64,000 nt of DNA, from positions 495,909 through 559,908 of the forward strand of contig CAYUSP010000001.1 of the NCBI GenBank assembly GCA_964447405.1, given 5' to 3'. This DNA comes from an uncultured Nitrospiraceae bacterium (lineage in GTDB: Bacteria > Nitrospirota > UBA9217). The number at the start of each line of letters is the position of its first letter. The stretch's first letter is position 1. The translations under genes were made by a program, and so were the position numbers. The notes beneath the pieces are model-generated. The model saw nothing but the letters and a program-made list of their open reading frames with translations, was not told the DNA's origin and did not search any database. This document shows positions 1 through 64,000 of this stretch, piece after piece.

Positions 1-688
1 TAGTATCGCCGTCCTCTGTGATCCAGGAGAATGCCTCCATGCCCTGGAATGTTTCCCGGAGCTTGTATACAATCAGATCGCGGTCCCCGATCTTGATCTT
101 TTCTTTAGCTTCCACTACGACAAACGCGTCCTCAGTGCTCATGGTCGCCGGATTGAAGACCGGGAATCGATATTTTTTGCCTGATTCGAGACCCAGAAGA
201 ACGAGCGAGGGCTTCACGTTTGGGGAAAGGTAGGGTGGTTCCTTGAGCGGGATGCGCTCGCTTCTGGATTGCCCGCCTGTCTGTATATCCAGAACGAGCT
301 GGTTTTTCACTACCGCACCCTTGATCTTCATGGAACTCAGTTTCGACGTCAGTTCGAAGTCGAAGTATTTAAGCAGGAAATTCCTGGTCGTATAGCTGTT
401 GATCTTGGTCCCTATTCTTTGTACCGATCCCAGCACGAGAAGGTCGAGCTCCGATTCCTCGCTGATGCGGTACGTATCAGCCTCCCGTGAGATGGTGATG
501 TGCGCAAAGCCGATCTTGCGGCCCTGCTGGTAGATTCCGTGCCAATCGTCTCTTGCGCGGACGCCTTCCTCGGCTATCTGATCGAGAGCAATCACATGGG
601 ATGGACGGAGGTAGGTGCGCTCGATAAGTATACCGAGCATGGTGAACCAAAAGAGCAAAATGAGCGAACTGATGATTTTTTTCAACAT
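1..688 (-). CDS. Hypothetical membrane-anchored protein. It is 3'-truncated at the window edge; the N-terminus is MLKKIISSLILLFWFTMLGILIERTY…
   Basis: The reverse-strand frame is open from the ATG (complement of 686-688) to position 1 with no stop. It has an N-terminal hydrophobic helix. The + strand ORFs at 18-233, 269-490 and 500-715 are antisense artefacts of this gene. Confidence 0.6.
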   Translation of the reverse strand, partial: MLKKIISSLILLFWFTMLGILIERTYLRPSHVIALDQIAEEGVRARDDWHGIYQQGRKIGFAHITISREADTYRISEESELDLLVLGSVQRIGTKINSYTTRNFLLKYFDFELTSKLSSMKIKGAVVKNQLVLDIQTGGQSRSERIPLKEPPYLSPNVKPSLVLLGLESGKKYRFPVFNPATMSTEDAFVVVEAKEKIKIGDRDLIVYKLRETFQGMEAFSWITEDGDT

Positions 689-868
689 AAGAGAGAGGTC
701 TGGAATTTCGGCTAAGCGTATTCGATCTCTTCTATGGTAGCTAGAATAGCTGGTATTGTCAAATATCACGCCCTGCAGGTTTCGGGTATGGACTTTTTCT
801 GCCAGCTGTAGTAATGTCTGCATCGAGAGTATAAAGCGGATATTGTCTCATGAAAGGGGAGGTGCCCT

Positions 869-1163
869 CATGCGGAAGCGAGATGAAAACGGGATCAAGC
901 AGGAGTTCAAGGCGCGCCAGACCAGGCAGATCGTGGCTATTGCCGCGGCCTTGTTCCTGGTGCTGCTGGGCGCGGTGCTCTACAAACGCCCCGATCTCCT
1001 GGGAGCAGTGTCCCATCGGACGCTGTTCGGGCTGCAGGCCATCAGCATTGCTTCGTTCCTGGTGTTTACGACCTATAACTGGCAATGCCCGTCCTGCAAC
1101 AAGTTTCTGGGAAGCAATATCCACCGGCATCGCTGCGGAAAATGCGGAGCACGGCTGCAATAG
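869..1163 (+). CDS. Small membrane protein with two TM helices and a C-terminal CxxC…CxxC zinc ribbon
   Basis: A GGGGAGG Shine-Dalgarno sequence sits immediately 5' of ATG 869. The protein has two hydrophobic helices, then CPSCNKF…CGKCGARLQ. Confidence 0.5.
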
Positions 1164-1213
1164 CATTGAACGAATAGACGCCTGTAGCAGGTTTGAATTG
1201 CCAAAGGAAAACC

Positions 1214-1684
1214 ATGAGACTGCTTTCGATCTTATTTATGGTTTGTTCAGTGGTCATATCAACCGCCAACTGCCACAAGGAGACTGAACAGGACAGGGTC
1301 CGCAAGGTCATTATAAACATCCAAAAGGCGTCCGAAGACAAGGATGTCGGAAAAGTCATCAGCTACCTTTCCCGTAACTACAGCGATCCGCAGGAATTTA
1401 CCTATGACACCATCAAGGGGCTCTTGCTCGGATACTTCTTGCGGCACCAGCGAATATCAGCATATATGACCGGACTGGAAGTCACTACGGAGAATAACGC
1501 AGCTCGGGCGATTTTCCAGGTGATCCTGACCGGAGGTACGCGGACCGGAAATACAGCTGACCTGCTCCCCGAGGCTCTTGGTATGTATTCCTTCGATGTG
1601 GCGCTTATCAAGGAGTCGGGAGATTGGAAAGTTGTAAGCGCGAAATGGGTGAGGATGGCGGACCAGGGCGGAAGCGGACCTTAG
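1214..1684 (+). CDS. Hypothetical secreted protein (signal peptide; possible NTF2/SnoaL-like fold)
   Basis: AGGAAA precedes the ATG. The N-terminal signal peptide is MRLLSILFMVCSVVISTANC. I found no recognisable catalytic motif. Confidence 0.45.
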   Translation: MRLLSILFMVCSVVISTANCHKETEQDRVRKVIINIQKASEDKDVGKVISYLSRNYSDPQEFTYDTIKGLLLGYFLRHQRISAYMTGLEVTTENNAARAIFQVILTGGTRTGNTADLLPEALGMYSFDVALIKESGDWKVVSAKWVRMADQGGSGP

Positions 1685-1781
1685 AGCATAACCTTCATGT
1701 ATGATCGCGCTATTACTCGATCAAGGGTGTGCTGTGTGGTGATCAGGGAAATTGAAATAGGGGGATTATAGAGCGGATACT

Positions 1782-2426
1782 ATGAAAAAAATAATCATAT
1801 TCATCTTTATCGCAGTAGCAGGCTACTGGAGCTACAACAATTATCATTACGTTTTGACCAAAATCGGTCTCCGAAACAATATCACAAAAGGGCAGGTGGT
1901 CTTCTTTACCGCTTCTTCCTGTGGCACACCCTGCTCAGTAGTATCGGACGAACTAAAGAGACGCGGTATTGTTTTTGAGGAAGTCGACGTAATGACCGAA
2001 GAAGGTCGCGGCCGTTTCTACAAGTATAGTCAAGAGACAATCATACCTCTAACCGTAATCGGTGATGTTAAAGTTGTTGGAAGCGATTTACTGGCGCTCG
2101 GGTCTGCTATTACTGAGGCTGCGGGCATGGATTCGCTGACGTCTTCAGAGCAGCAGGCGATGATGAAGCATTTTGATGACAACGGTAATCCTCGGGTGGT
2201 GATGTATGGTACTGAACGGTGCCCGTATTGTAAGAAGTTGAGGGCATTCATGGAAAGGAGCAATACGCCTTATATTTTCGCTGATATAGAGGGAAGCAGC
2301 GAAGCAAAAGACGATTATGTTGCCCTTCGTGGCAGAGGATATCCGCTGACGTTCATTGGCTTCCGCCGCATCGATGGGTATGATGAGAATAAGGTGGGTC
2401 AGGCGGTGAGGGAATTGCTGCGATGA
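1782..2426 (+). CDS. Membrane-anchored tandem glutaredoxin/thioredoxin-fold protein
   Basis: An N-terminal TM helix is followed by two Grx-like domains with CGTPC and CPYC active-site motifs. Confidence 0.75.
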   Translation: MKKIIIFIFIAVAGYWSYNNYHYVLTKIGLRNNITKGQVVFFTASSCGTPCSVVSDELKRRGIVFEEVDVMTEEGRGRFYKYSQETIIPLTVIGDVKVVGSDLLALGSAITEAAGMDSLTSSEQQAMMKHFDDNGNPRVVMYGTERCPYCKKLRAFMERSNTPYIFADIEGSSEAKDDYVALRGRGYPLTFIGFRRIDGYDENKVGQAVRELLR

Positions 2427-2534
2427 GGCAGAACCTGCGTTATTAAGCCGCAATCGTAAATTGCTCATCATATTTTCGCGGCACCAACAATGCCTTGAAT
2501 CCCGCAATATTTTGTGCAATAATCCCATTCCGTC

Positions 2535-3686
2535 ATGACTAACCTCCGATCCTTACTAACGAACAATTTGTCCTTCCTCGTAATTCCGCTCTGGGCCGGG
2601 ATGCTTGCGTTTCCCTTCACCGGTTTAGGCAGTGCTGCTGGCATTGCGGCGGCAGCTGTTGCACTTATCGCCCTCTGGAAATTTACTAAACTTGATTCTG
2701 TTGTTATTGTCATCCGTACCGCGATCAGCAGAATAGCAGCTGCCGTTCGATCTGTTTCTATACCCCGCCTCACGCACAAACCCTTCCTGTACGTGGCAAG
2801 CGTAGCACTGTGCATCATTCTACCATTGTTCCTGAATGATTATTACCGGGATATCATGACACTTACAGGCATGTATATCGTCCTCGCCCTTGGTCTGAAC
2901 ATCGTGGTAGGGCAGGCCGGCCTCCTGAACCTGGGGTACGTGGCATTCTATGCCCTGGGTGCCTACACCTATGCGATACTGTCCACAACCATCGGATTAT
3001 CTTTCTGGCCGGGGCTTGTTGCAGGCGGTCTGGTTTCAGCGGCGTTCGCGGCACTCCTCGGGATGATGACTCTGAAACTGCGCGGGGACTATTTTGCCAT
3101 CGTAACCTTGGGGCTCGGCGAGATCACACGCATCATTGCGAATAATTGGGACAGCATGACCGGCGGACCGAACGGCATCTCAGGGATCGGAAGGCCGCGC
3201 ATTGCGGGCTATGAAATCCATACAACCATGGATTTTTATTATCTCATGCTTATCCTGGTCATCCTGACCGTGTTCTCCATGCAGCGGCTTATAGCGTCAC
3301 GCATCGGGAGGGCCTGGATCGCCATCCGGGAGGATGAGATCGCGGCAGAGGCAATGGGGATCAATACCTACAGGCTGAAATTGCAAGCGTTCGTAATCGG
3401 GTCTGCGTGGGCGGGTGTGGTCGGCGTATTTTTCGCGGCTAAGATGGCATTTGTGTCTCCGGAGAGCTTCACGTTCTTTGAATCGGTGATCATTCTCTGC
3501 ATGGTCGTTCTGGGAGGCATGGGCAGCATCGCGGGCATCATTCTCGGCGCCCTGCTCCTGATCACGCTCCCTGAGATTTTTCGCGAATTTCAGGATTACC
3601 GCATGCTGGCATTCGGCGTTGCCCTCGTTGTAATGATGGTCTTCCGGCCGCAGGGGCTATTGGGTGGAGTGAGAAAAGCGGTTTAA
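2535..3686 (+). CDS. livM: Branched-chain amino acid ABC transporter permease (LivM family)
   Basis: It is a polytopic membrane protein carrying the LivM signature NLGYVAFYALGAYTYA. Confidence 0.8.
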   Translation: MTNLRSLLTNNLSFLVIPLWAGMLAFPFTGLGSAAGIAAAAVALIALWKFTKLDSVVIVIRTAISRIAAAVRSVSIPRLTHKPFLYVASVALCIILPLFLNDYYRDIMTLTGMYIVLALGLNIVVGQAGLLNLGYVAFYALGAYTYAILSTTIGLSFWPGLVAGGLVSAAFAALLGMMTLKLRGDYFAIVTLGLGEITRIIANNWDSMTGGPNGISGIGRPRIAGYEIHTTMDFYYLMLILVILTVFSMQRLIASRIGRAWIAIREDEIAAEAMGINTYRLKLQAFVIGSAWAGVVGVFFAAKMAFVSPESFTFFESVIILCMVVLGGMGSIAGIILGALLLITLPEIFREFQDYRMLAFGVALVVMMVFRPQGLLGGVRKAV

Positions 3687-3738
3687 GCTGATTTTTGTAC
3701 TTTTATGCCATGTTCTTAATCAAAGCAGAACCATTTTT

Positions 3739-3814
3739 CACACGAAGTCACGAAGTCACGAAGAACGACAATCGCTGATTCATGGTTTTTTTCGTGGCTT
3801 TGCGGCTTCGTGTG
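3739..3814. repeat. Imperfect 24-nt inverted repeat (cacacgaagtcacgaagtcacgaa … ttcgtggctttgcggcttcgtgtg). It contains an 8-mer cacgaagt tandem triplet and lies in the livM-livG gap.
   Basis: My direct read gives 20 of 24 complementary positions. It shares the core gaagccgcaaagcc with the repeat at 5400-5510. Confidence 0.7.
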
Positions 3815-3873
3815 ATATCGCTTTGTATGCTGTTTTTGCTTCATCTGTCTGAGGCTTTACCTCGTTTACTATT

Positions 3874-4644
3874 ATGTTGCTACTGGAAACTAAAAATCTG
3901 GCAAAGAACTTCGGAGGTCTCAAGGCGCTCGACGGCATTGACATGCGCGTGGAGCGGGAGCGGATCGTCGGCATAATCGGTCCGAACGGCGCGGGCAAGA
4001 CGACCTTCTTCAACTGCGTCACCGGTATGTACCAGCCCACACGGGGTAGAGTGATCTTCCATGACCGGGATATCACCCGTATGCCGCCCCACGAGATAAC
4101 GTCCATGGGGATCGCGAGAACATTTCAGAACATACGGCTCTTTAACGGTATGACGGTCAAGGAAAATGTCATAGCCGCAGCGCACTGCCGGTCAAATGCA
4201 GGCGTGTGGGGCGCCATCATGAGGACCCGGCGCGTGCGGAAGGAAGAACGCGACCTTGCCTTCCGGGCAATGGACATTCTGAAGTTCGTGGGGATCGAGG
4301 ACCTGCATGACCATGTTGCCTCCAACCTGTCTTATGGCGAACAGCGCAGGCTGGAGATCGCGAGAGCGCTCGGGACCGAGCCGCACCTGCTGCTGCTCGA
4401 TGAGCCGGCCGCAGGTATGAATCCGCTGGAAACGCAGGACCTGATGGCGCTGATCAGGAAAATACGGGACAACGGGGTGGCAATCCTTCTGATCGAACAT
4501 GACATGAAAGTAGTTATGGGAATATCGGACCGGGTGATTGTGCTGGACCACGGCGTGAAAATAGCCGAGGGTCTGCCTAAGGACATCCAGTCTGATCCGG
4601 CCGTGATCGAGGCGTATCTCGGCAAGGAGAGCGTGCATGCTTGA
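3874..4644 (+). CDS. livG: Branched-chain amino acid ABC transporter ATP-binding protein (LivG family)
   Basis: Walker A GPNGAGKTT, the ABC signature LSYGEQRRLEIARAL and Walker B LLLLDEPAAG are all present. Confidence 0.85.
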   Translation: MLLLETKNLAKNFGGLKALDGIDMRVERERIVGIIGPNGAGKTTFFNCVTGMYQPTRGRVIFHDRDITRMPPHEITSMGIARTFQNIRLFNGMTVKENVIAAAHCRSNAGVWGAIMRTRRVRKEERDLAFRAMDILKFVGIEDLHDHVASNLSYGEQRRLEIARALGTEPHLLLLDEPAAGMNPLETQDLMALIRKIRDNGVAILLIEHDMKVVMGISDRVIVLDHGVKIAEGLPKDIQSDPAVIEAYLGKESVHA

Positions 4645-5338
4645 GCTCCGGGATGTGACCGTATCCTACGGCATGATCGAGGCGCTCAAGGGTATCAGCC
4701 TTGCAGTGAGGCAAGGTGAGATCGTTGCGCTGATCGGCGCTAATGGCGCCGGGAAGTCTACGGCGCTGATGACGATTTCCGGTATCGTTTCCCCGCGATC
4801 GGGCACTATCACATACCTTGGAAAAGAAGTAACCTCCTTTCCGTCGCATCAGATCGTGCACATGGGCATTTCGCAGGTGCCCGAAGGCAGGCGCATTTTT
4901 TCCTCGATGACAGTACGCGAGAATCTGGAGATGGGCGCCTTCACCCGGGAAACGCGGGAAATTGATGTCTCCCTCAGGCGAATATTTGAAGTGTTTCCCA
5001 CCCTGGAAGAGCGTCAGCAACAGCTGGGAGGCACACTCTCAGGCGGGGAACAGCAGATGCTTGCCATCGGTCGCGCACTTATGGCAAGACCTCAGCTCCT
5101 GCTTCTTGACGAACCATCGCTCGGACTTGCTCCGATCATGGTCAGCAGGATATTCAAGATCATCAAGGAGATCAACAGTCAGGGTACGACCATCCTTCTT
5201 GTCGAGCAAAATGCCAAAGCAGCTCTCAGGCTTGCGCAACGCGCCTATGTCATGGAAACAGGAATGATCGTGATGCAGGGTAAGTCCGCGGAATTGGAAA
5301 ACGACCCGGGTATCAAGAAGGCTTATCTGGGGGAATAA
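4637..5338 (+). CDS. livF: Branched-chain amino acid ABC transporter ATP-binding protein (LivF family)
   Basis: Walker A GANGAGKST and the signature LSGGEQQMLAIGRAL are present. It overlaps livG by 8 nt. Confidence 0.85.
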   Translation: MLELRDVTVSYGMIEALKGISLAVRQGEIVALIGANGAGKSTALMTISGIVSPRSGTITYLGKEVTSFPSHQIVHMGISQVPEGRRIFSSMTVRENLEMGAFTRETREIDVSLRRIFEVFPTLEERQQQLGGTLSGGEQQMLAIGRALMARPQLLLLDEPSLGLAPIMVSRIFKIIKEINSQGTTILLVEQNAKAALRLAQRAYVMETGMIVMQGKSAELENDPGIKKAYLGE

Positions 5339-5399
5339 TATGTATGAATGAGGAATTAATTTCCACGGAGTCAAACTCTGCGCAAAATAGCAGGAATAT

Positions 5400-5510
5400 T
5401 TTCGCGCAAAGCCGCAAAGGCGCCAAGAAAGTCCCAACAAGAGGCTCAGACTTCTGGTTTTAACCATAGGTTTAAGGGTTTATTTGCGCGCTTTGCGGCT
5501 TTGCGCGAAA
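5400..5510. repeat. Perfect 20-nt inverted repeat (tttcgcgcaaagccgcaaag / ctttgcggctttgcgcgaaa) separated by 71 nt, downstream of livF
   Basis: Exact reverse-complement arms lie at 5400-5419 and 5491-5510. The core motif aagccgcaaag is shared with the repeat at 3739-3814. Confidence 0.8.
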
Positions 5511-5550
5511 CGGCTTTTTGTTTCCGGCTTGTCCGGGTCAGGAATGCGAA

Positions 5551-6300
5551 ATGCTGCGCAACATTAAACTCGTTATCGAATACGACGGCACCAATTACCA
5601 TGGCTGGCAGTCCCAGATCGGAACAGGCAGGCCTACGATCCAGGATTCGATAGAGATGGCTATTGCCATGGTTGCCGCGGAAGACGTAACTACCTATTCG
5701 TCCGGACGGACGGATGCAGGCGTGCACGCATGGGGCCATGTGGCGAATTTCAGGACCTGCAGCACGATCCCTGCCGAGGCCTGGACCCCCGCATTAAACC
5801 ACGTGCTTCCTCCAGACATCCGGGTGGTCTCTTCGGTGGAGGTAAAAGACGATTTCCATGCCCGGTTCAGCGCGTTGAGGAAAACCTATGTGTACCGAAT
5901 TCTGAACCGGAAAGCACCGTCTGCAATTCATCGGCATTATTCCTGGCATGTGAACAGGCCGCTTGATCTTGAACGCATGCGACAGGAAGCCCTCCATCTT
6001 CAGGGAAAGCACGATTTCTCAGCCTTTCGAGGATCAGGTTGCGCTGCTAAAACGACGGTGAGGACGATGACGTCTGTGGCCATTCTGCACGAAGGCGATT
6101 TTGTTCTGGTCCGGATGGAAGCTGATGCTTTTCTGATGCATATGGCTCGGAATATCGTGGGAACTCTCGCGGAAATCGGGCTCGGCCGTTTTCAAGCTGA
6201 AGACGTTGCCATGATACTGGCTTCCCGTGACCGGACAAGGGCGGGCAGGACGGCCCCTCCCCAGGGTCTGTACCTGGAATCAGTGCGCTATACGGAATGA
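5551..6300 (+). CDS. truA: tRNA pseudouridine(38-40) synthase TruA
   Basis: Motifs LVIEYDGTNYHGWQ and RTDAGVHA (catalytic Asp) are present. I chose the MLRNIKL start. Confidence 0.85.
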   Translation: MLRNIKLVIEYDGTNYHGWQSQIGTGRPTIQDSIEMAIAMVAAEDVTTYSSGRTDAGVHAWGHVANFRTCSTIPAEAWTPALNHVLPPDIRVVSSVEVKDDFHARFSALRKTYVYRILNRKAPSAIHRHYSWHVNRPLDLERMRQEALHLQGKHDFSAFRGSGCAAKTTVRTMTSVAILHEGDFVLVRMEADAFLMHMARNIVGTLAEIGLGRFQAEDVAMILASRDRTRAGRTAPPQGLYLESVRYTE

Positions 6301-6401
6301 ACAACCGCGAATCGTTCGCAAAAGTGAAACAACTTTAGATGAATTCTCATACTTGCGAAAGCAAACCATTTGCTATATAGTATGAAAACAACAGCTTAGT
6401 G

Positions 6402-6417
6402 CTGGCATAGTACGTGC
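6402..6417 (+). promoter_or_regulatory. Candidate sigma54 (-24/-12) promoter TGGCAT-N5-GTGCA upstream of the cytochrome operon
   Basis: GG at 6403-6404 and GC at 6415-6416 with exact 10-nt spacing. It differs from the TGGCAC-N5-TTGCA consensus at 2 positions and lies about 220 nt upstream of ATG 6637. Confidence 0.4.
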
Positions 6418-6636
6418 ATTCCTGTGACCCGGACCATTGCATCATTGAGGAATGTCCGGATAGTTTCCGCTTCACCATCATTGCCCTCAGCAAATAATTA
6501 AACGTACAGCATTGCAGGCAGTTTTATAGTTCGCCTGGTTACGAGCCCGAAGAGCGCTGTTTCGTTGTGTCGAAGCACATTCGCACAGCTTGTATTTGTG
6601 CATACTACATACACTAGATTGTGAAAGGAGAACGTA

Positions 6637-7542
6637 ATGAGGAATTGGTTGAGCGCAGTACCGATTTTGTTGTGCATCCTCATCCTGGCCCCTTCGGCGG
6701 GTGCCGCGACCGACGCCGCGACCTGTCTGGGATGCCATGGATCCATGGAAGGAGCCGCTCAGGTGAACCAGGACAAATTCACCAAGTCGGTTCACGGGGG
6801 GATGAACGACTGCCTGATGTGCCATGTGACCCTGAAGGGAGCACAGCACCAGGGCCTGTCAGGAGGGAAACCTGACAAAATAGTACAGGCGCTTGCTGCC
6901 GGTCTGCTGCACAAAAGCAAGAAGGATGCCATTGCGCAGGCTGCCTGCGTGACATGCCATTCCGACAGCTATGAAAGCTACAAAGCGAGCGTGCATGGCC
7001 AGAACGTCCTTGCCAAAAAATTGAGCGATGGTCCTGTATGCACTGACTGCCACGGTTCGCCGCACTATATCCAATCCAAGGCCAGCAAGGAATCCGCGGT
7101 CAATCATTTCAACGTGGTCCAGAAAGCCTGCGGCAAGTGCCATGAAGAGAAGCATATGGCGGAGAAGTACGGTTTCTCGCCCAAGGTCATGGAGCGCTAC
7201 CTCGAGAGCTTCCACGGCAGAAAGCTGAAAGTCGGCCATAGCGGGGCACCATCATGTTCAAGCTGCCATGGTTCCCACGACATCAAGAGTGCCAAGGACT
7301 CAGCGTCGCCCGTAGTCGGTGCCAATAAGAAAAAGACCTGTGCGAAGTGCCATTCCGGAGCTACGGATAAATTCGTTGCCGCGATCACGCATAAACCGCT
7401 CCATCCCATCGCGCATTTCACCGAATTGGCTTTGATCGTCCTTACCATGGGCGTGTTTGTTTTTATCTGCATCCATGTTCTGCTGGATATTATCGCGGAC
7501 ATCCGCGAGAAAGTGTTCAAGAAGGGGGGCGGCCATGAATAA
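6637..7542 (+). CDS. Heptaheme c-type cytochrome with signal peptide and C-terminal membrane anchor (CbcA-like)
   Basis: There are seven CxxCH motifs: CLGCH, CLMCH, CVTCH, CTDCH, CGKCH, CSSCH, CAKCH. A GGAG Shine-Dalgarno sequence is present, and a C-terminal TM helix. Confidence 0.85.
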   Translation: MRNWLSAVPILLCILILAPSAGAATDAATCLGCHGSMEGAAQVNQDKFTKSVHGGMNDCLMCHVTLKGAQHQGLSGGKPDKIVQALAAGLLHKSKKDAIAQAACVTCHSDSYESYKASVHGQNVLAKKLSDGPVCTDCHGSPHYIQSKASKESAVNHFNVVQKACGKCHEEKHMAEKYGFSPKVMERYLESFHGRKLKVGHSGAPSCSSCHGSHDIKSAKDSASPVVGANKKKTCAKCHSGATDKFVAAITHKPLHPIAHFTELALIVLTMGVFVFICIHVLLDIIADIREKVFKKGGGHE

Positions 7543-8242
7543 TACCATACCGACCGAGATAGAGAGGTTCGACCTCTCTGCGAGAATTCAGCATGTCATC
7601 ATGTTCACGACGTTCCTGCTCCTGTCCTTTACCGGCTGGGGGCTGAAGTACGCATACCAGGATCCGGCCAGTTCCTGGATCCAGTTCTGGGGCGGCGCGA
7701 AGAGCGCCGGCCTTATCCACCGTGTGGCCGGCATTATCATGCTGCTGGATTTTGTGTACCACCAGTTCTATCTCGTAAACCAGGCGCGCAAAGGCGGTTT
7801 CCGTTTCTCCCTGGTGCCCATGCCCAAGGATGTGGTGGATGCATTCCACAACTTCATGTATTTTTTCGGTGTCCGGAAAGAGCGGCCGTATTTCGGCAAG
7901 TTCAACTACATGCAGAAGTTCGATTACTGGGCGGTTTACTGGGGAATGTTCATCATCGGGGCTTCGGGATTTTTTCTCGCATTCCCGGTTACCGTATCGC
8001 CGCTCTTCCCGTCATTTACGATCCCGTGGATCTGGGATGTGATGTTTGCCATGCATAGTGATGAGGCTCTGCTGGCGATCGTGTTCATTCTGATCTTCCA
8101 TTTTTACAACGAGCACCTGCGTTCTGAGGTGTTCCCCATGAACTGGATGTGGCTCACCGGCAAGATGACGATCGAACAGTTGAAGCATCACCATCCGGCT
8201 GAATATGATTACCAGTTCGGGGATAAAAATAAGAAGAAGTAA
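7535..8242 (+). CDS. Dihaem b-type cytochrome, FdnI/HydC (cytochrome b561) family membrane subunit (CbcB-like)
   Basis: Four TM helices carry conserved His residues (IQHVIMF, LIHRVAG, MHSD…HFYNEH). It overlaps the upstream cytochrome c gene by 8 nt (ATGAATAA), and GGGGGG precedes the ATG. Confidence 0.75.
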   Translation: MNNTIPTEIERFDLSARIQHVIMFTTFLLLSFTGWGLKYAYQDPASSWIQFWGGAKSAGLIHRVAGIIMLLDFVYHQFYLVNQARKGGFRFSLVPMPKDVVDAFHNFMYFFGVRKERPYFGKFNYMQKFDYWAVYWGMFIIGASGFFLAFPVTVSPLFPSFTIPWIWDVMFAMHSDEALLAIVFILIFHFYNEHLRSEVFPMNWMWLTGKMTIEQLKHHHPAEYDYQFGDKNKKK

Positions 8243-8270
8243 AACGCACTGAGCGTCTTTCAATAATTAC

Positions 8271-8309
8271 AAAACAAAACGGCGACCCATTGGGCCGCCG
8301 TTTTGTTTG
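8271..8309. terminator. Bidirectional rho-independent terminator between convergent genes
   Basis: aaaacaaaacGGCGaCCCattGGGcCGCCgttttgtttg forms a GC stem flanked by an A-run and a T-run. Confidence 0.7.
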
Positions 8310-8363
8310 CAGATATCGTTGGATATATAGTCCCCCGTGAAGAACCTCACGTGCGACCAACGC

Positions 8364-8768
8364 TTATTTTACCAATTTTACGATCCCATCAAAATCCATT
8401 GATGTGCCGGATTTCGCTGCTTCTTCCTTTCGTTGGAAGGCAGCGATGCCCCAGCCCATGGGAGTGCTGAACTGTCTGGGCGAACTGATGTAAAAAGCCT
8501 TCCGAGCGTCGATCCATGAGCTTGTGGAAAAATCCCTTACCTCGGCAATGCCCGCGTTCAGTCCCTTTCTCTTGAGATGGACGATCAAATCGCCGATATC
8601 GCAGAAATGCAGAAAGGAATCCTGGTGGGTAAGCCGGGCACTGAATTTTGAGGCTGCATCGACCCTCATGCCGCACTCCGCGCAGGTATTGACAGCGGCG
8701 ATTGCCGGTGTCAGAGCTAAAACTGCGAGAATCAGTGCCGCCCCCGGGAAGGACAGATACTTTTTCAT
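8364..8768 (-). CDS. NosL-family (copper-chaperone-like) lipoprotein
   Basis: Signal peptide MKKYLSFPGAALILAVLALTPAIAAVNTC, then the CAECGM motif typical of NosL/DUF, about 135 aa. Confidence 0.55.
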   Translation of the reverse strand: MKKYLSFPGAALILAVLALTPAIAAVNTCAECGMRVDAASKFSARLTHQDSFLHFCDIGDLIVHLKRKGLNAGIAEVRDFSTSSWIDARKAFYISSPRQFSTPMGWGIAAFQRKEEAAKSGTSMDFDGIVKLVK

Positions 8769-8820
8769 CGGGTGTTTCCTTTCCGCGATATGCCCGGCTG
8801 AACGATCATACGTGCAAGCC

Positions 8821-8854
8821 GGAAACAAAAACCCCCCGAAAAGAATGCGGGGGG
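8821..8854 (-). terminator. Rho-independent terminator after rpmB
   Basis: A ccccccg…cgggggg hairpin is followed on the minus strand by tttttgttt. Confidence 0.65.
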
Positions 8855-8879
8855 TGTGGAAAAAACGGGGATGAAAATA

Positions 8880-9074
8880 TTAGCTGACTTTTTTTGCCTT
8901 GCCGGAACGGATGCAGCGGGTGCAAACATGCATGCGGACATGGGATCCGTTTGGTCCTACCGTCTTTACGCTCTGAATATTGGGTTTGCTGAACTTTTTG
9001 CTTTTGTTGTTGGCATGGCTCACTTTGTTGCCGCTCAGCTTGCCTTTGCCGCATTTCTGACAGGTACCTGACAC
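8880..9074 (-). CDS. rpmB: 50S ribosomal protein L28
   Basis: 64 aa: MSGTCQKCGKGKLSGNKVSHANNKSKKF…VCTRCIRSGK, the L28 pattern. Confidence 0.85.
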   Translation of the reverse strand: MSGTCQKCGKGKLSGNKVSHANNKSKKFSKPNIQSVKTVGPNGSHVRMHVCTRCIRSGKAKKVS

Positions 9075-9175
9075 TGTAATGATCCTCCGTGATAGATATT
9101 AGGTTGCAACGCAGGCGTACCATACCATAAGACGATAGCTCATGCAAGATAAAAAGCGGTAAAAGTGGCGGCCGC

Positions 9176-9219
9176 TTGACATTCACGCTGCCCTGATGTA
9201 ATGTAAGCACCTGCTTACA
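9176..9219 (+). promoter_or_regulatory. Sigma70-like promoter (TTGACA-17-TAATGT) overlapping an 18-nt operator palindrome TGTAAGCA-CC-TGCTTACA, immediately upstream of the TetR gene
   Basis: The -35 element is at 9176-9181, the -10 at 9199-9204, and a perfect 8+8 palindrome at 9202-9219. The ATG is at 9223. Confidence 0.6.
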
Positions 9220-9222
9220 ATT

Positions 9223-9831
9223 ATGCGAAAAACCGCCACCAAAGCGAAGTTGTTAGAAGCCACACTCAAACTGATCTCGGAAAAAGGTTATCTCGGGGCC
9301 ACCACGCGGGAGATTGCTCATCAGGCAGGTGTCACCGAACTTACCCTGTTTCGGCATTTTGGGACAAAGGAAAAGCTCTTTGAAGAGCTCTTGAACAGCC
9401 ATACGTTCCTCCCGACCCTAAAGGAACTGCTTCCGGAACTGGAACACCATTCCTCTGAGGACGCCCTCAAACTCATTGCCACACGGTTTTTGCTTTCCTT
9501 GAATGAACGAAAAGCCATGGTCAAGATCATGTATTCCGAGGTCACCATCTATCCCGAGAAAATACGGGCGGTCTACAATAAGTTCATTGACGAGATGCGG
9601 TCAACGCTCGCCGGTTATTTTTCCCTCTTGAAGCGCCGCGGCCTGTTGAAAAAAAAGATATCCCCGGAGTTTGCGGCGAAGGTGTTTCTCTGGATCCTTT
9701 TTTCCTATTTTCGATCCGAGGAGATCATGCGTAAAGGCACCGGTATGAAAGGACCAAAGCTGCAAAAAAACATTGCAGAGATCGTAGATATATTCATGAG
9801 CGGGACCACGAACAGAAATCCAGTTCAGTAG
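9223..9831 (+). CDS. TetR/AcrR family transcriptional regulator
   Basis: An N-terminal HTH (TTREIAHQAGVTELTLFRHFGTKEKLF) begins the efflux operon. Confidence 0.85.
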   Translation: MRKTATKAKLLEATLKLISEKGYLGATTREIAHQAGVTELTLFRHFGTKEKLFEELLNSHTFLPTLKELLPELEHHSSEDALKLIATRFLLSLNERKAMVKIMYSEVTIYPEKIRAVYNKFIDEMRSTLAGYFSLLKRRGLLKKKISPEFAAKVFLWILFSYFRSEEIMRKGTGMKGPKLQKNIAEIVDIFMSGTTNRNPVQ

Positions 9832-9845
9832 CGGGAGAATTCACC

Positions 9846-11225
9846 ATGAGCCGAGAACGTCAATTCTTATTAATCGCTCTTTTTGTATTCTTTGTAACGC
9901 TGATGCCGGGGTTTGCATCTGCGGAGACAGCATCCCAGGTCCAGTCATTGGAAAGTCCGGAGCCCGCAACAAAGCAGAGCTTGACCTCCGGCATGGAGGT
10001 CCAGCAGATCCCGGTCCTGACTCTCAACCAGTGCATTGAAACGGCGCTCAGGAAGAATCCGGGCATAGTTGCAGCAGGCTCTACCGTGGATGTCAACCGG
10101 AGCAGAGTGGGAGAAACGCGAGCAGCTTATTACCCGCAGGTAAACGCACAGGCAGCGTATACCAGGACGAAGTCTTCAACAGAAACTTCCGGAGTCATCT
10201 CGAGCGGTTCCTCTCCGGTCAATGCAAGGACCGGCAGCATTACCTTGTCTCAAAATATCCTGGATTTCGGAAAGACCTCAAGACAGGTAGATATATCAAA
10301 ATTCAACCTCGATTCCTCCCGTGCAGATCTCGATGCTTCACAGAACACGATTATTTTTAACGTGAAACAGGCTTACTACACCGTTCTGCAGGCGCGAAGG
10401 AACCGTGATGTGGCTGCAGACGTCATCAAGCAGTTCCAACTGCACCTTGATCAGGCAAAGGGCTTCTATGATGTCGGAACCAAGGCGAGGATCGACGTGA
10501 TAAAGGCAGAGGTTGATCTCAGCAATGCCAGGCTCAAGCTCATTAATGCGGAGAACGCCCTGAATATAGCGTGGGTCACCCTCAATAATGCGATGGGCGA
10601 TCCAGACATGCCTGTTTATCGTATAGAAGACAACCTCTTGTTTCAGAAATACCCAATAACGCTTGAGGAGGCCAAAGCGCGTGCTTTCGAGAACAGGCCC
10701 GACCTCAGGTCGCTCATTGCGAAACAACAGGCGGCCGGGGAGAACGTCAGCCTCCAGCGGTCCGGCTATTATCCCGTTCTCATGGGCAATGCCACCTATG
10801 CCAAGACGGAACTTGATTCGCCGTCGGATACGACGACGAACAGCTGGAATGTCGGCGTTGTTCTGACCTTTCCTCTGTTCAGCGGCTTTCTGACAACGCA
10901 TCAGGTGGCGGAAGCAAAAGCAAACCTCTACGCATTGAAAGCGAGCGAAGAGTCGCTCAGGCAGCAGGTCCTGCTGGAGGTCCGACAGGCGTACCTGAAC
11001 CTGGAAGCGGCTGAGGCAAGCATTGCTACGGCGGAGCTGGCAGCTTCCCAGGCCAGGGAAAACTTGGATCTCGCTAATGGCAGATATTCTGCGGGAGTGG
11101 GGAGCCCTATTGAAGTGTCTGATGCCTTTGCAACGCATGTTGCTGCCCAGGCGAACTATACTGGATCCCTTGCCAATTATCGGATAGCCCAGGCAGCGAT
11201 CGAAAAGGCCATGGGCAAACGATGA
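9846..11225 (+). CDS. TolC-family outer membrane efflux protein
   Basis: It has a signal peptide, two repeated coiled-coil/beta halves, and a GGGAGA Shine-Dalgarno sequence. Confidence 0.85.
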   Translation: MSRERQFLLIALFVFFVTLMPGFASAETASQVQSLESPEPATKQSLTSGMEVQQIPVLTLNQCIETALRKNPGIVAAGSTVDVNRSRVGETRAAYYPQVNAQAAYTRTKSSTETSGVISSGSSPVNARTGSITLSQNILDFGKTSRQVDISKFNLDSSRADLDASQNTIIFNVKQAYYTVLQARRNRDVAADVIKQFQLHLDQAKGFYDVGTKARIDVIKAEVDLSNARLKLINAENALNIAWVTLNNAMGDPDMPVYRIEDNLLFQKYPITLEEAKARAFENRPDLRSLIAKQQAAGENVSLQRSGYYPVLMGNATYAKTELDSPSDTTTNSWNVGVVLTFPLFSGFLTTHQVAEAKANLYALKASEESLRQQVLLEVRQAYLNLEAAEASIATAELAASQARENLDLANGRYSAGVGSPIEVSDAFATHVAAQANYTGSLANYRIAQAAIEKAMGKR

Positions 11226-11256
11226 CGCGGGGCCGGACGAGAACAGGAAGGGAACA

Positions 11257-12423
11257 GTGATGCAGAATTCAAATCAAAGGTTGCCGTATTTCATCCATCT
11301 TTCACTCGTGCTGGTGCTTGTCATACCAGGTGCGTGCTCCAAGAGCAAGCAACCGCCTCCCAGGACCGTACCCGTGATCGCGGAAATTGCCGATCAAAGG
11401 AACATCCCGCTCCAGCTTAAGGTCATCGGCAATGTTGAACCGTTTAATGCCGTCACGGTAAAAGCCCTGGTTGGAGGTGAGATCGCAGGAGTTTATTTTA
11501 AGGAAGGGCAGGAGGTCAGGAAAGAAGCGCTCCTGTTCAAGATAGATCCGCGGCCCTACGAAGCCGCTCTCAAGCAGGCTGAAGCCTCTCTTGCGCGGGA
11601 TGTCGCACAGGCAAGGAACGCGGAGGAACAGGCCAAGCGATACGCCATTCTGGTGCAGAAGGATTATGTATCCAAGGACCAGTATGACCAGCTTCGCGCC
11701 AATGCCGATGCCCTCCTGGCCGTGGTTGAGGCTGACAAAGCCAATGTCGAGAACAGCCGGCTTCTGCTTGCCTATTGCACGATCAAGTCTCCGATCAACG
11801 GACGGGCCGGAAGCGTACTGGTCAATGCCGGTAACGTGATCAAAGCGAATGATATCGCGCTGACGACGATCAACCAGATGGTGCCGATTTACGTGACTTT
11901 TTCCATACCCGAGCAAAGCCTTGCGGATATAAAGAAATATACAGCGCAGGGCGAACTGAAGGTAGCCGCGATTATACCCGGGGATGAAAAAAGACCCGCG
12001 CTGGGCGATCTGACTTTTATCGACAATACCGTAGACAAGACCACGGGCACGATCAAGCTAAAGGGTACCTTTGCCAACGAGGATCGGAGGCTCTGGCCGG
12101 GTCAGTTCGTTGACGTCGTTCTGACGCTCACCACAGAACGGAACCGGGTAGTTGTTCCGTCACAGGCTGTGCAGACGGGCCAGCAGGGTCAATACGTCTA
12201 TGTGATAAAGGATGATATGAGCACGGATCTTCGTGTTGTTACCGTGGAGAGGGCATATGAAGGTTTTGCCGTCATCGGAAAGGGTATTGCAGCAGGCGAA
12301 AAGGTGGTAACCGATGGACAACTGCGTCTCGTGGCGGGGGCGAAGGTAGAGATCAAGAACTCAAAACCGGGGGAAGAGAAGACGGAAAAAAAACCGGAGC
12401 CAAAAGAAGAAACAAAGAAATAG
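11257..12423 (+). CDS. Efflux RND periplasmic adaptor (MFP, AcrA/MexA family) lipoprotein
   Basis: The lipobox is PGAC. It has MFP coiled-coil and beta-barrel regions and a Lys/Glu-rich C-terminal tail. Confidence 0.85.
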   Translation: MMQNSNQRLPYFIHLSLVLVLVIPGACSKSKQPPPRTVPVIAEIADQRNIPLQLKVIGNVEPFNAVTVKALVGGEIAGVYFKEGQEVRKEALLFKIDPRPYEAALKQAEASLARDVAQARNAEEQAKRYAILVQKDYVSKDQYDQLRANADALLAVVEADKANVENSRLLLAYCTIKSPINGRAGSVLVNAGNVIKANDIALTTINQMVPIYVTFSIPEQSLADIKKYTAQGELKVAAIIPGDEKRPALGDLTFIDNTVDKTTGTIKLKGTFANEDRRLWPGQFVDVVLTLTTERNRVVVPSQAVQTGQQGQYVYVIKDDMSTDLRVVTVERAYEGFAVIGKGIAAGEKVVTDGQLRLVAGAKVEIKNSKPGEEKTEKKPEPKEETKK

Positions 12424-12461
12424 TATTCCTCTGCGTCCTTTGCTGTTAAAACGGTTTTCCT

Positions 12462-15400
12462 ATGAATATCTCTGAACTATTTATCCGCCGTCCGGTCATG
12501 ACCACCCTGGTCATGCTCTCGATCCTGTTTGTCGGTATAGCCGGGTATCGTCAATTGCCTGTAAGCGACCTTCCTAACGTTGACTTTCCCACGATCCTGG
12601 TGTCGGCAAACGTTCCGGGAGCAAGCCCGGAGACAATGGCTTCTGCCGTTGCAACACCCCTTGAAAAGCAGTTCTCGACCATTGCTGGCATTGATTCCAT
12701 GACCTCGGCAAATGCGCAGGGTCTTACGACGATCACCATACAGTTTACACTGAGTCGCAGCATTGATGCCGCTGCCCAGGATGTGCAGGCTGCCATTGCA
12801 GCAGCAGCGCGTCAATTGCCGCAGGACATGCCGAGCCCGCCATCCTACCGCAAGGTTAATCCGGCTGACTCGCCAGTGCTCTATATGGCGCTCAGTTCCC
12901 CGACGTTGCCGCTTTCAAAAGTAGATGACTTCGCCCAGACCCTGATCGCCCAGCGTGTCTCCATGGTCAGCGGCGTTGCACAAGTGCAGGTCTACGGGTC
13001 CCAGAAATATGCAGTAAGGGCGCAGCTGAATCCTCGCGCCATGGCATCACGCGGCATCGGTATAGATGAAGTGGCAACTGCGGTTGCCCGCGCGAACGTG
13101 AATCTGCCCACCGGGACGCTCTACGGCGCCAATCAAGCCTTTACCGTTCAGGCCACAGGCCAACTCAATGATGCTGAAGCCTATCGTCCGATCATCGTGG
13201 CATACCGGGGCGGTTCACCGGTCCGCCTTCAGGAGCTTGGCCGGGTTATTGACAGCGTGGAAAATGACAAGGTAGCAAGCTGGTATCGCGATACTCGCGC
13301 CATCATCCTCGCGGTCCAGCGCCAGCCGGGCACGAATACGGTTGAGGTCGTTGATTCCATCAAGAAGCTCATACCGACGTTCAAGGAGCAGATGCCGGCA
13401 TCGGTAAAACTTGATATCCTGTTTGACCGGTCCATCTCCATTCGGGATTCGGTCGAGGATGTGAAATTCACCTTGTTCCTCACCGTTTGTCTCGTTGTCA
13501 TGGTCATTTTCCTGTTCCTCAGAAACCTCTCCGCTACGGTCATTCCCAGTTTGGCGCTTCCCATGTCCATTGTGGGGACGTTTGCCGTCATGTATCTGTG
13601 CGATTACAGCCTGGACAACATGTCGCTCATGGCGCTTACTCTTTCTGTCGGATTCGTAGTTGACGACGCCATTGTGATGCTCGAAAACATAATCCGTCAT
13701 ATGGAGATGGGAGAGACGGTCATGGAAGCCGCGCTCAAGGGGTCCAAAGAGATCGGCTTTACGATCCTTTCCATGACCATCTCGCTCGTGGCTGTCTTTC
13801 TTCCCGTGTTCTTCATGCCCGGCATCATCGGCCGACTCTTGCATGAATTCGCGGTAACCATTGGCATGTCCATTCTGATATCTGGTTTTGTCGCACTCAC
13901 GCTCACGCCCATGCTCGCGAGCCGTTTTATCAGGCCCCATGGCGGTGAACAGCACGGCAAGCTGTACCATGCATCGGAACGGTTCTTTGCCAGAATGCTC
14001 GCATTTTATGAACGGACGTTGACCTTTGTGCTCAGGCATCCAAAGGCCACCATGGCCGCTTCCGGGGTCATCCTTGCGGGCACCGTTGTCCTGTTCATGA
14101 TCATGCCAACCGGATTTCTGCCCAGCGAGGATACGGGGCAGTTGTTCATCGTCACGGAGACGGCGCAGGGAACGTCGTTCGACTCCATGAAACAACACCA
14201 GCTGGCACTATCAGACATCGTCATTAAGGATCCGAACGTCGACGGCTACATGTCGAGCATTGGCGCGGGTGGTGCGAACTCTTCAGGCAATCAGGGGCGT
14301 TTTTTTATCCGTCTCAAACCGCGCTCTGAACGCGATCTGCATGTCGACCAGGTAATCCAGAAATTGCGGCCCAAGCTGTCACAGGTGCCGGGTATCATGG
14401 CATTTCCGCAAAACCCGCCGCCAATCCGCATCGGTGGTACGCTCACCAAAAGTCTCTACCAGCTCACCCTCCAGAGTCCCAATACGGATGAGCTCTACGA
14501 ATACGCCCCAAAGCTCGAGGCAAAACTCCGCAATCTATCTCAGCTCCAGGACGTAACGAGCGATCTTCAGATCAAGAATCCGCAGGTGAATGTCGAAATA
14601 GACCGCGACAGGGCGTCGGCGCTCGGCATAACAGCCACGCAGGTTGAGGGGGCTCTCCAGACTGCATACAGCCAGCAGCAGATATCGACCATTTATGCGC
14701 CGACCAATCAATACCGGGTCATCATGGAGTTGGAGCCGCTGTATCAACGTGACCCCAATTCTCTCTCCCTGCTTTACATCCGGTCGTCAGCAGGCCCCTT
14801 AGTGCCGATCAGTGCTGTCTCGAAACTTTCCCAGAGTCTGGGGCCCTTATCCGTGAATCACCTGGGCCAATTGCCAGCGGTCACCCTGTCGTTTAACACG
14901 CGGCCTGACGTGTCCCTGGGCACTGCGGTTGATGCGGTGAACAAGGCTGCCCGACAAACGCTGCCGGCATCCATTACCACGAGTTTCCAGGGGACTGCCC
15001 AGGCATTCCAGTCGTCGATGCAGGGACTGGGGATACTCCTTATCGCAGCAACCATCGTTATCTATATCGTGCTCGGTATCTTGTACGAAAGCTTCATTCA
15101 TCCGTTCACGATCCTGTCAGCGCTGCCCTTCGCCGGCTTCGGCGCGCTTGTGACGCTCATGATCTTTGGATCCGATCTGAACGTCTATGCTTTTGTGGGA
15201 ATCATCCTCCTGGTGGGCTTGGTGAAAAAGAACGGCATCATGATGGTCGACTTTGCCCTCGATGCCCAGCGCAAAGAGGCAGCAGCACCAAAGGATGCCA
15301 TCTACAAGGCCTGTATTATACGGTTCCGTCCCATTATGATGACCACCATGGCCGCACTGCTTGGTACGCTTCCCATAGCCCTTGGTTTCGGTGCTGGTGC

Positions 15401-15569
15401 AGAATCACGACGTCCTCTCGGCCTTGCTGTGGTAGGAGGTCTCCTTTTCTCGCAAACATTAACCCTTTACGTTACCCCTGTTGTGTATCTGTATATGGAT
15501 CGGCTCCAAAGGAAGCTTGACCGATTGAAGATATTCCAGATACGGAAAAAAGTGATATCAATCGAGTAA
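12462..15569 (+). CDS. RND multidrug efflux transporter permease (AcrB/HAE1 family)
   Basis: 1035 aa, 12-TM architecture, with the conserved GFVVDDAIVMLENI motif. Confidence 0.9.
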   Translation: MNISELFIRRPVMTTLVMLSILFVGIAGYRQLPVSDLPNVDFPTILVSANVPGASPETMASAVATPLEKQFSTIAGIDSMTSANAQGLTTITIQFTLSRSIDAAAQDVQAAIAAAARQLPQDMPSPPSYRKVNPADSPVLYMALSSPTLPLSKVDDFAQTLIAQRVSMVSGVAQVQVYGSQKYAVRAQLNPRAMASRGIGIDEVATAVARANVNLPTGTLYGANQAFTVQATGQLNDAEAYRPIIVAYRGGSPVRLQELGRVIDSVENDKVASWYRDTRAIILAVQRQPGTNTVEVVDSIKKLIPTFKEQMPASVKLDILFDRSISIRDSVEDVKFTLFLTVCLVVMVIFLFLRNLSATVIPSLALPMSIVGTFAVMYLCDYSLDNMSLMALTLSVGFVVDDAIVMLENIIRHMEMGETVMEAALKGSKEIGFTILSMTISLVAVFLPVFFMPGIIGRLLHEFAVTIGMSILISGFVALTLTPMLASRFIRPHGGEQHGKLYHASERFFARMLAFYERTLTFVLRHPKATMAASGVILAGTVVLFMIMPTGFLPSEDTGQLFIVTETAQGTSFDSMKQHQLALSDIVIKDPNVDGYMSSIGAGGANSSGNQGRFFIRLKPRSERDLHVDQVIQKLRPKLSQVPGIMAFPQNPPPIRIGGTLTKSLYQLTLQSPNTDELYEYAPKLEAKLRNLSQLQDVTSDLQIKNPQVNVEIDRDRASALGITATQVEGALQTAYSQQQISTIYAPTNQYRVIMELEPLYQRDPNSLSLLYIRSSAGPLVPISAVSKLSQSLGPLSVNHLGQLPAVTLSFNTRPDVSLGTAVDAVNKAARQTLPASITTSFQGTAQAFQSSMQGLGILLIAATIVIYIVLGILYESFIHPFTILSALPFAGFGALVTLMIFGSDLNVYAFVGIILLVGLVKKNGIMMVDFALDAQRKEAAAPKDAIYKACIIRFRPIMMTTMAALLGTLPIALGFGAGAESRRPLGLAVVGGLLFSQTLTLYVTPVVYLYMDRLQRKLDRLKIFQIRKKVISIE

Positions 15570-15629
15570 TTGGCGGCGTGGCAATCATCAAAGAAGAATG
15601 ATGCTCCCATGCAGTGTTAAGGAGAAACG

Positions 15630-16832
15630 GTGATGCGTTCCGGCAGAGACAAATGCAGCGTGGTACAACGGAAACCGAGGACGGCACAGCGTGTGATCAA
15701 GGTACTCATCCTGGCAATGGTGCTGTTCAGTTGCAAAGGCGATGGCCCCGCATTCAGGACCGAGCCAATAACGCGCGGCGATGTTCAGCAGACCGTAACC
15801 GCAACAGGAACGGTCAATGCCGTGACCACGGTACTGGTCGGCACGCAGGTTTCGGGCACGATCAAGAGTCTCTTCGTGGATTTTAATTCACGCGTCACAA
15901 AAGGTCAGCTCATTGCTTTAATCGATCCTGAGATGTTTGAGGCGCAGGTTGCCCAGGCAAAGGCGAACGTGGAAAAAGCCGAAGCGACCTTCCGTGACGC
16001 GGACCGGTCGATCACCAGAAACCGGGAATTGTTCTCAAGAAACCTTGTTCCCCGAAGCGATCTCGATACCGCTGAGACGAACTTTGACAGCGCCAAGGCG
16101 CAGGTGGAGCAGGCAAAGGCGGCTCTCAGGGTGGCGGACACGAATCTCCGCTATACGCGCATCCTGTCGCCGGTGGACGGCGTCGTCATCTCCCGGAACG
16201 TGGACATCGGCCAGACCGTTGCAGCCAGTTTTCAGACCCCGACCCTGTTTACGATCGCGCAGGATCTGACCAAGATGCAGCTCAACACGAATATCGCCGA
16301 GTCGGACATCGGCATCGTCAAGGTTGGGCAGGATGTCGAGTTCACGGTCGATGCTTATCCTGATACGATATTCAAGGGAAAGGTCTGGCAAAAGCGGCAG
16401 GCCCCGATCACGGTGCAGAACGTTGTGACCTACGATGTCGTCATCAAGGTCGACAACAGCGACCTGCGTTTGATGCCGGGTATGACCGCCAATGTCTCGA
16501 TCATCATAACTATACGGAACAACGTGCTCAGGATATCGAATACCGCACTGCGATTTAAAATGATTGACAAGCCGGCCGGAGCTTCAGGTGGTAATACCGG
16601 TTCCACCGGCGAGGCAAACAAACGCGGAGGCCCGAGCGCTGAAAAAAAGGGTCCGGCCGTATGGGTCCTTGAAGACGGAAAACCGAAGCGCATGGCCATA
16701 GAATCGGGCATTAGTGACGGAAATTATACCGAGGTCGTATCCGGCGACCTGAAAGAGGGGAACCAGGTCATTATCGAATCCTTAAAGAAGAACAAACCTC
16801 AACAGGCGCCGTCAGGTCCGAGGATGTTCTAA
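15630..16832 (+). CDS. MacA-like periplasmic adaptor (HlyD/MFP family)
   Basis: It has a TM anchor or signal, coiled-coil and beta-barrel regions, and directly precedes the MacB-type ABC genes. Confidence 0.8.
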   Translation: MMRSGRDKCSVVQRKPRTAQRVIKVLILAMVLFSCKGDGPAFRTEPITRGDVQQTVTATGTVNAVTTVLVGTQVSGTIKSLFVDFNSRVTKGQLIALIDPEMFEAQVAQAKANVEKAEATFRDADRSITRNRELFSRNLVPRSDLDTAETNFDSAKAQVEQAKAALRVADTNLRYTRILSPVDGVVISRNVDIGQTVAASFQTPTLFTIAQDLTKMQLNTNIAESDIGIVKVGQDVEFTVDAYPDTIFKGKVWQKRQAPITVQNVVTYDVVIKVDNSDLRLMPGMTANVSIIITIRNNVLRISNTALRFKMIDKPAGASGGNTGSTGEANKRGGPSAEKKGPAVWVLEDGKPKRMAIESGISDGNYTEVVSGDLKEGNQVIIESLKKNKPQQAPSGPRMF

Positions 16833-16833
16833 G

Positions 16834-17526
16834 ATGACGCTCATTGAAGCACGGAACCTAAGTAAGGTCTATAGTCTTGGTGATGTGGACGTGCGCGCAT
16901 TGGACGGAATCTCCACGACCATCGATAAAGGCGAGTTCGTCGCGATCATGGGGCAGTCCGGTTCGGGCAAGTCGACCTTCATGAACATGCTTGGCTGCCT
17001 GGATACGCCCACGGGCGGTCACTATCTCCTTGACGGTGTTGATACCAGCGGCCTGTCGCGTGACGATCTGGCGGAGATACGGAACAAGAAACTCGGTTTC
17101 GTGTTTCAGGGTTTTAATCTCCTGTCGCGCACGTCAGCCGTGGAGAACGTGGAGCTGCCTCTGCTGTACGATGGTTCGCCCGCGAAGGAGCGAAGGGTGC
17201 GGGCGCGGGCCGCTCTCAAGAGCGTCGGACTCGAGGGGAGGGAGGGGCATCATCCCAACCAGCTTTCCGGCGGTCAGCAGCAGCGCGTTGCCATCGCACG
17301 CGCGCTGGTGAACGATGCGCCCATCATCCTAGCCGATGAACCAACGGGGAACCTCGACACGAAGACCAGTGTCGAAATCATGGAACTACTCGTTAAGCTC
17401 AATCGCGATTCGAACATAACGGTCATCCTGGTGACCCATGAATCGGATATAGCGTCTTTCAGCAAGAGGATCATCCGGTTCTCGGACGGCCGCATCGTCA
17501 GCGATAAACCGGTAAACAAACCATGA
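16834..17526 (+). CDS. ABC transporter ATP-binding protein (MacB/LolD family)
   Basis: GQSGSGKST, LSGGQQQRVAIARAL and [11 protein letters not shown] are present. Confidence 0.9.
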   Translation: MTLIEARNLSKVYSLGDVDVRALDGISTTIDKGEFVAIMGQSGSGKSTFMNMLGCLDTPTGGHYLLDGVDTSGLSRDDLAEIRNKKLGFVFQGFNLLSRTSAVENVELPLLYDGSPAKERRVRARAALKSVGLEGREGHHPNQLSGGQQQRVAIARALVNDAPIILADEPTGNLDTKTSVEIMELLVKLNRDSNITVILVTHESDIASFSKRIIRFSDGRIVSDKPVNKP

Positions 17527-18752
17527 TCAATATTCCATCCACCTTCAAGATATCCTTCCGCGCACTGCGGGTGAACAAGATGCGTTCCGCCCTTACCATG
17601 CTCGGCATCATCATCGGCGTCGGCGCCGTGATCGCCATGGTCGCCGTGGGTACGGGAGCAAGCCAGAAGATCGCCGAGCAGATCTCCAGCATGGGCAGCA
17701 ACCTGCTGATTATTCTTCCCGGTGCAACGACCGCTGGTGGCGTTCGCATGGGCGCAGGAACGCAGCCTACGCTCAGCATGGGCGATGCAGAAGCGATCAT
17801 CCGGGAATGCCCTGCGGTATCGGATGCGGCTCCTATCCACAACGGTGTTGCACAGGTGGTCTTTGGCCATATGAACTGGTCAACGGGAGTCATCGGCACG
17901 ACCCCGTCCCTGCTTATCGTTCGGGAATGGGACCTTACGGCAGGAAGGTCGTTCACTACACAGGACGTAAAAAGTGCTACGAAAGTAGCCATGCTCGGAC
18001 AGACCGTGGTGGACAATCTATTTGGGGAACAAAATCCCGTGGGACAATCGATCAGGATCAAGAACGTCCCTTTCACCGTGATCGGTGTTCTCGGGAAAAA
18101 AGGGCAGAATGCCCAGGGTCAGGACCAGGATGATACGATCATGATACCGGTGACCACGGCGCAGAAGAAGCTCTTCGGGACCCAGTTCCCGGGCATGGTG
18201 CGGATCATCACCGTCAAAGCCAGGAGCGCCGAAGATCTTGCCGGGGCTGAACGTCAGATCAATGAACTTCTCCGGCAGCGGCACCGGATCGGCCCAAAAC
18301 AGGACAATGACTTCACGGTCAGGAACCTCACGCAGATCATGCAGGCTGCGGAGGCGTCAACGAAAGTGATGACCATGCTGCTTGGGGCCATCGCTTCGGT
18401 CTCGCTCCTCGTCGGCGGGATCGGCATTATGAACATCATGCTCGTGTCGGTCACCGAACGTACCCGCGAGATCGGGATCCGCATGGCCATCGGCGCCAAG
18501 ACGTGGGACATCCGGCTCCAGTTCATAATTGAAGCGCTCACCTTGTCGCTGATCGGGGGGGTCGTCGGCATCATTATCGGAGTATCCGCATCCATCGTCC
18601 TTTCCTCGATCTCGGGCTGGCCAACCGTAGTATCAGGTCTCTCGATTGTTCTGGCTTTTGGTTTCTCCGGCTTCATCGGAATCTTTTTCGGTTTCTACCC
18701 CGCGTACAAAGCCTCGCTCCTGAATCCGATCGACGCACTCAGATATGAATAG
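17523..18752 (+). CDS. ABC transporter permease, FtsX/MacB family
   Basis: An N-terminal TM helix, a large periplasmic domain, then 3 C-terminal TM helices with the ERTREIGIRMAIGA motif. Confidence 0.85.
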   Translation: MINIPSTFKISFRALRVNKMRSALTMLGIIIGVGAVIAMVAVGTGASQKIAEQISSMGSNLLIILPGATTAGGVRMGAGTQPTLSMGDAEAIIRECPAVSDAAPIHNGVAQVVFGHMNWSTGVIGTTPSLLIVREWDLTAGRSFTTQDVKSATKVAMLGQTVVDNLFGEQNPVGQSIRIKNVPFTVIGVLGKKGQNAQGQDQDDTIMIPVTTAQKKLFGTQFPGMVRIITVKARSAEDLAGAERQINELLRQRHRIGPKQDNDFTVRNLTQIMQAAEASTKVMTMLLGAIASVSLLVGGIGIMNIMLVSVTERTREIGIRMAIGAKTWDIRLQFIIEALTLSLIGGVVGIIIGVSASIVLSSISGWPTVVSGLSIVLAFGFSGFIGIFFGFYPAYKASLLNPIDALRYE

Positions 18753-18801
18753 TCATTGCTTGACATCAGTGCTTCGCTGGTTTATTCTGCGTACCATCAT
18801 G

Positions 18802-20055
18802 ATCAAGGCTCTGTTCATCTCATTTTGCATTCTTGCGGGGACGTCGCTCCCTGCCTACAGTGCCTCAACCATACAGGTGGTGTCTGCTGATGAAGGCACG
18901 TTCGTCATCCAGGGGGTCGACCTTGATGGCGCAGCAGCATTCGATCTTACCCTGACCTATGATACGACTGCGCTTGCCAATCCCCAGGTAACACAGGGAG
19001 AGCTGGTTGCGGGCGCCATGATGGCCGTAAACCCGAACATTGCGGGGACGATCCGGATGGCGCTCATCCGCACAACGCCAGTCACAGGCACTGGGCTGAT
19101 AGCGACCATCCGGTTTGAAAGAAGAAATAATTCACCGGGCAAATTATTTACCTTCCAGGCAAAACTCGCAAATATCAATGGGAAGTCGATCCCGGTTGTA
19201 ACCCGTGTCATCAATCCTTCTGAAAACACGCCAGGCACCCAACACCAAGAACAAAACATTCATCAAGGAAGCACGACTTCTTCGGGAACTCCCGTTGTTC
19301 AGCCGCTGGCGCCCCCAGGTTTCCTGACCAGTGTCACGGTACCCGCTCCATCACCTGATCAGAAGGAAAAGACCCCTTCTGCTGAACGTGCGGCTGACGT
19401 TCCGCGCGATTCACCTGAAGTATCCGGGGATGTGAAAACTGCGCTTCAAAAAAAGAACGATGCTCTTTCAGCACATGATCAGGAAAAGAAGATCTATACT
19501 CAGGACAGCGTGCTGGAACGATTCCGGTCATTCCTGGGGGAAAAGAGCATCCATTCTTATACCGGCCTGTTCGATCTTGAATCACTGATTGGATTCAGAC
19601 AGGACCCGGGCATTGCCTTGTCCGACGGGAAAACAGCGGTCAGGGTGACCTTTTTGTCCCTGTCAACGGTGCACGCAGCGCCTGATGTCGCGTTAATAAG
19701 CGCACGTCTGGTCTCCCTGAATAAAGATGCGGATAACTCGAACACCTGGATCGCAGAGATTATTCCGGACCGCGGCACTCCAGCAGCCAACCTTGCCGTG
19801 GCACAGGGGACAATGAACATGGTTTACCCCCTTACGGTGGCGCCTAAGATTAACATCGATCTCGATGGGTCAGGCATGGTCAATGAAGCGGATTTTACCC
19901 TTTTTCTCGGGGATCGGGGCACACTAGCCAAGCCTCTATTCGATCTGAACAAAGACGGGAAAAGGGATCAGCTTGACGACTATATTTTCACCGCGAACTT
20001 CCTTGCCTCCACTGCAAAGCAGCTGACGCAGGAAAAGTCCAAGAAGGTCCAGTAG
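18802..20055 (+). CDS. Secreted protein with an N-terminal cohesin-like domain and a C-terminal type-I dockerin (two Ca-binding F-hand repeats)
   Basis: Signal peptide MIKALFISFCILAGTSLPAYSAS. The beta-rich N-terminal domain fits a cohesin pattern. The dockerin repeats are DLDGSGMVNEAD and DLNKDGKRDQLD. An alternative start at 18745 would overlap the upstream stop. Confidence 0.55.
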   Translation: MKALFISFCILAGTSLPAYSASTIQVVSADEGTFVIQGVDLDGAAAFDLTLTYDTTALANPQVTQGELVAGAMMAVNPNIAGTIRMALIRTTPVTGTGLIATIRFERRNNSPGKLFTFQAKLANINGKSIPVVTRVINPSENTPGTQHQEQNIHQGSTTSSGTPVVQPLAPPGFLTSVTVPAPSPDQKEKTPSAERAADVPRDSPEVSGDVKTALQKKNDALSAHDQEKKIYTQDSVLERFRSFLGEKSIHSYTGLFDLESLIGFRQDPGIALSDGKTAVRVTFLSLSTVHAAPDVALISARLVSLNKDADNSNTWIAEIIPDRGTPAANLAVAQGTMNMVYPLTVAPKINIDLDGSGMVNEADFTLFLGDRGTLAKPLFDLNKDGKRDQLDDYIFTANFLASTAKQLTQEKSKKVQ

Positions 20056-20155
20056 CTTCCATGGTTTGACAGTCCTATCGGTCAGAAAACCTTGGCAACG
20101 AATCAATCAACCTACTGATTCTCGTTCTCGACAAAACCCCTGAAATACTCTAATA

Positions 20156-22621
20156 TTGTTCATGCCCATGGACGATGTCATAACCACCCTGCAGCGCATC
20201 CGGCAGCCTCTCGCTTTCGCCAGCCGGGATAATTTTGCCCGTCTTGGCAGTCTCGCGGATATGGAGCGCTTTATCCAGGCTCAGCTGCCGGAACTCAAGG
20301 GTGCGCAGGTTGATCAGCAGTTGCTCCATGAGCTCGAACGGCTTTTCCAGAATTTTGATACTGCTACCCTGGATGTGAAAAAGGAGCGTCTTCTTCTTGT
20401 TGAAATGGTTCTGCGGTCTATTGAAGATTCCAGGTCACCGTTTCCCCCGCAGCAGAAAGCAGCATTGAAAACACCCAAACCAACACGAATTGCAGAGCCT
20501 GATCCTGTCTCGCCCGTGGTTAAACTGGATTCTCCCATTCAATACTGCAAGGGAATCGGCCCTAAACGGGCTGAAATGCTCGGCAAACTCGGCATCTCCA
20601 CGTTCGAAGATGCGCTTCTGTTTCTTCCCTGGAGGTATGAAGACAGGGGCAATCTAAAAAAGATCGGAAGAGTTACTTACGGTTCCTATGAGACGGTAAC
20701 GGGCGAGGTGGTTTCCGCGGAGGTGGTCCAGACAAAGCGGCAGCGGGTAAAAATATTCGAGTTGATCATAAACGATCGGAGCGGGATGCTCGTAGGGTCC
20801 TGGTTCAACCAGCCCTTTATGAAAAAAATGTTCAAACAAGGCCAGAAACTCGTGCTTTCGGGTGTGGTAAAATCGAATCCCTACCGCGGCGGCCTGCCGC
20901 AAATGGATAATCCGGACTACGAGATCCTGGATGATGATGAATCGGAAAATCTAATCCACGCGGGAAGGACCGTACCGATCTATCGAGCCACTGCAGGTTT
21001 GTCGGTGCGAGCCATACGTTCGATGATGAAAAATATCATAGACTCGATCGCGGGCACGGTCCAGGAGTCGTTGCCCGATGACATCGTGACCCGCTATTCG
21101 CTTATGGCGCCAGGAGAGGCCCTGTCTGAAGCGCATTTTCCTGCAGCAGAAAAGGACATCACCGTTCTGAACCGCGGTGTGAGTGCAGCTCATCGGCGAT
21201 TATGCTTTGAGGAGCTTTTCACGCTTGAACTCGGCCTTGCGCTCAGGAAACAGGGTGTGTCCGAGAAAAAAAAGGGGATCTCGTTCAAACCCGTCGGCAC
21301 TCTGGAAACGGCTCTCCGGAAGGGGCTTTCCTTCAGTCTGACCGAGGCGCAGGAGCGGGTCATCGGGGAGATCAAAAAGGACATGATGGCCGATCGTCCC
21401 ATGAACCGTCTTGTGCAGGGCGATGTGGGCTGCGGAAAGACCGTTGTTGCCATGGTGGCAATGGCGAATGCCGTGGAGAGCGGTTATCAGACGTGCGTCA
21501 TGGCACCCACGGAGATCCTGGCGGACCAGCACTTCAGGAATATTGAAGCCATGGCGAAGCGGATCGGTATAAGCGTGAGATCCCTTACCGGAGGACGGAA
21601 AAAAAAGGAGAAGCAGCAAATCCTCGCTGATATCGCATCTGGGGAAGCACACGTCATCATAGGGACCCATGCGCTCATCGAGGAGGATGTTCTGTTCAAA
21701 CGACTTGGCCTTGCGGTGATCGACGAACAGCACCGCTTCGGCGTATTGCAGCGCTCTATGCTCACGTCCAAGGGATACGAGCCTGACGTGCTTGTGATGA
21801 CGGCAACACCCATACCAAGAACGCTGGCGCTCACGGTCTACGGCGACCTCGATGTCTCGGTGATAGATCAGCTGCCGCCAGGAAGGAGCCCGATCTCGAC
21901 CAGGTTGTATTTCGAGCCGCGGCGTCTGGAGGCTTATGGGTTCATGGAAGGTGAAATGAAGAAGGGGCGGCAGATCTATATTGTTTATCCTCTTGTTGAA
22001 GAGACCGAAAAGAGCGATCTCAGGGCTGCCACTGAAATGGCGGCGCACCTGCAGAGCGGGGTATTCCCCGGCTGGAAGATCGGTTTGCTGCACGGGAGGA
22101 TGAAGGGGGATGAGAAGGGACGCATCATGGAGGCTTTCAAGTCCGGCGATCTGCACGCTCTTGTATCAACCACTGTGATCGAGGTTGGCGTGGACGTACC
22201 CAACGCCACGGTTATGGTGATAGAGCATCCCGAGCGCTTCGGGCTGGCACAGCTCCACCAGCTTCGGGGAAGGGTCGGGCGTGGCGCACATCAATCCTAT
22301 TGCATCCTGATGGGCCCCCGGATGTTCGCAGAGGACGCGCGGGAGCGTCTGAATGCCTTTGCGAGAACGAATGACGGGTTCAAAATAGCCGAGGAGGACC
22401 TGAGGCTCCGGGGTCCGGGCGAGTTCTTCGGCACGCGCCAGTCAGGCCTGCCGGACCTGCGCGCTGCGAACATCATTCGTGACGCAGATCTTCTTGAACA
22501 GGCCCGAATGGAAGCGTTTGGCCTGGTGCAGCAGGACCCGGGACTGCTGCGCCATCCGCGGCTGGCAGAACTGGTGCGGAGGAAATGGAAAGGAAGGTTC
22601 GGGCTGCTATCTGTTGGTTGA
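20156..22621 (+). CDS. recG: ATP-dependent DNA helicase RecG, with an N-terminal extension of about 120 aa
   Basis: Wedge/OB region, DExH helicase motifs (GDVGCGKT, DEQH), and the RecG C-terminal domain. Confidence 0.9.
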   Translation: MFMPMDDVITTLQRIRQPLAFASRDNFARLGSLADMERFIQAQLPELKGAQVDQQLLHELERLFQNFDTATLDVKKERLLLVEMVLRSIEDSRSPFPPQQKAALKTPKPTRIAEPDPVSPVVKLDSPIQYCKGIGPKRAEMLGKLGISTFEDALLFLPWRYEDRGNLKKIGRVTYGSYETVTGEVVSAEVVQTKRQRVKIFELIINDRSGMLVGSWFNQPFMKKMFKQGQKLVLSGVVKSNPYRGGLPQMDNPDYEILDDDESENLIHAGRTVPIYRATAGLSVRAIRSMMKNIIDSIAGTVQESLPDDIVTRYSLMAPGEALSEAHFPAAEKDITVLNRGVSAAHRRLCFEELFTLELGLALRKQGVSEKKKGISFKPVGTLETALRKGLSFSLTEAQERVIGEIKKDMMADRPMNRLVQGDVGCGKTVVAMVAMANAVESGYQTCVMAPTEILADQHFRNIEAMAKRIGISVRSLTGGRKKKEKQQILADIASGEAHVIIGTHALIEEDVLFKRLGLAVIDEQHRFGVLQRSMLTSKGYEPDVLVMTATPIPRTLALTVYGDLDVSVIDQLPPGRSPISTRLYFEPRRLEAYGFMEGEMKKGRQIYIVYPLVEETEKSDLRAATEMAAHLQSGVFPGWKIGLLHGRMKGDEKGRIMEAFKSGDLHALVSTTVIEVGVDVPNATVMVIEHPERFGLAQLHQLRGRVGRGAHQSYCILMGPRMFAEDARERLNAFARTNDGFKIAEEDLRLRGPGEFFGTRQSGLPDLRAANIIRDADLLEQARMEAFGLVQQDPGLLRHPRLAELVRRKWKGRFGLLSVG

Positions 22622-22678
22622 TATTTGCAGGGTATTCTGATACAGTAAAAAAAACGACAGGTTCTTCGGGGAGTTACG

Positions 22679-23047
22679 ATGACGATCTGGGAAAAAGTTA
22701 TTCTGAATATACGGCGCGGTTCGCAGCGGGTCGCCATTGCTGCAGCGCTTGTGGCGGAGCGGGCGCGGGCCGAGCTTACTATCGTGCGGCTGCGGATCAG
22801 GCACGATGAGGTCAATGCCACGATCAATGAATTGTACCAGGGAATCGGACGCAGGGTCAAAAGCCTCGCAACAAGCGGAACCATGCCTAAAACATGTGAG
22901 CTACTTCTGCAGGATGAGGAAATTACATCCGCATTTGCCGAGTTGATCGAGCGGGAGAAGGAGATCGAGGAGCTGAACAACGAGATCAGGAGCGTTCAGG
23001 TGACGATCAAGACAGCGCCGAAACAGCGGGCGGAAGGCAGCGCATGA
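22679..23047 (+). CDS. Hypothetical coiled-coil protein translationally coupled to pilD
   Basis: 122 aa, predicted helical. It overlaps the pilD start by 4 nt (ATGA). Confidence 0.5.
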   Translation: MTIWEKVILNIRRGSQRVAIAAALVAERARAELTIVRLRIRHDEVNATINELYQGIGRRVKSLATSGTMPKTCELLLQDEEITSAFAELIEREKEIEELNNEIRSVQVTIKTAPKQRAEGSA

Positions 23048-23871
23048 TCACTGCCGTGGTTTTTATTTTCGGTCTTATCGTGGGCAGTTTTTTGAACGTT
23101 TGTATCGCGCGGATCCCTCTTGGACGTTCCATTGCGACCCCGCCGTCCCACTGTCCGCAGTGCAGCAAAGGGATCCGGTTTTATGACAACATCCCTCTGC
23201 TCAGTTATCTTCTGCTCCGGGGCAGGTGCCGACACTGCGGCCTGCCGATTTCCTTCAGATATCCGCTCGTCGAGCTCATGAATGGCCTCCTCTATGTCTG
23301 GATCGAGCATGAGTTCTGGCTTGGCGGCGAAACACTGCTCATCATGCTGTTGTGTTCGGCATTGATCGTAATCACTTTCATTGATTATGACCATCAGATC
23401 ATCCCCGATGTCATCAGCCTGCCGGGGATGCTGATAGGGATCGTGATCGCTCCGTTCTTCCTGATGGCGCTGGCGGAGCCGCTTCCGTTCCCGATCGATC
23501 GCATGATGCCTCTCGCAGGACCGTACCTGACAGCGCTCACGAACTCATTGCTCGGAGTGCTGTGCGGCGGCGTCCCGCTATTTGCCATCGGGTGGATTTG
23601 GGAAAAGTTACGTCATGTGGAGGCAATGGGCGGCGGTGATATAAAACTGATGGGAATGGTCGGAAGCTTTCTGGGCTGGAAGGGCGCACTGCTCACCATC
23701 ATGATCGGCTCACTAGCCGGGTCACTGGTCGGTGTTCTTCTGATCCTGCTCAAAAAGCATGAGATGGGCAAGGTTATGCCGTTCGGTCCCTATCTGGCAT
23801 TTGGCGCCGTGCTCAGTGCTTTCTATGCCTCAGATATCATTTCGTGGTACCTTGGATTCATCCGGCTATGA
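23044..23871 (+). CDS. pilD: Prepilin peptidase / N-methyltransferase (A24 family)
   Basis: The N-terminal tetra-Cys motif is CPQC…CRHC. It is polytopic with the conserved LMNGLLYVW… pattern. Confidence 0.85.
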   Translation: MITAVVFIFGLIVGSFLNVCIARIPLGRSIATPPSHCPQCSKGIRFYDNIPLLSYLLLRGRCRHCGLPISFRYPLVELMNGLLYVWIEHEFWLGGETLLIMLLCSALIVITFIDYDHQIIPDVISLPGMLIGIVIAPFFLMALAEPLPFPIDRMMPLAGPYLTALTNSLLGVLCGGVPLFAIGWIWEKLRHVEAMGGGDIKLMGMVGSFLGWKGALLTIMIGSLAGSLVGVLLILLKKHEMGKVMPFGPYLAFGAVLSAFYASDIISWYLGFIRL

Positions 23872-25139
23872 CATCGCAAATCGTGCTCATACTCTTGCTG
23901 GGCGTGCTGATCATACTGGCGGGCGCCGCTGTATTCTGGGGCATCACTCGCAGATATCGCCGCGAGCTGGGAATGCAGAGCGAAGTGCGGGACAAGACCT
24001 CTGAAACCTCTTTCATTATTAATGCCTTTCAGGATGTCACGAAACAACTGAAGGAAAAGGAAAAGGAACTTGAACGGCTTAAAGCAATTGCTGAGCAGCG
24101 TGCGGAGACGATCGAGAGCTATCACGAAAACATCCTCCAGTGCGTTACGAGCGGGGTGATGACATTTGATGCCGCCTGCCGCCTGACCACCTTTAACCGC
24201 TCCGCCGAGGAACTGCTCGGTCTGAAACAGGGAAGCGCGGACAGGGTGGACTGCGTTACCCTGTTCGGTGACAACGAAATCACGAGAGCGGTGCATACGA
24301 CGCTCGACACAGGGACGCCCTCTGCACGCATGGAGGCAATGATAACGAGACAGGATGGCAGAATATGGCTGGGTTTCAATACCGCGATCCTTGCTGATAG
24401 AAAAGGCTCCGCGCTTGGTGTTATTCTGTCATTTTCAGACCTCACTGAAGTGAAGCGTTTGCAGGAACAGGTGGAATTGCGCGAGCGGCTCTCGGCGCTT
24501 GGCGAGATGTCCGCCGGCATCGCACACGAATTGCGGAATCCCATGGCTGTCATGAGCGGCTATCTCAGCCTGCTGTCGAAGAAGGCTAGCAGCGAGCATC
24601 AGAAAATCATTCAGAGCATCACCAGCGAGATCACCGGGATGAACCGCATCATCGGCGAGCTCCTCGCCTTCGCGAGGCCCGCTTCGCTCAACCGGGTAAA
24701 GGTTTCCCTGAAAGAAATGGTTGAAGGATGTGTAGTTCAAGCTCTGCAGGCCGCTGGGGCGGGAAAAACCGTGAAGACCGAAATCAGTCTGGTTGACGGT
24801 GATATAGCCGCTGACGAGATGCTGATCAGGCAGGCTGTCACGAACTTGTTCCAGAATGCCATTGAGGCAATGTCGGAAGAGGGGACGCTGACGGTGTCCT
24901 TGCGGCGTAGTGCAGAGGATGTCATTCTTGAAGTCAAGGACACGGGGCAGGGTATAGCGCCCGGCAATATTAAAAAAATATTCATGCCATTTTTTACGAC
25001 GAAGGACAACGGCATCGGTATGGGGCTCGCACTGACGCACAAGATCGTAACGTCCCATGGCGGGCGGATCGAAGTGGAGAGCGAGCCTGGCAGAGGGACG
25101 ACGTTCCGCGTTTCGCTTCCGCGAGGTAACTGTTCATGA
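23868..25139 (+). CDS. Sensor histidine kinase (PAS + HisKA + HATPase), PilS/NtrB-like by context
   Basis: One TM helix, a PAS domain, H-box AHELRNPM, N/G boxes. ATGA overlaps the pilD stop. Confidence 0.8.
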   Translation: MTSQIVLILLLGVLIILAGAAVFWGITRRYRRELGMQSEVRDKTSETSFIINAFQDVTKQLKEKEKELERLKAIAEQRAETIESYHENILQCVTSGVMTFDAACRLTTFNRSAEELLGLKQGSADRVDCVTLFGDNEITRAVHTTLDTGTPSARMEAMITRQDGRIWLGFNTAILADRKGSALGVILSFSDLTEVKRLQEQVELRERLSALGEMSAGIAHELRNPMAVMSGYLSLLSKKASSEHQKIIQSITSEITGMNRIIGELLAFARPASLNRVKVSLKEMVEGCVVQALQAAGAGKTVKTEISLVDGDIAADEMLIRQAVTNLFQNAIEAMSEEGTLTVSLRRSAEDVILEVKDTGQGIAPGNIKKIFMPFFTTKDNGIGMGLALTHKIVTSHGGRIEVESEPGRGTTFRVSLPRGNCS

Positions 25140-26521
25140 CGGATACCATCCTCGTGATAGAGGACAAAGAAAGCATGCTGGAAATGCTTACGCAGACCCT
25201 CGAAGGGGTCGGATACCGGGTTATCCCCGCACGGGACGGCGCGGACGGAATTAAAAAATTAGCCGACGAGCGCATCGGCATGGTGCTCACAGACCTGAAG
25301 CTTCCCAAGAAGGACGGATTCGATGTATTGAAAGCGGTGAAGCAGGACTATCCTCTGCTGCCGATCATCGTGATGACGGCGTTCGGTACCATTGAGACAG
25401 CCGTGCGGGCAGTGAAGGAAGGAGCATATGATTTTCTGACCAAACCTTTCGACACCGACCATCTCCTCGTACTCATCAACCGGGCGCTCGCCGCATCCCG
25501 ATTGGCTGCGGAGAATATTCTGCTCCGTGAGGAATTCGCCGAGAAGCTCGGGCTGCCCAAGATCATCGGCAAGAGCGTCCAGATGCAGGAGATCACGGCG
25601 AAGATCCAGAAAGTGGCTCCCACGAACGCGACCGTGATGATCCACGGGGAAAGCGGCACGGGAAAGGAACTCTTCGCGCGCGCCATCCATTATCTGAGTC
25701 AGAGAAAGCAGTCGCCATTCGTCGCGATCAATTCCGCCGCCATACCCCGCGAATTGCTGGAGAGCGAACTGTTCGGATATGAGAAGGGGGCTTTCACCGG
25801 TGCTGACGCCCGCAAGCTGGGGAAGCTTGAACTCGCTGACAAGGGTACGGTCTTTCTCGATGAGATCGGCGACATGGATATGGCGCTCCAGGCCAAGATG
25901 CTTCGCGTGCTCCAGGAGCAGGTGATCGAGCGGATTGGGGGCGGGAAGCCGATCAAAATAGACGTGCGGATCGTTGCTGCTACGAACAAGGATCTTGAAA
26001 AAGCGGTGGACGAAAAGCTGTTTCGTGAGGACCTGTTCTATCGATTGAATGTGTTTCCCCTCACCATCCCGCCCCTGCGCGAACGCAGGGATGACATTTC
26101 CGGGCTGGCGCAGCACTTCCTGATCAAATTCTGCGCAGAGGTCCGAAAGGGTCCGCTGTCAATCTCGGAAGAAGCCATGGAGATTCTTCTCAAATCACGC
26201 TGGAAAGGCAACGTGCGCGAGCTGGAAAACGTAATTGAGCGCGCGGTAATCTATGCCGAAGGCGGGACAATCCGCGCACGGGATCTCGGCATCAGCGAGG
26301 CAAGCATCATGGATGCGCTTGCCGAGCATGCACCGACGGAAGGACCGCTGCAGGATATCGCCGCGGCAGCGGTGCGTATTGTCGAATCGCGCAGGATCAA
26401 ACAGGTGCTTAAACAAACTGGCGGCAACAAGTCGAGGGCCGCGGAGATATTGCAGGTGAGCTACAAGACGCTTCTCACAAAGATAAAGGATTACCGGCTG
26501 GAAGAGAAGGGCGGGGAATAG
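25136..26521 (+). CDS. Sigma54-dependent response regulator (REC + AAA+ + Fis HTH), PilR/NtrC family
   Basis: REC domain with D in GMVLTDLKLP, GESGTGKE Walker A, the GAFTGA sigma54-contact motif, and a C-terminal HTH. Confidence 0.9.
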   Translation: MTDTILVIEDKESMLEMLTQTLEGVGYRVIPARDGADGIKKLADERIGMVLTDLKLPKKDGFDVLKAVKQDYPLLPIIVMTAFGTIETAVRAVKEGAYDFLTKPFDTDHLLVLINRALAASRLAAENILLREEFAEKLGLPKIIGKSVQMQEITAKIQKVAPTNATVMIHGESGTGKELFARAIHYLSQRKQSPFVAINSAAIPRELLESELFGYEKGAFTGADARKLGKLELADKGTVFLDEIGDMDMALQAKMLRVLQEQVIERIGGGKPIKIDVRIVAATNKDLEKAVDEKLFREDLFYRLNVFPLTIPPLRERRDDISGLAQHFLIKFCAEVRKGPLSISEEAMEILLKSRWKGNVRELENVIERAVIYAEGGTIRARDLGISEASIMDALAEHAPTEGPLQDIAAAAVRIVESRRIKQVLKQTGGNKSRAAEILQVSYKTLLTKIKDYRLEEKGGE

Positions 26522-26533
26522 TGGGAGCGCAGT

Positions 26534-27124
26534 ATGCACGATAAACATGATCTTATCCCGCCTCACGGCGGATATCGCAAACTGCGTAGTTTTCAATCTG
26601 CTCAGATAGTATATGACGCTACTGTCGTTTTTTGCGAACGCTTTGTGGAAAAACGATCGCGCACTCATGATCAAATGGTGCAGGCAGCAAGGAGCGGCGT
26701 GCAGAATATCGCCGAGGGGAGCATGGCCTCTGCTACCTCTAAAAAGACAGAACTGAAATTAACCAATGTCGCCAGAGCAAGCCTGGAAGAGTTGCTGTTG
26801 GACTATGAGGACTTTCTTCGTCAGCGCGGTCTGCGTATTTGGGACAAGAATTCAACTGACGCGCTCGCTATCCGAAATCGTTATAAGTCGGATGAGTCGG
26901 ACAAGTCTGACAGGTCGGACGGGTCTGACATTTACGGCTTTAAAACAGCATCTGCGGAAATAGCTGCAAACACTCTCATTTGTCTCATCAATCAGGCCAG
27001 CTACCTACTCGCAAGGCAAATTCAAGAGTTAGAAAAATCATTCCTATCGGAAGGTGGATTCACCGAGAGACTTTACCGTCAGAGAATGGCAGCGCGAAAT
27101 CCACGCAACCGGAACAATAAATAA
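26534..27124 (+). CDS. Four-helix-bundle protein (23S rRNA intervening-sequence protein / DGR Avd family, PF05635-like) with an inserted (SDx)n repeat and a basic C-terminal tail
   Basis: Family motifs present: YRKLRSFQSAQIVYDATVVFCERF, RTHDQMVQAARSGVQNIAEG, SKKTELKLTNVARASLEEL. The SDESDKSDRSDGSD insertion is encoded by 9-nt tandem units. Confidence 0.6.
   Translation: MHDKHDLIPPHGGYRKLRSFQSAQIVYDATVVFCERFVEKRSRTHDQMVQAARSGVQNIAEGSMASATSKKTELKLTNVARASLEELLLDYEDFLRQRGLRIWDKNSTDALAIRNRYKSDESDKSDRSDGSDIYGFKTASAEIAANTLICLINQASYLLARQIQELEKSFLSEGGFTERLYRQRMAARNPRNRNNK
26888..26929 (+). repeat. Imperfect 9-nt tandem repeat (tcggatgag|tcggacaag|tctgacagg|tcggacggg|tctgac) encoding (S-D-x)4.5
   Basis: My direct read of the sequence inside the four-helix-bundle gene. 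Confidence 0.75.
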
Positions 27125-27168
27125 GATTATACGCACGGGGTTGGCTCAGAAGTAAAATTCAATCTACA

Positions 27169-29157
27169 ATGAAACACGTTAAAAAACTAACAAAAGAACA
27201 TCTTCGAATTCTAAGACAATCGTCAATCAAGTTTGCTTTGCTTTCTGAAGCACGAGTGATTGATATCATGCAGCATCCACTATATGTGGCGACTCTGAGC
27301 GACGCCGAGCTTGTAGAATTCCTTAAGATCGCAAATGCATTATATAGAGGCGGAAGCCCAATAATCAGCGATGCGGAATATGAATCTGTCTATTTAGAGG
27401 AGCTCATAAAACGCAGTCCTCAGCACGAGTTTCTTAAGAACGTCGAGCCAGAGTCCGCTTTTGAGGGTGCAAAACTTGCCTTGCCAGTTCAAATGTATTC
27501 TACCGAGAAAAGAACGTCACAAAAGAGCATCGAAAGCTGGTTGGAAACGAAGCAAAAAGAAGCAAAAAAAATTGGATTGGATGTAAACGAACTTCGTATA
27601 AGGGTGACACCTAAACTCGATGGGTTTGCGGCATACGATGACGGAAATATTCTCTATACACGCGGTGATGGCAGGAGAGGGACAGATATAAGCCGAGTTT
27701 TCCGCAGAGGATTGTCAGTAGCTGGAAATATACGAGGCAAAGGGCCTGGCGAAATAGTCGTCGATAGGGAGTATTTTGAAAAATATTTGTCAGATCATTT
27801 TGAAAATCCCAGAAATTTTCAAGCGGCGATAATAAAAGAAATGACATTAGACCCTTATGTTGATGAGGCAATAAAAGAAAAGGCTGCTCTTTTCGTTCCT
27901 TTTTCTGAATTGCCTGCAAAGGAATTATCTATCGTGGAGATTAAAGAGCGATTTGCGGAAGTTGTTGAGCAAGTATGGAATTCTGTTCCATATGATGTCG
28001 ATGGTGTGGTTTTGGAAATTACTGATCTGCGGTTTAAGGAATATGTTAAGTCCACAAGCCAGCATCATAGATGGCAAGTTGCGTATAAGACGAATGTAGA
28101 AAAAGCCCAAGTTACAGTGATCTCTGTGACACCACAAACATCGCGTGCAGGTCGAATTACGCCTGTCGCTGAATTGGAACCGACTAAATTATCGGGAGTG
28201 AAAATATCTCGTGCAACTGCACACCACTATGGCATGGTGAAAGCAAAAGGTATTGGTCCAAACGCAGTAATTGAACTTGTTAGAAGCGGAATGGTAATTC
28301 CAAAAATTGAAAAAGTAATCCGTAGGTCGACACCTCAAATACCTGAGAACTGCCCAAGCTGTAATACTCTACTCTCTTGGGATGGTGATAATCTGATATG
28401 TACCAATGTGGGTGGTTGTCCGGCACAAATTATCAATACGATTGAGCATTTTTTTAAAACACTGAGGAATGTGGACGGATTCGGCATGGCAACTATTGAA
28501 AAACTGTATACACAGGGAGTAAGAACTATTTACGACATTTATACGCTTCAAGAGGACATGCTAAGATCCTTTGGTTTTGGCGAAAAGCAAGCTCAAAATC
28601 TTATTTCAGAACTTAATAGAAGCAAGACAGAATCGCTTGAAGATTGGCGATTTCTAGCGGCTTTTGGCGCACATCGGCTTGGGTTGGCAAGTTGTGAACA
28701 TTTATTAAAGCACGTTAAACTTAGCGACATTTTTACGATTTCCGTTGATCAGATTGTTACGAGAAAGATATTTGCAAATAAGACTGCCGAAATTATCGTT
28801 AGAGGTCTTCGTAATATTAAGACCGAGTTTACTAGAGTGTTCGAATTAGGTTTTAATCTGGATTATTCTATGTTGCTTTCAGAAATGAGGACGCAAGGAG
28901 TTATAAGTCCGATTACTGGAAAACAATTAGTTTTTACAGGCTCAATGCTGAATGGATCAAGATTTGAAATGGAAAAGAAGGCTAGGCTTCTCGGGGCTAA
29001 AGTCGGAAAGACGGTAACTGGGAGAACGGATTTACTTATTACTGGCAAGGATGTTGGAGCCAAGAAAATAGAATTAGCAAAAGCGAAAGGTGTTAAGGTT
29101 ATTACAGAACAAGAATATATATATTTGATTGCAAAGTATGTGGTTACTCAGCATTAG
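27169..29157 (+). CDS. Divergent NAD+-dependent DNA ligase (LigA-type: Ia + adenylation KxDG + OB + Zn finger + HhH + BRCT), low GC
   Basis: TPKLDGFAAYDDGNILYTRGDGRRGTDIS (motif I and RGDG), PGEIVVDREYF, DVDGVV, WQVAYK, Zn finger CPSC…C..GGC, a C-terminal BRCT, and an N-terminal Ia-like segment ISDAEYESVY. GC is about 40% against a 56% background. Confidence 0.8.
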   Translation: MKHVKKLTKEHLRILRQSSIKFALLSEARVIDIMQHPLYVATLSDAELVEFLKIANALYRGGSPIISDAEYESVYLEELIKRSPQHEFLKNVEPESAFEGAKLALPVQMYSTEKRTSQKSIESWLETKQKEAKKIGLDVNELRIRVTPKLDGFAAYDDGNILYTRGDGRRGTDISRVFRRGLSVAGNIRGKGPGEIVVDREYFEKYLSDHFENPRNFQAAIIKEMTLDPYVDEAIKEKAALFVPFSELPAKELSIVEIKERFAEVVEQVWNSVPYDVDGVVLEITDLRFKEYVKSTSQHHRWQVAYKTNVEKAQVTVISVTPQTSRAGRITPVAELEPTKLSGVKISRATAHHYGMVKAKGIGPNAVIELVRSGMVIPKIEKVIRRSTPQIPENCPSCNTLLSWDGDNLICTNVGGCPAQIINTIEHFFKTLRNVDGFGMATIEKLYTQGVRTIYDIYTLQEDMLRSFGFGEKQAQNLISELNRSKTESLEDWRFLAAFGAHRLGLASCEHLLKHVKLSDIFTISVDQIVTRKIFANKTAEIIVRGLRNIKTEFTRVFELGFNLDYSMLLSEMRTQGVISPITGKQLVFTGSMLNGSRFEMEKKARLLGAKVGKTVTGRTDLLITGKDVGAKKIELAKAKGVKVITEQEYIYLIAKYVVTQH

Positions 29158-29171
29158 AAGGGAAATAACCA

Positions 29172-29507
29172 ATGAATGAAATTGAATTTCTTGTGCAAGG
29201 TTCGGCACAATTTCCTTATAAAGTTCGATTCATCCGAAAAGACCTCAATAGTATTTCAATTACTTGCACATGCCCTGCGGGAGAGATGGGGCAAAGCTGT
29301 AAACATCGTCTAAGAATTCTCAGCGGAAGTGATGAGGGGATTGTAAGTGCAAACAAGACGGAGATTGCAAGCATTAAAGAATGGCTACAAAGTACTGGAC
29401 TTGAAGATGCTGTGAAAGACACAGTTAATGGTGAAAGGTGTCTTGAAGAGGCAAAAAAGAAACTGTCACTTGCCAAGAAAAAACTTGCAGCACTCATGCA
29501 CGGGTGA
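29172..29507 (+). CDS. Small SWIM zinc-finger protein
   Basis: The CTCPAGEMGQSCKH motif fits CxCxnCxH. 111 aa, low GC, with a C-terminal Lys-rich coiled coil. Confidence 0.5.
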   Translation: MNEIEFLVQGSAQFPYKVRFIRKDLNSISITCTCPAGEMGQSCKHRLRILSGSDEGIVSANKTEIASIKEWLQSTGLEDAVKDTVNGERCLEEAKKKLSLAKKKLAALMHG

Positions 29508-29515
29508 TTAATAGC

Positions 29516-30361
29516 ATGCGTCTCGGTTTCCATGTTTCCATATCAGGCGGCTTCGCCCTATCAGTTCAGCGGGCATTCGATCTTGGCTGCACCTGTATGC
29601 AGATCTTCTGCCGCAATCCGCGCGGCTGGACCGTGAAACCGCTCGATGCCGATGACATTGCGGAGTTCAAAAAACTGCGGCAGCAGCACGACATCGGCCC
29701 TGTGTTCGTGCATACGAATTACCTGATCAACCTCGCCTCGTCCAAACCCGATCTGTATCAACGATCCATTGAACAGTTCGTCATCGACCTGGAGCGCACC
29801 GAGGCCCTCGGCGCCGAGTACCTGGTGACCCATCTCGGATCTGCAAGCGGCCAGGATGTGGAGTGGATGATTGCCCGGGTGTCGGATGCTTTGAACCTGG
29901 CCATGAAGCTCCACCCGCCCAAGGCGATGATCCTACTGGAAAACACAGCTGGTGAAAAAGGGGACATGGGGTACACGTTCGAGCAGGTTCAAGAGGTCAT
30001 ATCCCGTCTTGATGCTTCAAAGAGAATCGGTATCTGCTATGATACCTGCCATGGATTTGCTGCGGGTTACGATATCCGGTCAAAGAGTTTACTGGACGGG
30101 CTTGCAAAAATAATCGATTCCACGGTTGGTCTGGAACGTTTGAAGGGGATGCATTTGAACGACTGCCTCAGGGAATTCAACTCGCGTGTGGACCGCCATT
30201 GGCATGTCGGAGAGGGTAAAATCGGATTGGATGGATTCAAAGCGCTGCTCAATCACCCGGCATTCAGGGAAGTCCCCAAGATTATGGAAACGCCGAAAGA
30301 AACCGAGGAAGATGATCCGAAAAACATGAAAGTTGTCAGGTCGCTAATTCGAACTAATTAG
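29516..30361 (+). CDS. nfo: Endonuclease IV (AP endonuclease family 2)
   Basis: MRLGFHVSISGG start, TIM-barrel Nfo pattern with conserved His/Glu/Asp metal ligands (HTNYLINL, HLNDC). Confidence 0.85.
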   Translation: MRLGFHVSISGGFALSVQRAFDLGCTCMQIFCRNPRGWTVKPLDADDIAEFKKLRQQHDIGPVFVHTNYLINLASSKPDLYQRSIEQFVIDLERTEALGAEYLVTHLGSASGQDVEWMIARVSDALNLAMKLHPPKAMILLENTAGEKGDMGYTFEQVQEVISRLDASKRIGICYDTCHGFAAGYDIRSKSLLDGLAKIIDSTVGLERLKGMHLNDCLREFNSRVDRHWHVGEGKIGLDGFKALLNHPAFREVPKIMETPKETEEDDPKNMKVVRSLIRTN

Positions 30362-30375
30362 ACGAGGGGGTGCCG

Positions 30376-30834
30376 ATGAAAATCCATGATTCAGCAGTTA
30401 TCGCGGTGATGTGTTTAGTGCTGGCTACCCAGGCATTTGCAGCAGGTCCAGACGACATCCTTGGAATCTGGAACAATCAGGAAAAGGAGGCAAAGATCGA
30501 GGTTTACCGATGCGGTCAGAAGTACTGCGGCAAGATCATTTGGCTCAGGATGCCCGACTATCCGGCAGGCTCGGTGGAGGGTGCACCCGGAACGCCCAAA
30601 CTCGACAATAATAATCCCGATCCGAATCTCAGGAGCAAACCGCGTCTGGGTCTGGAAATAGTATACGGATTCGCCTATGCGGGAGAGAACAGGTGGACAG
30701 ATGGCAAAGTCTATGACCCGAAGAGTGGAAAAACATACAGCGGAAAGATGACGCTGGTTTCTCCGGAACAATTGGATTTGCGCGGTTATATGGGGATATC
30801 ATTGTTAGGCAGGACCACCTCGTGGACAAGATAA
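30376..30834 (+). CDS. DUF2147 family periplasmic protein
   Basis: Signal peptide plus ILGIWNNQEKEAKIEVYRCGQKYCGKIIWL, which is typical of DUF2147. Confidence 0.6.
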   Translation: MKIHDSAVIAVMCLVLATQAFAAGPDDILGIWNNQEKEAKIEVYRCGQKYCGKIIWLRMPDYPAGSVEGAPGTPKLDNNNPDPNLRSKPRLGLEIVYGFAYAGENRWTDGKVYDPKSGKTYSGKMTLVSPEQLDLRGYMGISLLGRTTSWTR

Positions 30835-31003
30835 GGGTGTAACGAAAGTTGCGGATGCGGTTTGCTTACCCACCTTCCCGGTCTACAATAAAATCCAGTA
30901 TGGATTTTTCGGCATGCCTCTGGTATAGTACGCGCGATGCTATCCACCTGAATCAGTTGCGGTTTTGTGGCAGCTGTTCATCAACGCACTCAGAGCCTAT
31001 GGC

Positions 31004-31957
31004 ATGAAAATAGCCCTTATTCCTGAAAAAAAGATCTCATCCAGACGATACAGCGCGTTTGGTCCGTACATGAAAAATTTGTACGGACAGCCTGTGTATA
31101 AAGTGAACGTGGACGCGGGCTTTACCTGCCCGAACCGCGACGGATCTGTAGCAACCGGCGGCTGTATTTACTGCAACAACGACAGTTTCCGGCCCACAGC
31201 CTGCACGAGCGCGGCATCCATCCGTACGCAGATAGAGCAGGGCATACCCTATCTGCGATCGAGGTACGGCGCGCAGCGTTTCCTGGTCTATTTCCAACCC
31301 TATACGAATACCTATGCACCCGTTGATGTTCTGGAACGACTCTATCGAGAGGCTCTTGACAATCCAGGCGTCGTGGGTCTCGCTATCGGCACTCGTCCCG
31401 ACTGCGTGGACGAAGGCAAGATTGCTCTTCTTGAAAACCTTGCACGCGAACACTTTATCCTGGTTGAGTACGGGCTGCAATCCATCCATGATCGGACGCT
31501 GGCATTCATTAATCGGGGGCATGATTATGCCTGCTTCAAACACGCACTTTCCCTGACAGTCAATCGAGGGATCAGAGTCGGGGCTCATCTGATCCTCGGA
31601 TTTCCGACCGAGACGCGGGATGAAATGCTGCAAATGGCGGATGAACTATCCTGTCAGCCCATTGAGTTTCTGAAGATCCATCAATTGCAGGTTGTGCAAG
31701 GAACTGCGCTCGCTGATTTGTACGCACGCAGTCCGTTTCCAGTCCTTGCGTATGCGGAATATCTTGAGTTACTTGCGGAATTCTTGGACCGCCTTCATCC
31801 GCGGATCGTTCTGCAAAGATTGTTCGCAGCAGCGCCGGACGACATTCTGATCGCGCCGGTGTGGAACAAAACAAGAAGCGAGTTTCTCCGGGACCTGGAT
31901 ATTCGCCTTGAGGAAAGAGGGAGCCTGCAGGGCAGGCTCTGTGTGGCAATACGTTGA
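31004..31957 (+). CDS. Radical SAM protein, TIGR01212 (YhcC-like) family
   Basis: KVNVDAGFTCPNRDG…GGCIYCNN cluster. The start is uncertain (30965, 31004 or 31070). Confidence 0.7.
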   Translation: MKIALIPEKKISSRRYSAFGPYMKNLYGQPVYKVNVDAGFTCPNRDGSVATGGCIYCNNDSFRPTACTSAASIRTQIEQGIPYLRSRYGAQRFLVYFQPYTNTYAPVDVLERLYREALDNPGVVGLAIGTRPDCVDEGKIALLENLAREHFILVEYGLQSIHDRTLAFINRGHDYACFKHALSLTVNRGIRVGAHLILGFPTETRDEMLQMADELSCQPIEFLKIHQLQVVQGTALADLYARSPFPVLAYAEYLELLAEFLDRLHPRIVLQRLFAAAPDDILIAPVWNKTRSEFLRDLDIRLEERGSLQGRLCVAIR

Positions 31958-32030
31958 ATAGGCTGGATAGACTCATGGCCTGCTGCAGGTCGCTAATGTT
32001 TTGTTTCAAAGTTAACAGTGAGGTGCTCCC

Positions 32031-32699
32031 ATGATCGATCTCCATACTCACTCCCTCTTCAGCGACGGAGTGCTGGTGCCTTCTGAACTGGTCCGTCGGG
32101 CCGCAATGAAAGGATACGAAGTAATCGCTATCACGGACCATGCCGATGCGTCAAACCTGGACTTTACGATCCCCCGTGTGGCAGCCGCCTGCAAGGAACT
32201 GAACCGTCGTTGGAAGATCAAGGCGCTGCCGGGCATTGAACTGACGCACATTCCGCCGGAGACCTTCGATGAACTGACCAAACGCGCCCGTTCTCTTGGT
32301 GCTGTGATTGTGGTTGCCCATGGTGAGACGCTGGTGGAACCCGTGCATCCGGGCACGAACCGGGCGGCAATTGAAGCATGCGTTGACATATTGGCGCACC
32401 CGGGCATGATTACGATCGAAGAGGCTGCCCTTGCTGCGAAGAATGGCGTCTTTCTCGAGATCACTGCGCGTAAAGGGCACAGTCTCTCGAACGGCCATGT
32501 TGCGAGTGTCGCTGAAACCGCAGGGGCAAGGCTTGTTATTGATACTGACACCCATGAACCCGGAGATCTGATCGACGATGAGTTCGCAAGGAGCGTGCTG
32601 CTTGGAGCGGGGATAGACGGGTCGAAGGTCGCACAAATCATGCAGAATTCACGGGATCTCGTTGCCAGGGCGCTGTCAGTACAAACATCTATGCCATAA
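32031..32699 (+). CDS. PHP-domain (histidinol-phosphatase-like) metal-dependent phosphoesterase
   Basis: MIDLHTHSLFSDG N-terminus and conserved His/Asp ligands. Confidence 0.75.
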   Translation: MIDLHTHSLFSDGVLVPSELVRRAAMKGYEVIAITDHADASNLDFTIPRVAAACKELNRRWKIKALPGIELTHIPPETFDELTKRARSLGAVIVVAHGETLVEPVHPGTNRAAIEACVDILAHPGMITIEEAALAAKNGVFLEITARKGHSLSNGHVASVAETAGARLVIDTDTHEPGDLIDDEFARSVLLGAGIDGSKVAQIMQNSRDLVARALSVQTSMP

Positions 32700-32774
32700 A
32701 AGGCGAATTCACCTCATGCAATGCGCGAGAACGCATGGGTAAAGAGGGGATAAATACTTGGGGAGGTTTTACCG

Positions 32775-33485
32775 ATGCCGATTTCCAGAAAGAAGAAAGA
32801 TGTTGCAAAACACAATCATGAACAGGGAATCGAAACGATTATGCACAGAATCACCGACTTATTAACCCGCTATCAGAAGCAGGCTGCAGCGGTTGCGGCA
32901 GTTGTTGTTGTCCTACTGCTTGTCATCGCTGTCACCACCTACATGCGGTCACAGAACGAACGGAGTGCTGCGCCGATGGTCGCGGTGGCATACGAGGTCT
33001 ACAGCCCCGGCAACCAATCAGCACCGGATTATGGCAGAGCGCTGGGCATGTTCCGGGAAGTTCAAAAGAAGTACGCTGGCACCATGAGTGCAGCGATTGC
33101 TCAGTATTACGCCGGAAATTGCCTCGCAAACGCCGGTCGGAATGAAGAAGCACTCAAAGAATATCAGGCATTCACCAACGAATATTTCAAGGAAAAGTTC
33201 CTGCTCGGGCTGGTATACCAGCGAATGGGGGCACTGTATCAAGTCATGGGACGGCAGCAGGATGCGATCAAGACATACGAAATGTCAGAAGCTCTCATGG
33301 GTCCTGGGATCGCGACTGTGGAGATAGCGCGGTTGTACGAGAGTGCCGGGAACCTGGTGGATTCCAAACAGAAATACAAAACTGTGCAGGAAAAACTTGG
33401 AGGCACTGCATGGAGTAGGGAGGCCATGGGCAAAGTGCAGCTTCTTGCACCTGCGCCAGGCAGCAAAGAAGGTTCTGCGAAATAA
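32775..33485 (+). CDS. Membrane-anchored tetratricopeptide-like repeat protein
   Basis: An N-terminal TM helix with TPR-like helical repeats. It overlaps the next gene by 1 nt (TAATG). Confidence 0.55.
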   Translation: MPISRKKKDVAKHNHEQGIETIMHRITDLLTRYQKQAAAVAAVVVVLLLVIAVTTYMRSQNERSAAPMVAVAYEVYSPGNQSAPDYGRALGMFREVQKKYAGTMSAAIAQYYAGNCLANAGRNEEALKEYQAFTNEYFKEKFLLGLVYQRMGALYQVMGRQQDAIKTYEMSEALMGPGIATVEIARLYESAGNLVDSKQKYKTVQEKLGGTAWSREAMGKVQLLAPAPGSKEGSAK

Positions 33486-33955
33486 TGCTGCGTACAGCAA
33501 CGAAGCATGATAATACCATCACTGCAGTGTGCCTGATCATTTCGCTATTGTCCTTTTTGCTCACTGCTGGAGGATGCTCATCAGGCATTCCGAAGATAGA
33601 GGTCCAGGAACCGGAAGCCTGGATTTCACCGCTTATTATCGGTTCAGGATCCATATTCATGAAGATCGAAAATTCGGGAGACGGCAAGGATACGCTGATT
33701 GGCGCGGAACTGGATGTGCCCGGCTCACTGGTGGAACTTCATGACGTAGATGACCGGAAAATGATCAAAACCGACAGTATCACGGTCCCGGCAAAAAACA
33801 TCGTGCATTTGAGGCCTGCGGGCGTGCATATCATGGTCTTCAAACTGCCTAAAGAGTTGATAGGCGGCCGTCCCTGTACCTTGACCCTGATGTTCGCAAA
33901 GTCAGGAAGAATCAGCGTCCCCCTGCAGTTTAAAAGTAATGCAATTAACCGTTAA
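33485..33955 (+). CDS. Copper chaperone PCu(A)C (DUF461) family lipoprotein
   Basis: Lipobox LTAGGC, plus the MKIENSGD…LVELHDV…GVHIMVFKL pattern with the H..M Cu ligands of PCuAC. Confidence 0.65.
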   Translation: MLRTATKHDNTITAVCLIISLLSFLLTAGGCSSGIPKIEVQEPEAWISPLIIGSGSIFMKIENSGDGKDTLIGAELDVPGSLVELHDVDDRKMIKTDSITVPAKNIVHLRPAGVHIMVFKLPKELIGGRPCTLTLMFAKSGRISVPLQFKSNAINR

Positions 33956-34159
33956 AAAGAGGCTGGTATTAAACATCTAAAGTTATAATTTGGTGTTGAC
34001 GCGGACAAAAGCATGTGTTAGTTTACTTCACCTTCTAAAAGATAAATACCCTTTTTATAAAAGGAGGTGGTTCGAAAAAAGCACTTAGAATCAGAGCCGC
34101 ATATTTTAGAGTTCCATTGGGTTTAATTCCATTAACGATAAAGAACGGGGAGGAATGGC

Positions 34160-35308
34160 ATGATGAGAAAATTTGCATTGATCGCAGTAGTGATTATTGT
34201 AGTCTGCTTCACTTATTTGAGCTTTACCGCGGTTGACACCAGGACGCAGACTGCTGTTGCATCCGGCAATACCTACAGCGGAACCGTGTATGTTGCAGGG
34301 ATGGGCGGCCACTTTGCCAAGGCTGATGTAACAATTGACCCTAGCAATGCGAACGAGCCGGTGAAGGTGAACAGCCTTGATAAGGTTGATATCGGTGACA
34401 AAAAGACGCATCCGACCCATGATGCACGCATAGATTCCAATGATCCTAACATATTGTTCTGGTCAACGTATGTTCTTGACCCGAACAACAAGCAGCATGT
34501 AGGCAAGACCGATCTCAAAACCGGCAAAGTGATCAAGGACGTCGCAATGAGCCCGGATGCAAGCGCTCCCGGCACGAAGCCCCCGATCTATTGCGCTTCC
34601 GGCCAGAGCAAAAACTTTTATATGCCCGTGTTTATGGGCATGGAAGGTTACATTGATGTGTTTGATAAAGCCACACTTACCCATAAGGAAAGGGCATGGG
34701 TCAGTGATCTTGGCTACGAAAAAGGAACCTACAAGTTCACGCACGGTATCAACTCTCCGGACATGAAGACCTTCCTCGTGGTTCTGAACCAGGCCAAGGA
34801 CGGCAAAGGCAACGGCAACATTGATTTCATTCTTGTGGATATGGCATCGCTGGAAAAAGGGAAACTGAAGAAAATCGCAAAGGCCACCTTGAAGGGCGAG
34901 CCGGATAAGACTATCACCTTCCGCCAGTATTTCTCCAATGATGGCACCAAGATATTCCAGTCAGCGGGCGACCGCCTCTGGGTACTTGATGCAAAGACCC
35001 TTGCTCTTATCGACGAGAAGATGCTGCCAGCAGGAAACCAGATCCATGATGCACAGCCGACCGCTGATGACAAGTTCGCGCTCCTGACCGTACGCACGGT
35101 CACGGCGGGCTGCGATGCGGATGGCAAGGCGATCGTAAAAGAAGGCAAGGGCGTTGACATCACCGATGGCACGTTTATGCTGTATGATATTACCGCGAAG
35201 ACGCTGAACGACAAATCCACCTCGACCTGCCTGGCCTGCCACAAGAACATGGGGCTTGGCGACAAGAACGCAGTCCTCTGCGGTCTTGACACCAACTGGA
35301 AGAAGTAG
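34160..35308 (+). CDS. Periplasmic/secreted beta-rich (propeller-like) protein with a C-terminal monohaem CxxCH motif (CLACHKNM)
   Basis: It has a signal anchor, one CxxCH about 25 aa from the C-terminus, and a GGGGAGGAA Shine-Dalgarno sequence. It belongs to no family I can name. Confidence 0.6.
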   Translation: MMRKFALIAVVIIVVCFTYLSFTAVDTRTQTAVASGNTYSGTVYVAGMGGHFAKADVTIDPSNANEPVKVNSLDKVDIGDKKTHPTHDARIDSNDPNILFWSTYVLDPNNKQHVGKTDLKTGKVIKDVAMSPDASAPGTKPPIYCASGQSKNFYMPVFMGMEGYIDVFDKATLTHKERAWVSDLGYEKGTYKFTHGINSPDMKTFLVVLNQAKDGKGNGNIDFILVDMASLEKGKLKKIAKATLKGEPDKTITFRQYFSNDGTKIFQSAGDRLWVLDAKTLALIDEKMLPAGNQIHDAQPTADDKFALLTVRTVTAGCDADGKAIVKEGKGVDITDGTFMLYDITAKTLNDKSTSTCLACHKNMGLGDKNAVLCGLDTNWKK

Positions 35309-35336
35309 TAATCTGAAATCAAAGAATGAACTAACA

Positions 35337-35375
35337 AACCTTCTCTGCGGGGCTTCCCGTGGAGAAGGTTTTTTT
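35337..35375 (+). terminator. Rho-independent terminator after the 34160 gene
   Basis: aaccttctc…gagaaggtt stem followed by ttttt. Confidence 0.65.
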
Positions 35376-35392
35376 ATGCTATTATAATAATC

Positions 35393-36589
35393 ATGGCTGA
35401 TCAATTTACCCTTTCTTCAATGGCAATCAGGAATTTGCGCAGACGTCCTCTGCGCACGGGCATACTGATCGCTGCCCTGTCCCTGATGGTGGCGGCGCTC
35501 GTATTTGCCCTTTCGTTCGTTTTGCGGGTAAATGCCAGCATTCAGCTGACCTCAGACCGTCTCGGCGCCGACCTCCTTATTGTGCCGACAGGCGCGCGGG
35601 GAGCAGCTGAGGATATCCTGGTCGAGAACCGCGCCACTTCGTTTTACATGAACAAGTCCTTCCTGGACCGGATCGGGAAGGTAAAGGGCATTGAAAAGGT
35701 TTCCGCGCAAACCTATCTTGTCACCTTGACGGGTTTGTGCTGTTCTGTTCCTTCATCCATGGTGGTTGCCTTTGATCAGGATACCGACTTTATCGTGACC
35801 CCATGGCTCAAGAACAAACTGGGGAGAAAACTCAAGAAAGGCGAGGCAGTCGTTGGCAGCGAGTCTGCTTACAACATCAGCCTGGGGCTTGTGGATGTGG
35901 AAGGCATGCTGTTCGGCAGCGTGTTCAAAATGGTTGGCGTACTCGACAAAACAGGGTCAGGGCTGGACACTGCTGTGTTCGTCAGCGACGAAAATATCCG
36001 TGAACTCATCGATAACAGCAAAGCGGACATCAAGCCCGATCAGATTTCGGTGATCTTTGCGAAAATCGGCAAGGGTGTGGACGCTTACAAGGTCATGTCG
36101 GATATAGAAGGCACGATGATCGAAGTTGATGTCGTCATGCGCAAAGACATCGGCAAAAGCCTGCTCACCACGCTGGAAGATATCAGAAAAATCTTCTACC
36201 TCACCATGGCGCTCGCGACTCTGCTTTCCCTGTTTCTTGTCTGGGCTATTTTTACCGCCATCGCGAATGAACGGACCCGTGAAGTGGGCATCATGCGAGC
36301 GCTCGGAGCAAAGGAAAGGCATGTGGTAAGCCTCTTTCTGTTCGAGGTCCTGGTGCTGGGAGCGATCGGGAGTATCGTGGGGATTCTTGCCGGAACATCG
36401 CTGACGTTCTTGATGGCTAAGAGCTTCTCGATACTGAAAAACCTTCCGGTTGACCTGAGTCTGACAGCTCGCATCGTCATTTCCCTGTCCGGTCTGCTCT
36501 TTGGTACTGGTATCTGCGTCCTGGGAGCTCTTTCCCCGGTACAAAGACTTAAGAAACTGGAGCCGTTGCTAGTTCTCAAACAGGAGTGA
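35393..36589 (+). CDS. ABC transporter permease, FtsX/MacB/LolCE family
   Basis: One N-terminal TM helix, a large periplasmic domain, then 3 C-terminal TM helices with ANERTREVGIMRALGA. Confidence 0.85.
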   Translation: MADQFTLSSMAIRNLRRRPLRTGILIAALSLMVAALVFALSFVLRVNASIQLTSDRLGADLLIVPTGARGAAEDILVENRATSFYMNKSFLDRIGKVKGIEKVSAQTYLVTLTGLCCSVPSSMVVAFDQDTDFIVTPWLKNKLGRKLKKGEAVVGSESAYNISLGLVDVEGMLFGSVFKMVGVLDKTGSGLDTAVFVSDENIRELIDNSKADIKPDQISVIFAKIGKGVDAYKVMSDIEGTMIEVDVVMRKDIGKSLLTTLEDIRKIFYLTMALATLLSLFLVWAIFTAIANERTREVGIMRALGAKERHVVSLFLFEVLVLGAIGSIVGILAGTSLTFLMAKSFSILKNLPVDLSLTARIVISLSGLLFGTGICVLGALSPVQRLKKLEPLLVLKQE

Positions 36590-36592
36590 TAC

Positions 36593-37273
36593 GTGTCCCG
36601 TATAGCACTGAACGCTGTGACCAAAACCTATAGTGTCGGAGACCAAATCATCCGCGCGGTCAGTGATGTGACCCTGGAGATCAATAAGGGTGATTTTATC
36701 TCCATTGTCGGGCATTCTGGTTCTGGAAAAACGACGCTGCTCTCCATGATCGGAGGCATCACCAGCCCGTCGTCTGGATCGATATTGTTTGATGGCGTGG
36801 ACCTCTCCGCGCTCGGGAGCGACCAGCTTTCCGAATACCGCAGCCGCAAGATAGGCTTCATGTTCCAGTTTGCCAGCCTGCTTCCCATGCTGACAGTCCA
36901 GGAAAATCTTATGCTTCCAACGGCATTCACGGAACAGCCCGAGTTGCTGGAAAAGGCAGGGGAAAAGGCGGCTGAACTCCTGAAACTGGTTGGCCTGGCT
37001 GATAAGATCGGCCACTTCCCCCCTCAACTCTCCGGCGGCCAGCAGCGGCGCGTGGCCATAGCTCGCGCATTCATCAATGATCCCGTTATAATTCTGGCGG
37101 ATGAGCCGACCGGCGATCTGGATGAGGATACGGAAATGGACATGATGAATTTTATAAAGACCATGAACAATGCATATCAGACAACGTTCATCATGGTCAC
37201 TCATAATACCGATCTCGCAAAAAAGGCGCAGCGCAGGCTTCGGATGACGCAGGGTCTGCTTCAGGAACAGTAA
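36593..37273 (+). CDS. ABC transporter ATP-binding protein (LolD/MacB-like)
   Basis: [24 protein letters not shown] and [11 protein letters not shown] are present. Confidence 0.9.
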
Positions 37274-37436
37274 TTCCGCACTAGTCCTGTTTTTGTTACA
37301 TCTCGAACATTCTTCCTCCTCCAGAAATACCAATCCGCAATTGACATCCACAGCATAACAGTTTACATTATCCCTGATATGCAGAAACGCTCCGGCAGGT
37401 TGTATCTGACCGGTCGGCGTTCACAGGCGATATCTC

Positions 37437-40037
37437 ATGAGAAAAAATAACCAGGAACAAAGGATCATCCACTATTCGATCGCTGGCGGTCTGCTGTTTT
37501 GGGTAATCGACGCCTTCATGGATTCTGCCGTCTTCAGAAGTGGTTCCTTTCTGGATTCACTTATCCTGAAACCCTCCGCGCATGAGCTGTATTTTCGCAT
37601 ACTCTTCTTCGTCGGTTTTGTCGCATTCGGGATCGTTGTATCAAGAATCATGGCGAAGCGCCGACAGGTTGAGGAACGGTATGAGAATCTCGTTGAATTA
37701 TCCGCGGACATAATATATATCGCTGGCACAGACGGGAAAATACAGTATTTGAACGATGCCGGATGCCGCACTCTTGGATTGAAGACTGATGAGGCAGCAG
37801 GAAAACCGTTGCTTGACGTTATTCACCCCGATGACAGACAGCGAGCTGCAGAACAGTTGACCAGAATGCTCGCAGACGGAAAAGACTCATTCAACTGTGA
37901 AAAGAGATTTGTCAGCAAAACCGGAGCAACCTTTAGTGTATTAGGCAGTATCCGCGTGCTCAGGGATGCTATGGGGGTGGTCATCGGTACGCAGAGTATT
38001 TGTCGGGATGTAACCGAACAGAAACGGAGCGAGGAACTGCTGCAAAAGGCACTCCATCTTTCGGAAAACGAAAAAGCCCGGTCAATGTCCATTCTGTCCG
38101 CGATCGGCGACGGTATTAGTATTCAAAACACTGACTTTAAAATCGTGTATCAGAATCAGATCCATAAAAAACTGAGCAGTGGAGACTGTCTTGGTCAAAC
38201 GTGTTATCAGGCGTATGCGCATAGAGAGGATGTTTGCCCCGAATGTCCCGTGGCCGAGTCGTTCAAAGATGGGGAGATCCATACTCATCAAAAGATCATT
38301 CAGACCAACGGAGAAACGCGCGTACTCGAAATCAAAGCTTCACCCTTAAGGGATGCCGATGGGACGATAGTGGCGGGCATTGAGGCTGTCCGCGACATCA
38401 CTGCCCGTAAAAAAGCGGATGAAAAACTGAAGCTGTTTTCCGAGGCGATTGAAGCGGCTACGGACGGAATTCAGATTGTTGATCTGGATGGGGCAATTGT
38501 TTATTCCAACAAGGCGGTTCATGCTATTTACGGTTATTCACCGGAAGAACTTGCGGGGCGGCATGTCAATGACATGAACGTGGACAAGGAATTCGCCGGG
38601 CGGGTCATTCTTCCCGCCATCCAGGATACCGGGCATTGGAACGGTGAATTGACCGTCATTCACAAGGAGGGGAAGACCTTCCCCATATGGCTTTCAACGT
38701 CCATGGTCAGGGACGATACCGGATCACCCATCGCCATGATCGGGATTATCCGGGACGTTTCCGAACGGAAACAGGCAGAGGACATACTCAAACGCCACCA
38801 TGAACAGCTCATGAGGCTCGTCGAAGAGCGTACGCGTGAGCTTTCGACTGCTAATGAAAAGCTCCGTAGAGAAATCGCGGACCGTGAAAAGATGGAAACG
38901 GAGCTGCTGAAAGCACAGAAACTCGAATCGCTCGGCATTCTCGCCGGCGGCATTGCGCACGATTTCAATAATCTGCTCGCCGCGATCATGGGGAACATTT
39001 CCCTTGCAATGCTGGATCTGAACCCGGAGGCGGGAGTGTACGGTCAATTGGAGGCTGCTGAAAAAGCATCTCTCCGGGCGCAGGACCTGACACAGCAACT
39101 GCTGACTTTTTCCAAGGGGGGTTCACCGGTCAAAAAAACCCTATCCGTCAAGGACCTGATTGAGGAGGCAGCCGCATTTGCCCTCAGAGGCTCGCGGGTA
39201 AGCTATGATTTTCATTTCGATGAGCAGCTCTGGCGGGTCGAAGCTGATTTCGGGCAAATCAGCCAGGTCATTCATAACCTCGTCATCAATGCTGACCACG
39301 CCATGCCCGAGGGCGGCATGATAATGATTACCTGCGAGAATTCGACAATTACGGACTCCACGGGAATTCCGCTGCGGCTTGGCGATTATGTGAAGATCAG
39401 CGTGCAGGACCATGGTGTCGGGATTACCAAGGAACACCTTGCGAAGATTTTCGATCCCTATTTCACCACAAAGCAAAAGGGTAGCGGCCTCGGTCTGGCA
39501 ACATGCTACTCCATTATCAGGAAGCATGGAGGTCATATATCCGCCGTTTCAGAACTGGGGAAGAGCACTACCTTCACGCTCTATCTACCCGCATCAATGA
39601 AGCGGGAAATGCCGGAAAAAAAGACTGAGGGAATGCAGCTAAGGACCGGCACGGGGAAGATCCTGCTTATGGACGACGAGCAGAATGTGCGCCAGACAAC
39701 AGGTGCAGTGCTTGCGCGGCTCGGGTATACCGTTGAATTCGCGGAGGATGGCGTACAGGCTATTGAACACTATCAGCATGCGCGTGAAGCCGGCGCTCCC
39801 TTTGACGCAGTCATCATGGACCTTACCATTCCGGGAGGAATGGGAGGGAAAGATGCTGTGCAAAAGCTGCTTCAGATTGATCCGGACCTCAAGGCGATCG
39901 TATCGAGCGGCTATTCAAATGATCCTATCATGGCGGAATACAGCAAGTATGGTTTTCGCGGTGTTGTTGCCAAACCCTACCGGATCAATGATCTGGGAGA
40001 AACATTGCAGAAGGTGCTGCGGAAAAGTCCTGTTTAA
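37437..40037 (+). CDS. Hybrid sensor histidine kinase/response regulator with multiple PAS domains
   Basis: An N-terminal TM region, 3-4 PAS domains, H-box AHDFNNLL, an HATPase domain and a C-terminal REC domain (MDLTIPGG). Confidence 0.85.
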   Translation: MRKNNQEQRIIHYSIAGGLLFWVIDAFMDSAVFRSGSFLDSLILKPSAHELYFRILFFVGFVAFGIVVSRIMAKRRQVEERYENLVELSADIIYIAGTDGKIQYLNDAGCRTLGLKTDEAAGKPLLDVIHPDDRQRAAEQLTRMLADGKDSFNCEKRFVSKTGATFSVLGSIRVLRDAMGVVIGTQSICRDVTEQKRSEELLQKALHLSENEKARSMSILSAIGDGISIQNTDFKIVYQNQIHKKLSSGDCLGQTCYQAYAHREDVCPECPVAESFKDGEIHTHQKIIQTNGETRVLEIKASPLRDADGTIVAGIEAVRDITARKKADEKLKLFSEAIEAATDGIQIVDLDGAIVYSNKAVHAIYGYSPEELAGRHVNDMNVDKEFAGRVILPAIQDTGHWNGELTVIHKEGKTFPIWLSTSMVRDDTGSPIAMIGIIRDVSERKQAEDILKRHHEQLMRLVEERTRELSTANEKLRREIADREKMETELLKAQKLESLGILAGGIAHDFNNLLAAIMGNISLAMLDLNPEAGVYGQLEAAEKASLRAQDLTQQLLTFSKGGSPVKKTLSVKDLIEEAAAFALRGSRVSYDFHFDEQLWRVEADFGQISQVIHNLVINADHAMPEGGMIMITCENSTITDSTGIPLRLGDYVKISVQDHGVGITKEHLAKIFDPYFTTKQKGSGLGLATCYSIIRKHGGHISAVSELGKSTTFTLYLPASMKREMPEKKTEGMQLRTGTGKILLMDDEQNVRQTTGAVLARLGYTVEFAEDGVQAIEHYQHAREAGAPFDAVIMDLTIPGGMGGKDAVQKLLQIDPDLKAIVSSGYSNDPIMAEYSKYGFRGVVAKPYRINDLGETLQKVLRKSPV

Positions 40038-40050
40038 AACTTCATCCAAA

Positions 40051-40092
40051 AAAAAAGGCACTTGGCGTTTGCCAGTGCCCTTTTTTTATAAC
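40051..40092. terminator. Bidirectional rho-independent terminator (convergent HK / mltD)
   Basis: An A-run, then ggcacttggc-gttt-gccagtgcc, then a T-run. Confidence 0.65.
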
Positions 40093-40097
40093 TGGCG

Positions 40098-41438
40098 CTA
40101 TATAAGATCAGTATCTACGATCAGCTTGATCTTCTGTCCGACGCGAACTGAAGTGTTGATTCCTGTGTTCCATTCCCGAATATTGGCGACCGTAACGTTG
40201 TGTTTTTTCGCGATCCGCTGGAGTGTTTCGCCGCGTCTAACCCGGTATAGAATTTGCTGCTGCCTGACGGCCTGCTGGGCCGTAGTTAAATAGTTCAGGT
40301 TGCGATCCTTCCCATTCAGGTCGATAGGAATGAGTATGTGCCTGCCTGGATCCAGTCTGCTGTTTCTGATACGGTTTATATCACGGATGGATTCGATCGT
40401 GGTGTTGTAGTGTTTTGCGAGCGATGCAAGGGAATCGCCTTTTTTAACCTCGTGTCGTTCCCAACGGATCTTCTGCTCCGGCGGTATGGCAGTATAATTG
40501 GCAAGAAAAATATCCTTCCTTCCAGCCGGAATCCTGAGCGTGTAGTTGGTGAAGTGGGGCGGTGTTACCCAACGTTTCAGTTCAGGATTCAGATCTTTGA
40601 TCTCCTGATAGGTGCACTCGACGCACTTTGCCACAAGGCGCAGATCGATACATTCTTCTATCGCGACCACATCATAAGTAAAAGGTTCGATTTTTGAAGA
40701 AATGAACCCGTACGCTTCCGGATTTTTAGCAATGATGGTGGCAGCCATGTACTTCGGGACATAGTTCTTGGTCTCTTTGCGGATAAACCGCGATGCTTTC
40801 AGGTCCCAGAAGTCATCCGAGCGTGTTCTGAGAACAGCACGCTGTACCTTGCCAGCGCCGGCATTGTATGACGCAAGGGCAAGGGGCCAGGAGCCAAACA
40901 GATTATGCAAGTCTTTAAGATGTTCTGCGGCAGCCATCGTGGATTTAATAGGATCCTTCCGTTCATCGATCCACCAATCAATCTTAAGGCCATAGAGTTT
41001 TCCGGTCGCCGGCATGAATTGCCAGGGTCCTACTGCGCGAGCCCAGGAAACTGCATAGGGATTGAAACCGCTTTCTATCATCGCAATATATACGAGATCC
41101 TCGGGAAGGTTCTTTTCCCGGAAGATATCCTTCATAAGGGGGATGTATCGCGCAGAACGGTCGAGCCAAATCTGGAAAACATCGCGGCCGCGAGTCTTAA
41201 AATATTCAAGATGATTTTCCACGCTGTCGTTCAGAATCATCGGAATATGGTAGAGTTTAGCATCATCTATGTCATCGATGAGTTCCTCGAGCTGAGCGAC
41301 ATCATCTGAAGGCGGCTTCAACTGGGAAGGAATTATACCAGTACTGTGCTGGGGGAGCGGTTCTGCGATTGTTGAAGGTGGCAGGAAGGCCGCAACACAG
41401 CCTCCTATAAGAAGAAAATGCAATAAACTACGTTTCAT
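40098..41438 (-). CDS. mltD: Membrane-bound lytic murein transglycosylase D-like (SLT domain + C-terminal LysM repeats)
   Basis: The signal peptide is followed by the SLT motif MIESGFNPYAVSWARAVGPWQFMP, then LysM repeats (GDSLASLAKHYNTT, GETLQRIAKKHNVT, GDSLASIAKHYNTTIDSI). Confidence 0.8.
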   Translation of the reverse strand: MKRSLLHFLLIGGCVAAFLPPSTIAEPLPQHSTGIIPSQLKPPSDDVAQLEELIDDIDDAKLYHIPMILNDSVENHLEYFKTRGRDVFQIWLDRSARYIPLMKDIFREKNLPEDLVYIAMIESGFNPYAVSWARAVGPWQFMPATGKLYGLKIDWWIDERKDPIKSTMAAAEHLKDLHNLFGSWPLALASYNAGAGKVQRAVLRTRSDDFWDLKASRFIRKETKNYVPKYMAATIIAKNPEAYGFISSKIEPFTYDVVAIEECIDLRLVAKCVECTYQEIKDLNPELKRWVTPPHFTNYTLRIPAGRKDIFLANYTAIPPEQKIRWERHEVKKGDSLASLAKHYNTTIESIRDINRIRNSRLDPGRHILIPIDLNGKDRNLNYLTTAQQAVRQQQILYRVRRGETLQRIAKKHNVTVANIREWNTGINTSVRVGQKIKLIVDTDLI

Positions 41439-41625
41439 CGAACCTCCTCATCTTCCTTAAAAATAACTCATTTTCGTCCTTGTGTCAAGAAATATGAGAT
41501 AAAACTATAATTACTTGTCCATTGAAAAGCATCATCACTGTATTTGAAAAAGACCCATTCAGGACAGCAAGTCATGCCATAATTACACTTGTAATCGTCC
41601 TTTCTGTTCTGTATCATTTGAAACT

Positions 41626-42381
41626 ATGAAGAGCGCGCGTGTTCATGAAGTTTTTACATCCCTACAAGGAGAAGGCCCCTGGGTCGGCGAACGACAGATA
41701 TTTGTCCGTTTTTCAGGTTGTGATATCCGTTGCCGATACTGCGACACAGGCGATGCCCTGGTCCATAAAAATAAAGAACACCAATCCCATGATTGCAGTG
41801 TGCAGATCGGGATTGACACCATGGACAGGGAATCAGTGCCGAACCCTGTTTCGTTATCCAGCCTTACGTCTTATTGCGCACGATTGATAGCACCCGGACC
41901 ATCGCGTCCCACGATCAGCCTGACGGGGGGAGAGCCTTTGCTGCAGATTGATTTTCTGGAGGAATGGCTCACTGAGGTCGGAAGCAAGTACCGCATCTAT
42001 CTTGAAACGAGCGGCATCCATTATGAGCACATGCGCAGGATCAGGGAACTTGTTGATGTCGTAAGTCTTGATTTTAAATTGCCATCTGCCACAGGGCTTC
42101 GGTCTTTTTGGCAGGAGCATGCCGAGTTCCTTTCAGCGGCGAAAGGCAAGATGCTGTATGTGAAAGCGGTTGTTACCAACGATACGACGATGGAAGACAT
42201 TATGGAGGCTGCTCGACTCATCTCCCGTTTCGAACCACGCACCTTATTCGTCCTGCAGCCCGCTGGTGCACCTTTGTCTCCTGCGTCGCATCTTCTGATT
42301 GCATTGCAGACTGCCGCCCTCGGCCTGCTCGAGGAGGTGCGTGTCATTCCCCAGGTGCATACCATACTGCAAGTACCCTGA
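41626..42381 (+). CDS. queE: Radical SAM protein, QueE-like (7-carboxy-7-deazaguanine synthase family)
   Basis: The N-terminus FTSLQGEGPWVGERQIFVRFSGCDIRCRYCDT is typical of QueE and activase-like radical SAM proteins. Confidence 0.5.
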   Translation: MKSARVHEVFTSLQGEGPWVGERQIFVRFSGCDIRCRYCDTGDALVHKNKEHQSHDCSVQIGIDTMDRESVPNPVSLSSLTSYCARLIAPGPSRPTISLTGGEPLLQIDFLEEWLTEVGSKYRIYLETSGIHYEHMRRIRELVDVVSLDFKLPSATGLRSFWQEHAEFLSAAKGKMLYVKAVVTNDTTMEDIMEAARLISRFEPRTLFVLQPAGAPLSPASHLLIALQTAALGLLEEVRVIPQVHTILQVP

Positions 42382-42541
42382 TAGAGGCTATCCGTCGCAG
42401 AATAATGATTCTTTAATCGATCGGCAGATTTAGCAGGCTTTTAAACGTGATTATTCACCCGATGTGAAAGGCAACGCGTGAAAATTCCCTTTACAGATAT
42501 GGGAGTTTCGAGTAGTATTTCCTTACACGAGGCGAACACTC

Positions 42542-44476
42542 ATGACTAAGAAAATCGTAATATCCCTTCTCATATCCCTTCTCATGTTCGCGGTCACCAT
42601 CACCCTCCAGTACTTCGGCATGTTTGAAAAACCGGAACACTACGCGTATGATCTACAGGCAAAGCTGCTTCGTTCAGACAAGTCAACCAACAGCCAGCTT
42701 AAAGTCATTCTCGTGGATGAGGCGTCGCTCAAGTCCATGGCGGACATTGCAGGCAGGTGGCCCTGGCCGCGAGCGATCTGGGCAGATCTGCTTGATTTTC
42801 TCTCCATGGGCGGGGCCAAAGCGGTCCTCTTTGATATTGTGTATCTTGAGCGGCAGGATGAACTGAATGACAAGGCACTAATCGATGCGACGGCTGCTGC
42901 GCAGAATGTGTATCACAGCATGATGATAAACCGTGAGGACCCTGAGAAGGATTTGTCGGGAAATACCGGCCTGAACCGGCCTCTGCCGCGGGAATTTGTC
43001 AAACGCTTCGCATTGAAAAATGTGAGCGGTAATCTTCAGGTCAGTCCAAACACTTCGTACAATGATTATTCGCTGCCTATTCCCGGACTCGCAGAAGCAT
43101 CCCGCGGCATGACCGTGGTTGAATTCTCGCCGGACATTGACGGCGTTTTCAGGAGGACCAGGCCACTCCGGGAGTATGGTGGGAGTTATTTCCCCGTGCT
43201 CGGCCTTGGTCCGCTCCTGCGCCCGGGTTCTGCTATCACCATTACCAATGATTCAATTTCCATCGATGGAAAGACCATTCCGGTGGACGAGAATGGAAAT
43301 TGCATCATCAACATGTACGGCATCGATAAGGTTGACACTTATTCCATGAGCGGAATCTTCGCATCGCTTCAGAAGATCCGAAAAGGCGAAATTGAAGACA
43401 TCCTGGTGAATCCCGAGGTTTTCAAGGACAGCATCGTCTTCATCGGAGCAAGTGCTGTTGGGACTGCGGACCTGAAAGCCATCCCTTTATCGCGGAGCGC
43501 ACCCGGTGTGATGCTCCACATTTTTCTTGCAAACAACTACCTGAACAATGATTTCATGAAACCGGCGGACAAGCGGCTGACGTTTTTTTCTATCCTCATC
43601 GGTGTATTCCTGACGACTTGGGCCGTGATGTTCAATAAACGCCTCGTCATAAGGGCAATTTTCCCCATGCTTCTGCTGACGCTGTACATGGGATTTGCAT
43701 TGTTTTCATTCAAATCGAACGCCCTCGTGGACATGACGCCTTTTATCTATGCCACCATGTCAACCGGTTTTCTCTCCTTCGGCTATCTTACTTTCACAGA
43801 AGCTGCTGAAAAGCGCCGGGTTTCCCATCTCTTCACCCAATACGTGTCCAAAGACGTCCTGAACGAAGTGTTAACCAATTATAAGGAATATTTAAAATCG
43901 AGCGCCGGGCAAAAGGTCGAGCTTACCGTGCTGTTTTCTGATATCCGAGGTTTCACGACAATGTCGGAGACAACCCCCCCGGAAAAGATTGTTGAAATGC
44001 TGAATGTCCATTTTACAGTCATGGCCGATATCATCCTGAAACACAACGGAACGATCGACAAGTATATCGGGGACGCGATCATGGCATTCTGGGGAGCGCC
44101 CGTCAAAACGTCCGATCATGCAGAACAGGCCGTGCTGGCGGGTGTGGAAATGCTGGAAGGATTGAAACAGGTCAACGCGACGCTGCAAGAGCTGGGATTT
44201 GCCCATGAAGTGAAGATCGGCATCGGTATTAACACCGGTGTGGCTACGATCGGGAACATCGGTTCGGAACTTAAAAAGAATTATACCGTGGTAGGCGACA
44301 CGGTGAACCTGTCTTCCCGTCTGGAAAGCATTACCAAAGAATATAAAACACCGCTCTTGTTCTCGGAATACACCTATGAAAAGGTCAAGGACAAGATGAA
44401 CTGTACGCTGATAGGAAATGTCAAAGTGAAGGGAAGGGAACAGCCGGTCCATATTTATACGATCGAGAAAGTTTGA
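42542..44476 (+). CDS. CHASE2-sensor class III adenylate/guanylate cyclase
   Basis: An N-terminal TM helix, a CHASE2 periplasmic region and multiple further TM helices. The C-terminal cyclase has FSDIRGFT and IGDAIMAFWGAP. Confidence 0.85.
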   Translation: MTKKIVISLLISLLMFAVTITLQYFGMFEKPEHYAYDLQAKLLRSDKSTNSQLKVILVDEASLKSMADIAGRWPWPRAIWADLLDFLSMGGAKAVLFDIVYLERQDELNDKALIDATAAAQNVYHSMMINREDPEKDLSGNTGLNRPLPREFVKRFALKNVSGNLQVSPNTSYNDYSLPIPGLAEASRGMTVVEFSPDIDGVFRRTRPLREYGGSYFPVLGLGPLLRPGSAITITNDSISIDGKTIPVDENGNCIINMYGIDKVDTYSMSGIFASLQKIRKGEIEDILVNPEVFKDSIVFIGASAVGTADLKAIPLSRSAPGVMLHIFLANNYLNNDFMKPADKRLTFFSILIGVFLTTWAVMFNKRLVIRAIFPMLLLTLYMGFALFSFKSNALVDMTPFIYATMSTGFLSFGYLTFTEAAEKRRVSHLFTQYVSKDVLNEVLTNYKEYLKSSAGQKVELTVLFSDIRGFTTMSETTPPEKIVEMLNVHFTVMADIILKHNGTIDKYIGDAIMAFWGAPVKTSDHAEQAVLAGVEMLEGLKQVNATLQELGFAHEVKIGIGINTGVATIGNIGSELKKNYTVVGDTVNLSSRLESITKEYKTPLLFSEYTYEKVKDKMNCTLIGNVKVKGREQPVHIYTIEKV

Positions 44477-44539
44477 CGCTATCAGAATGCGAGGCGGAAA
44501 GCGCAGGACGCTCGGGAAATCGAACCAAGGAGGTGTACT

Positions 44540-45025
44540 ATGAAAAAGAAGCTGGTATTGTTGGCGATCACAATGTGTCTGTGTCTTATGTCAACGGTGA
44601 ATGCTCAGGAAACATACTATGTCCAGAGCGCAAAAGCCAAGATAATGGCAAGCCCATCTTTTAAAGCAGCAGTGCTCGGGGAGGCCTTCAAGGGATTTAA
44701 ACTTGCCGCAATCGGAAAACAAGGCATGTGGATGAAGGTCAGGTTCAATGACAAGGACGGATTCGTTTCTACGTTGCTTGTTTCGAACCGGCCTCCCATG
44801 GAGAAGGTAGGCGTTATCAAAGGGGATGATTCTGAAATAAAGCAGGGTGTCCGTCGCCGCGCGTCGTCGTATACGAGCGCTGCCGCAGCGCGTGGCCTTG
44901 CGCAGGACGATCGGCGGAGGCTTTCCCGGGAGGAAAAGAGCGATTACGAGTCTATAGAAAAAATGGAGTCCTTCACTCTGAGTGCCGAGGAAGTATCCCG
45001 CTTCATGGAGGGCAATAAACTATGA
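44540..45025 (+). CDS. Secreted SH3b-domain protein
   Basis: Signal peptide plus an SH3b-like beta domain (YVQSAKAKIMASPS…MWMKVRF). Confidence 0.5.
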   Translation: MKKKLVLLAITMCLCLMSTVNAQETYYVQSAKAKIMASPSFKAAVLGEAFKGFKLAAIGKQGMWMKVRFNDKDGFVSTLLVSNRPPMEKVGVIKGDDSEIKQGVRRRASSYTSAAAARGLAQDDRRRLSREEKSDYESIEKMESFTLSAEEVSRFMEGNKL

Positions 45026-45873
45026 AAAAGATAATCACACTTCTGGCGCTTATTGCAGCAGTCGGCATGACAGCCGGCCCCTTGGCCCTCCATGCGGCAG
45101 AAACCGAAGAACAGTTTCGTCATCGCATCTCAGCAAGCGATGAAGTTGGGTCGTCTGACATAGCTGAAGAGGTCAGATTCGGACGTGAAGTCGCCTCGCG
45201 GGTTGTCGCGCGGTTCGGACTCTACGAAAATCCCGTGATGATGAAATATGTGAACCTGGTAGGGCGCGTTCTCGTTCAAAGCACGAACCGGCCGGAAATC
45301 GAATTCCGGTTCGCTGTTCTGAACACCGACGATATCAACGCCTATGCCGCGCCGGGAGGCTATGTATTTGTTACGCGCGGTGCATTGGCAAGGATGCGTG
45401 ACGAATCGGAGCTTGCCGGCGTGCTCGCGCACGAGATCGCTCACATCGTCGAAAAGCACGTTGTTAAAGAATTGAACATTAAGGGGTCTGACCAATCGAC
45501 TGCGGCCGGTTTCGCGACGCTGATCGGCGGCACCTCCCAGTCGGCGCGCACCGCGTTCGCGCAGGCTGTGGACAAGGCCCTGGACATGCTTTTCAAAGAC
45601 GGCTATAAACGGGTGGATGAAACCCAGGCTGACAAGGACGCAGTCATGTTCAGCGCGATGGCGGGATACGATCCTTCCGGTCTTGTAAAATATTTCGAAA
45701 GGATCAGCACAAGCAAGGAAAAAAAGAACACTGAGGTCCTCGACAAGACCCATCCGGCCTATGATGTCAGGATCGCATGGATGAAAAGCACCATTACGCA
45801 GGAGGGCATGGACTCGGGCACGTATAAGATTCAGAAGGAACGATTTGCCGATGCATTGAAACAAATGAAATAA
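45022..45873 (+). CDS. M48 family zinc metallopeptidase
   Basis: Signal peptide and an HEIAHIVEKH (HExxH) motif. It overlaps the upstream gene by 4 nt. Confidence 0.75.
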   Translation: MKKIITLLALIAAVGMTAGPLALHAAETEEQFRHRISASDEVGSSDIAEEVRFGREVASRVVARFGLYENPVMMKYVNLVGRVLVQSTNRPEIEFRFAVLNTDDINAYAAPGGYVFVTRGALARMRDESELAGVLAHEIAHIVEKHVVKELNIKGSDQSTAAGFATLIGGTSQSARTAFAQAVDKALDMLFKDGYKRVDETQADKDAVMFSAMAGYDPSGLVKYFERISTSKEKKNTEVLDKTHPAYDVRIAWMKSTITQEGMDSGTYKIQKERFADALKQMK

Positions 45874-46002
45874 TAACAACATTGTAGATAAAGCGGTTTT
45901 TTGCCGCACAGAATGCTCTACACCAACCAGCAGCATCCCTGAGAAATGTATTATCGATCGCAGCATAGGCACTTCACAAAACATTGCAAGGGAGGGGGCA
46001 AT

Positions 46003-47250
46003 ATGTTCGTGAGATATTTCATGGCAGCTGTCTGGGCTTTCATCTCGCTGGTGATCCTCGTCGGTCAGGCAACGGCGGATGAGTTCCATTATACGAATTA
46101 TCTCATCGGCGACAGGGCGTCAGGCATGGGAGGTGCTTACACTGCGGTCGCCGATGATGCGTCTGGTCTCTATTACAATCCAGCAGGCATTGTTTATACA
46201 CAGGGGCGCAGCCTGTCGGCCAGTGTGAATGCCTACAACAAAACCACCAAAAAATATGAGCAGGTGATCGGCGGCAATGGCTGGGAAAGAAAATCCTCAT
46301 CGCTGCTCCCGAACTTTTTCGGTGTCATTCAGCCCATCGGGCGGTATAGGATCGGATTGTCCTATGCCGTGCCGGACTCCATTCAGGAAAACCAGGACCA
46401 GACCTTTTACGATCTGCCCTCGAAATTCGTGGGCATCACCGCGACTCAATACATTATCAATTTCAAGAACGAGGACAATACCTACAATTTCGGCCCCTCG
46501 ATTGCCGTGGACATCGATAAGGATTTTGCGGCCGGATTGACGCTTTACTACCATCAGCGTACCCACCAGCAGATCCTGAACCAGCGCATTAACCTGAGCA
46601 ACGGCAAGTACGAATGGACGAACTCCTACTATCTGCTGAATGAACGGGGCGTCAAGCCTGTTGCCGGTGTCATGTGGACGCCCGTGGAAAAAATGACACT
46701 CGGCCTCACACTATCCAAAACATTTCTTACGAATTCAAACGCCACAACGCATGACATTTTCAAGGACAGCAATTTTGATGGCAACACGCTTGTGGTTGAT
46801 GATACTTCCACCAATACAAAAAGAAAATACCCAACGCAAATTCGTGGAGGTTTTGCCTACTTTGTATCGAACGCGCTCTTATTTACTGCTGACGGAGCCT
46901 GGTACAGTAAAGTGAACGGAGAAGGGATTGATCAGCGCGTAAGCGTGTTCAATGGAGCGATGGGCGCTGAGTATTACCCTGACCGGAACTGGGCGTACCG
47001 GGCAGGCCTGTTCTCGGATCTTGCGAATACCCCGAGGATCAATGGAGATCGCTGGGGACAGGCTGAGCAGGTTGATATCTACGGGGCCAGCCTGAGCGCA
47101 ACCCATTTTACCCGAAACACATCCATCACCCTGGGAGGTAATCTGAGTCAGGGCCGCGGTAAGGCGCAACTGCTTGCCGGACAGACTGACCAGCAGCAGG
47201 TCTCTGTTTTATCATGGACGCTCTTTTTGTCGTCGTCCTACTCGTATTAG
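46003..47250 (+). CDS. Outer-membrane beta-barrel, FadL/TodX (OMPP1) family
   Basis: Signal peptide, the N-terminal hatch motif GDRASGMGGAYTAVADDASGLYYNPAG (NPA), and an aromatic-rich C-terminal strand. Confidence 0.65.
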   Translation: MFVRYFMAAVWAFISLVILVGQATADEFHYTNYLIGDRASGMGGAYTAVADDASGLYYNPAGIVYTQGRSLSASVNAYNKTTKKYEQVIGGNGWERKSSSLLPNFFGVIQPIGRYRIGLSYAVPDSIQENQDQTFYDLPSKFVGITATQYIINFKNEDNTYNFGPSIAVDIDKDFAAGLTLYYHQRTHQQILNQRINLSNGKYEWTNSYYLLNERGVKPVAGVMWTPVEKMTLGLTLSKTFLTNSNATTHDIFKDSNFDGNTLVVDDTSTNTKRKYPTQIRGGFAYFVSNALLFTADGAWYSKVNGEGIDQRVSVFNGAMGAEYYPDRNWAYRAGLFSDLANTPRINGDRWGQAEQVDIYGASLSATHFTRNTSITLGGNLSQGRGKAQLLAGQTDQQQVSVLSWTLFLSSSYSY

Positions 47251-47303
47251 AGAAAGTACTTATTTTGCGATACAGGCCATAATGCCAGAAGGAGGAACAG
47301 ATC

Positions 47304-50165
47304 ATGAAAAAACTTAAGGTATTGTTTATCGCGGCCGGACTGCTGCTTCTTTTCGCATTTATTTTGACCGGTTGCAGGGGCAAGAGCTCGGATACATCCG
47401 GGCAGGCGCAGACCACCGGAAGCGACCAGCCGTCATTCAATGTGGCGGGGTCAAAACAATTGGTTGCTCTTTCAAATACTGTCGCACCCGCTACATCAAC
47501 ATCAGGAGCGCGAGGATTCCTCGCTGCGGCTTTCGGAAGTAAAGAACCGTTTCAGTACCGGATCGTGAGCCAGGGCCTGACTGATCAGGAGATACGGTCA
47601 CGAGCCAAAGGCCTGGTTCCTTCGTTTTATCGTGCCGCGGCCACATCGCAGCAATTCGGAACGAACCTTCTGGCCGTGGATGAAAACGGGAATGCGACAC
47701 TGGCGATCAATTCGAACTATCTGGTCAAGGTCATGTACTCAGTGACGGACCCGAAGGGCGAATATGTCTATCTGGCGCTGGATCCTGGGTTCATCAAGCC
47801 TGATGGGAACGATTATACTCAATTTATAGGCCAGAATAATTGCGCCTTCTACCGCATCAAGATTGCGGATAACTCCTTCACCTGTGTGCAGAATGGCGTT
47901 TATGTGCAGCCTATGGATGATGTGTATCTGCAGCGTGTCAGCAGCAGTCAGAAGCCGATACAATTTGACAGCAGAGGTAACGTATATTTTGCGGCAACGA
48001 CCTTCAATCGTACCTGCGATAATTCCGGCGTCTGCACCATGGTTGCTGCTGATTGGAACCCCCGTATTTACCGGCTGACGACATCAACGGGCGCCGTGAT
48101 CGCGTTGACGCAGGACAACCAGAAAATAAGCTATTTTATGACTCTTCAGACCGGTGAGATCGCGTATCAGTCCATTGACGTGAACGGTGATATTGCACTC
48201 TACTTGTGGCAGGCAGGTATCGACCCGGTCATTAACCCGAACGGCAAGACCATCAACCTGACCGGCAGGACCGTCGGCGTGGATTATTTTGCCGTGGATA
48301 CCTATAATACGGTCATGTGGGGCGGATGGACAGAGAATGGCATCCGCTTTGCGCGGCCTTCAGCAAGCGGATTGATAGAAAAGGCCAGTCTTGATACCAA
48401 CATATTCAAGACTCGTACTAATTTTAATAATAACTTTGCAAACTATCCGGCTCTGCGCGTAATCATCGGAGATGATGGAAAACTCTACGGTGTATTCCAA
48501 GACTTCGTAAGAGAACCGGACCCGAACGACCCTAATAAAGATGTCTATTTCAGCAACTTGAAGGTGAATCAGGTGCTGCCCTATCTTTCAATCCCCAAGA
48601 TCCAGGTAAAAATTCAAATCAAGGATATTTTTTCTGAAGTGTATGGGGGCAAAAAGACATGGCAGCAGTGGATGGGATACACACCTTTTCAGGTTTCCCA
48701 GGGGTTCATTTACTATAAGGAACCAGTCGAAAAGATCGGATATGGCAATCATGACGTAATCAAGATGGTCAGCCTTGCGGACCGGCGCACTATACCGCTG
48801 TTGGTGAATAATTCCTATGAGGTCTACACCTGGCGGTTGAGGGGCGACAAACTCTACTTCTCTGCCCTCGACCTGGATCAGACAACCGTGATCGCCGGAG
48901 AAATAAACACGACCATTGTAAAAAGCAATCCCCTGGCGGACCCGCTCTCCACGTTCATGACGGTTAAGAGGATTGCGTCCGCGCTTGGGGCAACCAGCAG
49001 AGTCCAGGATATTGAGGCATTGTCCGCTCTGCCGACGCTGGATGTTTCCGCAGCTCCGGTGGTGAAAGAGATCGCGGTCAGTCCGGAAAATCTCTACTCG
49101 GCAAGCATCGAGTTCAACAAGCTCATGAACCCGACGTCGGTCGAGAACAATATGACCTTTACTGATGCAGCCGCTACATCAATATCGACCATGAAGGTAT
49201 GGATCAATAATTATCTCCATTTGATCCCTGATCTGGATGTGAATAACGCCACGACGCCACCGACAGCGAATGATGCTTTGCTCGACCTGACCCATACGAC
49301 ACCGTTATCATTTGGGACAACCTATTCCATTGCCTTCGGCGCCGCTTCCGCTGATCTGTCCGGAACGACTCTCGGTGCAGTAGCAGCGAAGTCATACACA
49401 ACTCGTCCGGAAAACGGATGGTTCGTTTCCTCGGACAAAGTGGGGAAATTCTATGGCAGCAAGAAAGAATCGGACGGAACCATGCCCCAGGAAAGCTATC
49501 AGCTCTCAACAGGAGGGACCGGCACTGCGCCGATTGCCACTCTGTCCACTGATTTCCGTTTTCAGTTCAGGGTAAAAAACCAGACCTGGGGAGGCCTGGG
49601 AATTTCGTATTATGACAAAACTTCTGTAGCCAAACCATTCGTGGAAGTTGCCTTACGGGATTACATGGAAATATCGTACGATGCTGTGCAAACATCGGGA
49701 ACCACGACCTGGAATGCCGCGCACGCCTGGGCAAGAACCGCGGATTACAATTCACAGCTCTGGAACGGTGAATGGATGTATTACCGCATAGATGTATATG
49801 GTTCGAACTGCGTGATCTCCTACTCAGCTACAGAGGGTGGAACGTATACGGTTATCCCCGTGGAATATTACGATTACACGCTAGGTGCCTATGCGACCAA
49901 GGACAACGTACGGAATGTAATGTCGAGAACGGCAGGGCATGATTTCCGGCTCATCTTGACAGGAAGCGAGGCAGTTGATCTGGATGATATGAAGCTTTGG
50001 AACCTGAGTGCGTCGGGCATCTTGGGCACGTTGATCTGGTCTGAAGATTTTACATCCGGAACCTTGCCCGCCTACTTAAAATACGAAAATAGGGTCAGTA
50101 CTACTGACAGTAATACACCGGTTTCCGTTAATAACCCCTATTATGATTTTTATCCATACCTGTAG
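47304..50165 (+). CDS. Large (953 aa) predicted surface lipoprotein, function unknown
   Basis: The lipobox is LTGCRG. It is beta-rich with no recognisable catalytic motif and sits between the FadL-like paralogs. Confidence 0.6.
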   Translation: MKKLKVLFIAAGLLLLFAFILTGCRGKSSDTSGQAQTTGSDQPSFNVAGSKQLVALSNTVAPATSTSGARGFLAAAFGSKEPFQYRIVSQGLTDQEIRSRAKGLVPSFYRAAATSQQFGTNLLAVDENGNATLAINSNYLVKVMYSVTDPKGEYVYLALDPGFIKPDGNDYTQFIGQNNCAFYRIKIADNSFTCVQNGVYVQPMDDVYLQRVSSSQKPIQFDSRGNVYFAATTFNRTCDNSGVCTMVAADWNPRIYRLTTSTGAVIALTQDNQKISYFMTLQTGEIAYQSIDVNGDIALYLWQAGIDPVINPNGKTINLTGRTVGVDYFAVDTYNTVMWGGWTENGIRFARPSASGLIEKASLDTNIFKTRTNFNNNFANYPALRVIIGDDGKLYGVFQDFVREPDPNDPNKDVYFSNLKVNQVLPYLSIPKIQVKIQIKDIFSEVYGGKKTWQQWMGYTPFQVSQGFIYYKEPVEKIGYGNHDVIKMVSLADRRTIPLLVNNSYEVYTWRLRGDKLYFSALDLDQTTVIAGEINTTIVKSNPLADPLSTFMTVKRIASALGATSRVQDIEALSALPTLDVSAAPVVKEIAVSPENLYSASIEFNKLMNPTSVENNMTFTDAAATSISTMKVWINNYLHLIPDLDVNNATTPPTANDALLDLTHTTPLSFGTTYSIAFGAASADLSGTTLGAVAAKSYTTRPENGWFVSSDKVGKFYGSKKESDGTMPQESYQLSTGGTGTAPIATLSTDFRFQFRVKNQTWGGLGISYYDKTSVAKPFVEVALRDYMEISYDAVQTSGTTTWNAAHAWARTADYNSQLWNGEWMYYRIDVYGSNCVISYSATEGGTYTVIPVEYYDYTLGAYATKDNVRNVMSRTAGHDFRLILTGSEAVDLDDMKLWNLSASGILGTLIWSEDFTSGTLPAYLKYENRVSTTDSNTPVSVNNPYYDFYPYL

Positions 50166-50193
50166 ATTGTAAATTATCTGCGAAGATCCGATA

Positions 50194-50221
50194 ACGGCGG
50201 CCTTTATGGCCGCCGTTTTAT
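50194..50221 (+). terminator. Rho-independent terminator
   Basis: aacggcggcc-ttta-tggccgccgtt followed by tta tt. Confidence 0.7.
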
Positions 50222-50311
50222 TGATTAGCCGTTTTTGACCTTGCATTTTAGTGGATTTTAGACTATCTTTTAAACCTTAAAAGATGCTTTTTTCTCGAAG
50301 AGGGGGCAATA

Positions 50312-51592
50312 ATGTACAATAAAATCTTCGGATCCATTCTCTTTATATGCGTGAGCGTGTTCATCGCGGGACCGGCAACCGCCGATGATTACCACTATAC
50401 CAATCTTCTCATTGGCGACCGGGCATCGGGAATGGGTGGAGCGTACACCGCGTTGTCCGATGACGCGACGGGCCTCTATTATAATCCTGCGGGCATAGCC
50501 TACACAGCGGGACGCAGTATTTCCGCGAGCGTCAATGCCTACTATAATATCGAGAAAAAATACAAGAGCGTGATCGCCGGGAACGGATGGGTACGGACGT
50601 CCTCCTCGCTTCTGCCGAACTACTTCGGCGTGGCGCAGCCGGTGGGAAAGTTCAAGGTCGGCATTTCCTACGCGGTGCCTGAATCTCTTATGGCCGACCA
50701 GGACCAGGTTTTCACAGATCTGCCGCTGAGTTCGTCCATTCAGACCTATAATCCGGGCGCTCGCATATCAAGCTATCTCATCAATTTCAACGAGGAGAGC
50801 AATACTTACAACTTCGGTCCTTCGATTGCCACGGAGATATCGGACAAACTGTCCGCCGGGCTTACCCTTTACTATTACCAGAGAAAGAACCAGTGGATAT
50901 TGAACCAGCTCATAAAAACGACCACTGCGGGCTACGAATGGACAAATGACTATTATCAAGCGGAAGAGTGGGGGCTGCGGCCGATCCTTGGATTCATGGC
51001 GTCGCCGGTGAATGGTATCTCTATTGGACTGGCGATTTCCAAGGTCCTTATCCAGGGTTCAGAAACGAAGTTTCAGCATTCCTATCGTCGCGAAAATATC
51101 GCCATAGACAATAATCCGAGCAATAGCAATGTCGTGGACCTGCCAGACGGGTTTCTCAGTCTCAGCGAGAAACGTAAATATCCGACCCAGGTCAGCCTTG
51201 GCATTGCCTGGTTCGCTTCGCAGAGCCTGCTGGTCACCGGAGACCTCAATCATTTTACCGCGGTAAGCAGCCAGAACGCCGAAGCGGTGAATAATATTGC
51301 CATTGGCACAGAATATTATCTGGATAGAAACTGGGCTTTGCGGGGTGGATTTTTTACGGATTATGCCAACACGCCAAAGCTTAAATCTGGCACCACGAAC
51401 CAGAATGAACATATAGATCTCTACGGCCTGACTACATCCATCAGCCATTTTACCCGGAACACCTCCGTGACCCTGGGCGGTGGATATACGACGGGTAATG
51501 GCAAAGCGCAGATCATCGGCGGAAGTTTTAATATGCAGGATGCGTCATCCGAAGGATGGATGTTCTTCCTCTCTTCGTCATATTCGTATTGA
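50312..51592 (+). CDS. Outer-membrane beta-barrel, FadL/TodX family (paralog of the 46003 gene)
   Basis: It shows a near-identical N-terminal hatch (GDRASGMGGAYTALSDDATGLYYNPAG) and the same C-terminal SSSYSY. Confidence 0.65.
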   Translation: MYNKIFGSILFICVSVFIAGPATADDYHYTNLLIGDRASGMGGAYTALSDDATGLYYNPAGIAYTAGRSISASVNAYYNIEKKYKSVIAGNGWVRTSSSLLPNYFGVAQPVGKFKVGISYAVPESLMADQDQVFTDLPLSSSIQTYNPGARISSYLINFNEESNTYNFGPSIATEISDKLSAGLTLYYYQRKNQWILNQLIKTTTAGYEWTNDYYQAEEWGLRPILGFMASPVNGISIGLAISKVLIQGSETKFQHSYRRENIAIDNNPSNSNVVDLPDGFLSLSEKRKYPTQVSLGIAWFASQSLLVTGDLNHFTAVSSQNAEAVNNIAIGTEYYLDRNWALRGGFFTDYANTPKLKSGTTNQNEHIDLYGLTTSISHFTRNTSVTLGGGYTTGNGKAQIIGGSFNMQDASSEGWMFFLSSSYSY

Positions 51593-51703
51593 ACCCCAGA
51601 AATAGCCCTTCGAAATCCTTTACTAATAGTATGAAACCGGGTAATATGCACCTGCTTTTATTGCCGCCGATTCCGTAAACTCATCGCTATAAGAGGAGTT
51701 TTC

Positions 51704-54100
51704 ATGAGGATGTTACTCACTCGACTTGCTTCGCTTCTCCTGCTCCTTCTGTGCAACACTTCTCCGGTCCTCGCCGCCCCCCACATTAACAGAACCATCC
51801 CCGAGCCGATTGAACTTCCCGGGAGAACACTGGAAGAGCGTGCTGCCCAGAGTATTCAACCGAGCATGATGCTTGCCGCTCCCGTGTCCTACACATCACC
51901 CACGACGGTGAATGTGCTTTTTTTGCGCGTGGAATTCCAGCCGGAACCGAATCCATCCGGTGCACGGGTTACAGGCAACGGACTCTGGAATTCCTATTTG
52001 CCGCCTGCTGTTACAGGCAGTAGTAATCCAGACCACTGGGTAACCAACGCGAAAATGAAATTCACGGACTATTGGAAAGAGGTTTCCTACGGACTGCTTA
52101 CGGTTGTTGTCGATCTTTCGACAAGAGTATACCAGCTTCCGCAGACAATGGCATACTACGCAGGCGGCACCGCAATTTCCATTGAAAATATCATCTACGA
52201 CAGTATCACTACTGTCAATACGGACGCAACGACAACAATCAATTTCGCGCAGTACGATGGCGTATTCATCGTGCACGCGGGGGTGGGGCAGGAGACCGAT
52301 ACCACGGGCGTGGCGCCGAACGACCTGTGGTCCCTGTATTATTCGGGTGGTAGCAGCATCTGCAGGAACGCAGCAGGATCAACCTGCCTATCGACAAAAC
52401 TCAAGGACGGCCGGCCTTTGAGTGAAGCCATTATTATGCCGCAAACCGACTCACGGACGGGGCTGGTGGTTGATCCGCTCGGTGTGTACGTGCATGAATT
52501 CGGCCACTGGCTGGGTCTGCCTGATCTGTATTGCGTCAGCACGTCCTCTCCCTGCACCACAGAAGGCGTCGGCATGTGGAGCCTGATGGATTACGGCAGC
52601 TACAATGCGAGTGCATCAACCATACGCGGCAGCTCACCGGCACATTTGGACGCCTGGAGTTTGCTGAAACTCGGCTGGGTGTCACCAGATGTGCTTAATC
52701 CTGCACAGCCCGATCGCGGTGCAATGAGTCTGTTTCCTGTCGCGATTGTACCGGCTCCGGTAAGCGGAGCTGCGGGTACGAACGTACTCAAGGCGCAGGC
52801 GTCAACCACAAACGCAAATCAGTATTTCCTGATTGAGAACCGGCGGAAAATCGGATTTGACGAAGGACTTCCCGGTGAAGGATTGCTCGTCTGGCTTATA
52901 AACCAGGACGTGATCAATGCGGCGCTTGCCACCAATACCGTAAATAGCAGAGCTTCAGCACCTGGAGTTAAACTCATCGAAGCTGATGGAGACTGGGCGC
53001 TGCAAAACGCGGCTTTGCATGACTTTGGCAGCGCGGGCGATCCTTTTCCCGGTTCCAGGGGAAACACCACGCTTTCACCCATGACCAGCCCGTCCAGCAT
53101 CCCGTATACCGCCTTTGGTTGGCTGAATATCAGGAGCATCGTGGACGGATCGTCGGCAATCTCGTTCAAGATCGGTTTCGGCCCACGTGCGCCCGTCAAC
53201 CTCAGATTGGATAGGGCAGCGAAGCAATTAAGTTGGGATGCAAATACCGAAATTGATATCAATCATTATCTAATTTATAAGAATAATACATCCACACCTC
53301 TTGTTTCTGTTCCGACGACCAGCGCCGCGAACTATGTGGACAGTACGTTTACCTCAACAGATGTCTACATGGTCACCGCTGTAGATACGAACGGCAATGA
53401 GTCCCAGGCAGCTGTAATAGCGCCGGTCATCCTGGTCAGTCCGCTAACCTTGACCTTCAGCGACTCGGTGACCAGCAATACTGTAAACGTACTTAATAAT
53501 GGAAACGCGGACCTTGTTTTCTCAGCCATGTCCTTGAACGGTTCAAATTCAGCGGAATTCAGCTACACGAGTGCATGCCCATCCACACTAACCATCGCAG
53601 CATCATGTCAGATTACCATATCATTTGCCCCAAGATCGACAGGATCAAAATCCGCTTCCTTTACCATTTCCTCCAATGATCCGCAATCACAAGCAGTTTC
53701 AGTTCAACTGAGCGGAAACTTGACGCAAGCCAGCCAGCCCGCGTCCAATGGGGGAGGCAGTTCATCCAGATCGCCCTGTTTTATCGCAACGGCCGCTTAT
53801 GGATCGTATCTTGACCCCCATGTTGAGGTCCTGAGGCAATTCCGCGACGGTTATCTTATGACGAATATGCCTGGAAGAGCATTTGTGAAATGGTATTATC
53901 ACTATTCACCGCCAATTGCTGACTATATAGGCAGTCATGAAGTGCTCAGAACAGCGGTCAGGTGGTCGCTTGCGCCTCTGATCTTGGGGATTGAATATCC
54001 CTGGCTAATAATGCTGGTGATGATTCTTGGGAGCGGAATGCTATTGTATCGGAAACGCATCTCAAACATGAGGTTATCGCGTTCTTGCCATGGAAAATAG
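51704..54100 (+). CDS. M6 (immune inhibitor A-like) family metalloprotease with FN3/Ig-like domains and a conserved C-terminal anchoring module
   Basis: [16 protein letters not shown] (HExxH…PDxY, the M6 signature). The C-terminal module [10 protein letters not shown]…LRQFRD…[12 protein letters not shown] + TM + RKR spans 53777-54100. Confidence 0.75.
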
Positions 54101-54150
54101 AGCAAGTAATCAAAAAATAGTCCGACCTGTTAATTCCAGTGAATAGTACC

Positions 54151-54179
54151 TTGACTTTGTTATGATGTAGAGATAAAAT
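54151..54179 (+). promoter_or_regulatory. Near-consensus sigma70 promoter TTGACT-17-TAAAAT
   Basis: Read directly, in the AT-rich gap upstream of the lipoprotein gene. Confidence 0.5.
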
Positions 54180-54379
54180 TGATTACACTTTATAACAAAA
54201 GCTGGTGAATATATTCCTAAGGACAGGCTGGTTCCCTGCACTATTTACCAATCCGTATTAACGTTATGGCATCTGTTAATTGTCCGATTATGTAACATAT
54301 TTTAAAAGAACAGGAGGTGATGGCTGTATCTTTTTGCAACACCCGCAGTCAAATTATCACATATCTTACAGGAGGATAC

Positions 54380-56299
54380 ATGAAAACTTTCGGAAAAATA
54401 GCTTTAGTAGCAATATTGATCGTCACTTTTGCCATGTTGTTTTCGGCATGCAGCAGCAAGAGCAGTGATAGCACCACCTCTGGTACCAGCGGCGGAACCG
54501 TAAGCGCCATTACCACCTCAACACAGGGCAGGCAGGCTGCTGCATCCTCCACGCAAAGCGCCAGCATGTCGCAGGGATCCGGCCAGACCTTCCGCAATCT
54601 CGGCAACGTTGGTTTGACAGCCACCGGAAACGATGTGCCGCACTTCAGGACTTCCAATACTTTTAAATCCAAAGGCGCTTTGGCAAAAGTTGAGAAAGTA
54701 TCAGCTAAATTCGCCAAATCCAACGCTGCTATGGCAGCTGCTCAGTCAATGAGAAAAGCGGTCAACGCGGCTAAGGCCTCTATTTCAAGCGCGCCCAGTT
54801 CAACCAGCGGCACGATAAACTGTGCTGATGGTGGAAGCGTCGCCTATACTGGTACTATTGACTTGACCGCAGGTACCTTTGGCTTGGATCTCACATTTAG
54901 CAGCTGCCGCGAAGACGATTCGCAGACGGGCGGTTTATACAAATTGTCCGCAACAGAAACATCGACAAGCCTCACAATGAATATCACGCTCGGTACGACT
55001 GCAACGCCATTCACCATACTCGACTACAGCGCCGGCTATTCAGCGTTGATTGCGAATACCGCCATGAGTGCTTTCAGCCTGACCGAAACGTTAACCGTTT
55101 CCGCTACCAGCATATCACTTGACATGAAGGCAGACGGCACCATGTCATATCATGATTATTTCACGGGCGAAGACTACTCGCTTCAGTTCACGAACAATTA
55201 TGATCAACTTGTGTCGATCGCGACAGCTGGTTCCGCAACAAATCCCAGCAGCGTTACCCTCGCCTTTACCACGAACGGTGATTTCAAGGAAGTATGGAGC
55301 GCTCCAACCAGCACGACATCCGCTGCAGCAGCCAGGGCGGTTGCCAGCGGCCCATCAGTGACCCATTCTGTATCTGCTTCGTTCACTGCCTTGAAACTTG
55401 ATCTCACCATCGGTGGTTTGACAAGCACAGTAACTTCAACAGTCCCCTATGAAGAAGTAACCCTGAACGGCCAGTTCTCAATAACGTTCTCACCGGAGAC
55501 CTGCATGAGCGGATCGTTCAAGTTTGTGACGAATACACCTATAAGAGCTGGACTTGCTACAGGCAACACCTATCAGGGCAAGATCACGATCAACGACGCG
55601 ACCGTTATTACATATAATGCCGACGGTACAGTTACGGTAACTACCGCTGCTGTAGATACAAAGTTTAACAGCAAGGCAGAGATGGTTCCTGATGAATGCG
55701 AGATAGCGGAGATGGGGGGTGACACAGCGCCATCATCAACAGCAGTTTCCAGCAACGGCACCTATACCGCTACAGGCAATGTGACCATTACCCTGACCTG
55801 GAATAAGGTCAATGATATGGACCTCCATTTGGCGCACTGGGTAACGAAGCCGACAAGTAATGCAAGCCTGCCGAGTATATCTTCATCCGGAGTCACGACC
55901 AACAGCGATTGGCACCTCTATTTCGGCACTGGCCCCGGTGGAGCATGTTCAAACAGCAATTACATAGGTACATCAACAAGTATGATCGCAGAGCTTGATA
56001 TAGACAAGTGTTCCTCGGTAGGGTATGGTCCGGAGCATATCACTATGACTACCATGCAGACCGGTTACTATATCGTATTTGTTGACGCATACACTGCAAG
56101 CGAAGCAACGGTAAACGATCTGTCTATTCAGGTTGGTGATAAAGTATTCACCTATCCGGCGCATACGTTCCAGTCAGATCTTGATGCCAACTGGATCGCA
56201 GCAGCATTCAGCGTAAGCGCTAGCGGTGTTGTAACATTAGAAACACCCATGACGAATAGCATCAATTACACTGGTGCGATGAGAGCACCTAAATTCTAG
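54380..56299 (+). CDS. Ser/Thr/Ala-rich predicted surface lipoprotein (about 640 aa), function unknown
   Basis: GGAGGA Shine-Dalgarno sequence. The lipobox is LFSACSS. It is low-complexity and T/S-rich throughout. An upstream in-frame ATG at 54320 also has a Shine-Dalgarno sequence. Confidence 0.6.
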   Translation: MKTFGKIALVAILIVTFAMLFSACSSKSSDSTTSGTSGGTVSAITTSTQGRQAAASSTQSASMSQGSGQTFRNLGNVGLTATGNDVPHFRTSNTFKSKGALAKVEKVSAKFAKSNAAMAAAQSMRKAVNAAKASISSAPSSTSGTINCADGGSVAYTGTIDLTAGTFGLDLTFSSCREDDSQTGGLYKLSATETSTSLTMNITLGTTATPFTILDYSAGYSALIANTAMSAFSLTETLTVSATSISLDMKADGTMSYHDYFTGEDYSLQFTNNYDQLVSIATAGSATNPSSVTLAFTTNGDFKEVWSAPTSTTSAAAARAVASGPSVTHSVSASFTALKLDLTIGGLTSTVTSTVPYEEVTLNGQFSITFSPETCMSGSFKFVTNTPIRAGLATGNTYQGKITINDATVITYNADGTVTVTTAAVDTKFNSKAEMVPDECEIAEMGGDTAPSSTAVSSNGTYTATGNVTITLTWNKVNDMDLHLAHWVTKPTSNASLPSISSSGVTTNSDWHLYFGTGPGGACSNSNYIGTSTSMIAELDIDKCSSVGYGPEHITMTTMQTGYYIVFVDAYTASEATVNDLSIQVGDKVFTYPAHTFQSDLDANWIAAAFSVSASGVVTLETPMTNSINYTGAMRAPKF

Positions 56300-56316
56300 C
56301 CGTAATTCGGACTCAG

Positions 56317-56346
56317 GCGGGGCCTACGTGCCCCGCCTTTTTTTTG
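56317..56346 (+). terminator. Rho-independent terminator
   Basis: ggcggggc-ctacgt-gccccgcc followed by tttttttt. Confidence 0.8.
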
Positions 56347-57024
56347 ACCATGAATAAACTATTTATTGCGTTAATAAGCGTACTTGTTCTTATCCCTCAT
56401 ACTCATGCATCAGGCATGGAATCCCATGACCTAAGCCTTATCTATTTTTATTCAACCACCTGTCCGCATTGTAAAGCTGTAGAACCTACGGTAATAGCTT
56501 TGAGTAAGGAAATGAGTATTCAGGGTGTGGTTTTCGGCAAGGGCGTACCAGCACCCATGCCATTTACAGTGCAGAAAGGTGATAAATCGGCTTTACGCAA
56601 GTATAGCCTGGAAGGTGTTCCAGCGCTGGTAGTTCTTCAAAAAGAAACAGTCAGGCATATCTTTCGCGGCGAACATAATATACGCGCCTCACGGCTATTC
56701 CTGCGTGGTTTAGCAAAAGGGGCTTTAACCGTGACAGAAGCGGTTAGCCGCGGGCAACAAAAGGATGTAATCCTGACTGGATGGATAGAGGGCGTTGGAG
56801 AGTATTTCAAAGACAAACAGTTCATATTTACAGACCGTAAAAAGAGCATTATGATAAGACCGTGGCTGCCCCTTGAAGCGGTGCGATCGCCTGTAGGAAA
56901 TAAGCGGCCGAGGCTCATGTCAGATGTAATGGATAAGGCAGTTGCACTGCGCGGTGAGTTGCAAATGAATGATGGGACTTTCTATTTTACAGTAAAAGAA
57001 GAACTAAACCTCGAATCGCAATAA
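56344..57024 (+). CDS. Periplasmic thioredoxin-fold protein (CPHC active site) with an extra C-terminal domain
   Basis: Signal peptide; YFYSTTCPHCKAVEP; about 110 aa of uncharacterised C-terminal sequence. Confidence 0.65.
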   Translation: MTMNKLFIALISVLVLIPHTHASGMESHDLSLIYFYSTTCPHCKAVEPTVIALSKEMSIQGVVFGKGVPAPMPFTVQKGDKSALRKYSLEGVPALVVLQKETVRHIFRGEHNIRASRLFLRGLAKGALTVTEAVSRGQQKDVILTGWIEGVGEYFKDKQFIFTDRKKSIMIRPWLPLEAVRSPVGNKRPRLMSDVMDKAVALRGELQMNDGTFYFTVKEELNLESQ

Positions 57025-57045
57025 CGTTTCCGAGATAAACCTATT

Positions 57046-59184
57046 TTGATGCAATCAAAGGATATCGTCGCGAATCCGCGAAAAACACGCATGAATTCAT
57101 CCCTTATTTCTCGAATTATCCCTGTCTTCGGATTAAGCCGTCTTGCCTTAGCACTGACAGCTCTTAACCTGGTCCTGTTATTATTCCCCCTGAATATTCA
57201 AGCAGCACCACACATCTTCAAAACAAAAAAAGAACCTGTCGTCCAACCAGGGCCATCATTAACAGCGAGAATGACAGCACGCCGGCCTGAGGGCTATTAT
57301 CACGCGCCCGCACTCTATCCGGCTGCAGTCAATATTCTGCTTCTCCGGGTCGAGTTCCAGGGAGAAGCAAATCCGTCCGCTTCGACAGTGACGGGGTCAG
57401 GGCTGTGGAATAACCCGCTGTACGCGCGTAATGGTGATCCTGATTATTGGGTCAATGCAGCCAAGAACAGTTTTATCAACTACTGGACAGAAGTCTCTTA
57501 CGGCAAATTGCTGGTTTCCATTGATACCTCAACAGTAGTTTATCAGCTGCCCGGCACCACCGCATCATACGGTAATGAATCAAATTCAGCACTTGAGAAC
57601 CTGATCTATGACAGCATTTCGCTTGCATCGATGGATCCTGATATCGCAACGCGGCCAACCTTCTCAAACTATGATGCGGTGCTGATCGTACATGCCGGAG
57701 TTGGTGAGGAATCTGATGTGGCGGGTGATACGCCCAATGACCTCTGGTCTCTCTATTATGCTGATACCTGCATTTCAAAGAATGCCACGGGCAACGGCTG
57801 TCTTGCGATAACTCTCAAAGACGGAAGGCCGATTACCGAGGCCATCATCATGCCGCAAACGGACTCACAGGATGCATTCACCATTGACCCTTTGGGCGTC
57901 TATGTGCATGAGTTCGGCCACTGGCTTGGCCTTCCGGACCTGTACTGCACAGGTATGATCTGTTTTCCCGACGGGGTGGGAAAATGGAGCCTGATGGGCG
58001 ACGGCATCTATAATCCTGATCCCGCACTCTGTCCTGCCGCCGGAACACAATGTTTGTACGGGAGTTCACCGGCGCATTTGGATGCATGGAGCAAGGTTTA
58101 TCTCGGATGGGTAGCGCCTTTGACCGCTCTTATGCCAACGGACTTGGGTGTTCATAACTTTCAGGCTGTAGAGAATACACCGGATATCATCAAGGTCCAG
58201 GCATCATCAACAGCGGATACGCAATACTTTCTTCTGGAAAACCGTCAAAGGACGGGATTTGACAAGGGCCTGCCTGGCCACGGTCTGCTGATCTGGCTGG
58301 TTGATGACGTTGTCGTGGCGAACAATATGGCTTCTAATACGATCAACAACAGCAGCTTTCATCCCGGTATCAAAGTCGTGGAAGCTGACAATGACGGGAA
58401 TCTGCAATCTTATGGCTGCGCACCGCCTAATGATTGCGGCAGTTCAGGAGATACGTTCCCGGGTTCGACAGGCAATATCGCTTTGACTCCAATAACATTG
58501 CCATCATCAAATCCCTACTCGTCATCTTCATGGGTGAACATCAGAAACATCACTGAAGCAGCTTCACCTATTGCGGTTGTATCAGCATCTATTGGGTTCG
58601 CGCCGCTTCCTCCGGGAACGCCAGGAATGAATGCAAAAATTGTCAGCTGGCCTTCCCAGTCAGATCCCGAGGTCACCGGCTATAACGTTTATAAGAATGG
58701 CGCTTTGATAGCCACAACTTCCACGACGTCATATCATGATCTCCTTGCTCGAAGATCGGATATCTACCAGATAACGGCAATAGATGCCACGGGAGATGAA
58801 TCCGGCTTTTCCGGCCAGGTGGTGGCGAATATGCAGCTGCAGATCGACAACACGAGTTCACAGTGCTTCATCGCCACTGCTGCATATGGTTCCGCTCTCG
58901 ACCCGCATGTTATGGCGCTGCGAACATTCCGCGACCGATTCCTTCTTACCAATGCGCCGGGCAGCGTGCTGGTATCTCTGTACTATCGGTACTCACCGCC
59001 CCTGGCGGATTATATAAGCAGACACGAGGACATGAGAACCATGTCACGGGTATTGCTTACACCTGTGGTGTATGCGGTTCTCTATCCGTCAGCAGCCATC
59101 CTGCTTGCACTCTGCTCAGTCGCCTGGTTGATGATCGTAAGAAAGCGATTGGTGCCGGAAGACGTCCGTAGGGATCGCACTTGA
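57046..59184 (+). CDS. M6 family metalloprotease paralog with the same C-terminal module
   Basis: [16 protein letters not shown] again. Module [10 protein letters not shown]…LRTFRD…[12 protein letters not shown] + TM + RKR spans 58864-59184. Confidence 0.75.
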
Positions 59185-59224
59185 AGCGCAATACTGGGGA
59201 GATTGTAAATGCGCTGTGAATTGG

Positions 59225-59998
59225 TTACTTCTTTTTGCTTTCCTGCCAAAGCATTTCCATCTCATCCAATGTCATATCATTCAGTGATTTCCCTTCATTC
59301 GCCGCATGCTCCTCGATATACCGGAACCGGTGAATGAACTTGCTGATGGTCTTACGGAGCGCTTCCTCGGGATTGACCCCAAGGAAACGCGAGATGTTCA
59401 CCAGCATAAAGAATATATCACCGAGTTCCTCCTCGATGCCTGCCGCATCCTTGCTTTTCAGTGATTCCTTGAATTCAGAGATTTCCTCATCAAGTTTGGG
59501 CAGGGCTTCGTCGATTTTGCTCCAATCGAAGCCAACCCGCGCGGCGCGCTCCTGCAGGCTGTGGGCGCGAAGCAGCGAGGGCAGGTGGCGGGGGACTCCT
59601 TCGAGGATGGACGTGCGTTCCTCATAGCCTTTTTCCTTTTTCTTGATCTCTTCCCAGTTTGAAAGGACCTCTTTGTCCGTGGTCAGGCGCGCATCGCCAA
59701 AAACATGGGGATGGCGGCGGGTCATCTTCTCTACAGACCCGGCAATGACGTCATGGATCGTGAATTGAGCGTTCTCTTCGGCGATGCGGGCATGAAATAT
59801 GATCTGGAAGAGCAGGTCGCCCAGCTCTTCTTTTACCTTCTCGGGATCGTTTTCATCAAGTGCATCGACGACCTCGTAGCACTCCTCAATGAGAAACGGC
59901 TTGAGCGATGACGTGGTCTGTTTGCGGTCCCAGGGGCAGCCGTCAGGTCCGCGAAGCCTTGCCATAAGTGCAGTAAGTTCAGATAAATTGTCGGTCAT
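59225..59998 (-). CDS. mazG: Nucleoside triphosphate pyrophosphohydrolase MazG
   Basis: Two EExxE-type MazG repeats (EECYEVVDALDE; EELGDIFFMLV). I chose the MTDNLSEL start. Confidence 0.8.
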   Translation of the reverse strand: MTDNLSELTALMARLRGPDGCPWDRKQTTSSLKPFLIEECYEVVDALDENDPEKVKEELGDLLFQIIFHARIAEENAQFTIHDVIAGSVEKMTRRHPHVFGDARLTTDKEVLSNWEEIKKKEKGYEERTSILEGVPRHLPSLLRAHSLQERAARVGFDWSKIDEALPKLDEEISEFKESLKSKDAAGIEEELGDIFFMLVNISRFLGVNPEEALRKTISKFIHRFRYIEEHAANEGKSLNDMTLDEMEMLWQESKKK

Positions 59999-60141
59999 TG
60001 TGAAGAATCCCCCTTCATGCGTGACAAAGATACACAAGCAACCAATTGTTTGCAAGCTTTTTTCTTGAAGGCATCCTTCAACTATGGTAATGTATTCACA
60101 GTGTTCCCATTCGCACCGTTTCCGATGAAAGGAGATTCATC

Positions 60142-60555
60142 ATGTTTCCACGTGCTATTTACGCGGTCATTCTCATTGCTTCCTGCATCCTGCTCACTGG
60201 AATGGGAGGGACCGGGGGATTCGAACGGGCGCCCAGAGTGGAAAAGAACTTTTCTGTCATTGTCACCGACTCGGCCGGTGGCAAGATAGAGGGCGAGAAA
60301 TTCAGCTGGGAAGGCCGCATTCATTTCTCGGGCTACCTGGGGATGGCGCAGGTGACCATGCCTTTCGAAAAGATCAGAGAACTTACGGTCGGAGAGAGAC
60401 GGGAAAAAAAGGTAAAAGTAACCGCACAACTGCTTGACGGAACCACGGCGGAATTCGATGTGGACGCGAAAACACGCTGCTTCGGAGAAGCGGGTTTCGG
60501 CAGTTTTATGCTGATGATGGATGAGATAAAGTCGGTTGTGTTCAAGAAGAAATGA
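60142..60555 (+). CDS. Hypothetical small lipoprotein
   Basis: Lipobox LIASC, GGAG Shine-Dalgarno sequence, 137 aa. Confidence 0.45.
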   Translation: MFPRAIYAVILIASCILLTGMGGTGGFERAPRVEKNFSVIVTDSAGGKIEGEKFSWEGRIHFSGYLGMAQVTMPFEKIRELTVGERREKKVKVTAQLLDGTTAEFDVDAKTRCFGEAGFGSFMLMMDEIKSVVFKKK

Positions 60556-60701
60556 CGTTAGTCATCGCCGAAGACACAGCAGGAAAGTTTCGAGAGAAGC
60601 TGTTGCAGGGACGGCAAGCACAATATCCCGACGTTTCCTGACCGCCTCTATGAACAGATCTGCGTGCGTTTTTCATTAACATCCACTTTCTCTTACCTCC
60701 A

Positions 60702-63275
60702 GTGAACGGCTTGAATCAAACACAATCATCAGCAGGTTACAGCGGCATCAGGGCGCTGCTTGAAGAAGAAGGCGCGGTCATTCGTGAAGCCCACTTTGCC
60801 GGTGCAGGCGGCAGCGAGGTTGTCCAGCGCCGCACCAGCCTCATAGACAGAATCCTCCGCGAAACGCATGTACAACTGAACACCGATGGTTCCTTGCCGG
60901 TTCTCCTCGCCGTAGGCGGTTATGGCAGAGGGGAGATGAATCCCTATTCAGACATCGATATCATGCTGCTGTGCAGGGATGAACGGGACCGTCAACGTTC
61001 CCCGGACCTTCTCTATCCGCTATGGGACGCGGGCATGGATGTGGGATACAGTGTCCGCACCATTGATGAGTGTGTTGCTCTTGCACGTCAGGACATCAAG
61101 ATACGGACCTCACTTTTCGAGTCACGGCATATTGCAGGATCACCGGATTTGTTCGCAACGTTCCTCAAGACCATGCAGAGTGAGGTCTTTTACTGGAGGG
61201 TGGATAATTTCATCAAGGAAAAGCTGGCCGATCGAGGTGATATCCGCCAGAAGTTTGGCGGATCGATCTATCTGCGGGAACCCAATATTAAAGAGGGCAC
61301 GGGCGGCCTGCGGGACATCCATACCGCGATGTGGGCCGCCTTCGCGCGCTTCAGGACTCAGTCGCTGGACGACCTGGCAGCCAGGAAGCTGATCACAGAA
61401 GGGCAACTTGCGGTCTTCCTTCGATCGCGCGGCTTTCTCTGGAGGCTCAGGAACGAGATCCACTACTTGTCCGGCAGAAAGAACGACCACTTGACTTTCG
61501 ATTTGCAGGAGCGCGTGGCAAAGGATTTTAAATACCGGGACTCCGCGCACCTGCTCGCGGTTGAGCGCTTTATGAAGGCCTACTTTATCCACGCCCGGAA
61601 TATCCGTGAATTTTCGAACATCATCATCGACGCCGTCCTGCACAAACCATCGTGGAAATGGTACGAACACACAATACGATTGGGTCCCTTTTCCATTAAA
61701 GGCCGAACGCTATTCCCGGCATCCGATACGGTCATCAAAGAGAATCCATCCCTGTCCATCACCGCATTCGAATTGGCTCACCTCAGGCATGCTACCCTGT
61801 CGGACCATTTGAAAGAAATGATCCGGTTATGCAGAATCAGCGACGAGGTACGAGCTTCTTCTTCGGCGTCCGCTGCATTTTGTTCGATATTGAACAATCC
61901 CGACGGTCTTTCGCAAACTCTGATCCTGATGAAGGAGCTCAAACTTCTCGGTCGATATCTGCCAGAATTCCGTGCGATACAGGCACTGGCAAGGCACGAT
62001 TACTATCATCGCTATACTGTTGACGAACATATCCTGCTTGCGATACGCAACCTGGAACTCGTGTGGACAGGCCAGCTGACAGGCCATCCAACGCTCGCGG
62101 AGGCATTTCGCAGTGTAAAAAAAAGGTGGATACTTACCCTTGCCCTTCTGCTGCATGACCTGGGAAAAGCGTTTAGGGACAACCATGAGTTGCGAGGGGA
62201 GGAACTTGCCAAGGGCATCCTTGACCGATTGGGCATTGTCGGCGATGATCGGCAGAGAATTCTCCTGCTGATCAGGCATCATGTGGTCATGACGCTTCTG
62301 TCGCAGAGGAGGGAACTGGGCGATCGGAAAGTCATCGATGATTTTGCGAGATTGGTGCAGGACCGCGAAAACCTCAACATGCTTTATCTGCTTACCTATG
62401 CGGATATTTCAGCGGTAAATCCTACGGCCTGGACACAGTGGAAATCAGTGCTTTTACGGGACTTGTATGTGAGAACACTGCACAGCCTCGAGGGGCGCGC
62501 GAACCTTGACGAGGAGACACAAGACAGGCTGGCCTCAGCACGGGAAAGAATCACCCGTGGATTGCAGGGCCGCTTCCCGTTGGAAGAAATAGAGGCCTAT
62601 CTCGCTACAATGCCTGAACAGTATATCCTGATGGTTTCAAATCAACGCGTGGCTGATCATCTTGAGATGATGCGGGTTCTTCCTAAAGAAAACCTCGTAA
62701 TCCGGCATCGTCACGAACCCGAACGTGGCTACACGGAACTCACGGTATGCGCTTATGACGCCTACGGCATGTTCTACCGGACAGCCGGAGCGATCGCGGC
62801 CAAACATCTGAGCATTTTGCGCGCTCAGGTGTTCACCTCTAAACAGGGCGTGATGCTTGATACATTCCAGATCACCGATCCCGCTGGCAACATGTGCGAT
62901 TACGAAGATGTTTGGGAGAGCGTGCGCACAGACTTGCGCAATGTCTTAATGCACGGGGGGCGTCCGCCGGAACCGGGCCTGTTCAAGACGCCGGCAGGCA
63001 CAACCGTAGTTGCATCGCCAACCGTTGAATTTGACAATACCACCTCGGATCAATTCACGATCATCGATATCACTGCCCGGGACAGGGTAGGATTTCTTTA
63101 TCATGTGGCCAGAACTCTCTTTGAACTGAACCTGGATATCTGTTCTGCGAAGATCGTCACTGAAGGTTCGAGGGTCATGGATGCTTTTTATGTGACCGAT
63201 CTCTTCAGAAGGAAAATCGATGACAGCGCCCGGTTGATTAAAATTAAAGACGCCTTGACGAGTGTTATCGCTTAA
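60702..63275 (+). CDS. glnD: [Protein-PII] uridylyltransferase/uridylyl-removing enzyme GlnD
   Basis: NTase domain (GGYGRGEMNPYSDIDIML), HD domain, two C-terminal ACT domains, 857 aa. Confidence 0.85.
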   Translation: MNGLNQTQSSAGYSGIRALLEEEGAVIREAHFAGAGGSEVVQRRTSLIDRILRETHVQLNTDGSLPVLLAVGGYGRGEMNPYSDIDIMLLCRDERDRQRSPDLLYPLWDAGMDVGYSVRTIDECVALARQDIKIRTSLFESRHIAGSPDLFATFLKTMQSEVFYWRVDNFIKEKLADRGDIRQKFGGSIYLREPNIKEGTGGLRDIHTAMWAAFARFRTQSLDDLAARKLITEGQLAVFLRSRGFLWRLRNEIHYLSGRKNDHLTFDLQERVAKDFKYRDSAHLLAVERFMKAYFIHARNIREFSNIIIDAVLHKPSWKWYEHTIRLGPFSIKGRTLFPASDTVIKENPSLSITAFELAHLRHATLSDHLKEMIRLCRISDEVRASSSASAAFCSILNNPDGLSQTLILMKELKLLGRYLPEFRAIQALARHDYYHRYTVDEHILLAIRNLELVWTGQLTGHPTLAEAFRSVKKRWILTLALLLHDLGKAFRDNHELRGEELAKGILDRLGIVGDDRQRILLLIRHHVVMTLLSQRRELGDRKVIDDFARLVQDRENLNMLYLLTYADISAVNPTAWTQWKSVLLRDLYVRTLHSLEGRANLDEETQDRLASARERITRGLQGRFPLEEIEAYLATMPEQYILMVSNQRVADHLEMMRVLPKENLVIRHRHEPERGYTELTVCAYDAYGMFYRTAGAIAAKHLSILRAQVFTSKQGVMLDTFQITDPAGNMCDYEDVWESVRTDLRNVLMHGGRPPEPGLFKTPAGTTVVASPTVEFDNTTSDQFTIIDITARDRVGFLYHVARTLFELNLDICSAKIVTEGSRVMDAFYVTDLFRRKIDDSARLIKIKDALTSVIA

Positions 63276-63319
63276 CAAATGATCCCGGGTTTGCTGGGAT
63301 CGGCCCAATCAGATTGATT

Positions 63320-64000
63320 ATGTCTTATTCCAAGAAAAAAAAATATGCGCTGCTCCTGATCATCCTGATCTCAACTCTTTCAGGGATCGAACTGTATGTC
63401 CAGAGCGACGCGTTCAGCCTGATGATCAGGCCGTATGTTGTCGTACCACTCAAAGAAATGCTTGGCGAGGAAGTCCGCATAGGCCGGGTTAAAGCACGCT
63501 TTCTCCCGCCATCGCTCGAGGTCCGGGACCTATCCTTTCAAGGAAGGAATGGGGATGAAATTGCGGCAATCAGGAGAATAACCGCTTATCTGAATCCCGT
63601 TCCGCTCATCCTGAAAAAAGTCCGCATACCATCGATTACCATATTGGAGCCTCGCGTTTTCGCGGTCAGATCGCAGGATGGCTCCATAAATCTGCAGCCG
63701 CTCGCGGAACGGTTGCGACAAGGTTTTGCTGTTAAACAGCCAACAGGGGCTGACACTGACGGCTATCATTTGCTGCTCCGCTCGATCATCATTAAAAAAG
63801 GCCGAATTGTCTTCCAGGATGATTCGACCCCTGCTAACCTGTCCCTAGCTGACCTCTCCATGATTGTGAGCGTAGACGTTTCTCAGGAGCGCGTTACGAC
63901 CTCATTACAGGAAGGGCGTCTGAGTATTTCGGCGCCTGCATACCCGGAGTTGACCGGTAATCTCAAAGCCAAGGTGAGATATGATCATGGCCGCATTCAT
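63320..64000 (+). CDS. AsmA/TamB-like envelope protein. It is 3'-truncated at the window edge.
   Basis: The frame is open from ATG 63320 to the window end (227 codons). It has an N-terminal TM anchor (YALLLIILISTL) and a beta-rich periplasmic region. Confidence 0.45.
   Translation, partial: MSYSKKKKYALLLIILISTLSGIELYVQSDAFSLMIRPYVVVPLKEMLGEEVRIGRVKARFLPPSLEVRDLSFQGRNGDEIAAIRRITAYLNPVPLILKKVRIPSITILEPRVFAVRSQDGSINLQPLAERLRQGFAVKQPTGADTDGYHLLLRSIIIKKGRIVFQDDSTPANLSLADLSMIVSVDVSQERVTTSLQEGRLSISAPAYPELTGNLKAKVRYDHGRIH

Follow-up and report, generated by a model that had tools for sequence, protein, structure and literature searches.

The closest described systems each resemble a part of the locus analyzed here. 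NosZ, the N2O reductase served by NosDFY and NosL, is a redox protein of the periplasm with a beta-propeller fold, in which hub histidines open the inner strands; the system includes a lipoprotein Cu(I) chaperone and a dedicated ABC ATPase and permease encoded downstream, and certain NosZ forms bear a C-terminal heme c domain. MacAB-TolC, LolCDE, FtsEX-EnvC, and HrtBA combine an FtsX-family permease carrying a periplasmic MacB_PCD domain with a separate ATPase, and such type VII “mechanotransmission” systems work on partners in the periplasm or outer leaflet instead of transporting solutes through the membrane. Thiocyanate dehydrogenase (TcDH; PDB 5F75 and 8Q9X, among others) is a periplasmic copper-dependent propeller enzyme that oxidizes sulfane sulfur and passes the electrons to cytochrome c, and its loci contain copper-transport genes (PMC6504805). 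Propeller domains joined with c-type heme occur in the subunits of hydrazine synthase (HZS) and its non-anammox homologues. PcuC, ScoI, and TlpA are known to work together in the periplasm to load the Cys2His2Met CuA copper site of cytochrome oxidase (PMC6669012).

We examined a locus within a 64,000-nucleotide stretch of DNA from an uncultured Nitrospiraceae bacterium, referred to here as the window. All genes in Table 1 were confirmed in the open reading frame list of the window, and together with Pfam this list bore out every gene assignment that a first-pass annotation had made from the sequence alone. The real unit is a conserved three-gene module, comprising the gene for a protein that we call X, a MacB/FtsX-type permease gene, and an ATPase gene, and it is preceded here by the gene for a PCu(A)C-family chaperone (PCuAC).

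Table 1. Features of the X locus, with positions in the window and the supporting evidence
Feature	Position	Strand	Evidence
TPR membrane protein, YfgM-like	32775..33485	+	TPR_6/TPR_2 matches
PCu(A)C-family periplasmic Cu(I) chaperone	33485..33955	+	PF04314 E 2.5e-19, 69.6 bits (Pfam)
Protein X, 382 aa	34160..35308	+	No Pfam, NCBIfam, or PDB sequence match
CLACH, canonical heme c attachment motif, X residues 357-361	35228..35242	+	Conservation in 299 relatives
Intrinsic-terminator-like hairpin and T-run	35336..35381	+	16-bp stem, 8 G-C pairs
FtsX/MacB-type (type VII) ABC permease	35393..36589	+	FtsX E 1.3e-20; MacB_PCD E 2.6e-6, 28.3 bits
ABC ATPase subunit of the permease	36593..37273	+	ABC_tran E 1.8e-35

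Protein X ends in ...TSTCLACHKNMGLGDKNAVLCGLDTNWKK and contains a single CXXCH motif. The first-pass annotation could assign it to no family, and the searches of Pfam, NCBIfam, and PDB sequences agreed, returning neither a match nor any well-characterized family unrelated to copper or redox chemistry. Clustering of its relatives at 90% identity gives 1106 clusters, every one of them annotated as “hypothetical,” and at 50% identity the family comprises only 130 clusters among 1.84 billion representatives. X is the founding member of a widespread, undescribed family. An AlphaFold2 model (pLDDT 85.1, pTM 0.82) consists of an N-terminal helix (residues 2 to 23) and an all-beta propeller of six blades (residues 39 to 77 plus 376 to 380, 86 to 130, 144 to 180, 191 to 245, 254 to 288, and 293 to 355), in keeping with the earlier guess that X is beta-propeller-like. 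In this model, the CXXCH motif sits on the loop that enters the closing strand, which is the least confident region of the fold (pLDDT 54 to 76), and structural matches found with Foldseek were generic (TM 0.4 to 0.5). The N-terminus is of the Sec type and lacks a twin-arginine motif, and distant members carry lipoboxes. X is best described as an exported or membrane-tethered protein whose predicted fold is a six-bladed beta-propeller and whose CXXCH loop is C-terminal.

Conservation was assessed across 299 distinct sequences that are 18 to 100% identical to X. Within the heme motif, C357 and H361 are conserved in 100% and C360 in 99.7% of the sequences, and distant members have CX3CH (P0163), CX4CH (P0202), or additional CXXCH motifs (P0157 and P0170). 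Of the earlier description of X as a monoheme protein, the single CLACH site stands, whereas the heme itself is predicted from the motif. Beyond the motif, H296 (99.7%), R255 (99.3%), H195 (99.0%), C374 (98.7%), C145 (98.3%), H51 and M159 (both 97.7%), and H87 (96.7%) are nearly invariant, and Arg312, like Arg255, is also invariant. As deduced from strand order and topology, these residues fall on one face of the propeller, with His87, His195, and His296 on blades 2, 4, and 6, Cys374, Cys145, and Arg255 on blades 1, 3, and 5, and His51 and Met159 in B-C loops. The invariant His/Cys/Arg/Asp set is active-site-like; the four near-invariant propeller histidines are far fewer than those of the CuZ or thiocyanate dehydrogenase site.

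These features set X apart from each of the known proteins. It has six blades and four conserved propeller histidines where NosZ has seven of each, lacks a cupredoxin/CuA domain, and carries a Sec rather than a Tat signal. None of 25 family members matched the Pfam nos_propeller family, and we read the two proteins as analogues, not homologues. TcDH gave the best match to the X family profile among copper enzymes, a weak and nonsignificant one (E 0.026 to 0.083) covering about 60 residues, in which FR255 and H296 of X align with the “FH” and “MH” of TcDH at the starts of two consecutive blades. TcDH differs in having seven blades, Tat export, a separate cytochrome, and no CXXCH, and X lacks most of its ligand set. 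The weak profile match to HZS-beta (E 0.0033) spans two short blade segments only; HZS is much larger and has separate heme domains, and X is absent from the HZS homologue classes described (PMC12758564). The near-invariant residues of X include two Cys, four His, and one Met, which invites comparison with the Cys2His2Met copper site, but X has neither a cupredoxin fold nor the CuA loop motif (C-X3-C-X3-H-X2-M), and a copper site in X would, unlike CuA, sit on the propeller hub.

The gene order around X recurs widely. Among related loci with at least 1.5 kb of downstream sequence, an FtsX gene follows X in 113 of 133 (directly 3' in 63 of 72 genome loci and 50 of 61 metagenome loci), although these counts are inflated by related genomes and do not represent independent events. 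This recurrence indicates that the X-FtsX-ABC order is more than chance, and it spans Nitrospirota, Desulfobulbales, Caldimicrobium, and Anaeromyxobacter, in which the flanking contexts differ. The synteny of X with the ABC genes elsewhere is therefore strong; PCuAC, which the first-pass annotation had placed in the same cluster, co-occurs with X in part, in 34 of 82 genome loci. The conserved core is X-FtsX-ABC rather than PCuAC-X. The TPR gene had also been included. Its stop and the PCuAC start share the sequence TAATG, which supports the proposed translational coupling, but the gene is confined to about 10 of 82 loci, those of the nearest relatives, where it lies within a conserved radical-SAM/PHP block; its orthologue in one of these loci (L001) has a weak match to PF09976 (TPR_21). 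The coupling thus holds, whereas membership in the system does not: the TPR gene is probably a lineage-specific neighbor from a housekeeping block that is missing at most loci.

The ATPase gene starts 3 nucleotides past the permease gene and encodes intact Walker A (GHSGSGKTT), signature (LSGGQQ), and Walker B (ILADEPT) motifs; the protein is LolD-like, but its score (231 bits against a cut-off of 307.75) rules out assignment to LolD itself. For the permease, the MacB_PCD match is marginal (cut-off, 27 bits), and all NCBIfam subfamily scores lay far under their cut-offs. Its divergent periplasmic domain contains a vicinal pair, Cys116-Cys117 (nucleotides 35738 to 35743), that is conserved in 100% of 61 X-linked permeases, is absent from NosL-linked FtsX paralogues, and sets the protein apart from its type VII kin. 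Cys375 in the last transmembrane segment is 97% conserved. With its one N-terminal helix, X is positioned like the periplasmic partner of a type VII ABC system; a propeller hemoprotein in this role would, to our knowledge, be unprecedented. Unlike type VII systems, the X module includes neither an HlyD-type partner nor an outer-membrane factor, while a canonical HlyD-ABC-MacB set lies elsewhere in the window. The Nos-type resemblance noted earlier survives as an analogy of layout and not as membership, because the ABC system is of the MacB/FtsX type rather than NosFY (ABC-2) plus NosD. We know of no MacB-type ABC system that matures a metalloenzyme.

The proposed link to copper was reinforced by the PCuAC proteins and by other copper chaperones that adjoin X in other lineages. 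Here PCuAC is a probable lipoprotein (Cys31), and its Cu(I) ligands H86, M93, H115, and M117 (M-X21-H-X-M) are 97 to 100% conserved in 35 X-linked PCuACs. In 28 of the 73 genome loci with enough upstream sequence, the PCuAC gene immediately precedes X; at other loci it is found 3' of the ABC genes. NosL (E 1.5e-30) adjoins X in 15 of 82 genome loci, SCO1/SenC lies within the X operon of locus L087, a CusF-like gene adjoins X in L085, HMA/CopZ (E 4e-12) is present in 23 of 86 loci overall, and TlpA-like redoxins occur in 19 X loci. Each of the three CuA toolkit families (PCuAC, Sco1/SenC, and TlpA-like redoxins) adjoins X in some lineage. At least one copper chaperone was found in 53 of 78 wide-flank loci; about a third had none within flanks of approximately 6 to 7 kb. 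Redox neighbors include a multiheme cytochrome gene 3' of the ABC genes in 8 loci and a tetraheme c554-type gene upstream of X in 4, and in L087 the operon of X is shared with a Fer4_11 gene, an NrfD gene, and multiheme cytochromes.

We tentatively favor, at slightly less than an even chance, a reading in which X is a periplasmic heme c/copper redox enzyme that is assembled or serviced by its dedicated ABC module, as an analogue, not a homologue, of NosZ with NosDFY-NosL. In the mechanism that we infer, which takes in heme attachment, copper binding, hub geometry, the role of the ABC module, and the substrate, X would be exported by Sec, remain tethered to the inner membrane on its outer face or be released there, and fold as a six-bladed propeller. 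The CXXCH motif, in the loop that joins the outer strand of blade 6 with the inner strand that closes blade 1, would place a covalent heme c over the hub face. Thiolate and imidazole ligands of X would hold copper, supplied by PCuAC here and by NosL, Sco1, or HMA/CopZ in other lineages, and TlpA-like reductases would maintain the cysteines in a reduced state. The heme would exchange electrons with multiheme cytochromes and NrfCD-type quinone modules, and the ABC module would draw on ATP and act from the membrane side, by way of its periplasmic Cys-Cys domain, to assemble or maintain X, which would parallel the role of NosDFY-NosL for N2O reductase. Our leading guess for the substrate is a small inorganic form of sulfur (sulfane sulfur, thiosulfate, or sulfide), and our next guess is an N- or O-oxide (NO, N2O, O2, or H2O2). 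The sulfur-gene neighbors and sulfur-cycling hosts described below count for this reading as well.

Four or five copper-handling families adjoin the module, which could also point to a copper trafficking or homeostasis machine. In such a machine, X would stand in for the membrane-fusion protein as periplasmic adaptor to a pump of the MacB type; the pump would shuttle Cu(I) between chaperones (cytoplasmic HMA; periplasmic PCuAC or NosL) and other cuproenzymes or the exterior, and the heme would tune the copper redox state. A cytoplasmic HMA/CopZ gene, which immediately precedes X in 16 metagenome loci, suggests copper entry from the cytoplasmic side, and a convergent NosL-FtsX-ABC-FtrD-like operon adjoins X in at least 12 loci. 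The single membrane helix of X recalls MacA-type adaptors, and the permease cysteines would suit the same role. We nevertheless consider this unlikely: X is conserved like an enzyme, with 65 to 85% identity across Nitrospirota and active-site-like invariant residues, the operon tie to NrfD, Fer4, and multiheme cytochromes points to respiration, the module has no outer-membrane factor or HlyD-type partner, and we know of no MacB-type system that moves ions across the inner membrane.

Many X hosts are sulfur-cycling taxa, including sulfur disproportionators and sulfide oxidizers (Desulfurivibrio, Caldimicrobium, Thermodesulfovibrionales, and “Ca. Sulfobium”). Genes for rhodanese and YeeE/YedE are immediate neighbors of X in two unrelated distant lineages, with rhodanese and Sulf_transp directly upstream in L085 and rhodanese directly downstream in L089, and TusA and YeeE are close to X in about 18 loci. 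The module might accordingly handle periplasmic sulfur, its Cys-Cys pair extracting or presenting hydrophobic or bound zero-valent sulfur (S8, polysulfide, or persulfide) much as the MacB relatives LolCDE and HrtBA extract membrane-embedded substrates, while X would oxidize or reduce sulfur at a Cys-ligated heme or Cys persulfide, like SoxAX and TsdA, with copper secondary. The invariant Cys145 and Cys374 by the heme motif and the invariant Arg255 and Arg312 would fit such chemistry. However, the family also occurs in Nitrospira, Mn-oxidizer-type Nitrospirota, and Anaeromyxobacter, sulfur genes are missing at the window locus and most Nitrospirota loci, and among accessory genes those for copper chaperones are the commonest; the sulfur-gene neighbors in Desulfobulbales loci are transcribed divergently and may reflect shared ancestry only. 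We regard this alternative as improbable, and it overlaps with the favored copper/heme enzyme if the substrate of that enzyme is sulfur.

It is similarly doubtful that X is a heme-only electron carrier or peroxidase-like protein, with an unrelated ABC function and chaperones that are chance neighbors or serve other cuproenzymes: CXXCH is the sole cofactor motif directly readable from X, Cys145 and Cys374 could form a simple structural disulfide, as conserved periplasmic Cys pairs usually do, most loci lack PCuAC, and occasional rubrerythrin/ferritin-like, OsmC, and AhpC/TSA-family neighbors hint at an oxidative-stress duty, but the recurrence of nonhomologous copper chaperone families in varied lineages and positions is hard to attribute to chance, the X-FtsX adjacency and the X-specific Cys-Cys pair argue for a functional pair, and four propeller His and one Met at 97 to 100% conservation exceed the need of a single heme.

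The terminator that the first-pass annotation had placed before the permease gene was confirmed as a strong hairpin and T-run (positions 35336 to 35371) separating the X and permease genes. It matched no Rfam family, and the X-permease spacer of about 90 nucleotides contains a stable structure (MFE of −20 kcal/mol or lower) in 56 of 61 related loci. The hairpin likely serves to attenuate the ABC genes or to stabilize the X transcript, and its conservation is consistent with an abundant enzyme whose downstream accessory genes are expressed less.

Five co-directional genes occupy positions 32775-37273 of the window, with a 382-amino-acid protein that we call X at their centre. The first-pass annotation of this region held throughout: the genes, their coordinates, the translational coupling of the TPR gene to the PCu(A)C chaperone gene (stop and start codons overlap as TAATG) and the hairpin with its T-run were all recovered. 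The PCu(A)C and X genes are separated by a 204-nt spacer, and an Rfam search of the five-gene region returned no RNA family. The TPR gene, whose orthologue gave a weak TPR_21/YfgM-type match, was restricted to the closest relatives, where it is part of a conserved block with radical-SAM and PHP genes; because it is absent from most related loci, we ruled it out as a component of the system.

Features of the X locus and of other parts of the window
Feature	Position	Strand	Evidence or remark
TPR protein, 236 aa, one membrane helix	First gene of five	+	TPR repeats by profile search
PCu(A)C chaperone	33485-33955	+	PF04314, E 2.5e-19
X, 382 aa	34160-35308	+	No Pfam or NCBIfam match
Hairpin	35336-35371 (whole element, 35336-35381)	+	16 bp, 8 G-C pairs, then T-run
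FtsX-type permease	35393-36589	+	FtsX E 1.3e-20, 74.1 bits
Permease Cys116-Cys117	35738-35743	+	Vicinal, in periplasmic domain
ABC ATPase	36593-37273	+	ABC_tran E 1.8e-35, 122.9 bits
Hybrid sensor kinase	37437-40037		At least three PAS domains, HisKA, HATPase, receiver; directly 3' of the ABC ATPase gene
RND pump, HlyD	11257-12423		
RND pump, AcrB	12462-15569		
Canonical HlyD-ABC-MacB set	15630-18752		MacB_PCD E 2.6e-54
436-aa protein	18745-20055		Cohesin-domain match; follows the HlyD-ABC-MacB set (whole region 11257-20055)
DUF2147 protein with signal peptide	30370-30834		E 2e-38; between AP-endonuclease and radical-SAM genes

X matched nothing in Pfam or NCBIfam, nor the sequence of any solved structure, in agreement with the earlier remark that it could not be placed in a family, and 25 diverse relatives scanned singly gave only faint matches to propeller repeats. 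By sequence comparison, the X family is large yet self-contained: it comprises at least 1106 clusters at 90% identity, of which the top 120 share 65 to 85% identity with X, and a family profile recovered only 130 proteins among 1.84 billion 50%-identity representatives. All named members are annotated "hypothetical protein," and a topical literature search turned up no paper on the family.

We then aligned 299 distinct full-length family members that were 18 to 100% identical to X (median, 62%). C357 and H361 were conserved in all sequences, followed by C360 and H296 (99.7%), R255 and R312 (99.3%), H195 (99.0%), C374 (98.7%), C145 (98.3%), H51 and M159 (97.7%), and H87 (96.7%, the remainder being mostly gaps). 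C357-L-A-C360-H361 forms a CXXCH motif in a protein with a predicted export helix. Distant members carry CX3CH or CX4CH instead, or additional CXXCH motifs, and in tandem multidomain proteins each X domain has its own CXXCH. Such variation and per-domain repetition are typical of haem c sites, and we treat X as a putative haem protein and any metal site in it as a candidate site. Met364 of the CLACHKNM sequence was just 50% conserved and the spacing is unlike that of a CuA loop, which excludes CXXCH-K-N-M as a CuA-like loop. His113 was discarded as a conserved ligand because, despite 94.6% overall conservation, distant members have R, W, S, or Q there. Cys318 (58%) is lineage specific. The N-terminal hydrophobic helix (residues 2 to 23) lacks a twin-arginine motif; none was present among the distant members inspected, in which lipoboxes are frequent. 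The family is thus Sec exported, and any cofactor would be inserted in the periplasm.

An AlphaFold2 model of X, built from a 28-sequence alignment (pLDDT, 85.1; pTM, 0.82), predicted a helix at residues 2 to 23, a disordered linker and six four-stranded blades, turning the earlier guess of a beta-propeller-like protein into a six-bladed propeller. Blade 1 (residues 39 to 77) is closed by the C-terminal strand 376-380, and blades 2 to 6 span residues 86-130, 144-180, 191-245, 254-288, and 293-355; structure searches returned generic propellers only. In blades 2 to 6, the first and innermost strand begins at or close to H87, C145, H195, R255, and H296, respectively, and C374-G375 directly precede the closing strand. 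We assign this closing strand to the innermost position in blade 1, since the N-terminal strands would then account for the other three of that blade. By strand order, H51 and M159 would lie in B-C loops that open on the same face as the conserved residues at the inner-strand starts, and CXXCH, directly after the outer strand of blade 6, would sit on a loop that must cross this face to the hub. If this geometry, deduced from the strand order, holds, blades 2, 4, and 6 would each contribute a histidine, and the blades between them two cysteines and one arginine, to a ring around the axis under the putative haem.

The locus had been described as reminiscent of Nos-type maturation loci. Its layout and logic are indeed alike, but each feature of NosZ or of the Nos ABC system that we could look for was absent. 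NosZ consists of a seven-bladed nos_propeller with seven CuZ histidines and a C-terminal cupredoxin domain with CuA, whereas the X model has six blades, the near-invariant histidines of X are only H51, H87, H195, and H296, and the protein ends 21 residues past CXXCH with no cupredoxin match in Pfam. None of 25 family members matched nos_propeller, even at an E value of ≤10. The Nos system further includes the beta-helix protein NosD and the ABC-2 permease NosY, while the X permease is of the FtsX plus MacB_PCD type; no NosD-like gene is present at the window locus, and tblastn found no NosL in the window. As the first-pass annotation had argued from its size, X is not NosZ, and its likeness to NosZ with NosDFY-NosL is one of analogy only.

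Among other propellers, Cytochrom_D1 matched 2 of the 25 family members (best E value, 0.0029) and Me-amine-dh_H matched 1; the window X matched neither in Pfam, and the d1 domain of cytochrome cd1 and the MADH heavy chain were set aside. Searching the family profile against PDB sequences gave nonsignificant matches to hydrazine synthase beta (E value, 0.0033) and to several thiocyanate dehydrogenases (E values, 0.026 to 0.083); in the latter alignments, F254-R255 and H296 of X stand opposite "FH" and "MH," which open two consecutive blades. The nearest published proteins are both different from X. Lactonase-type NosZ-like proteins of Nitrospirota keep the cupredoxin domain and the nosDFLY genes (PMC11033732) and thus belong to a different family, and hydrazine synthase homologues (PMC12758564) differ in architecture, the weak match being at blade level alone.

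The ABC pair downstream of X was annotated at first as MacB/LolCE-type. The permease combines a C-terminal FtsX domain with a periplasmic MacB_PCD domain that scores marginally (28.3 bits against a Pfam cutoff of 27), and the separate ATPase has intact Walker A, signature and Walker B motifs, as in MacB/FtsX type VII systems. The NCBIfam equivalogs for LolCDE scored below their cutoffs (lolCE, 36.8 against 362.45; LolD, 231.2 against 307.75), and no HlyD-family membrane fusion protein is encoded adjacently at the window locus or in related loci; LolCDE, FtsEX and MacAB identities were therefore rejected. The canonical HlyD-ABC-MacB set elsewhere in the window, with its strong MacB_PCD match, underlines both the divergence of the X-linked permease and the missing adaptor. 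Cys116-Cys117 was conserved in all of 61 permeases encoded beside an X gene and is missing from the NosL-linked FtsX paralogues of these loci. A further permease residue, Cys375 of the final transmembrane segment, was 97% conserved. The terminator proposed between the X and permease genes was also recovered, and a stable hairpin occupies this spacer in 56 of 61 related loci. Its conservation suggests attenuation or 3'-end stabilization of the X transcript, and its position fits high expression of an enzyme with lower expression of accessory genes.

To compare gene neighbourhoods, we used 82 nonredundant loci from species-representative genomes and 86 from metagenomes and look-ups. A diverse family alignment (A2) was too variable to serve for the locus scan; a pattern-based genome scan found 185 relatives, a lower bound, so that the family is present in at least 185 species-level genomes. 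The hosts are mainly uncultured Nitrospirota, including Thermodesulfovibrionales, "Ca. Sulfobium," a Nitrospirota bin from a Mn-oxidizer enrichment and a Nitrospira enrichment bin with two X copies, and further comprise Desulfurivibrionaceae, Desulfobulbaceae, Caldimicrobium and Anaeromyxobacter. Among the Desulfurivibrionaceae and Desulfobulbaceae are isolates, namely, Desulfurivibrio dismutans AMeS2 and two strains of Desulfurivibrio sp. Where at least 1.5 kb of downstream sequence was available, an FtsX-type gene lay directly 3' of X in 63 of 72 loci from genomes and in 50 of 61 from metagenomes, with the ATPase gene next. Because related genomes are counted, neither these locus counts nor those given below represent independent events; the argument rests on the diversity of lineages and arrangements, and the order X-FtsX-ATPase was kept despite wholly different flanks (compare loci L001 and L003). 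Some genomes have X twice, and the few X genes that lack the ABC genes are such second copies (L027 beside L026, L036 beside L044).

The PCu(A)C assignment was confirmed by a Pfam score of 69.6 bits against a gathering cutoff of 29.4 and by the ligand residues H86, M93, H115, and M117, which match the Cu(I) motif H(M)-Xn-M-X21-H-X-M; the M-X21-H-X-M spacing is exact, and the first spacing is X6 rather than the usual X10. These four ligands were 97 to 100% conserved among 35 X-linked homologues. The chaperone recurs beside X but is not universal: it was found in 34 of 82 genome loci, in 28 of them directly upstream of X, and in some metagenome loci downstream of the ATPase gene. Elsewhere its position is filled by other copper-handling genes. 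NosL, the chaperone for the copper centres of NosZ (PMC6530538, PMC8457098), was encoded in 15 of 82 genome loci (E value, 1.5e-30), mostly within a convergent FtsX-ABC-NosL-FtrD-like operon. A 76-aa HMA/CopZ-type protein (E value, 4e-12) was encoded directly upstream of X in 16 metagenome loci, and this gene type occurred in 23 of the 86 metagenome and look-up loci overall. SCO1/SenC lies in the X operon of L087, and L085 has a CusF-like gene. TlpA-like lipoprotein redoxins (AhpC/TSA-Redoxin; E value, 1.9e-27) were present in 19 loci; PcuC, ScoI, and TlpA form an established periplasmic toolkit for loading a Cys2His2Met CuA site (PMC6669012).

At least one of PCuAC, NosL, and HMA occurred in 53 of 78 loci with wide flanks. 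A haem-only X with a structural disulfide would make this company unrelated; we consider it improbable. A copper-trafficking machine in which X is an adaptor would suit the chaperones; its chances also seem small.

Electron carriers are further repeated neighbours: 8 loci encode a five-haem cytochrome immediately 3' of the ATPase gene, and 4 encode a tetrahaem c554-type protein upstream of X. In L087, X shares its operon with a TPR protein, a pentapeptide-repeat protein, SCO1, two multihaem cytochromes, a Fer4_11 protein and NrfD, a set that resembles a respiratory module linked to quinone. Sulfur-related genes accompany X in L085 (cytochrome, rhodanese, and Sulf_transp directly upstream), in L089 (rhodanese directly downstream) and in about 18 Desulfobulbales-type loci (divergent TusA and YeeE/YedE). 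These neighbours would suit a sulfur-handling system, with sulfane sulfur borne on the X cysteines and Cys-type chemistry at the haem; we think such a system unlikely, and it overlaps in part with the enzyme reading below if the substrate is a sulfur species.

The invariant partnership is that of X with a specialized MacB-type ABC module; copper chaperones, thiol reductases and electron carriers are variable but recurrent company. From this solid observation we infer a mechanism, and the most economical reading, which we favour tentatively as somewhat short of an even chance, is that X is a periplasmic redox enzyme with haem c and a Cys/His-ligated copper site, assembled or serviced by the ABC module. 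On this reading, Cu(I) would come from the chaperones, the TlpA-like proteins would maintain the ligand cysteines in reduced form, and the ABC module would act on X from the membrane, in assembly or servicing, with the permease Cys-Cys pair as a candidate relay point. A bolder and rather doubtful proposal is that X founds a new class of respiratory or detoxifying periplasmic metalloenzyme, with a catalytic centre that joins covalent haem c to a thiolate/imidazole copper site on the hub of a six-bladed propeller; a MacB-type ABC mechanotransducer would build or drive this enzyme with ATP. Its substrate might be zero-valent or sulfane sulfur, in anaerobes that disproportionate sulfur or oxidize sulfide.

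The X family is at home in Nitrospirota and Desulfobulbales of the subsurface and of sediments, which drive the turnover of sulfur and nitrogen. To our knowledge, several steps there still lack enzymes, among them elemental-sulfur activation, periplasmic handling of NO, N2O, or O2 in "anaerobes" and copper supply under sulfidic conditions. The X system resembles a known kind, the periplasmic metalloenzyme served by a chaperone and by its own ABC module; new here are an undescribed protein family, large, strongly conserved and nameless in the databases searched, and an ABC class that had no earlier link to redox enzymes. If the bolder proposal is true, this would be the first type VII ABC system serving a redox enzyme; a haem/copper X would represent a new metallocofactor architecture, and an ABC module that matures or powers X would carry the mechanotransmission principle, known from MacB, LolCDE, and FtsEX, into redox enzymology. 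With only three or four genes, and with carriers among cultivated Desulfurivibrio strains, the module is directly testable.

Several further features of these loci were recorded. The convergent operon (FtsX, ABC ATPase, NosL, and an FtrD-like/DUF2318 protein with an E value of 4.3e-25) lies about 3 to 6 kb downstream of X on the opposite strand in L031, L033, L039, L041, L044, L049, L051, and L072 and is a second, uncharacterized copper-chaperone-linked MacB-type system. In about 21 of 82 genome loci (L033, L039, L044, L049, L055-L057, L066, L072, L073, and others), a conserved protein of about 90 aa that begins MTKKIAVIVRDRQAEALRMAVGLTLGE and has no Pfam match is encoded directly upstream of X, in the position that PCuAC has in the window. 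In some Nitrospirota loci, the genes just upstream of the module include ferritin/rubrerythrin-like genes (L003, L013, L014, L018, and L021; 5' of PCuAC, opposite strand) or OsmC-like genes (L028 and L034), which hints at an oxidative-stress connection. Some distant members of the family carry a fused caspase (Peptidase_C14), fn3, or Big_2 domain, fused or tandem proteins being P0121, P0122, P0125-P0127, P0130, P0154, P0196, and P0202; both Cys145 and Cys374 are lost in P0121 and P0152. The DUF2147 protein of the window appears unrelated to the X cluster. The hybrid sensor kinase may regulate the X module; kinases like it come after the module in L010 and L063 and are encoded on the opposite strand in L077 and L081, both Desulfurivibrio loci.

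Follow-up and report, generated by a model that had tools for sequence, protein, structure and literature searches.

The metalloproteases InhA and PrtV (MEROPS family M6) are released, soluble enzymes. Sorting signals of the LPXTG/sortase, PEP-CTERM/exosortase, GlyGly-CTERM/rhombosortase and PGF-CTERM/archaeosortase types occupy the C-termini of many diverse secreted substrates, with a low-complexity linker, a hydrophobic helix followed by Arg/Lys residues, and upstream 'choice-of-anchor' domains. An M6-like protein is also found among the cargo of T9SS (NF052323, T9SS-dependent M6-like inactivated metalloprotease). The NCBIfam family NF041770, 'CFI_box_CTERM', is defined by a 69-aa C-terminal box; our literature search found nothing on this domain.

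The window analyzed here, a stretch of 64,000 nucleotides from an uncultured Nitrospiraceae bacterium, encodes two paralogous M6 proteases, A and B (Table 1), in which a sequence-only reading had noticed a common C-terminal module. Both tails belong to NF041770 from end to end: A scores 109.2 bits and B 102.5 bits against a cut-off of 40 bits, with all 69 model positions aligned at 2.5 times the cut-off, and the CFIATAAYG start, the LRxFRD, GR, YY and SPP motifs and the C-terminal position agree with the family. The comparison revealed no structural difference; the model spans the 69-aa box only, and the transmembrane (TM) helix and basic cluster lie beyond it, as they do in most environmental relatives. 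RefSeq names relatives 'CFI-box-CTERM domain-containing protein'. The module is already catalogued rather than new, and the tails of A and B are ordinary family members. A well-known named sorting domain with a known partner would have spoken against the sequence-only reading; the name was found, but no known partner.

Table 1. Features of the two-protease locus (positions in the window)
Feature	Position	Strand	Evidence and remarks
Second FadL/PorV-like barrel	45946-47250		
FadL/PorV-like outer-membrane barrel	50312..51592	+	PF03349 36.5 bits (cut-off 29.7); directly upstream of A
M6 metalloprotease A	51704..54100	+	798 aa, full ORF including stop; TIGR03296, NF041770, PF05547
Putative signal peptide of A	51704..51778	+	aa 1-25, cut before AP; read off the sequence
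M6 catalytic domain of A	52061..52894	+	aa 120-397; TIGR03296 envelope
HEFGH of A	52493-52507	+	aa 264-268
Ig-like 'choice-of-anchor D' domain of A	53420..53686	+	aa 573-661; NF012200 56.4 bits (cut-off 45), PF22544
Disordered Gly/Ser linker of A	53729..53773	+	aa 676-690; AF2 pLDDT <50
CFI box of A	53777..53983	+	aa 692-760, first residue invariant Cys692; NF041770 positions 1-69 of 69
Predicted TM segment of A	53984..54049	+	aa 761-782, YP at outer edge; Kyte-Doolittle maximum 2.4
Predicted cytoplasmic basic tail of A	54050..54097	+	RKR at 54050-54058; sequence
Ser/Thr/Ala-rich putative lipoprotein	54320..56299	+	659 aa, between the proteases; ORF and gene call
Secreted DsbA-like thioredoxin (CPHC)	56350..57024	+	PF00085; conserved C-terminal extension of ~110 aa; probable start ATG 56350 restores signal peptide
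M6 metalloprotease B	57046..59184	+	712 aa from TTG 57046; TIGR03296, NF041770, PF05547
Putative signal peptide of B	end ~aa 54 (IQA/AP)	+	sequence
M6 catalytic domain of B	57463..58296	+	aa 140-417; profile and sequence
HEFGH of B	57907-57921	+	sequence
CFI box of B	58864..59070	+	aa 607-675, first residue Cys607; NF041770 positions 1-69 of 69
Predicted TM segment and basic tail of B	59071..59181	+	TM 59071-59139, Kyte-Doolittle maximum 2.6; RKR at 59140-59148

Both reading frames exist as the sequence-only reading gave them. Like InhA and PrtV, their passengers pass TIGR03296 (127.5 bits in A and 124.8 bits in B; curated cut-off 110.8 bits) and PF05547 and keep HEXXHXXGXXD, with HEFGH intact; residues H264, E265, H268 and D274 of A are invariant across 50 homologues. 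By sequence, Bacillus InhA (4yu5, E 7e-5) is the closest protein of solved structure, and A and B are 47% identical over 563 aa (BLASTP). Gene callers start B at ATG 57049, giving 711 aa. We infer an N-terminal signal peptide for A, where an AxA-like site comes after a hydrophobic segment (aa 7-26). Only A carries the Ig-like 'choice-of-anchor D' domain, for which Foldseek returns HYDIN/VesB/PapD-like Ig folds. In contrast to InhA and PrtV, both proteases end in a CFI box and TM anchor, an architecture shared by 118 of their 120 closest homologues. The likeness to T9SS cargo consists of a partial similarity of the M6 region to NF052323 (111-112 bits) and of neighboring outer-membrane barrels with weak PorV/PorQ-like N-termini. 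However, these scores are far under the cut-offs (600 for NF052323; 90 for PorV_fam, whose match to the barrel next to A is below threshold), the tails have no T9SS CTD, and neither protease is inactivated at HEFGH.

That both proteases end in the same module was borne out, down to the Cys at which it starts. The tails match each other at E = 6e-28 (BLASTP), and a six-frame HMM scan of the window finds exactly two copies of the module (E 1e-45 and 1e-41; next match E 0.29), arguing that the shared tail is not due to chance. In both, the Cys lies 69 residues ahead of a hydrophobic stretch of 22-23 aa, close to the earlier estimate of about 70, and the stretch is followed by RKR. The linker of A separates the box from a well-folded passenger in the full-length AF2 model (pTM 0.74, pLDDT 83.8; monomer only), and the 12 residues preceding the box Cys in other carriers are 35% Gly and 19% Ser. 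Helices are modeled in the box of A at residues 694-699, 705-716, 722-744 and 746-764 (pLDDT 83-91, full-length model), and the isolated tail gives the same helices (pLDDT 83.6). The CFI box is predicted, then, to be an independently folded four-helix domain; fold searches found no structural relatives of it.

The sequence-only reading also described the tail as less diverged than the protease. This is true of the 69-aa box, in which 43 of 69 residues (62%) are identical between A and B, but not of the whole ~105-aa tail (48%, against 47% for the protease parts). Across 50 family members, mean pairwise identity is 0.70 in the box, 0.61 in the catalytic domain, 0.25 in the TM helix and 0.13 in the cytoplasmic tail. 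No other part of these proteins, the catalytic domain included, is as well conserved as the box, and the contrast between the box and the TM helix and tail argues that the folded domain is what is constrained, rather than a motif bordering the TM helix. All members seen keep the first-residue Cys, while a second Cys is absent from 70 of 76 boxes and the passenger has an even number of cysteines in 85/116 M6 homologues and 51/76 other carriers. In A, the remaining cysteines form plausible pairs (220/228, 277/284 and 625/635) with C692 left over, and B has four such pairs with C607 left over. Judged from these sequences, the invariant Cys is without a conserved intramolecular partner.

The module does mark a wide family of carriers, as had been suspected: at 50% identity it counts 29,265 representatives, and species-representative genomes contain at least 587 confirmed matches. 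Among its diverse passengers are other metalloproteases as well as subtilases, beta-propellers and DUF11/PKD/Ig repeats. All 60 sampled carriers pass NF041770. Carriers come from diderm bacteria, archaea and one MAG labelled Firmicute (the label is that of the bin). A TM segment followed by at least two R/K is present in 374 of 447 related tails, and an N-terminal hydrophobic segment in 198 of 273 proteins with long passengers. The distribution extends, in both bacteria and archaea, to cytoplasmic proteins that have a full-length box and neither signal peptide nor TM helix. Ten of ten such proteins pass NF041770 at 67-90 bits, the box being joined to CSD (cold-shock), Mrr_cat+WYL, TPR, CAP or RTX domains. 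The TM helix and basic cluster are missing in 14 of 15 plasmid and phage members examined. The C-terminus of the TM-less forms is a basic amphipathic helix, which lines up with helix 4 of the AF2 model. In one haloarchaeal protein the order is box-RRRR-TM, and the box would be expected on the cytoplasmic side, beside the membrane. These arrangements suggest that the box is autonomous and not tied to one topology.

The reading that we prefer, with a probability of roughly 0.55, is that the CFI box, a stop-transfer TM helix and the Arg/Lys cluster make A and B type-I membrane proteins in which the box is a separate, membrane-proximal module. The analysis shows the family membership of the tails, the order of their domains, their conservation and the distribution of the box; hydropathy, the positive-inside rule and the AF2 model point to the topology. 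The proteases would be exported by Sec and lose their signal peptides, and the catalytic domain (with the Ig-like domain, where present) would be periplasmic, joined by a disordered Gly/Ser linker to the small, independently folded four-helix box. The box would sit directly against the outer surface of the cytoplasmic membrane, and the single TM helix would cross this membrane with RKR remaining inside. Anchoring would be the task of the TM helix and basic cluster, and the box would be an autonomous module rather than a short sortase-type cleavage motif; we conjecture, as its likeliest role, docking on the membrane surface, self-association or both. The earlier proposal of a membrane-anchoring or processing domain is partly supported: the TM helix and basic cluster should anchor, but the conserved box, since it occurs full-length on proteins with neither signal peptide nor TM helix, appears to be neither an anchor nor an obvious processing signal.

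It is possible, though unlikely, that the tail is instead a cleavable sorting signal, with a dedicated membrane enzyme that, on recognizing the CFI box or the YP, would cut off the TM anchor and pass the protease on to lipid, cell wall or cell surface. Such a signal would fit the C-terminal position behind a Gly/Ser linker, the order of TM helix and basic cluster, and the Y and P at the outer TM edge, which are kept in 97/122 and 106/122 tails. It would also fit the many unrelated passengers (secreted, hydrolytic or adhesin-like), the 'choice-of-anchor' domains that directly precede the tail (type D in 10 and type U in 9 of 60 carriers, at least 10 carriers altogether), the occurrence of several carriers per genome, the tandem carriers at L036, L037 and L064, and, in our own reading, the '-CTERM' of the curators' name, which follows the style of such signals. 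However, conservation falls on a folded helical domain of 69 aa, which starts some 70 residues ahead of the TM helix, rather than on an edge motif of 3-6 residues. In the cytoplasmic TM-less proteins and in the tail-anchored orientation, the full-length box would be out of reach of a periplasmic or surface enzyme, and the diderms, archaea and Firmicute-labelled MAG that carry it have no envelope structure common to all. No HMM for the tripartite signals matches the tails; the absence of LPXTG, PEP-CTERM and T9SS matches at E<=0.1 agrees with the distinction that the sequence-only reading had drawn. The co-occurring processing enzyme for which it had proposed a search did not emerge: no candidate recurs beside 80 carrier loci, which share no neighbor family, sortase-like or other, and exosortase, rhombosortase, sortase and CPBP families show no recurrence among 59 polytopic neighbors of carriers. 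Nor does the window encode an enzyme of the sortase/exosortase/rhombosortase/CPBP type within its annotated part (15.6-64 kb), although a processing enzyme might be encoded elsewhere in the genome. The putative lipoprotein between the proteases has no Pfam or NCBIfam match; its counterparts by position in the relatives L082 and L083 are genes of 661 and 641 aa, and the barrel upstream of A is also syntenic there.

The invariant Cys could itself be the working part, forming a periplasmic intermolecular disulfide (with a second copy or a partner) or taking a covalent modification, with the adjacent thioredoxin as catalyst for both proteases. Besides the invariance of the Cys, its lack of a partner within the box and the usually even passenger count, this proposal draws on the gene neighborhood: a secreted C-[PS]-[HQ]-C thioredoxin with the conserved C-terminal domain is kept beside M6-CFI genes in 5/5 genomes examined (the window, L082, L083, L084 and L063), one of them a minimal two-gene locus. 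The thioredoxin is, however, a conserved neighbor of M6-CFI genes and not of CFI-box genes in general. None of the window proteins, thioredoxin included, joined any neighbor cluster from the 80 other carrier loci, and the only copy there is in L063, where it adjoins a Nitrospirota carrier whose M6 identity is presumed. A better explanation for so restricted an association is that the M6 passenger has three or four predicted disulfide pairs. Moreover, cytoplasmic TM-less members, in which stable disulfides are unlikely to form, keep the Cys just as strictly, and the passenger count is odd in 31/116 M6 homologues, so that this role for the Cys is doubtful. We regard as very improbable a self-processing or intramolecular-chaperone module, comparable to Hint and phage tail-spike chaperone domains, in which the first Cys would attack the preceding peptide bond (N-to-S acyl shift) and free the passenger. 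An invariant nucleophile would indeed be well placed as the first residue of a C-terminal domain right behind a flexible linker, a self-contained reaction could occur in any compartment, as the box does, and the best match in a viral fold library is a phage 'intramolecular chaperone auto-processing domain' protein, albeit not significant (E 1.6, probability 0.8, TM 0.48). But the tails have no Hint, intein or S74 match in Pfam or NCBIfam, the small all-helical bundle is unlike known autoprocessing folds, and no His/Thr/Asn constellation is conserved across the TM-bearing and TM-less classes. The residue preceding the Cys is Gly in 89 of 122 TM-bearing tails, yet among TM-less members it varies (M, G, Q, P, R, S, A, N).

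The CFI box is thus a known family without an assigned function or partner enzyme, and as a finding the two tails are of modest interest. Nonetheless, the top conservation of the box and a Cys that is invariant even in cytoplasmic members suggest a specific partner or chemistry, which a passive tether would not explain.

The two paralogous M6 proteases of the window, A and B, end in the same C-terminal module, the core of which is the 69-residue CFI box. This domain is already curated in NCBIfam as NF041770 (CFI_box_CTERM), and both tails match the model end to end (positions 1-69 of 69), with 109.2 bits for A and 102.5 bits for B against a curated cut-off of 40. The sequence-only reading had described a shared tail of about 105 residues; both ORFs are present, the module starts exactly where that reading had placed it, and all of the listed motifs were found. 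The tail begins with a ten-residue Cys-Phe-Ile start at residue 692 of 798 in A (nt 53777) and residue 607 of 712 in B (nt 58864), and after the box motifs each tail continues with 22-23 hydrophobic residues and then RKR. A six-frame HMM scan of the 64 kb found exactly two copies of the box, with E values of 1e-45 and 1e-41, the next match having E 0.29. The suggestion that the module was new did not survive, because the tails match NF041770 and relatives already bear the RefSeq and GenBank product name 'CFI-box-CTERM domain-containing protein'; the tails thus belong to a catalogued family and are not a new signal. The module itself is not a discovery, since the annotation pipeline already names such proteins, but the view of it as real, widespread and linked to membrane anchoring stands. 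A Pfam scan of the tails matched no family, no paper mentioning CFI-box-CTERM or NF041770 was found in the full-text library searched, and the CFI box is not the subject of the listed 'choice-of-anchor' papers as judged by their titles and abstracts.

That the tail is conserved better than the protease is true of the box but not of the remainder of the module. The paralogues are 62% identical in the box versus 47% in the protease (563 residues aligned), and 48% over the whole module. Among 50 family members, mean pairwise identity is 0.70 for the box and 0.61 for the catalytic domain, but 0.25 for the TM helix and 0.13 for the cytoplasmic tail.

Coordinates and composition of the genes discussed (positions are in the window or, where an L-number is given, in the locus of another CFI-box carrier or relative)
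Feature	Location	Strand	Length	Source or remark
ORF A, M6 metalloprotease	51704-54100	+	798 aa	ORF and gene call
ORF B, M6 metalloprotease	57046-59184	+	712 aa	gene callers start at ATG 57049
Secreted thioredoxin-fold protein, DsbA-type C-[PS]-[HQ]-C	56350-57024	+		probable start ATG 56350
Thioredoxin-like relatives	L082 16656-17363; L083 15196-15909; L084 11996-12709; L063 114-788			
FadL-type outer-membrane barrels (two paralogues)	45946-47250; 50312-51592	+		
Secreted protein without family match	47304-50165		953 aa	
23S-rRNA-IVP-family gene	26534-27124			
NAD-dependent DNA-ligase-like ORF	27169-29157			unusually weak domain scores
Syntenic locus interrupted by resolvase gene, with TnpB/Cas12f-like gene	L083 7303-9556, 16052-17611			
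Cold-shock domain, zinc ribbon, box			TM-less	Burkholderia, Comamonadaceae plasmids
Cold-shock domain, CxxC...CxxC zinc ribbon, box	L085 3650-4234; L088 2614-3255			also 7 further Burkholderia plasmids
Mrr_cat, WYL, box			TM-less	Haloquadratum (archaeon)
TPR, box			TM-less	5-kb Acinetobacter plasmids
Zinc ribbon, helical repeats, box			TM-less	Clostridioides phage-plasmid
CAP and RTX proteins with box			TM-less	Paracoccus
Box proteins adjoining PD-(D/E)XK/Cas4-like nuclease genes			139-141 aa, TM-less	plasmids, some typed conjugative
Box protein plus nuclease gene	L090 2809-3749; L091 2809-3773; L097 2312-3916; L089 2821-3793			plasmids of Acidovorax, Rhodanobacter, Xanthomonas, Methylophaga

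Assignment of the upstream regions to the M6 family is supported by the curated model TIGR03296 (127.5 bits for A and 124.8 for B; cut-off 110.8) and by Pfam Peptidase_M6, PF05547 (45.6 and 39.5 bits; cut-off 22). The zinc-binding motif HEXXH, in its eleven-residue form HEXXHXXGXXD, appears intact in both proteins, and H264, E265, H268 and D274 (A numbering) are invariant across 50 M6 homologues. At its N-terminus each protein has a hydrophobic stretch, read as a signal segment, with a site of the AxA type. Anchor swapping among M6 orthologues, which would point to equivalence with other sorting signals, was sought; the architecture of the subfamily proved fixed, with the box kept in 118 of the 120 closest homologues and the remaining two truncated. 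The names of homologues suggest that the window comes from Nitrospirota/Thermodesulfovibrionales or a close neighbour.

By the positive-inside rule, A and B are predicted to be type-I membrane proteins, with passenger (the part of a carrier upstream of its box) and box outside and the basic tail inside. In 374 of 447 related tails a strong TM segment precedes two or more Arg/Lys residues, and YP is conserved at the edge of the TM helix. AlphaFold2 models the isolated tail (pLDDT 83.6) with IATAAY in a short helix, which three longer ones and then the TM helix follow. The same helices recur in the model of full-length A (pLDDT 83.8, pTM 0.74), where they span residues 694-699, 705-716, 722-744, 746-764 and 766-795, and residues 676-690 form a linker with pLDDT below 50 between the confident passenger and the box helices; Gly makes up 35% and Ser 19% of the 12 residues that precede the Cys in other carriers. 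Neither a solved nor a predicted structural relative of the box was found: a sequence-profile search of the PDB returned nothing below E 0.13, Foldseek gave no significant match in BFVD, and the full-length A model matched Ig-like/FnIII structures only and no M6 structure.

The first residue of the box looks unpaired. The remaining extracytoplasmic cysteines of A can plausibly be paired as 220/228, 277/284 and 625/635, and those of B form four close pairs for which pairing is likewise plausible. An even number of passenger cysteines was counted for 85 of 116 M6 homologues and for 51 of 76 other carriers, and 70 of 76 boxes lack a second Cys. The CFI Cys was also considered as the lipidation site of a bacterial lipoprotein (Lgt/Lsp lipobox) and rejected: at residue 692 or 607 it is not at the end of an N-terminal signal peptide, and the residues ahead of it form a polar linker (SRSP-C, TSSQ-C; consensus GGG-C) that lacks an h-region, so that [LVI][ASTVI][GAS]C is absent.

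The proteases lie in a locus whose gene order is syntenic in relatives: CHASE2 cyclase, SH3, M48, FadL/PorV-like barrel, M6-CFI, a protein of about 660 residues, thioredoxin-like, M6-CFI, MazG (opposite strand) and GlnD. The minimal version consists of the M6-CFI and thioredoxin-like genes only. The thioredoxin-like gene adjoins M6-CFI protease genes in all five genomes examined and was seen beside none of the other kinds of carrier sampled, and its product therefore more likely serves the disulfide-rich M6 passenger than the CFI Cys. This protein has a conserved C-terminal domain of about 110 residues with no family match (GW..RGEYF...F.LTDR...I.V.PWLPLEA.KSP...RPRLMSDV); its signal peptide would be lost with the caller start at 56416 and is restored by the upstream ATG. 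In L083, a TnpB/Cas12f-like gene occupies the place of the second M6-CFI protease, and the second paralogue thus appears dispensable. The two barrels of the window precede protease A and flank the 953-residue secreted protein; their N-termini match PorV/PorQ models weakly (38 and 44 bits, cut-off 90). Elsewhere in the window, positions 26000-30000 have a G+C content of 0.44-0.47, versus about 0.51-0.55 in other parts, and hold the 23S-rRNA-IVP-family and DNA-ligase-like genes. No tRNA genes or Rfam families are present in the window. The practical reading is of two membrane-tethered periplasmic M6 proteases within a conserved envelope locus.

The family to which the tails belong is very large. 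A profile built from 26 tails matched 29,265 representatives at 50% identity (E<=1e-3) and 22,871 at E<=1e-10, a query with a divergent tail gave 2 matches in the protein database, and a scan for CFIATAAY with one genome per species gave at least 587 confirmed matches. Among the matches listed are Nitrospirota, Geobacteraceae, Syntrophales, Gammaproteobacteria, Phycisphaerae, Campylobacterota and one MAG labelled Firmicute (bin assignment unchecked). NF041770 matches all 60 carriers sampled. Among their passengers are metalloproteases of the MXAN_6640 type (10), the domains choice-of-anchor D (10) and choice-of-anchor U (9), and also DUF11, PKD, NHL/SBBP propellers, S8 subtilases and M6. In Geobacteraceae (L009, L011, L044 of Geomonas oryzae S43, and also L032), large choice-of-anchor-D carriers of 1,000-1,470 residues are encoded directly downstream of genes for a PilQ-like secretin and a lipoprotein of about 195 residues. 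Two database entries, P0127 (2009 aa) and P0128 (1142 aa), have two CFI-box/TM modules each; they look like adjacent carrier genes merged into one ORF, because the first basic cluster is followed by a signal peptide, either ordinary or of the lipoprotein type. Carrier genes in tandem are present also in L036, L037 and L064. In the cluster representatives P0164 (aa 455-732), P0245 (aa 565-842) and P0229 (aa 368-648), passenger, box, TM helix and Arg/Lys cluster are fused in frame to a second signal-peptide-like segment, the basic cluster doubling as its n-region. The domain of about 280 residues that follows, ending in F, L or I (a terminal residue termed aromatic), looks like an outer-membrane barrel (weak DUF3187 match), and no relative of it was found in the window or among 80 carrier loci.

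The box also occurs in the cytoplasm. A tblastn search of annotated plasmids and phages found it in 43 plasmid records and one phage-plasmid, and this collection established its presence in archaea. None of the 15 members examined has a signal peptide and 14 lack a TM helix after the box. One TM-less form is WP_086045005 of Acinetobacter lwoffii. All ten TM-less members scanned pass NF041770 at full coverage with 67-90 bits, and Pfam confirmed their partner domains. An alignment across the TM-bearing and TM-less classes shows that both keep C, F/Y, G, LRxxRD, GR, YY/YW, P and an Arg in the last helix, which in TM-less forms is basic and amphipathic. One haloarchaeal protein has the order box-RRRR-TM, which would place its box on the cytoplasmic side, beside the membrane. 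The 139-141-residue box proteins lie directly upstream of the nuclease gene, often overlapping it, in what looks like a conserved, putative mobile-element module; in L089 the adjoining gene is annotated only as hypothetical. The L085/L088-type genes sit among Lar anti-restriction, integrase and PRTRC genes, and the cold-shock part of their products scores below cut-off against the retron Se72 effector model.

What does the box do? The TM helix and RKR would hold the proteases in the cytoplasmic membrane, leaving the active site on the periplasmic side, and the box would be an autonomous, membrane-proximal helical module. We conjecture that it docks on the membrane surface and/or self-associates, its conserved Arg and Tyr residues lying at the interface; this reading is favoured because TM-bearing, tail-anchored and amphipathic-ended forms could have only the membrane surface in common. 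A passive tether, however, does not account for the invariance of the Cys or for how highly the box is conserved, and for this reason three other explanations are retained. One is an enzyme-dependent sorting signal, which the tail resembles in its position, its linker, its TM helix and basic cluster, its diverse secreted passengers, the choice-of-anchor domains upstream of it and the YP at the TM edge. Against this, no partner enzyme family is common to the 80 carrier loci, and the same box is found on cytoplasmic proteins. Within up to 10 kb on each side, the common neighbours in these loci are limited to generic two-component regulators, which form the largest cluster, and passenger-specific small proteins; the 59 polytopic membrane neighbours include transporters only, and exosortase, rhombosortase, sortase or CPBP-type families do not recur among them. 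Between 15.6 and 64 kb, the annotated stretch of the window, no sortase, exosortase, rhombosortase or archaeosortase is encoded either. The search for a co-occurring processing enzyme, which the idea of a dedicated processing domain had invited, yielded no candidate in these neighbourhoods. An NCBIfam scan of the isolated tails (E<=0.1) gave no LPXTG, PEP-CTERM, GlyGly-CTERM or PGF-CTERM match; NF041770 was the sole significant one, beside a stray fnt-transporter match of one tail (E 0.081). Likeness to T9SS cargo is confined to the M6 region, where A and B score 111-112 bits against NF052323 (cut-off 600); the T9SS CTD model does not match the tails, no T9SS markers other than the weak PorV/PorQ matches were seen, and the organism is not a member of the Bacteroidota. 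A compartment-specific sortase is unlikely to recognise the box, given its conservation on either side of the membrane and in both archaea and bacteria.

The other two retained explanations are covalent chemistry mediated by the Cys and self-processing; neither sequence nor fold matched a Hint/intein or Peptidase_S74 autoprocessing family. A more far-reaching proposal, which we regard as improbable, is that the box is a compartment-independent module dependent on its first-residue Cys; the reaction of that Cys would be an undescribed one, for instance self-cleavage, attachment of a thioester or lipid, or formation of a metal-bridged oligomer. Across Bacteria and Archaea, such a module would tether secreted enzymes at the membrane and regulate or localise cytoplasmic mobile-element proteins, and its TM-bearing class might also feed an undiscovered sorting pathway. 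Docking or self-association at the membrane surface remains the favoured reading.

The new constraint provided by this analysis is that the box is independent of the TM helix and of the membrane side. Its occurrence on TM-less cytoplasmic proteins and in the opposite orientation means that any mechanism must be able to operate on either side of the membrane, and a classical sortase-type system is accordingly less likely. This bears on a family of some 29,000 clusters at 50% identity, in which the box, with its invariant Cys, is the most conserved part of its carriers.
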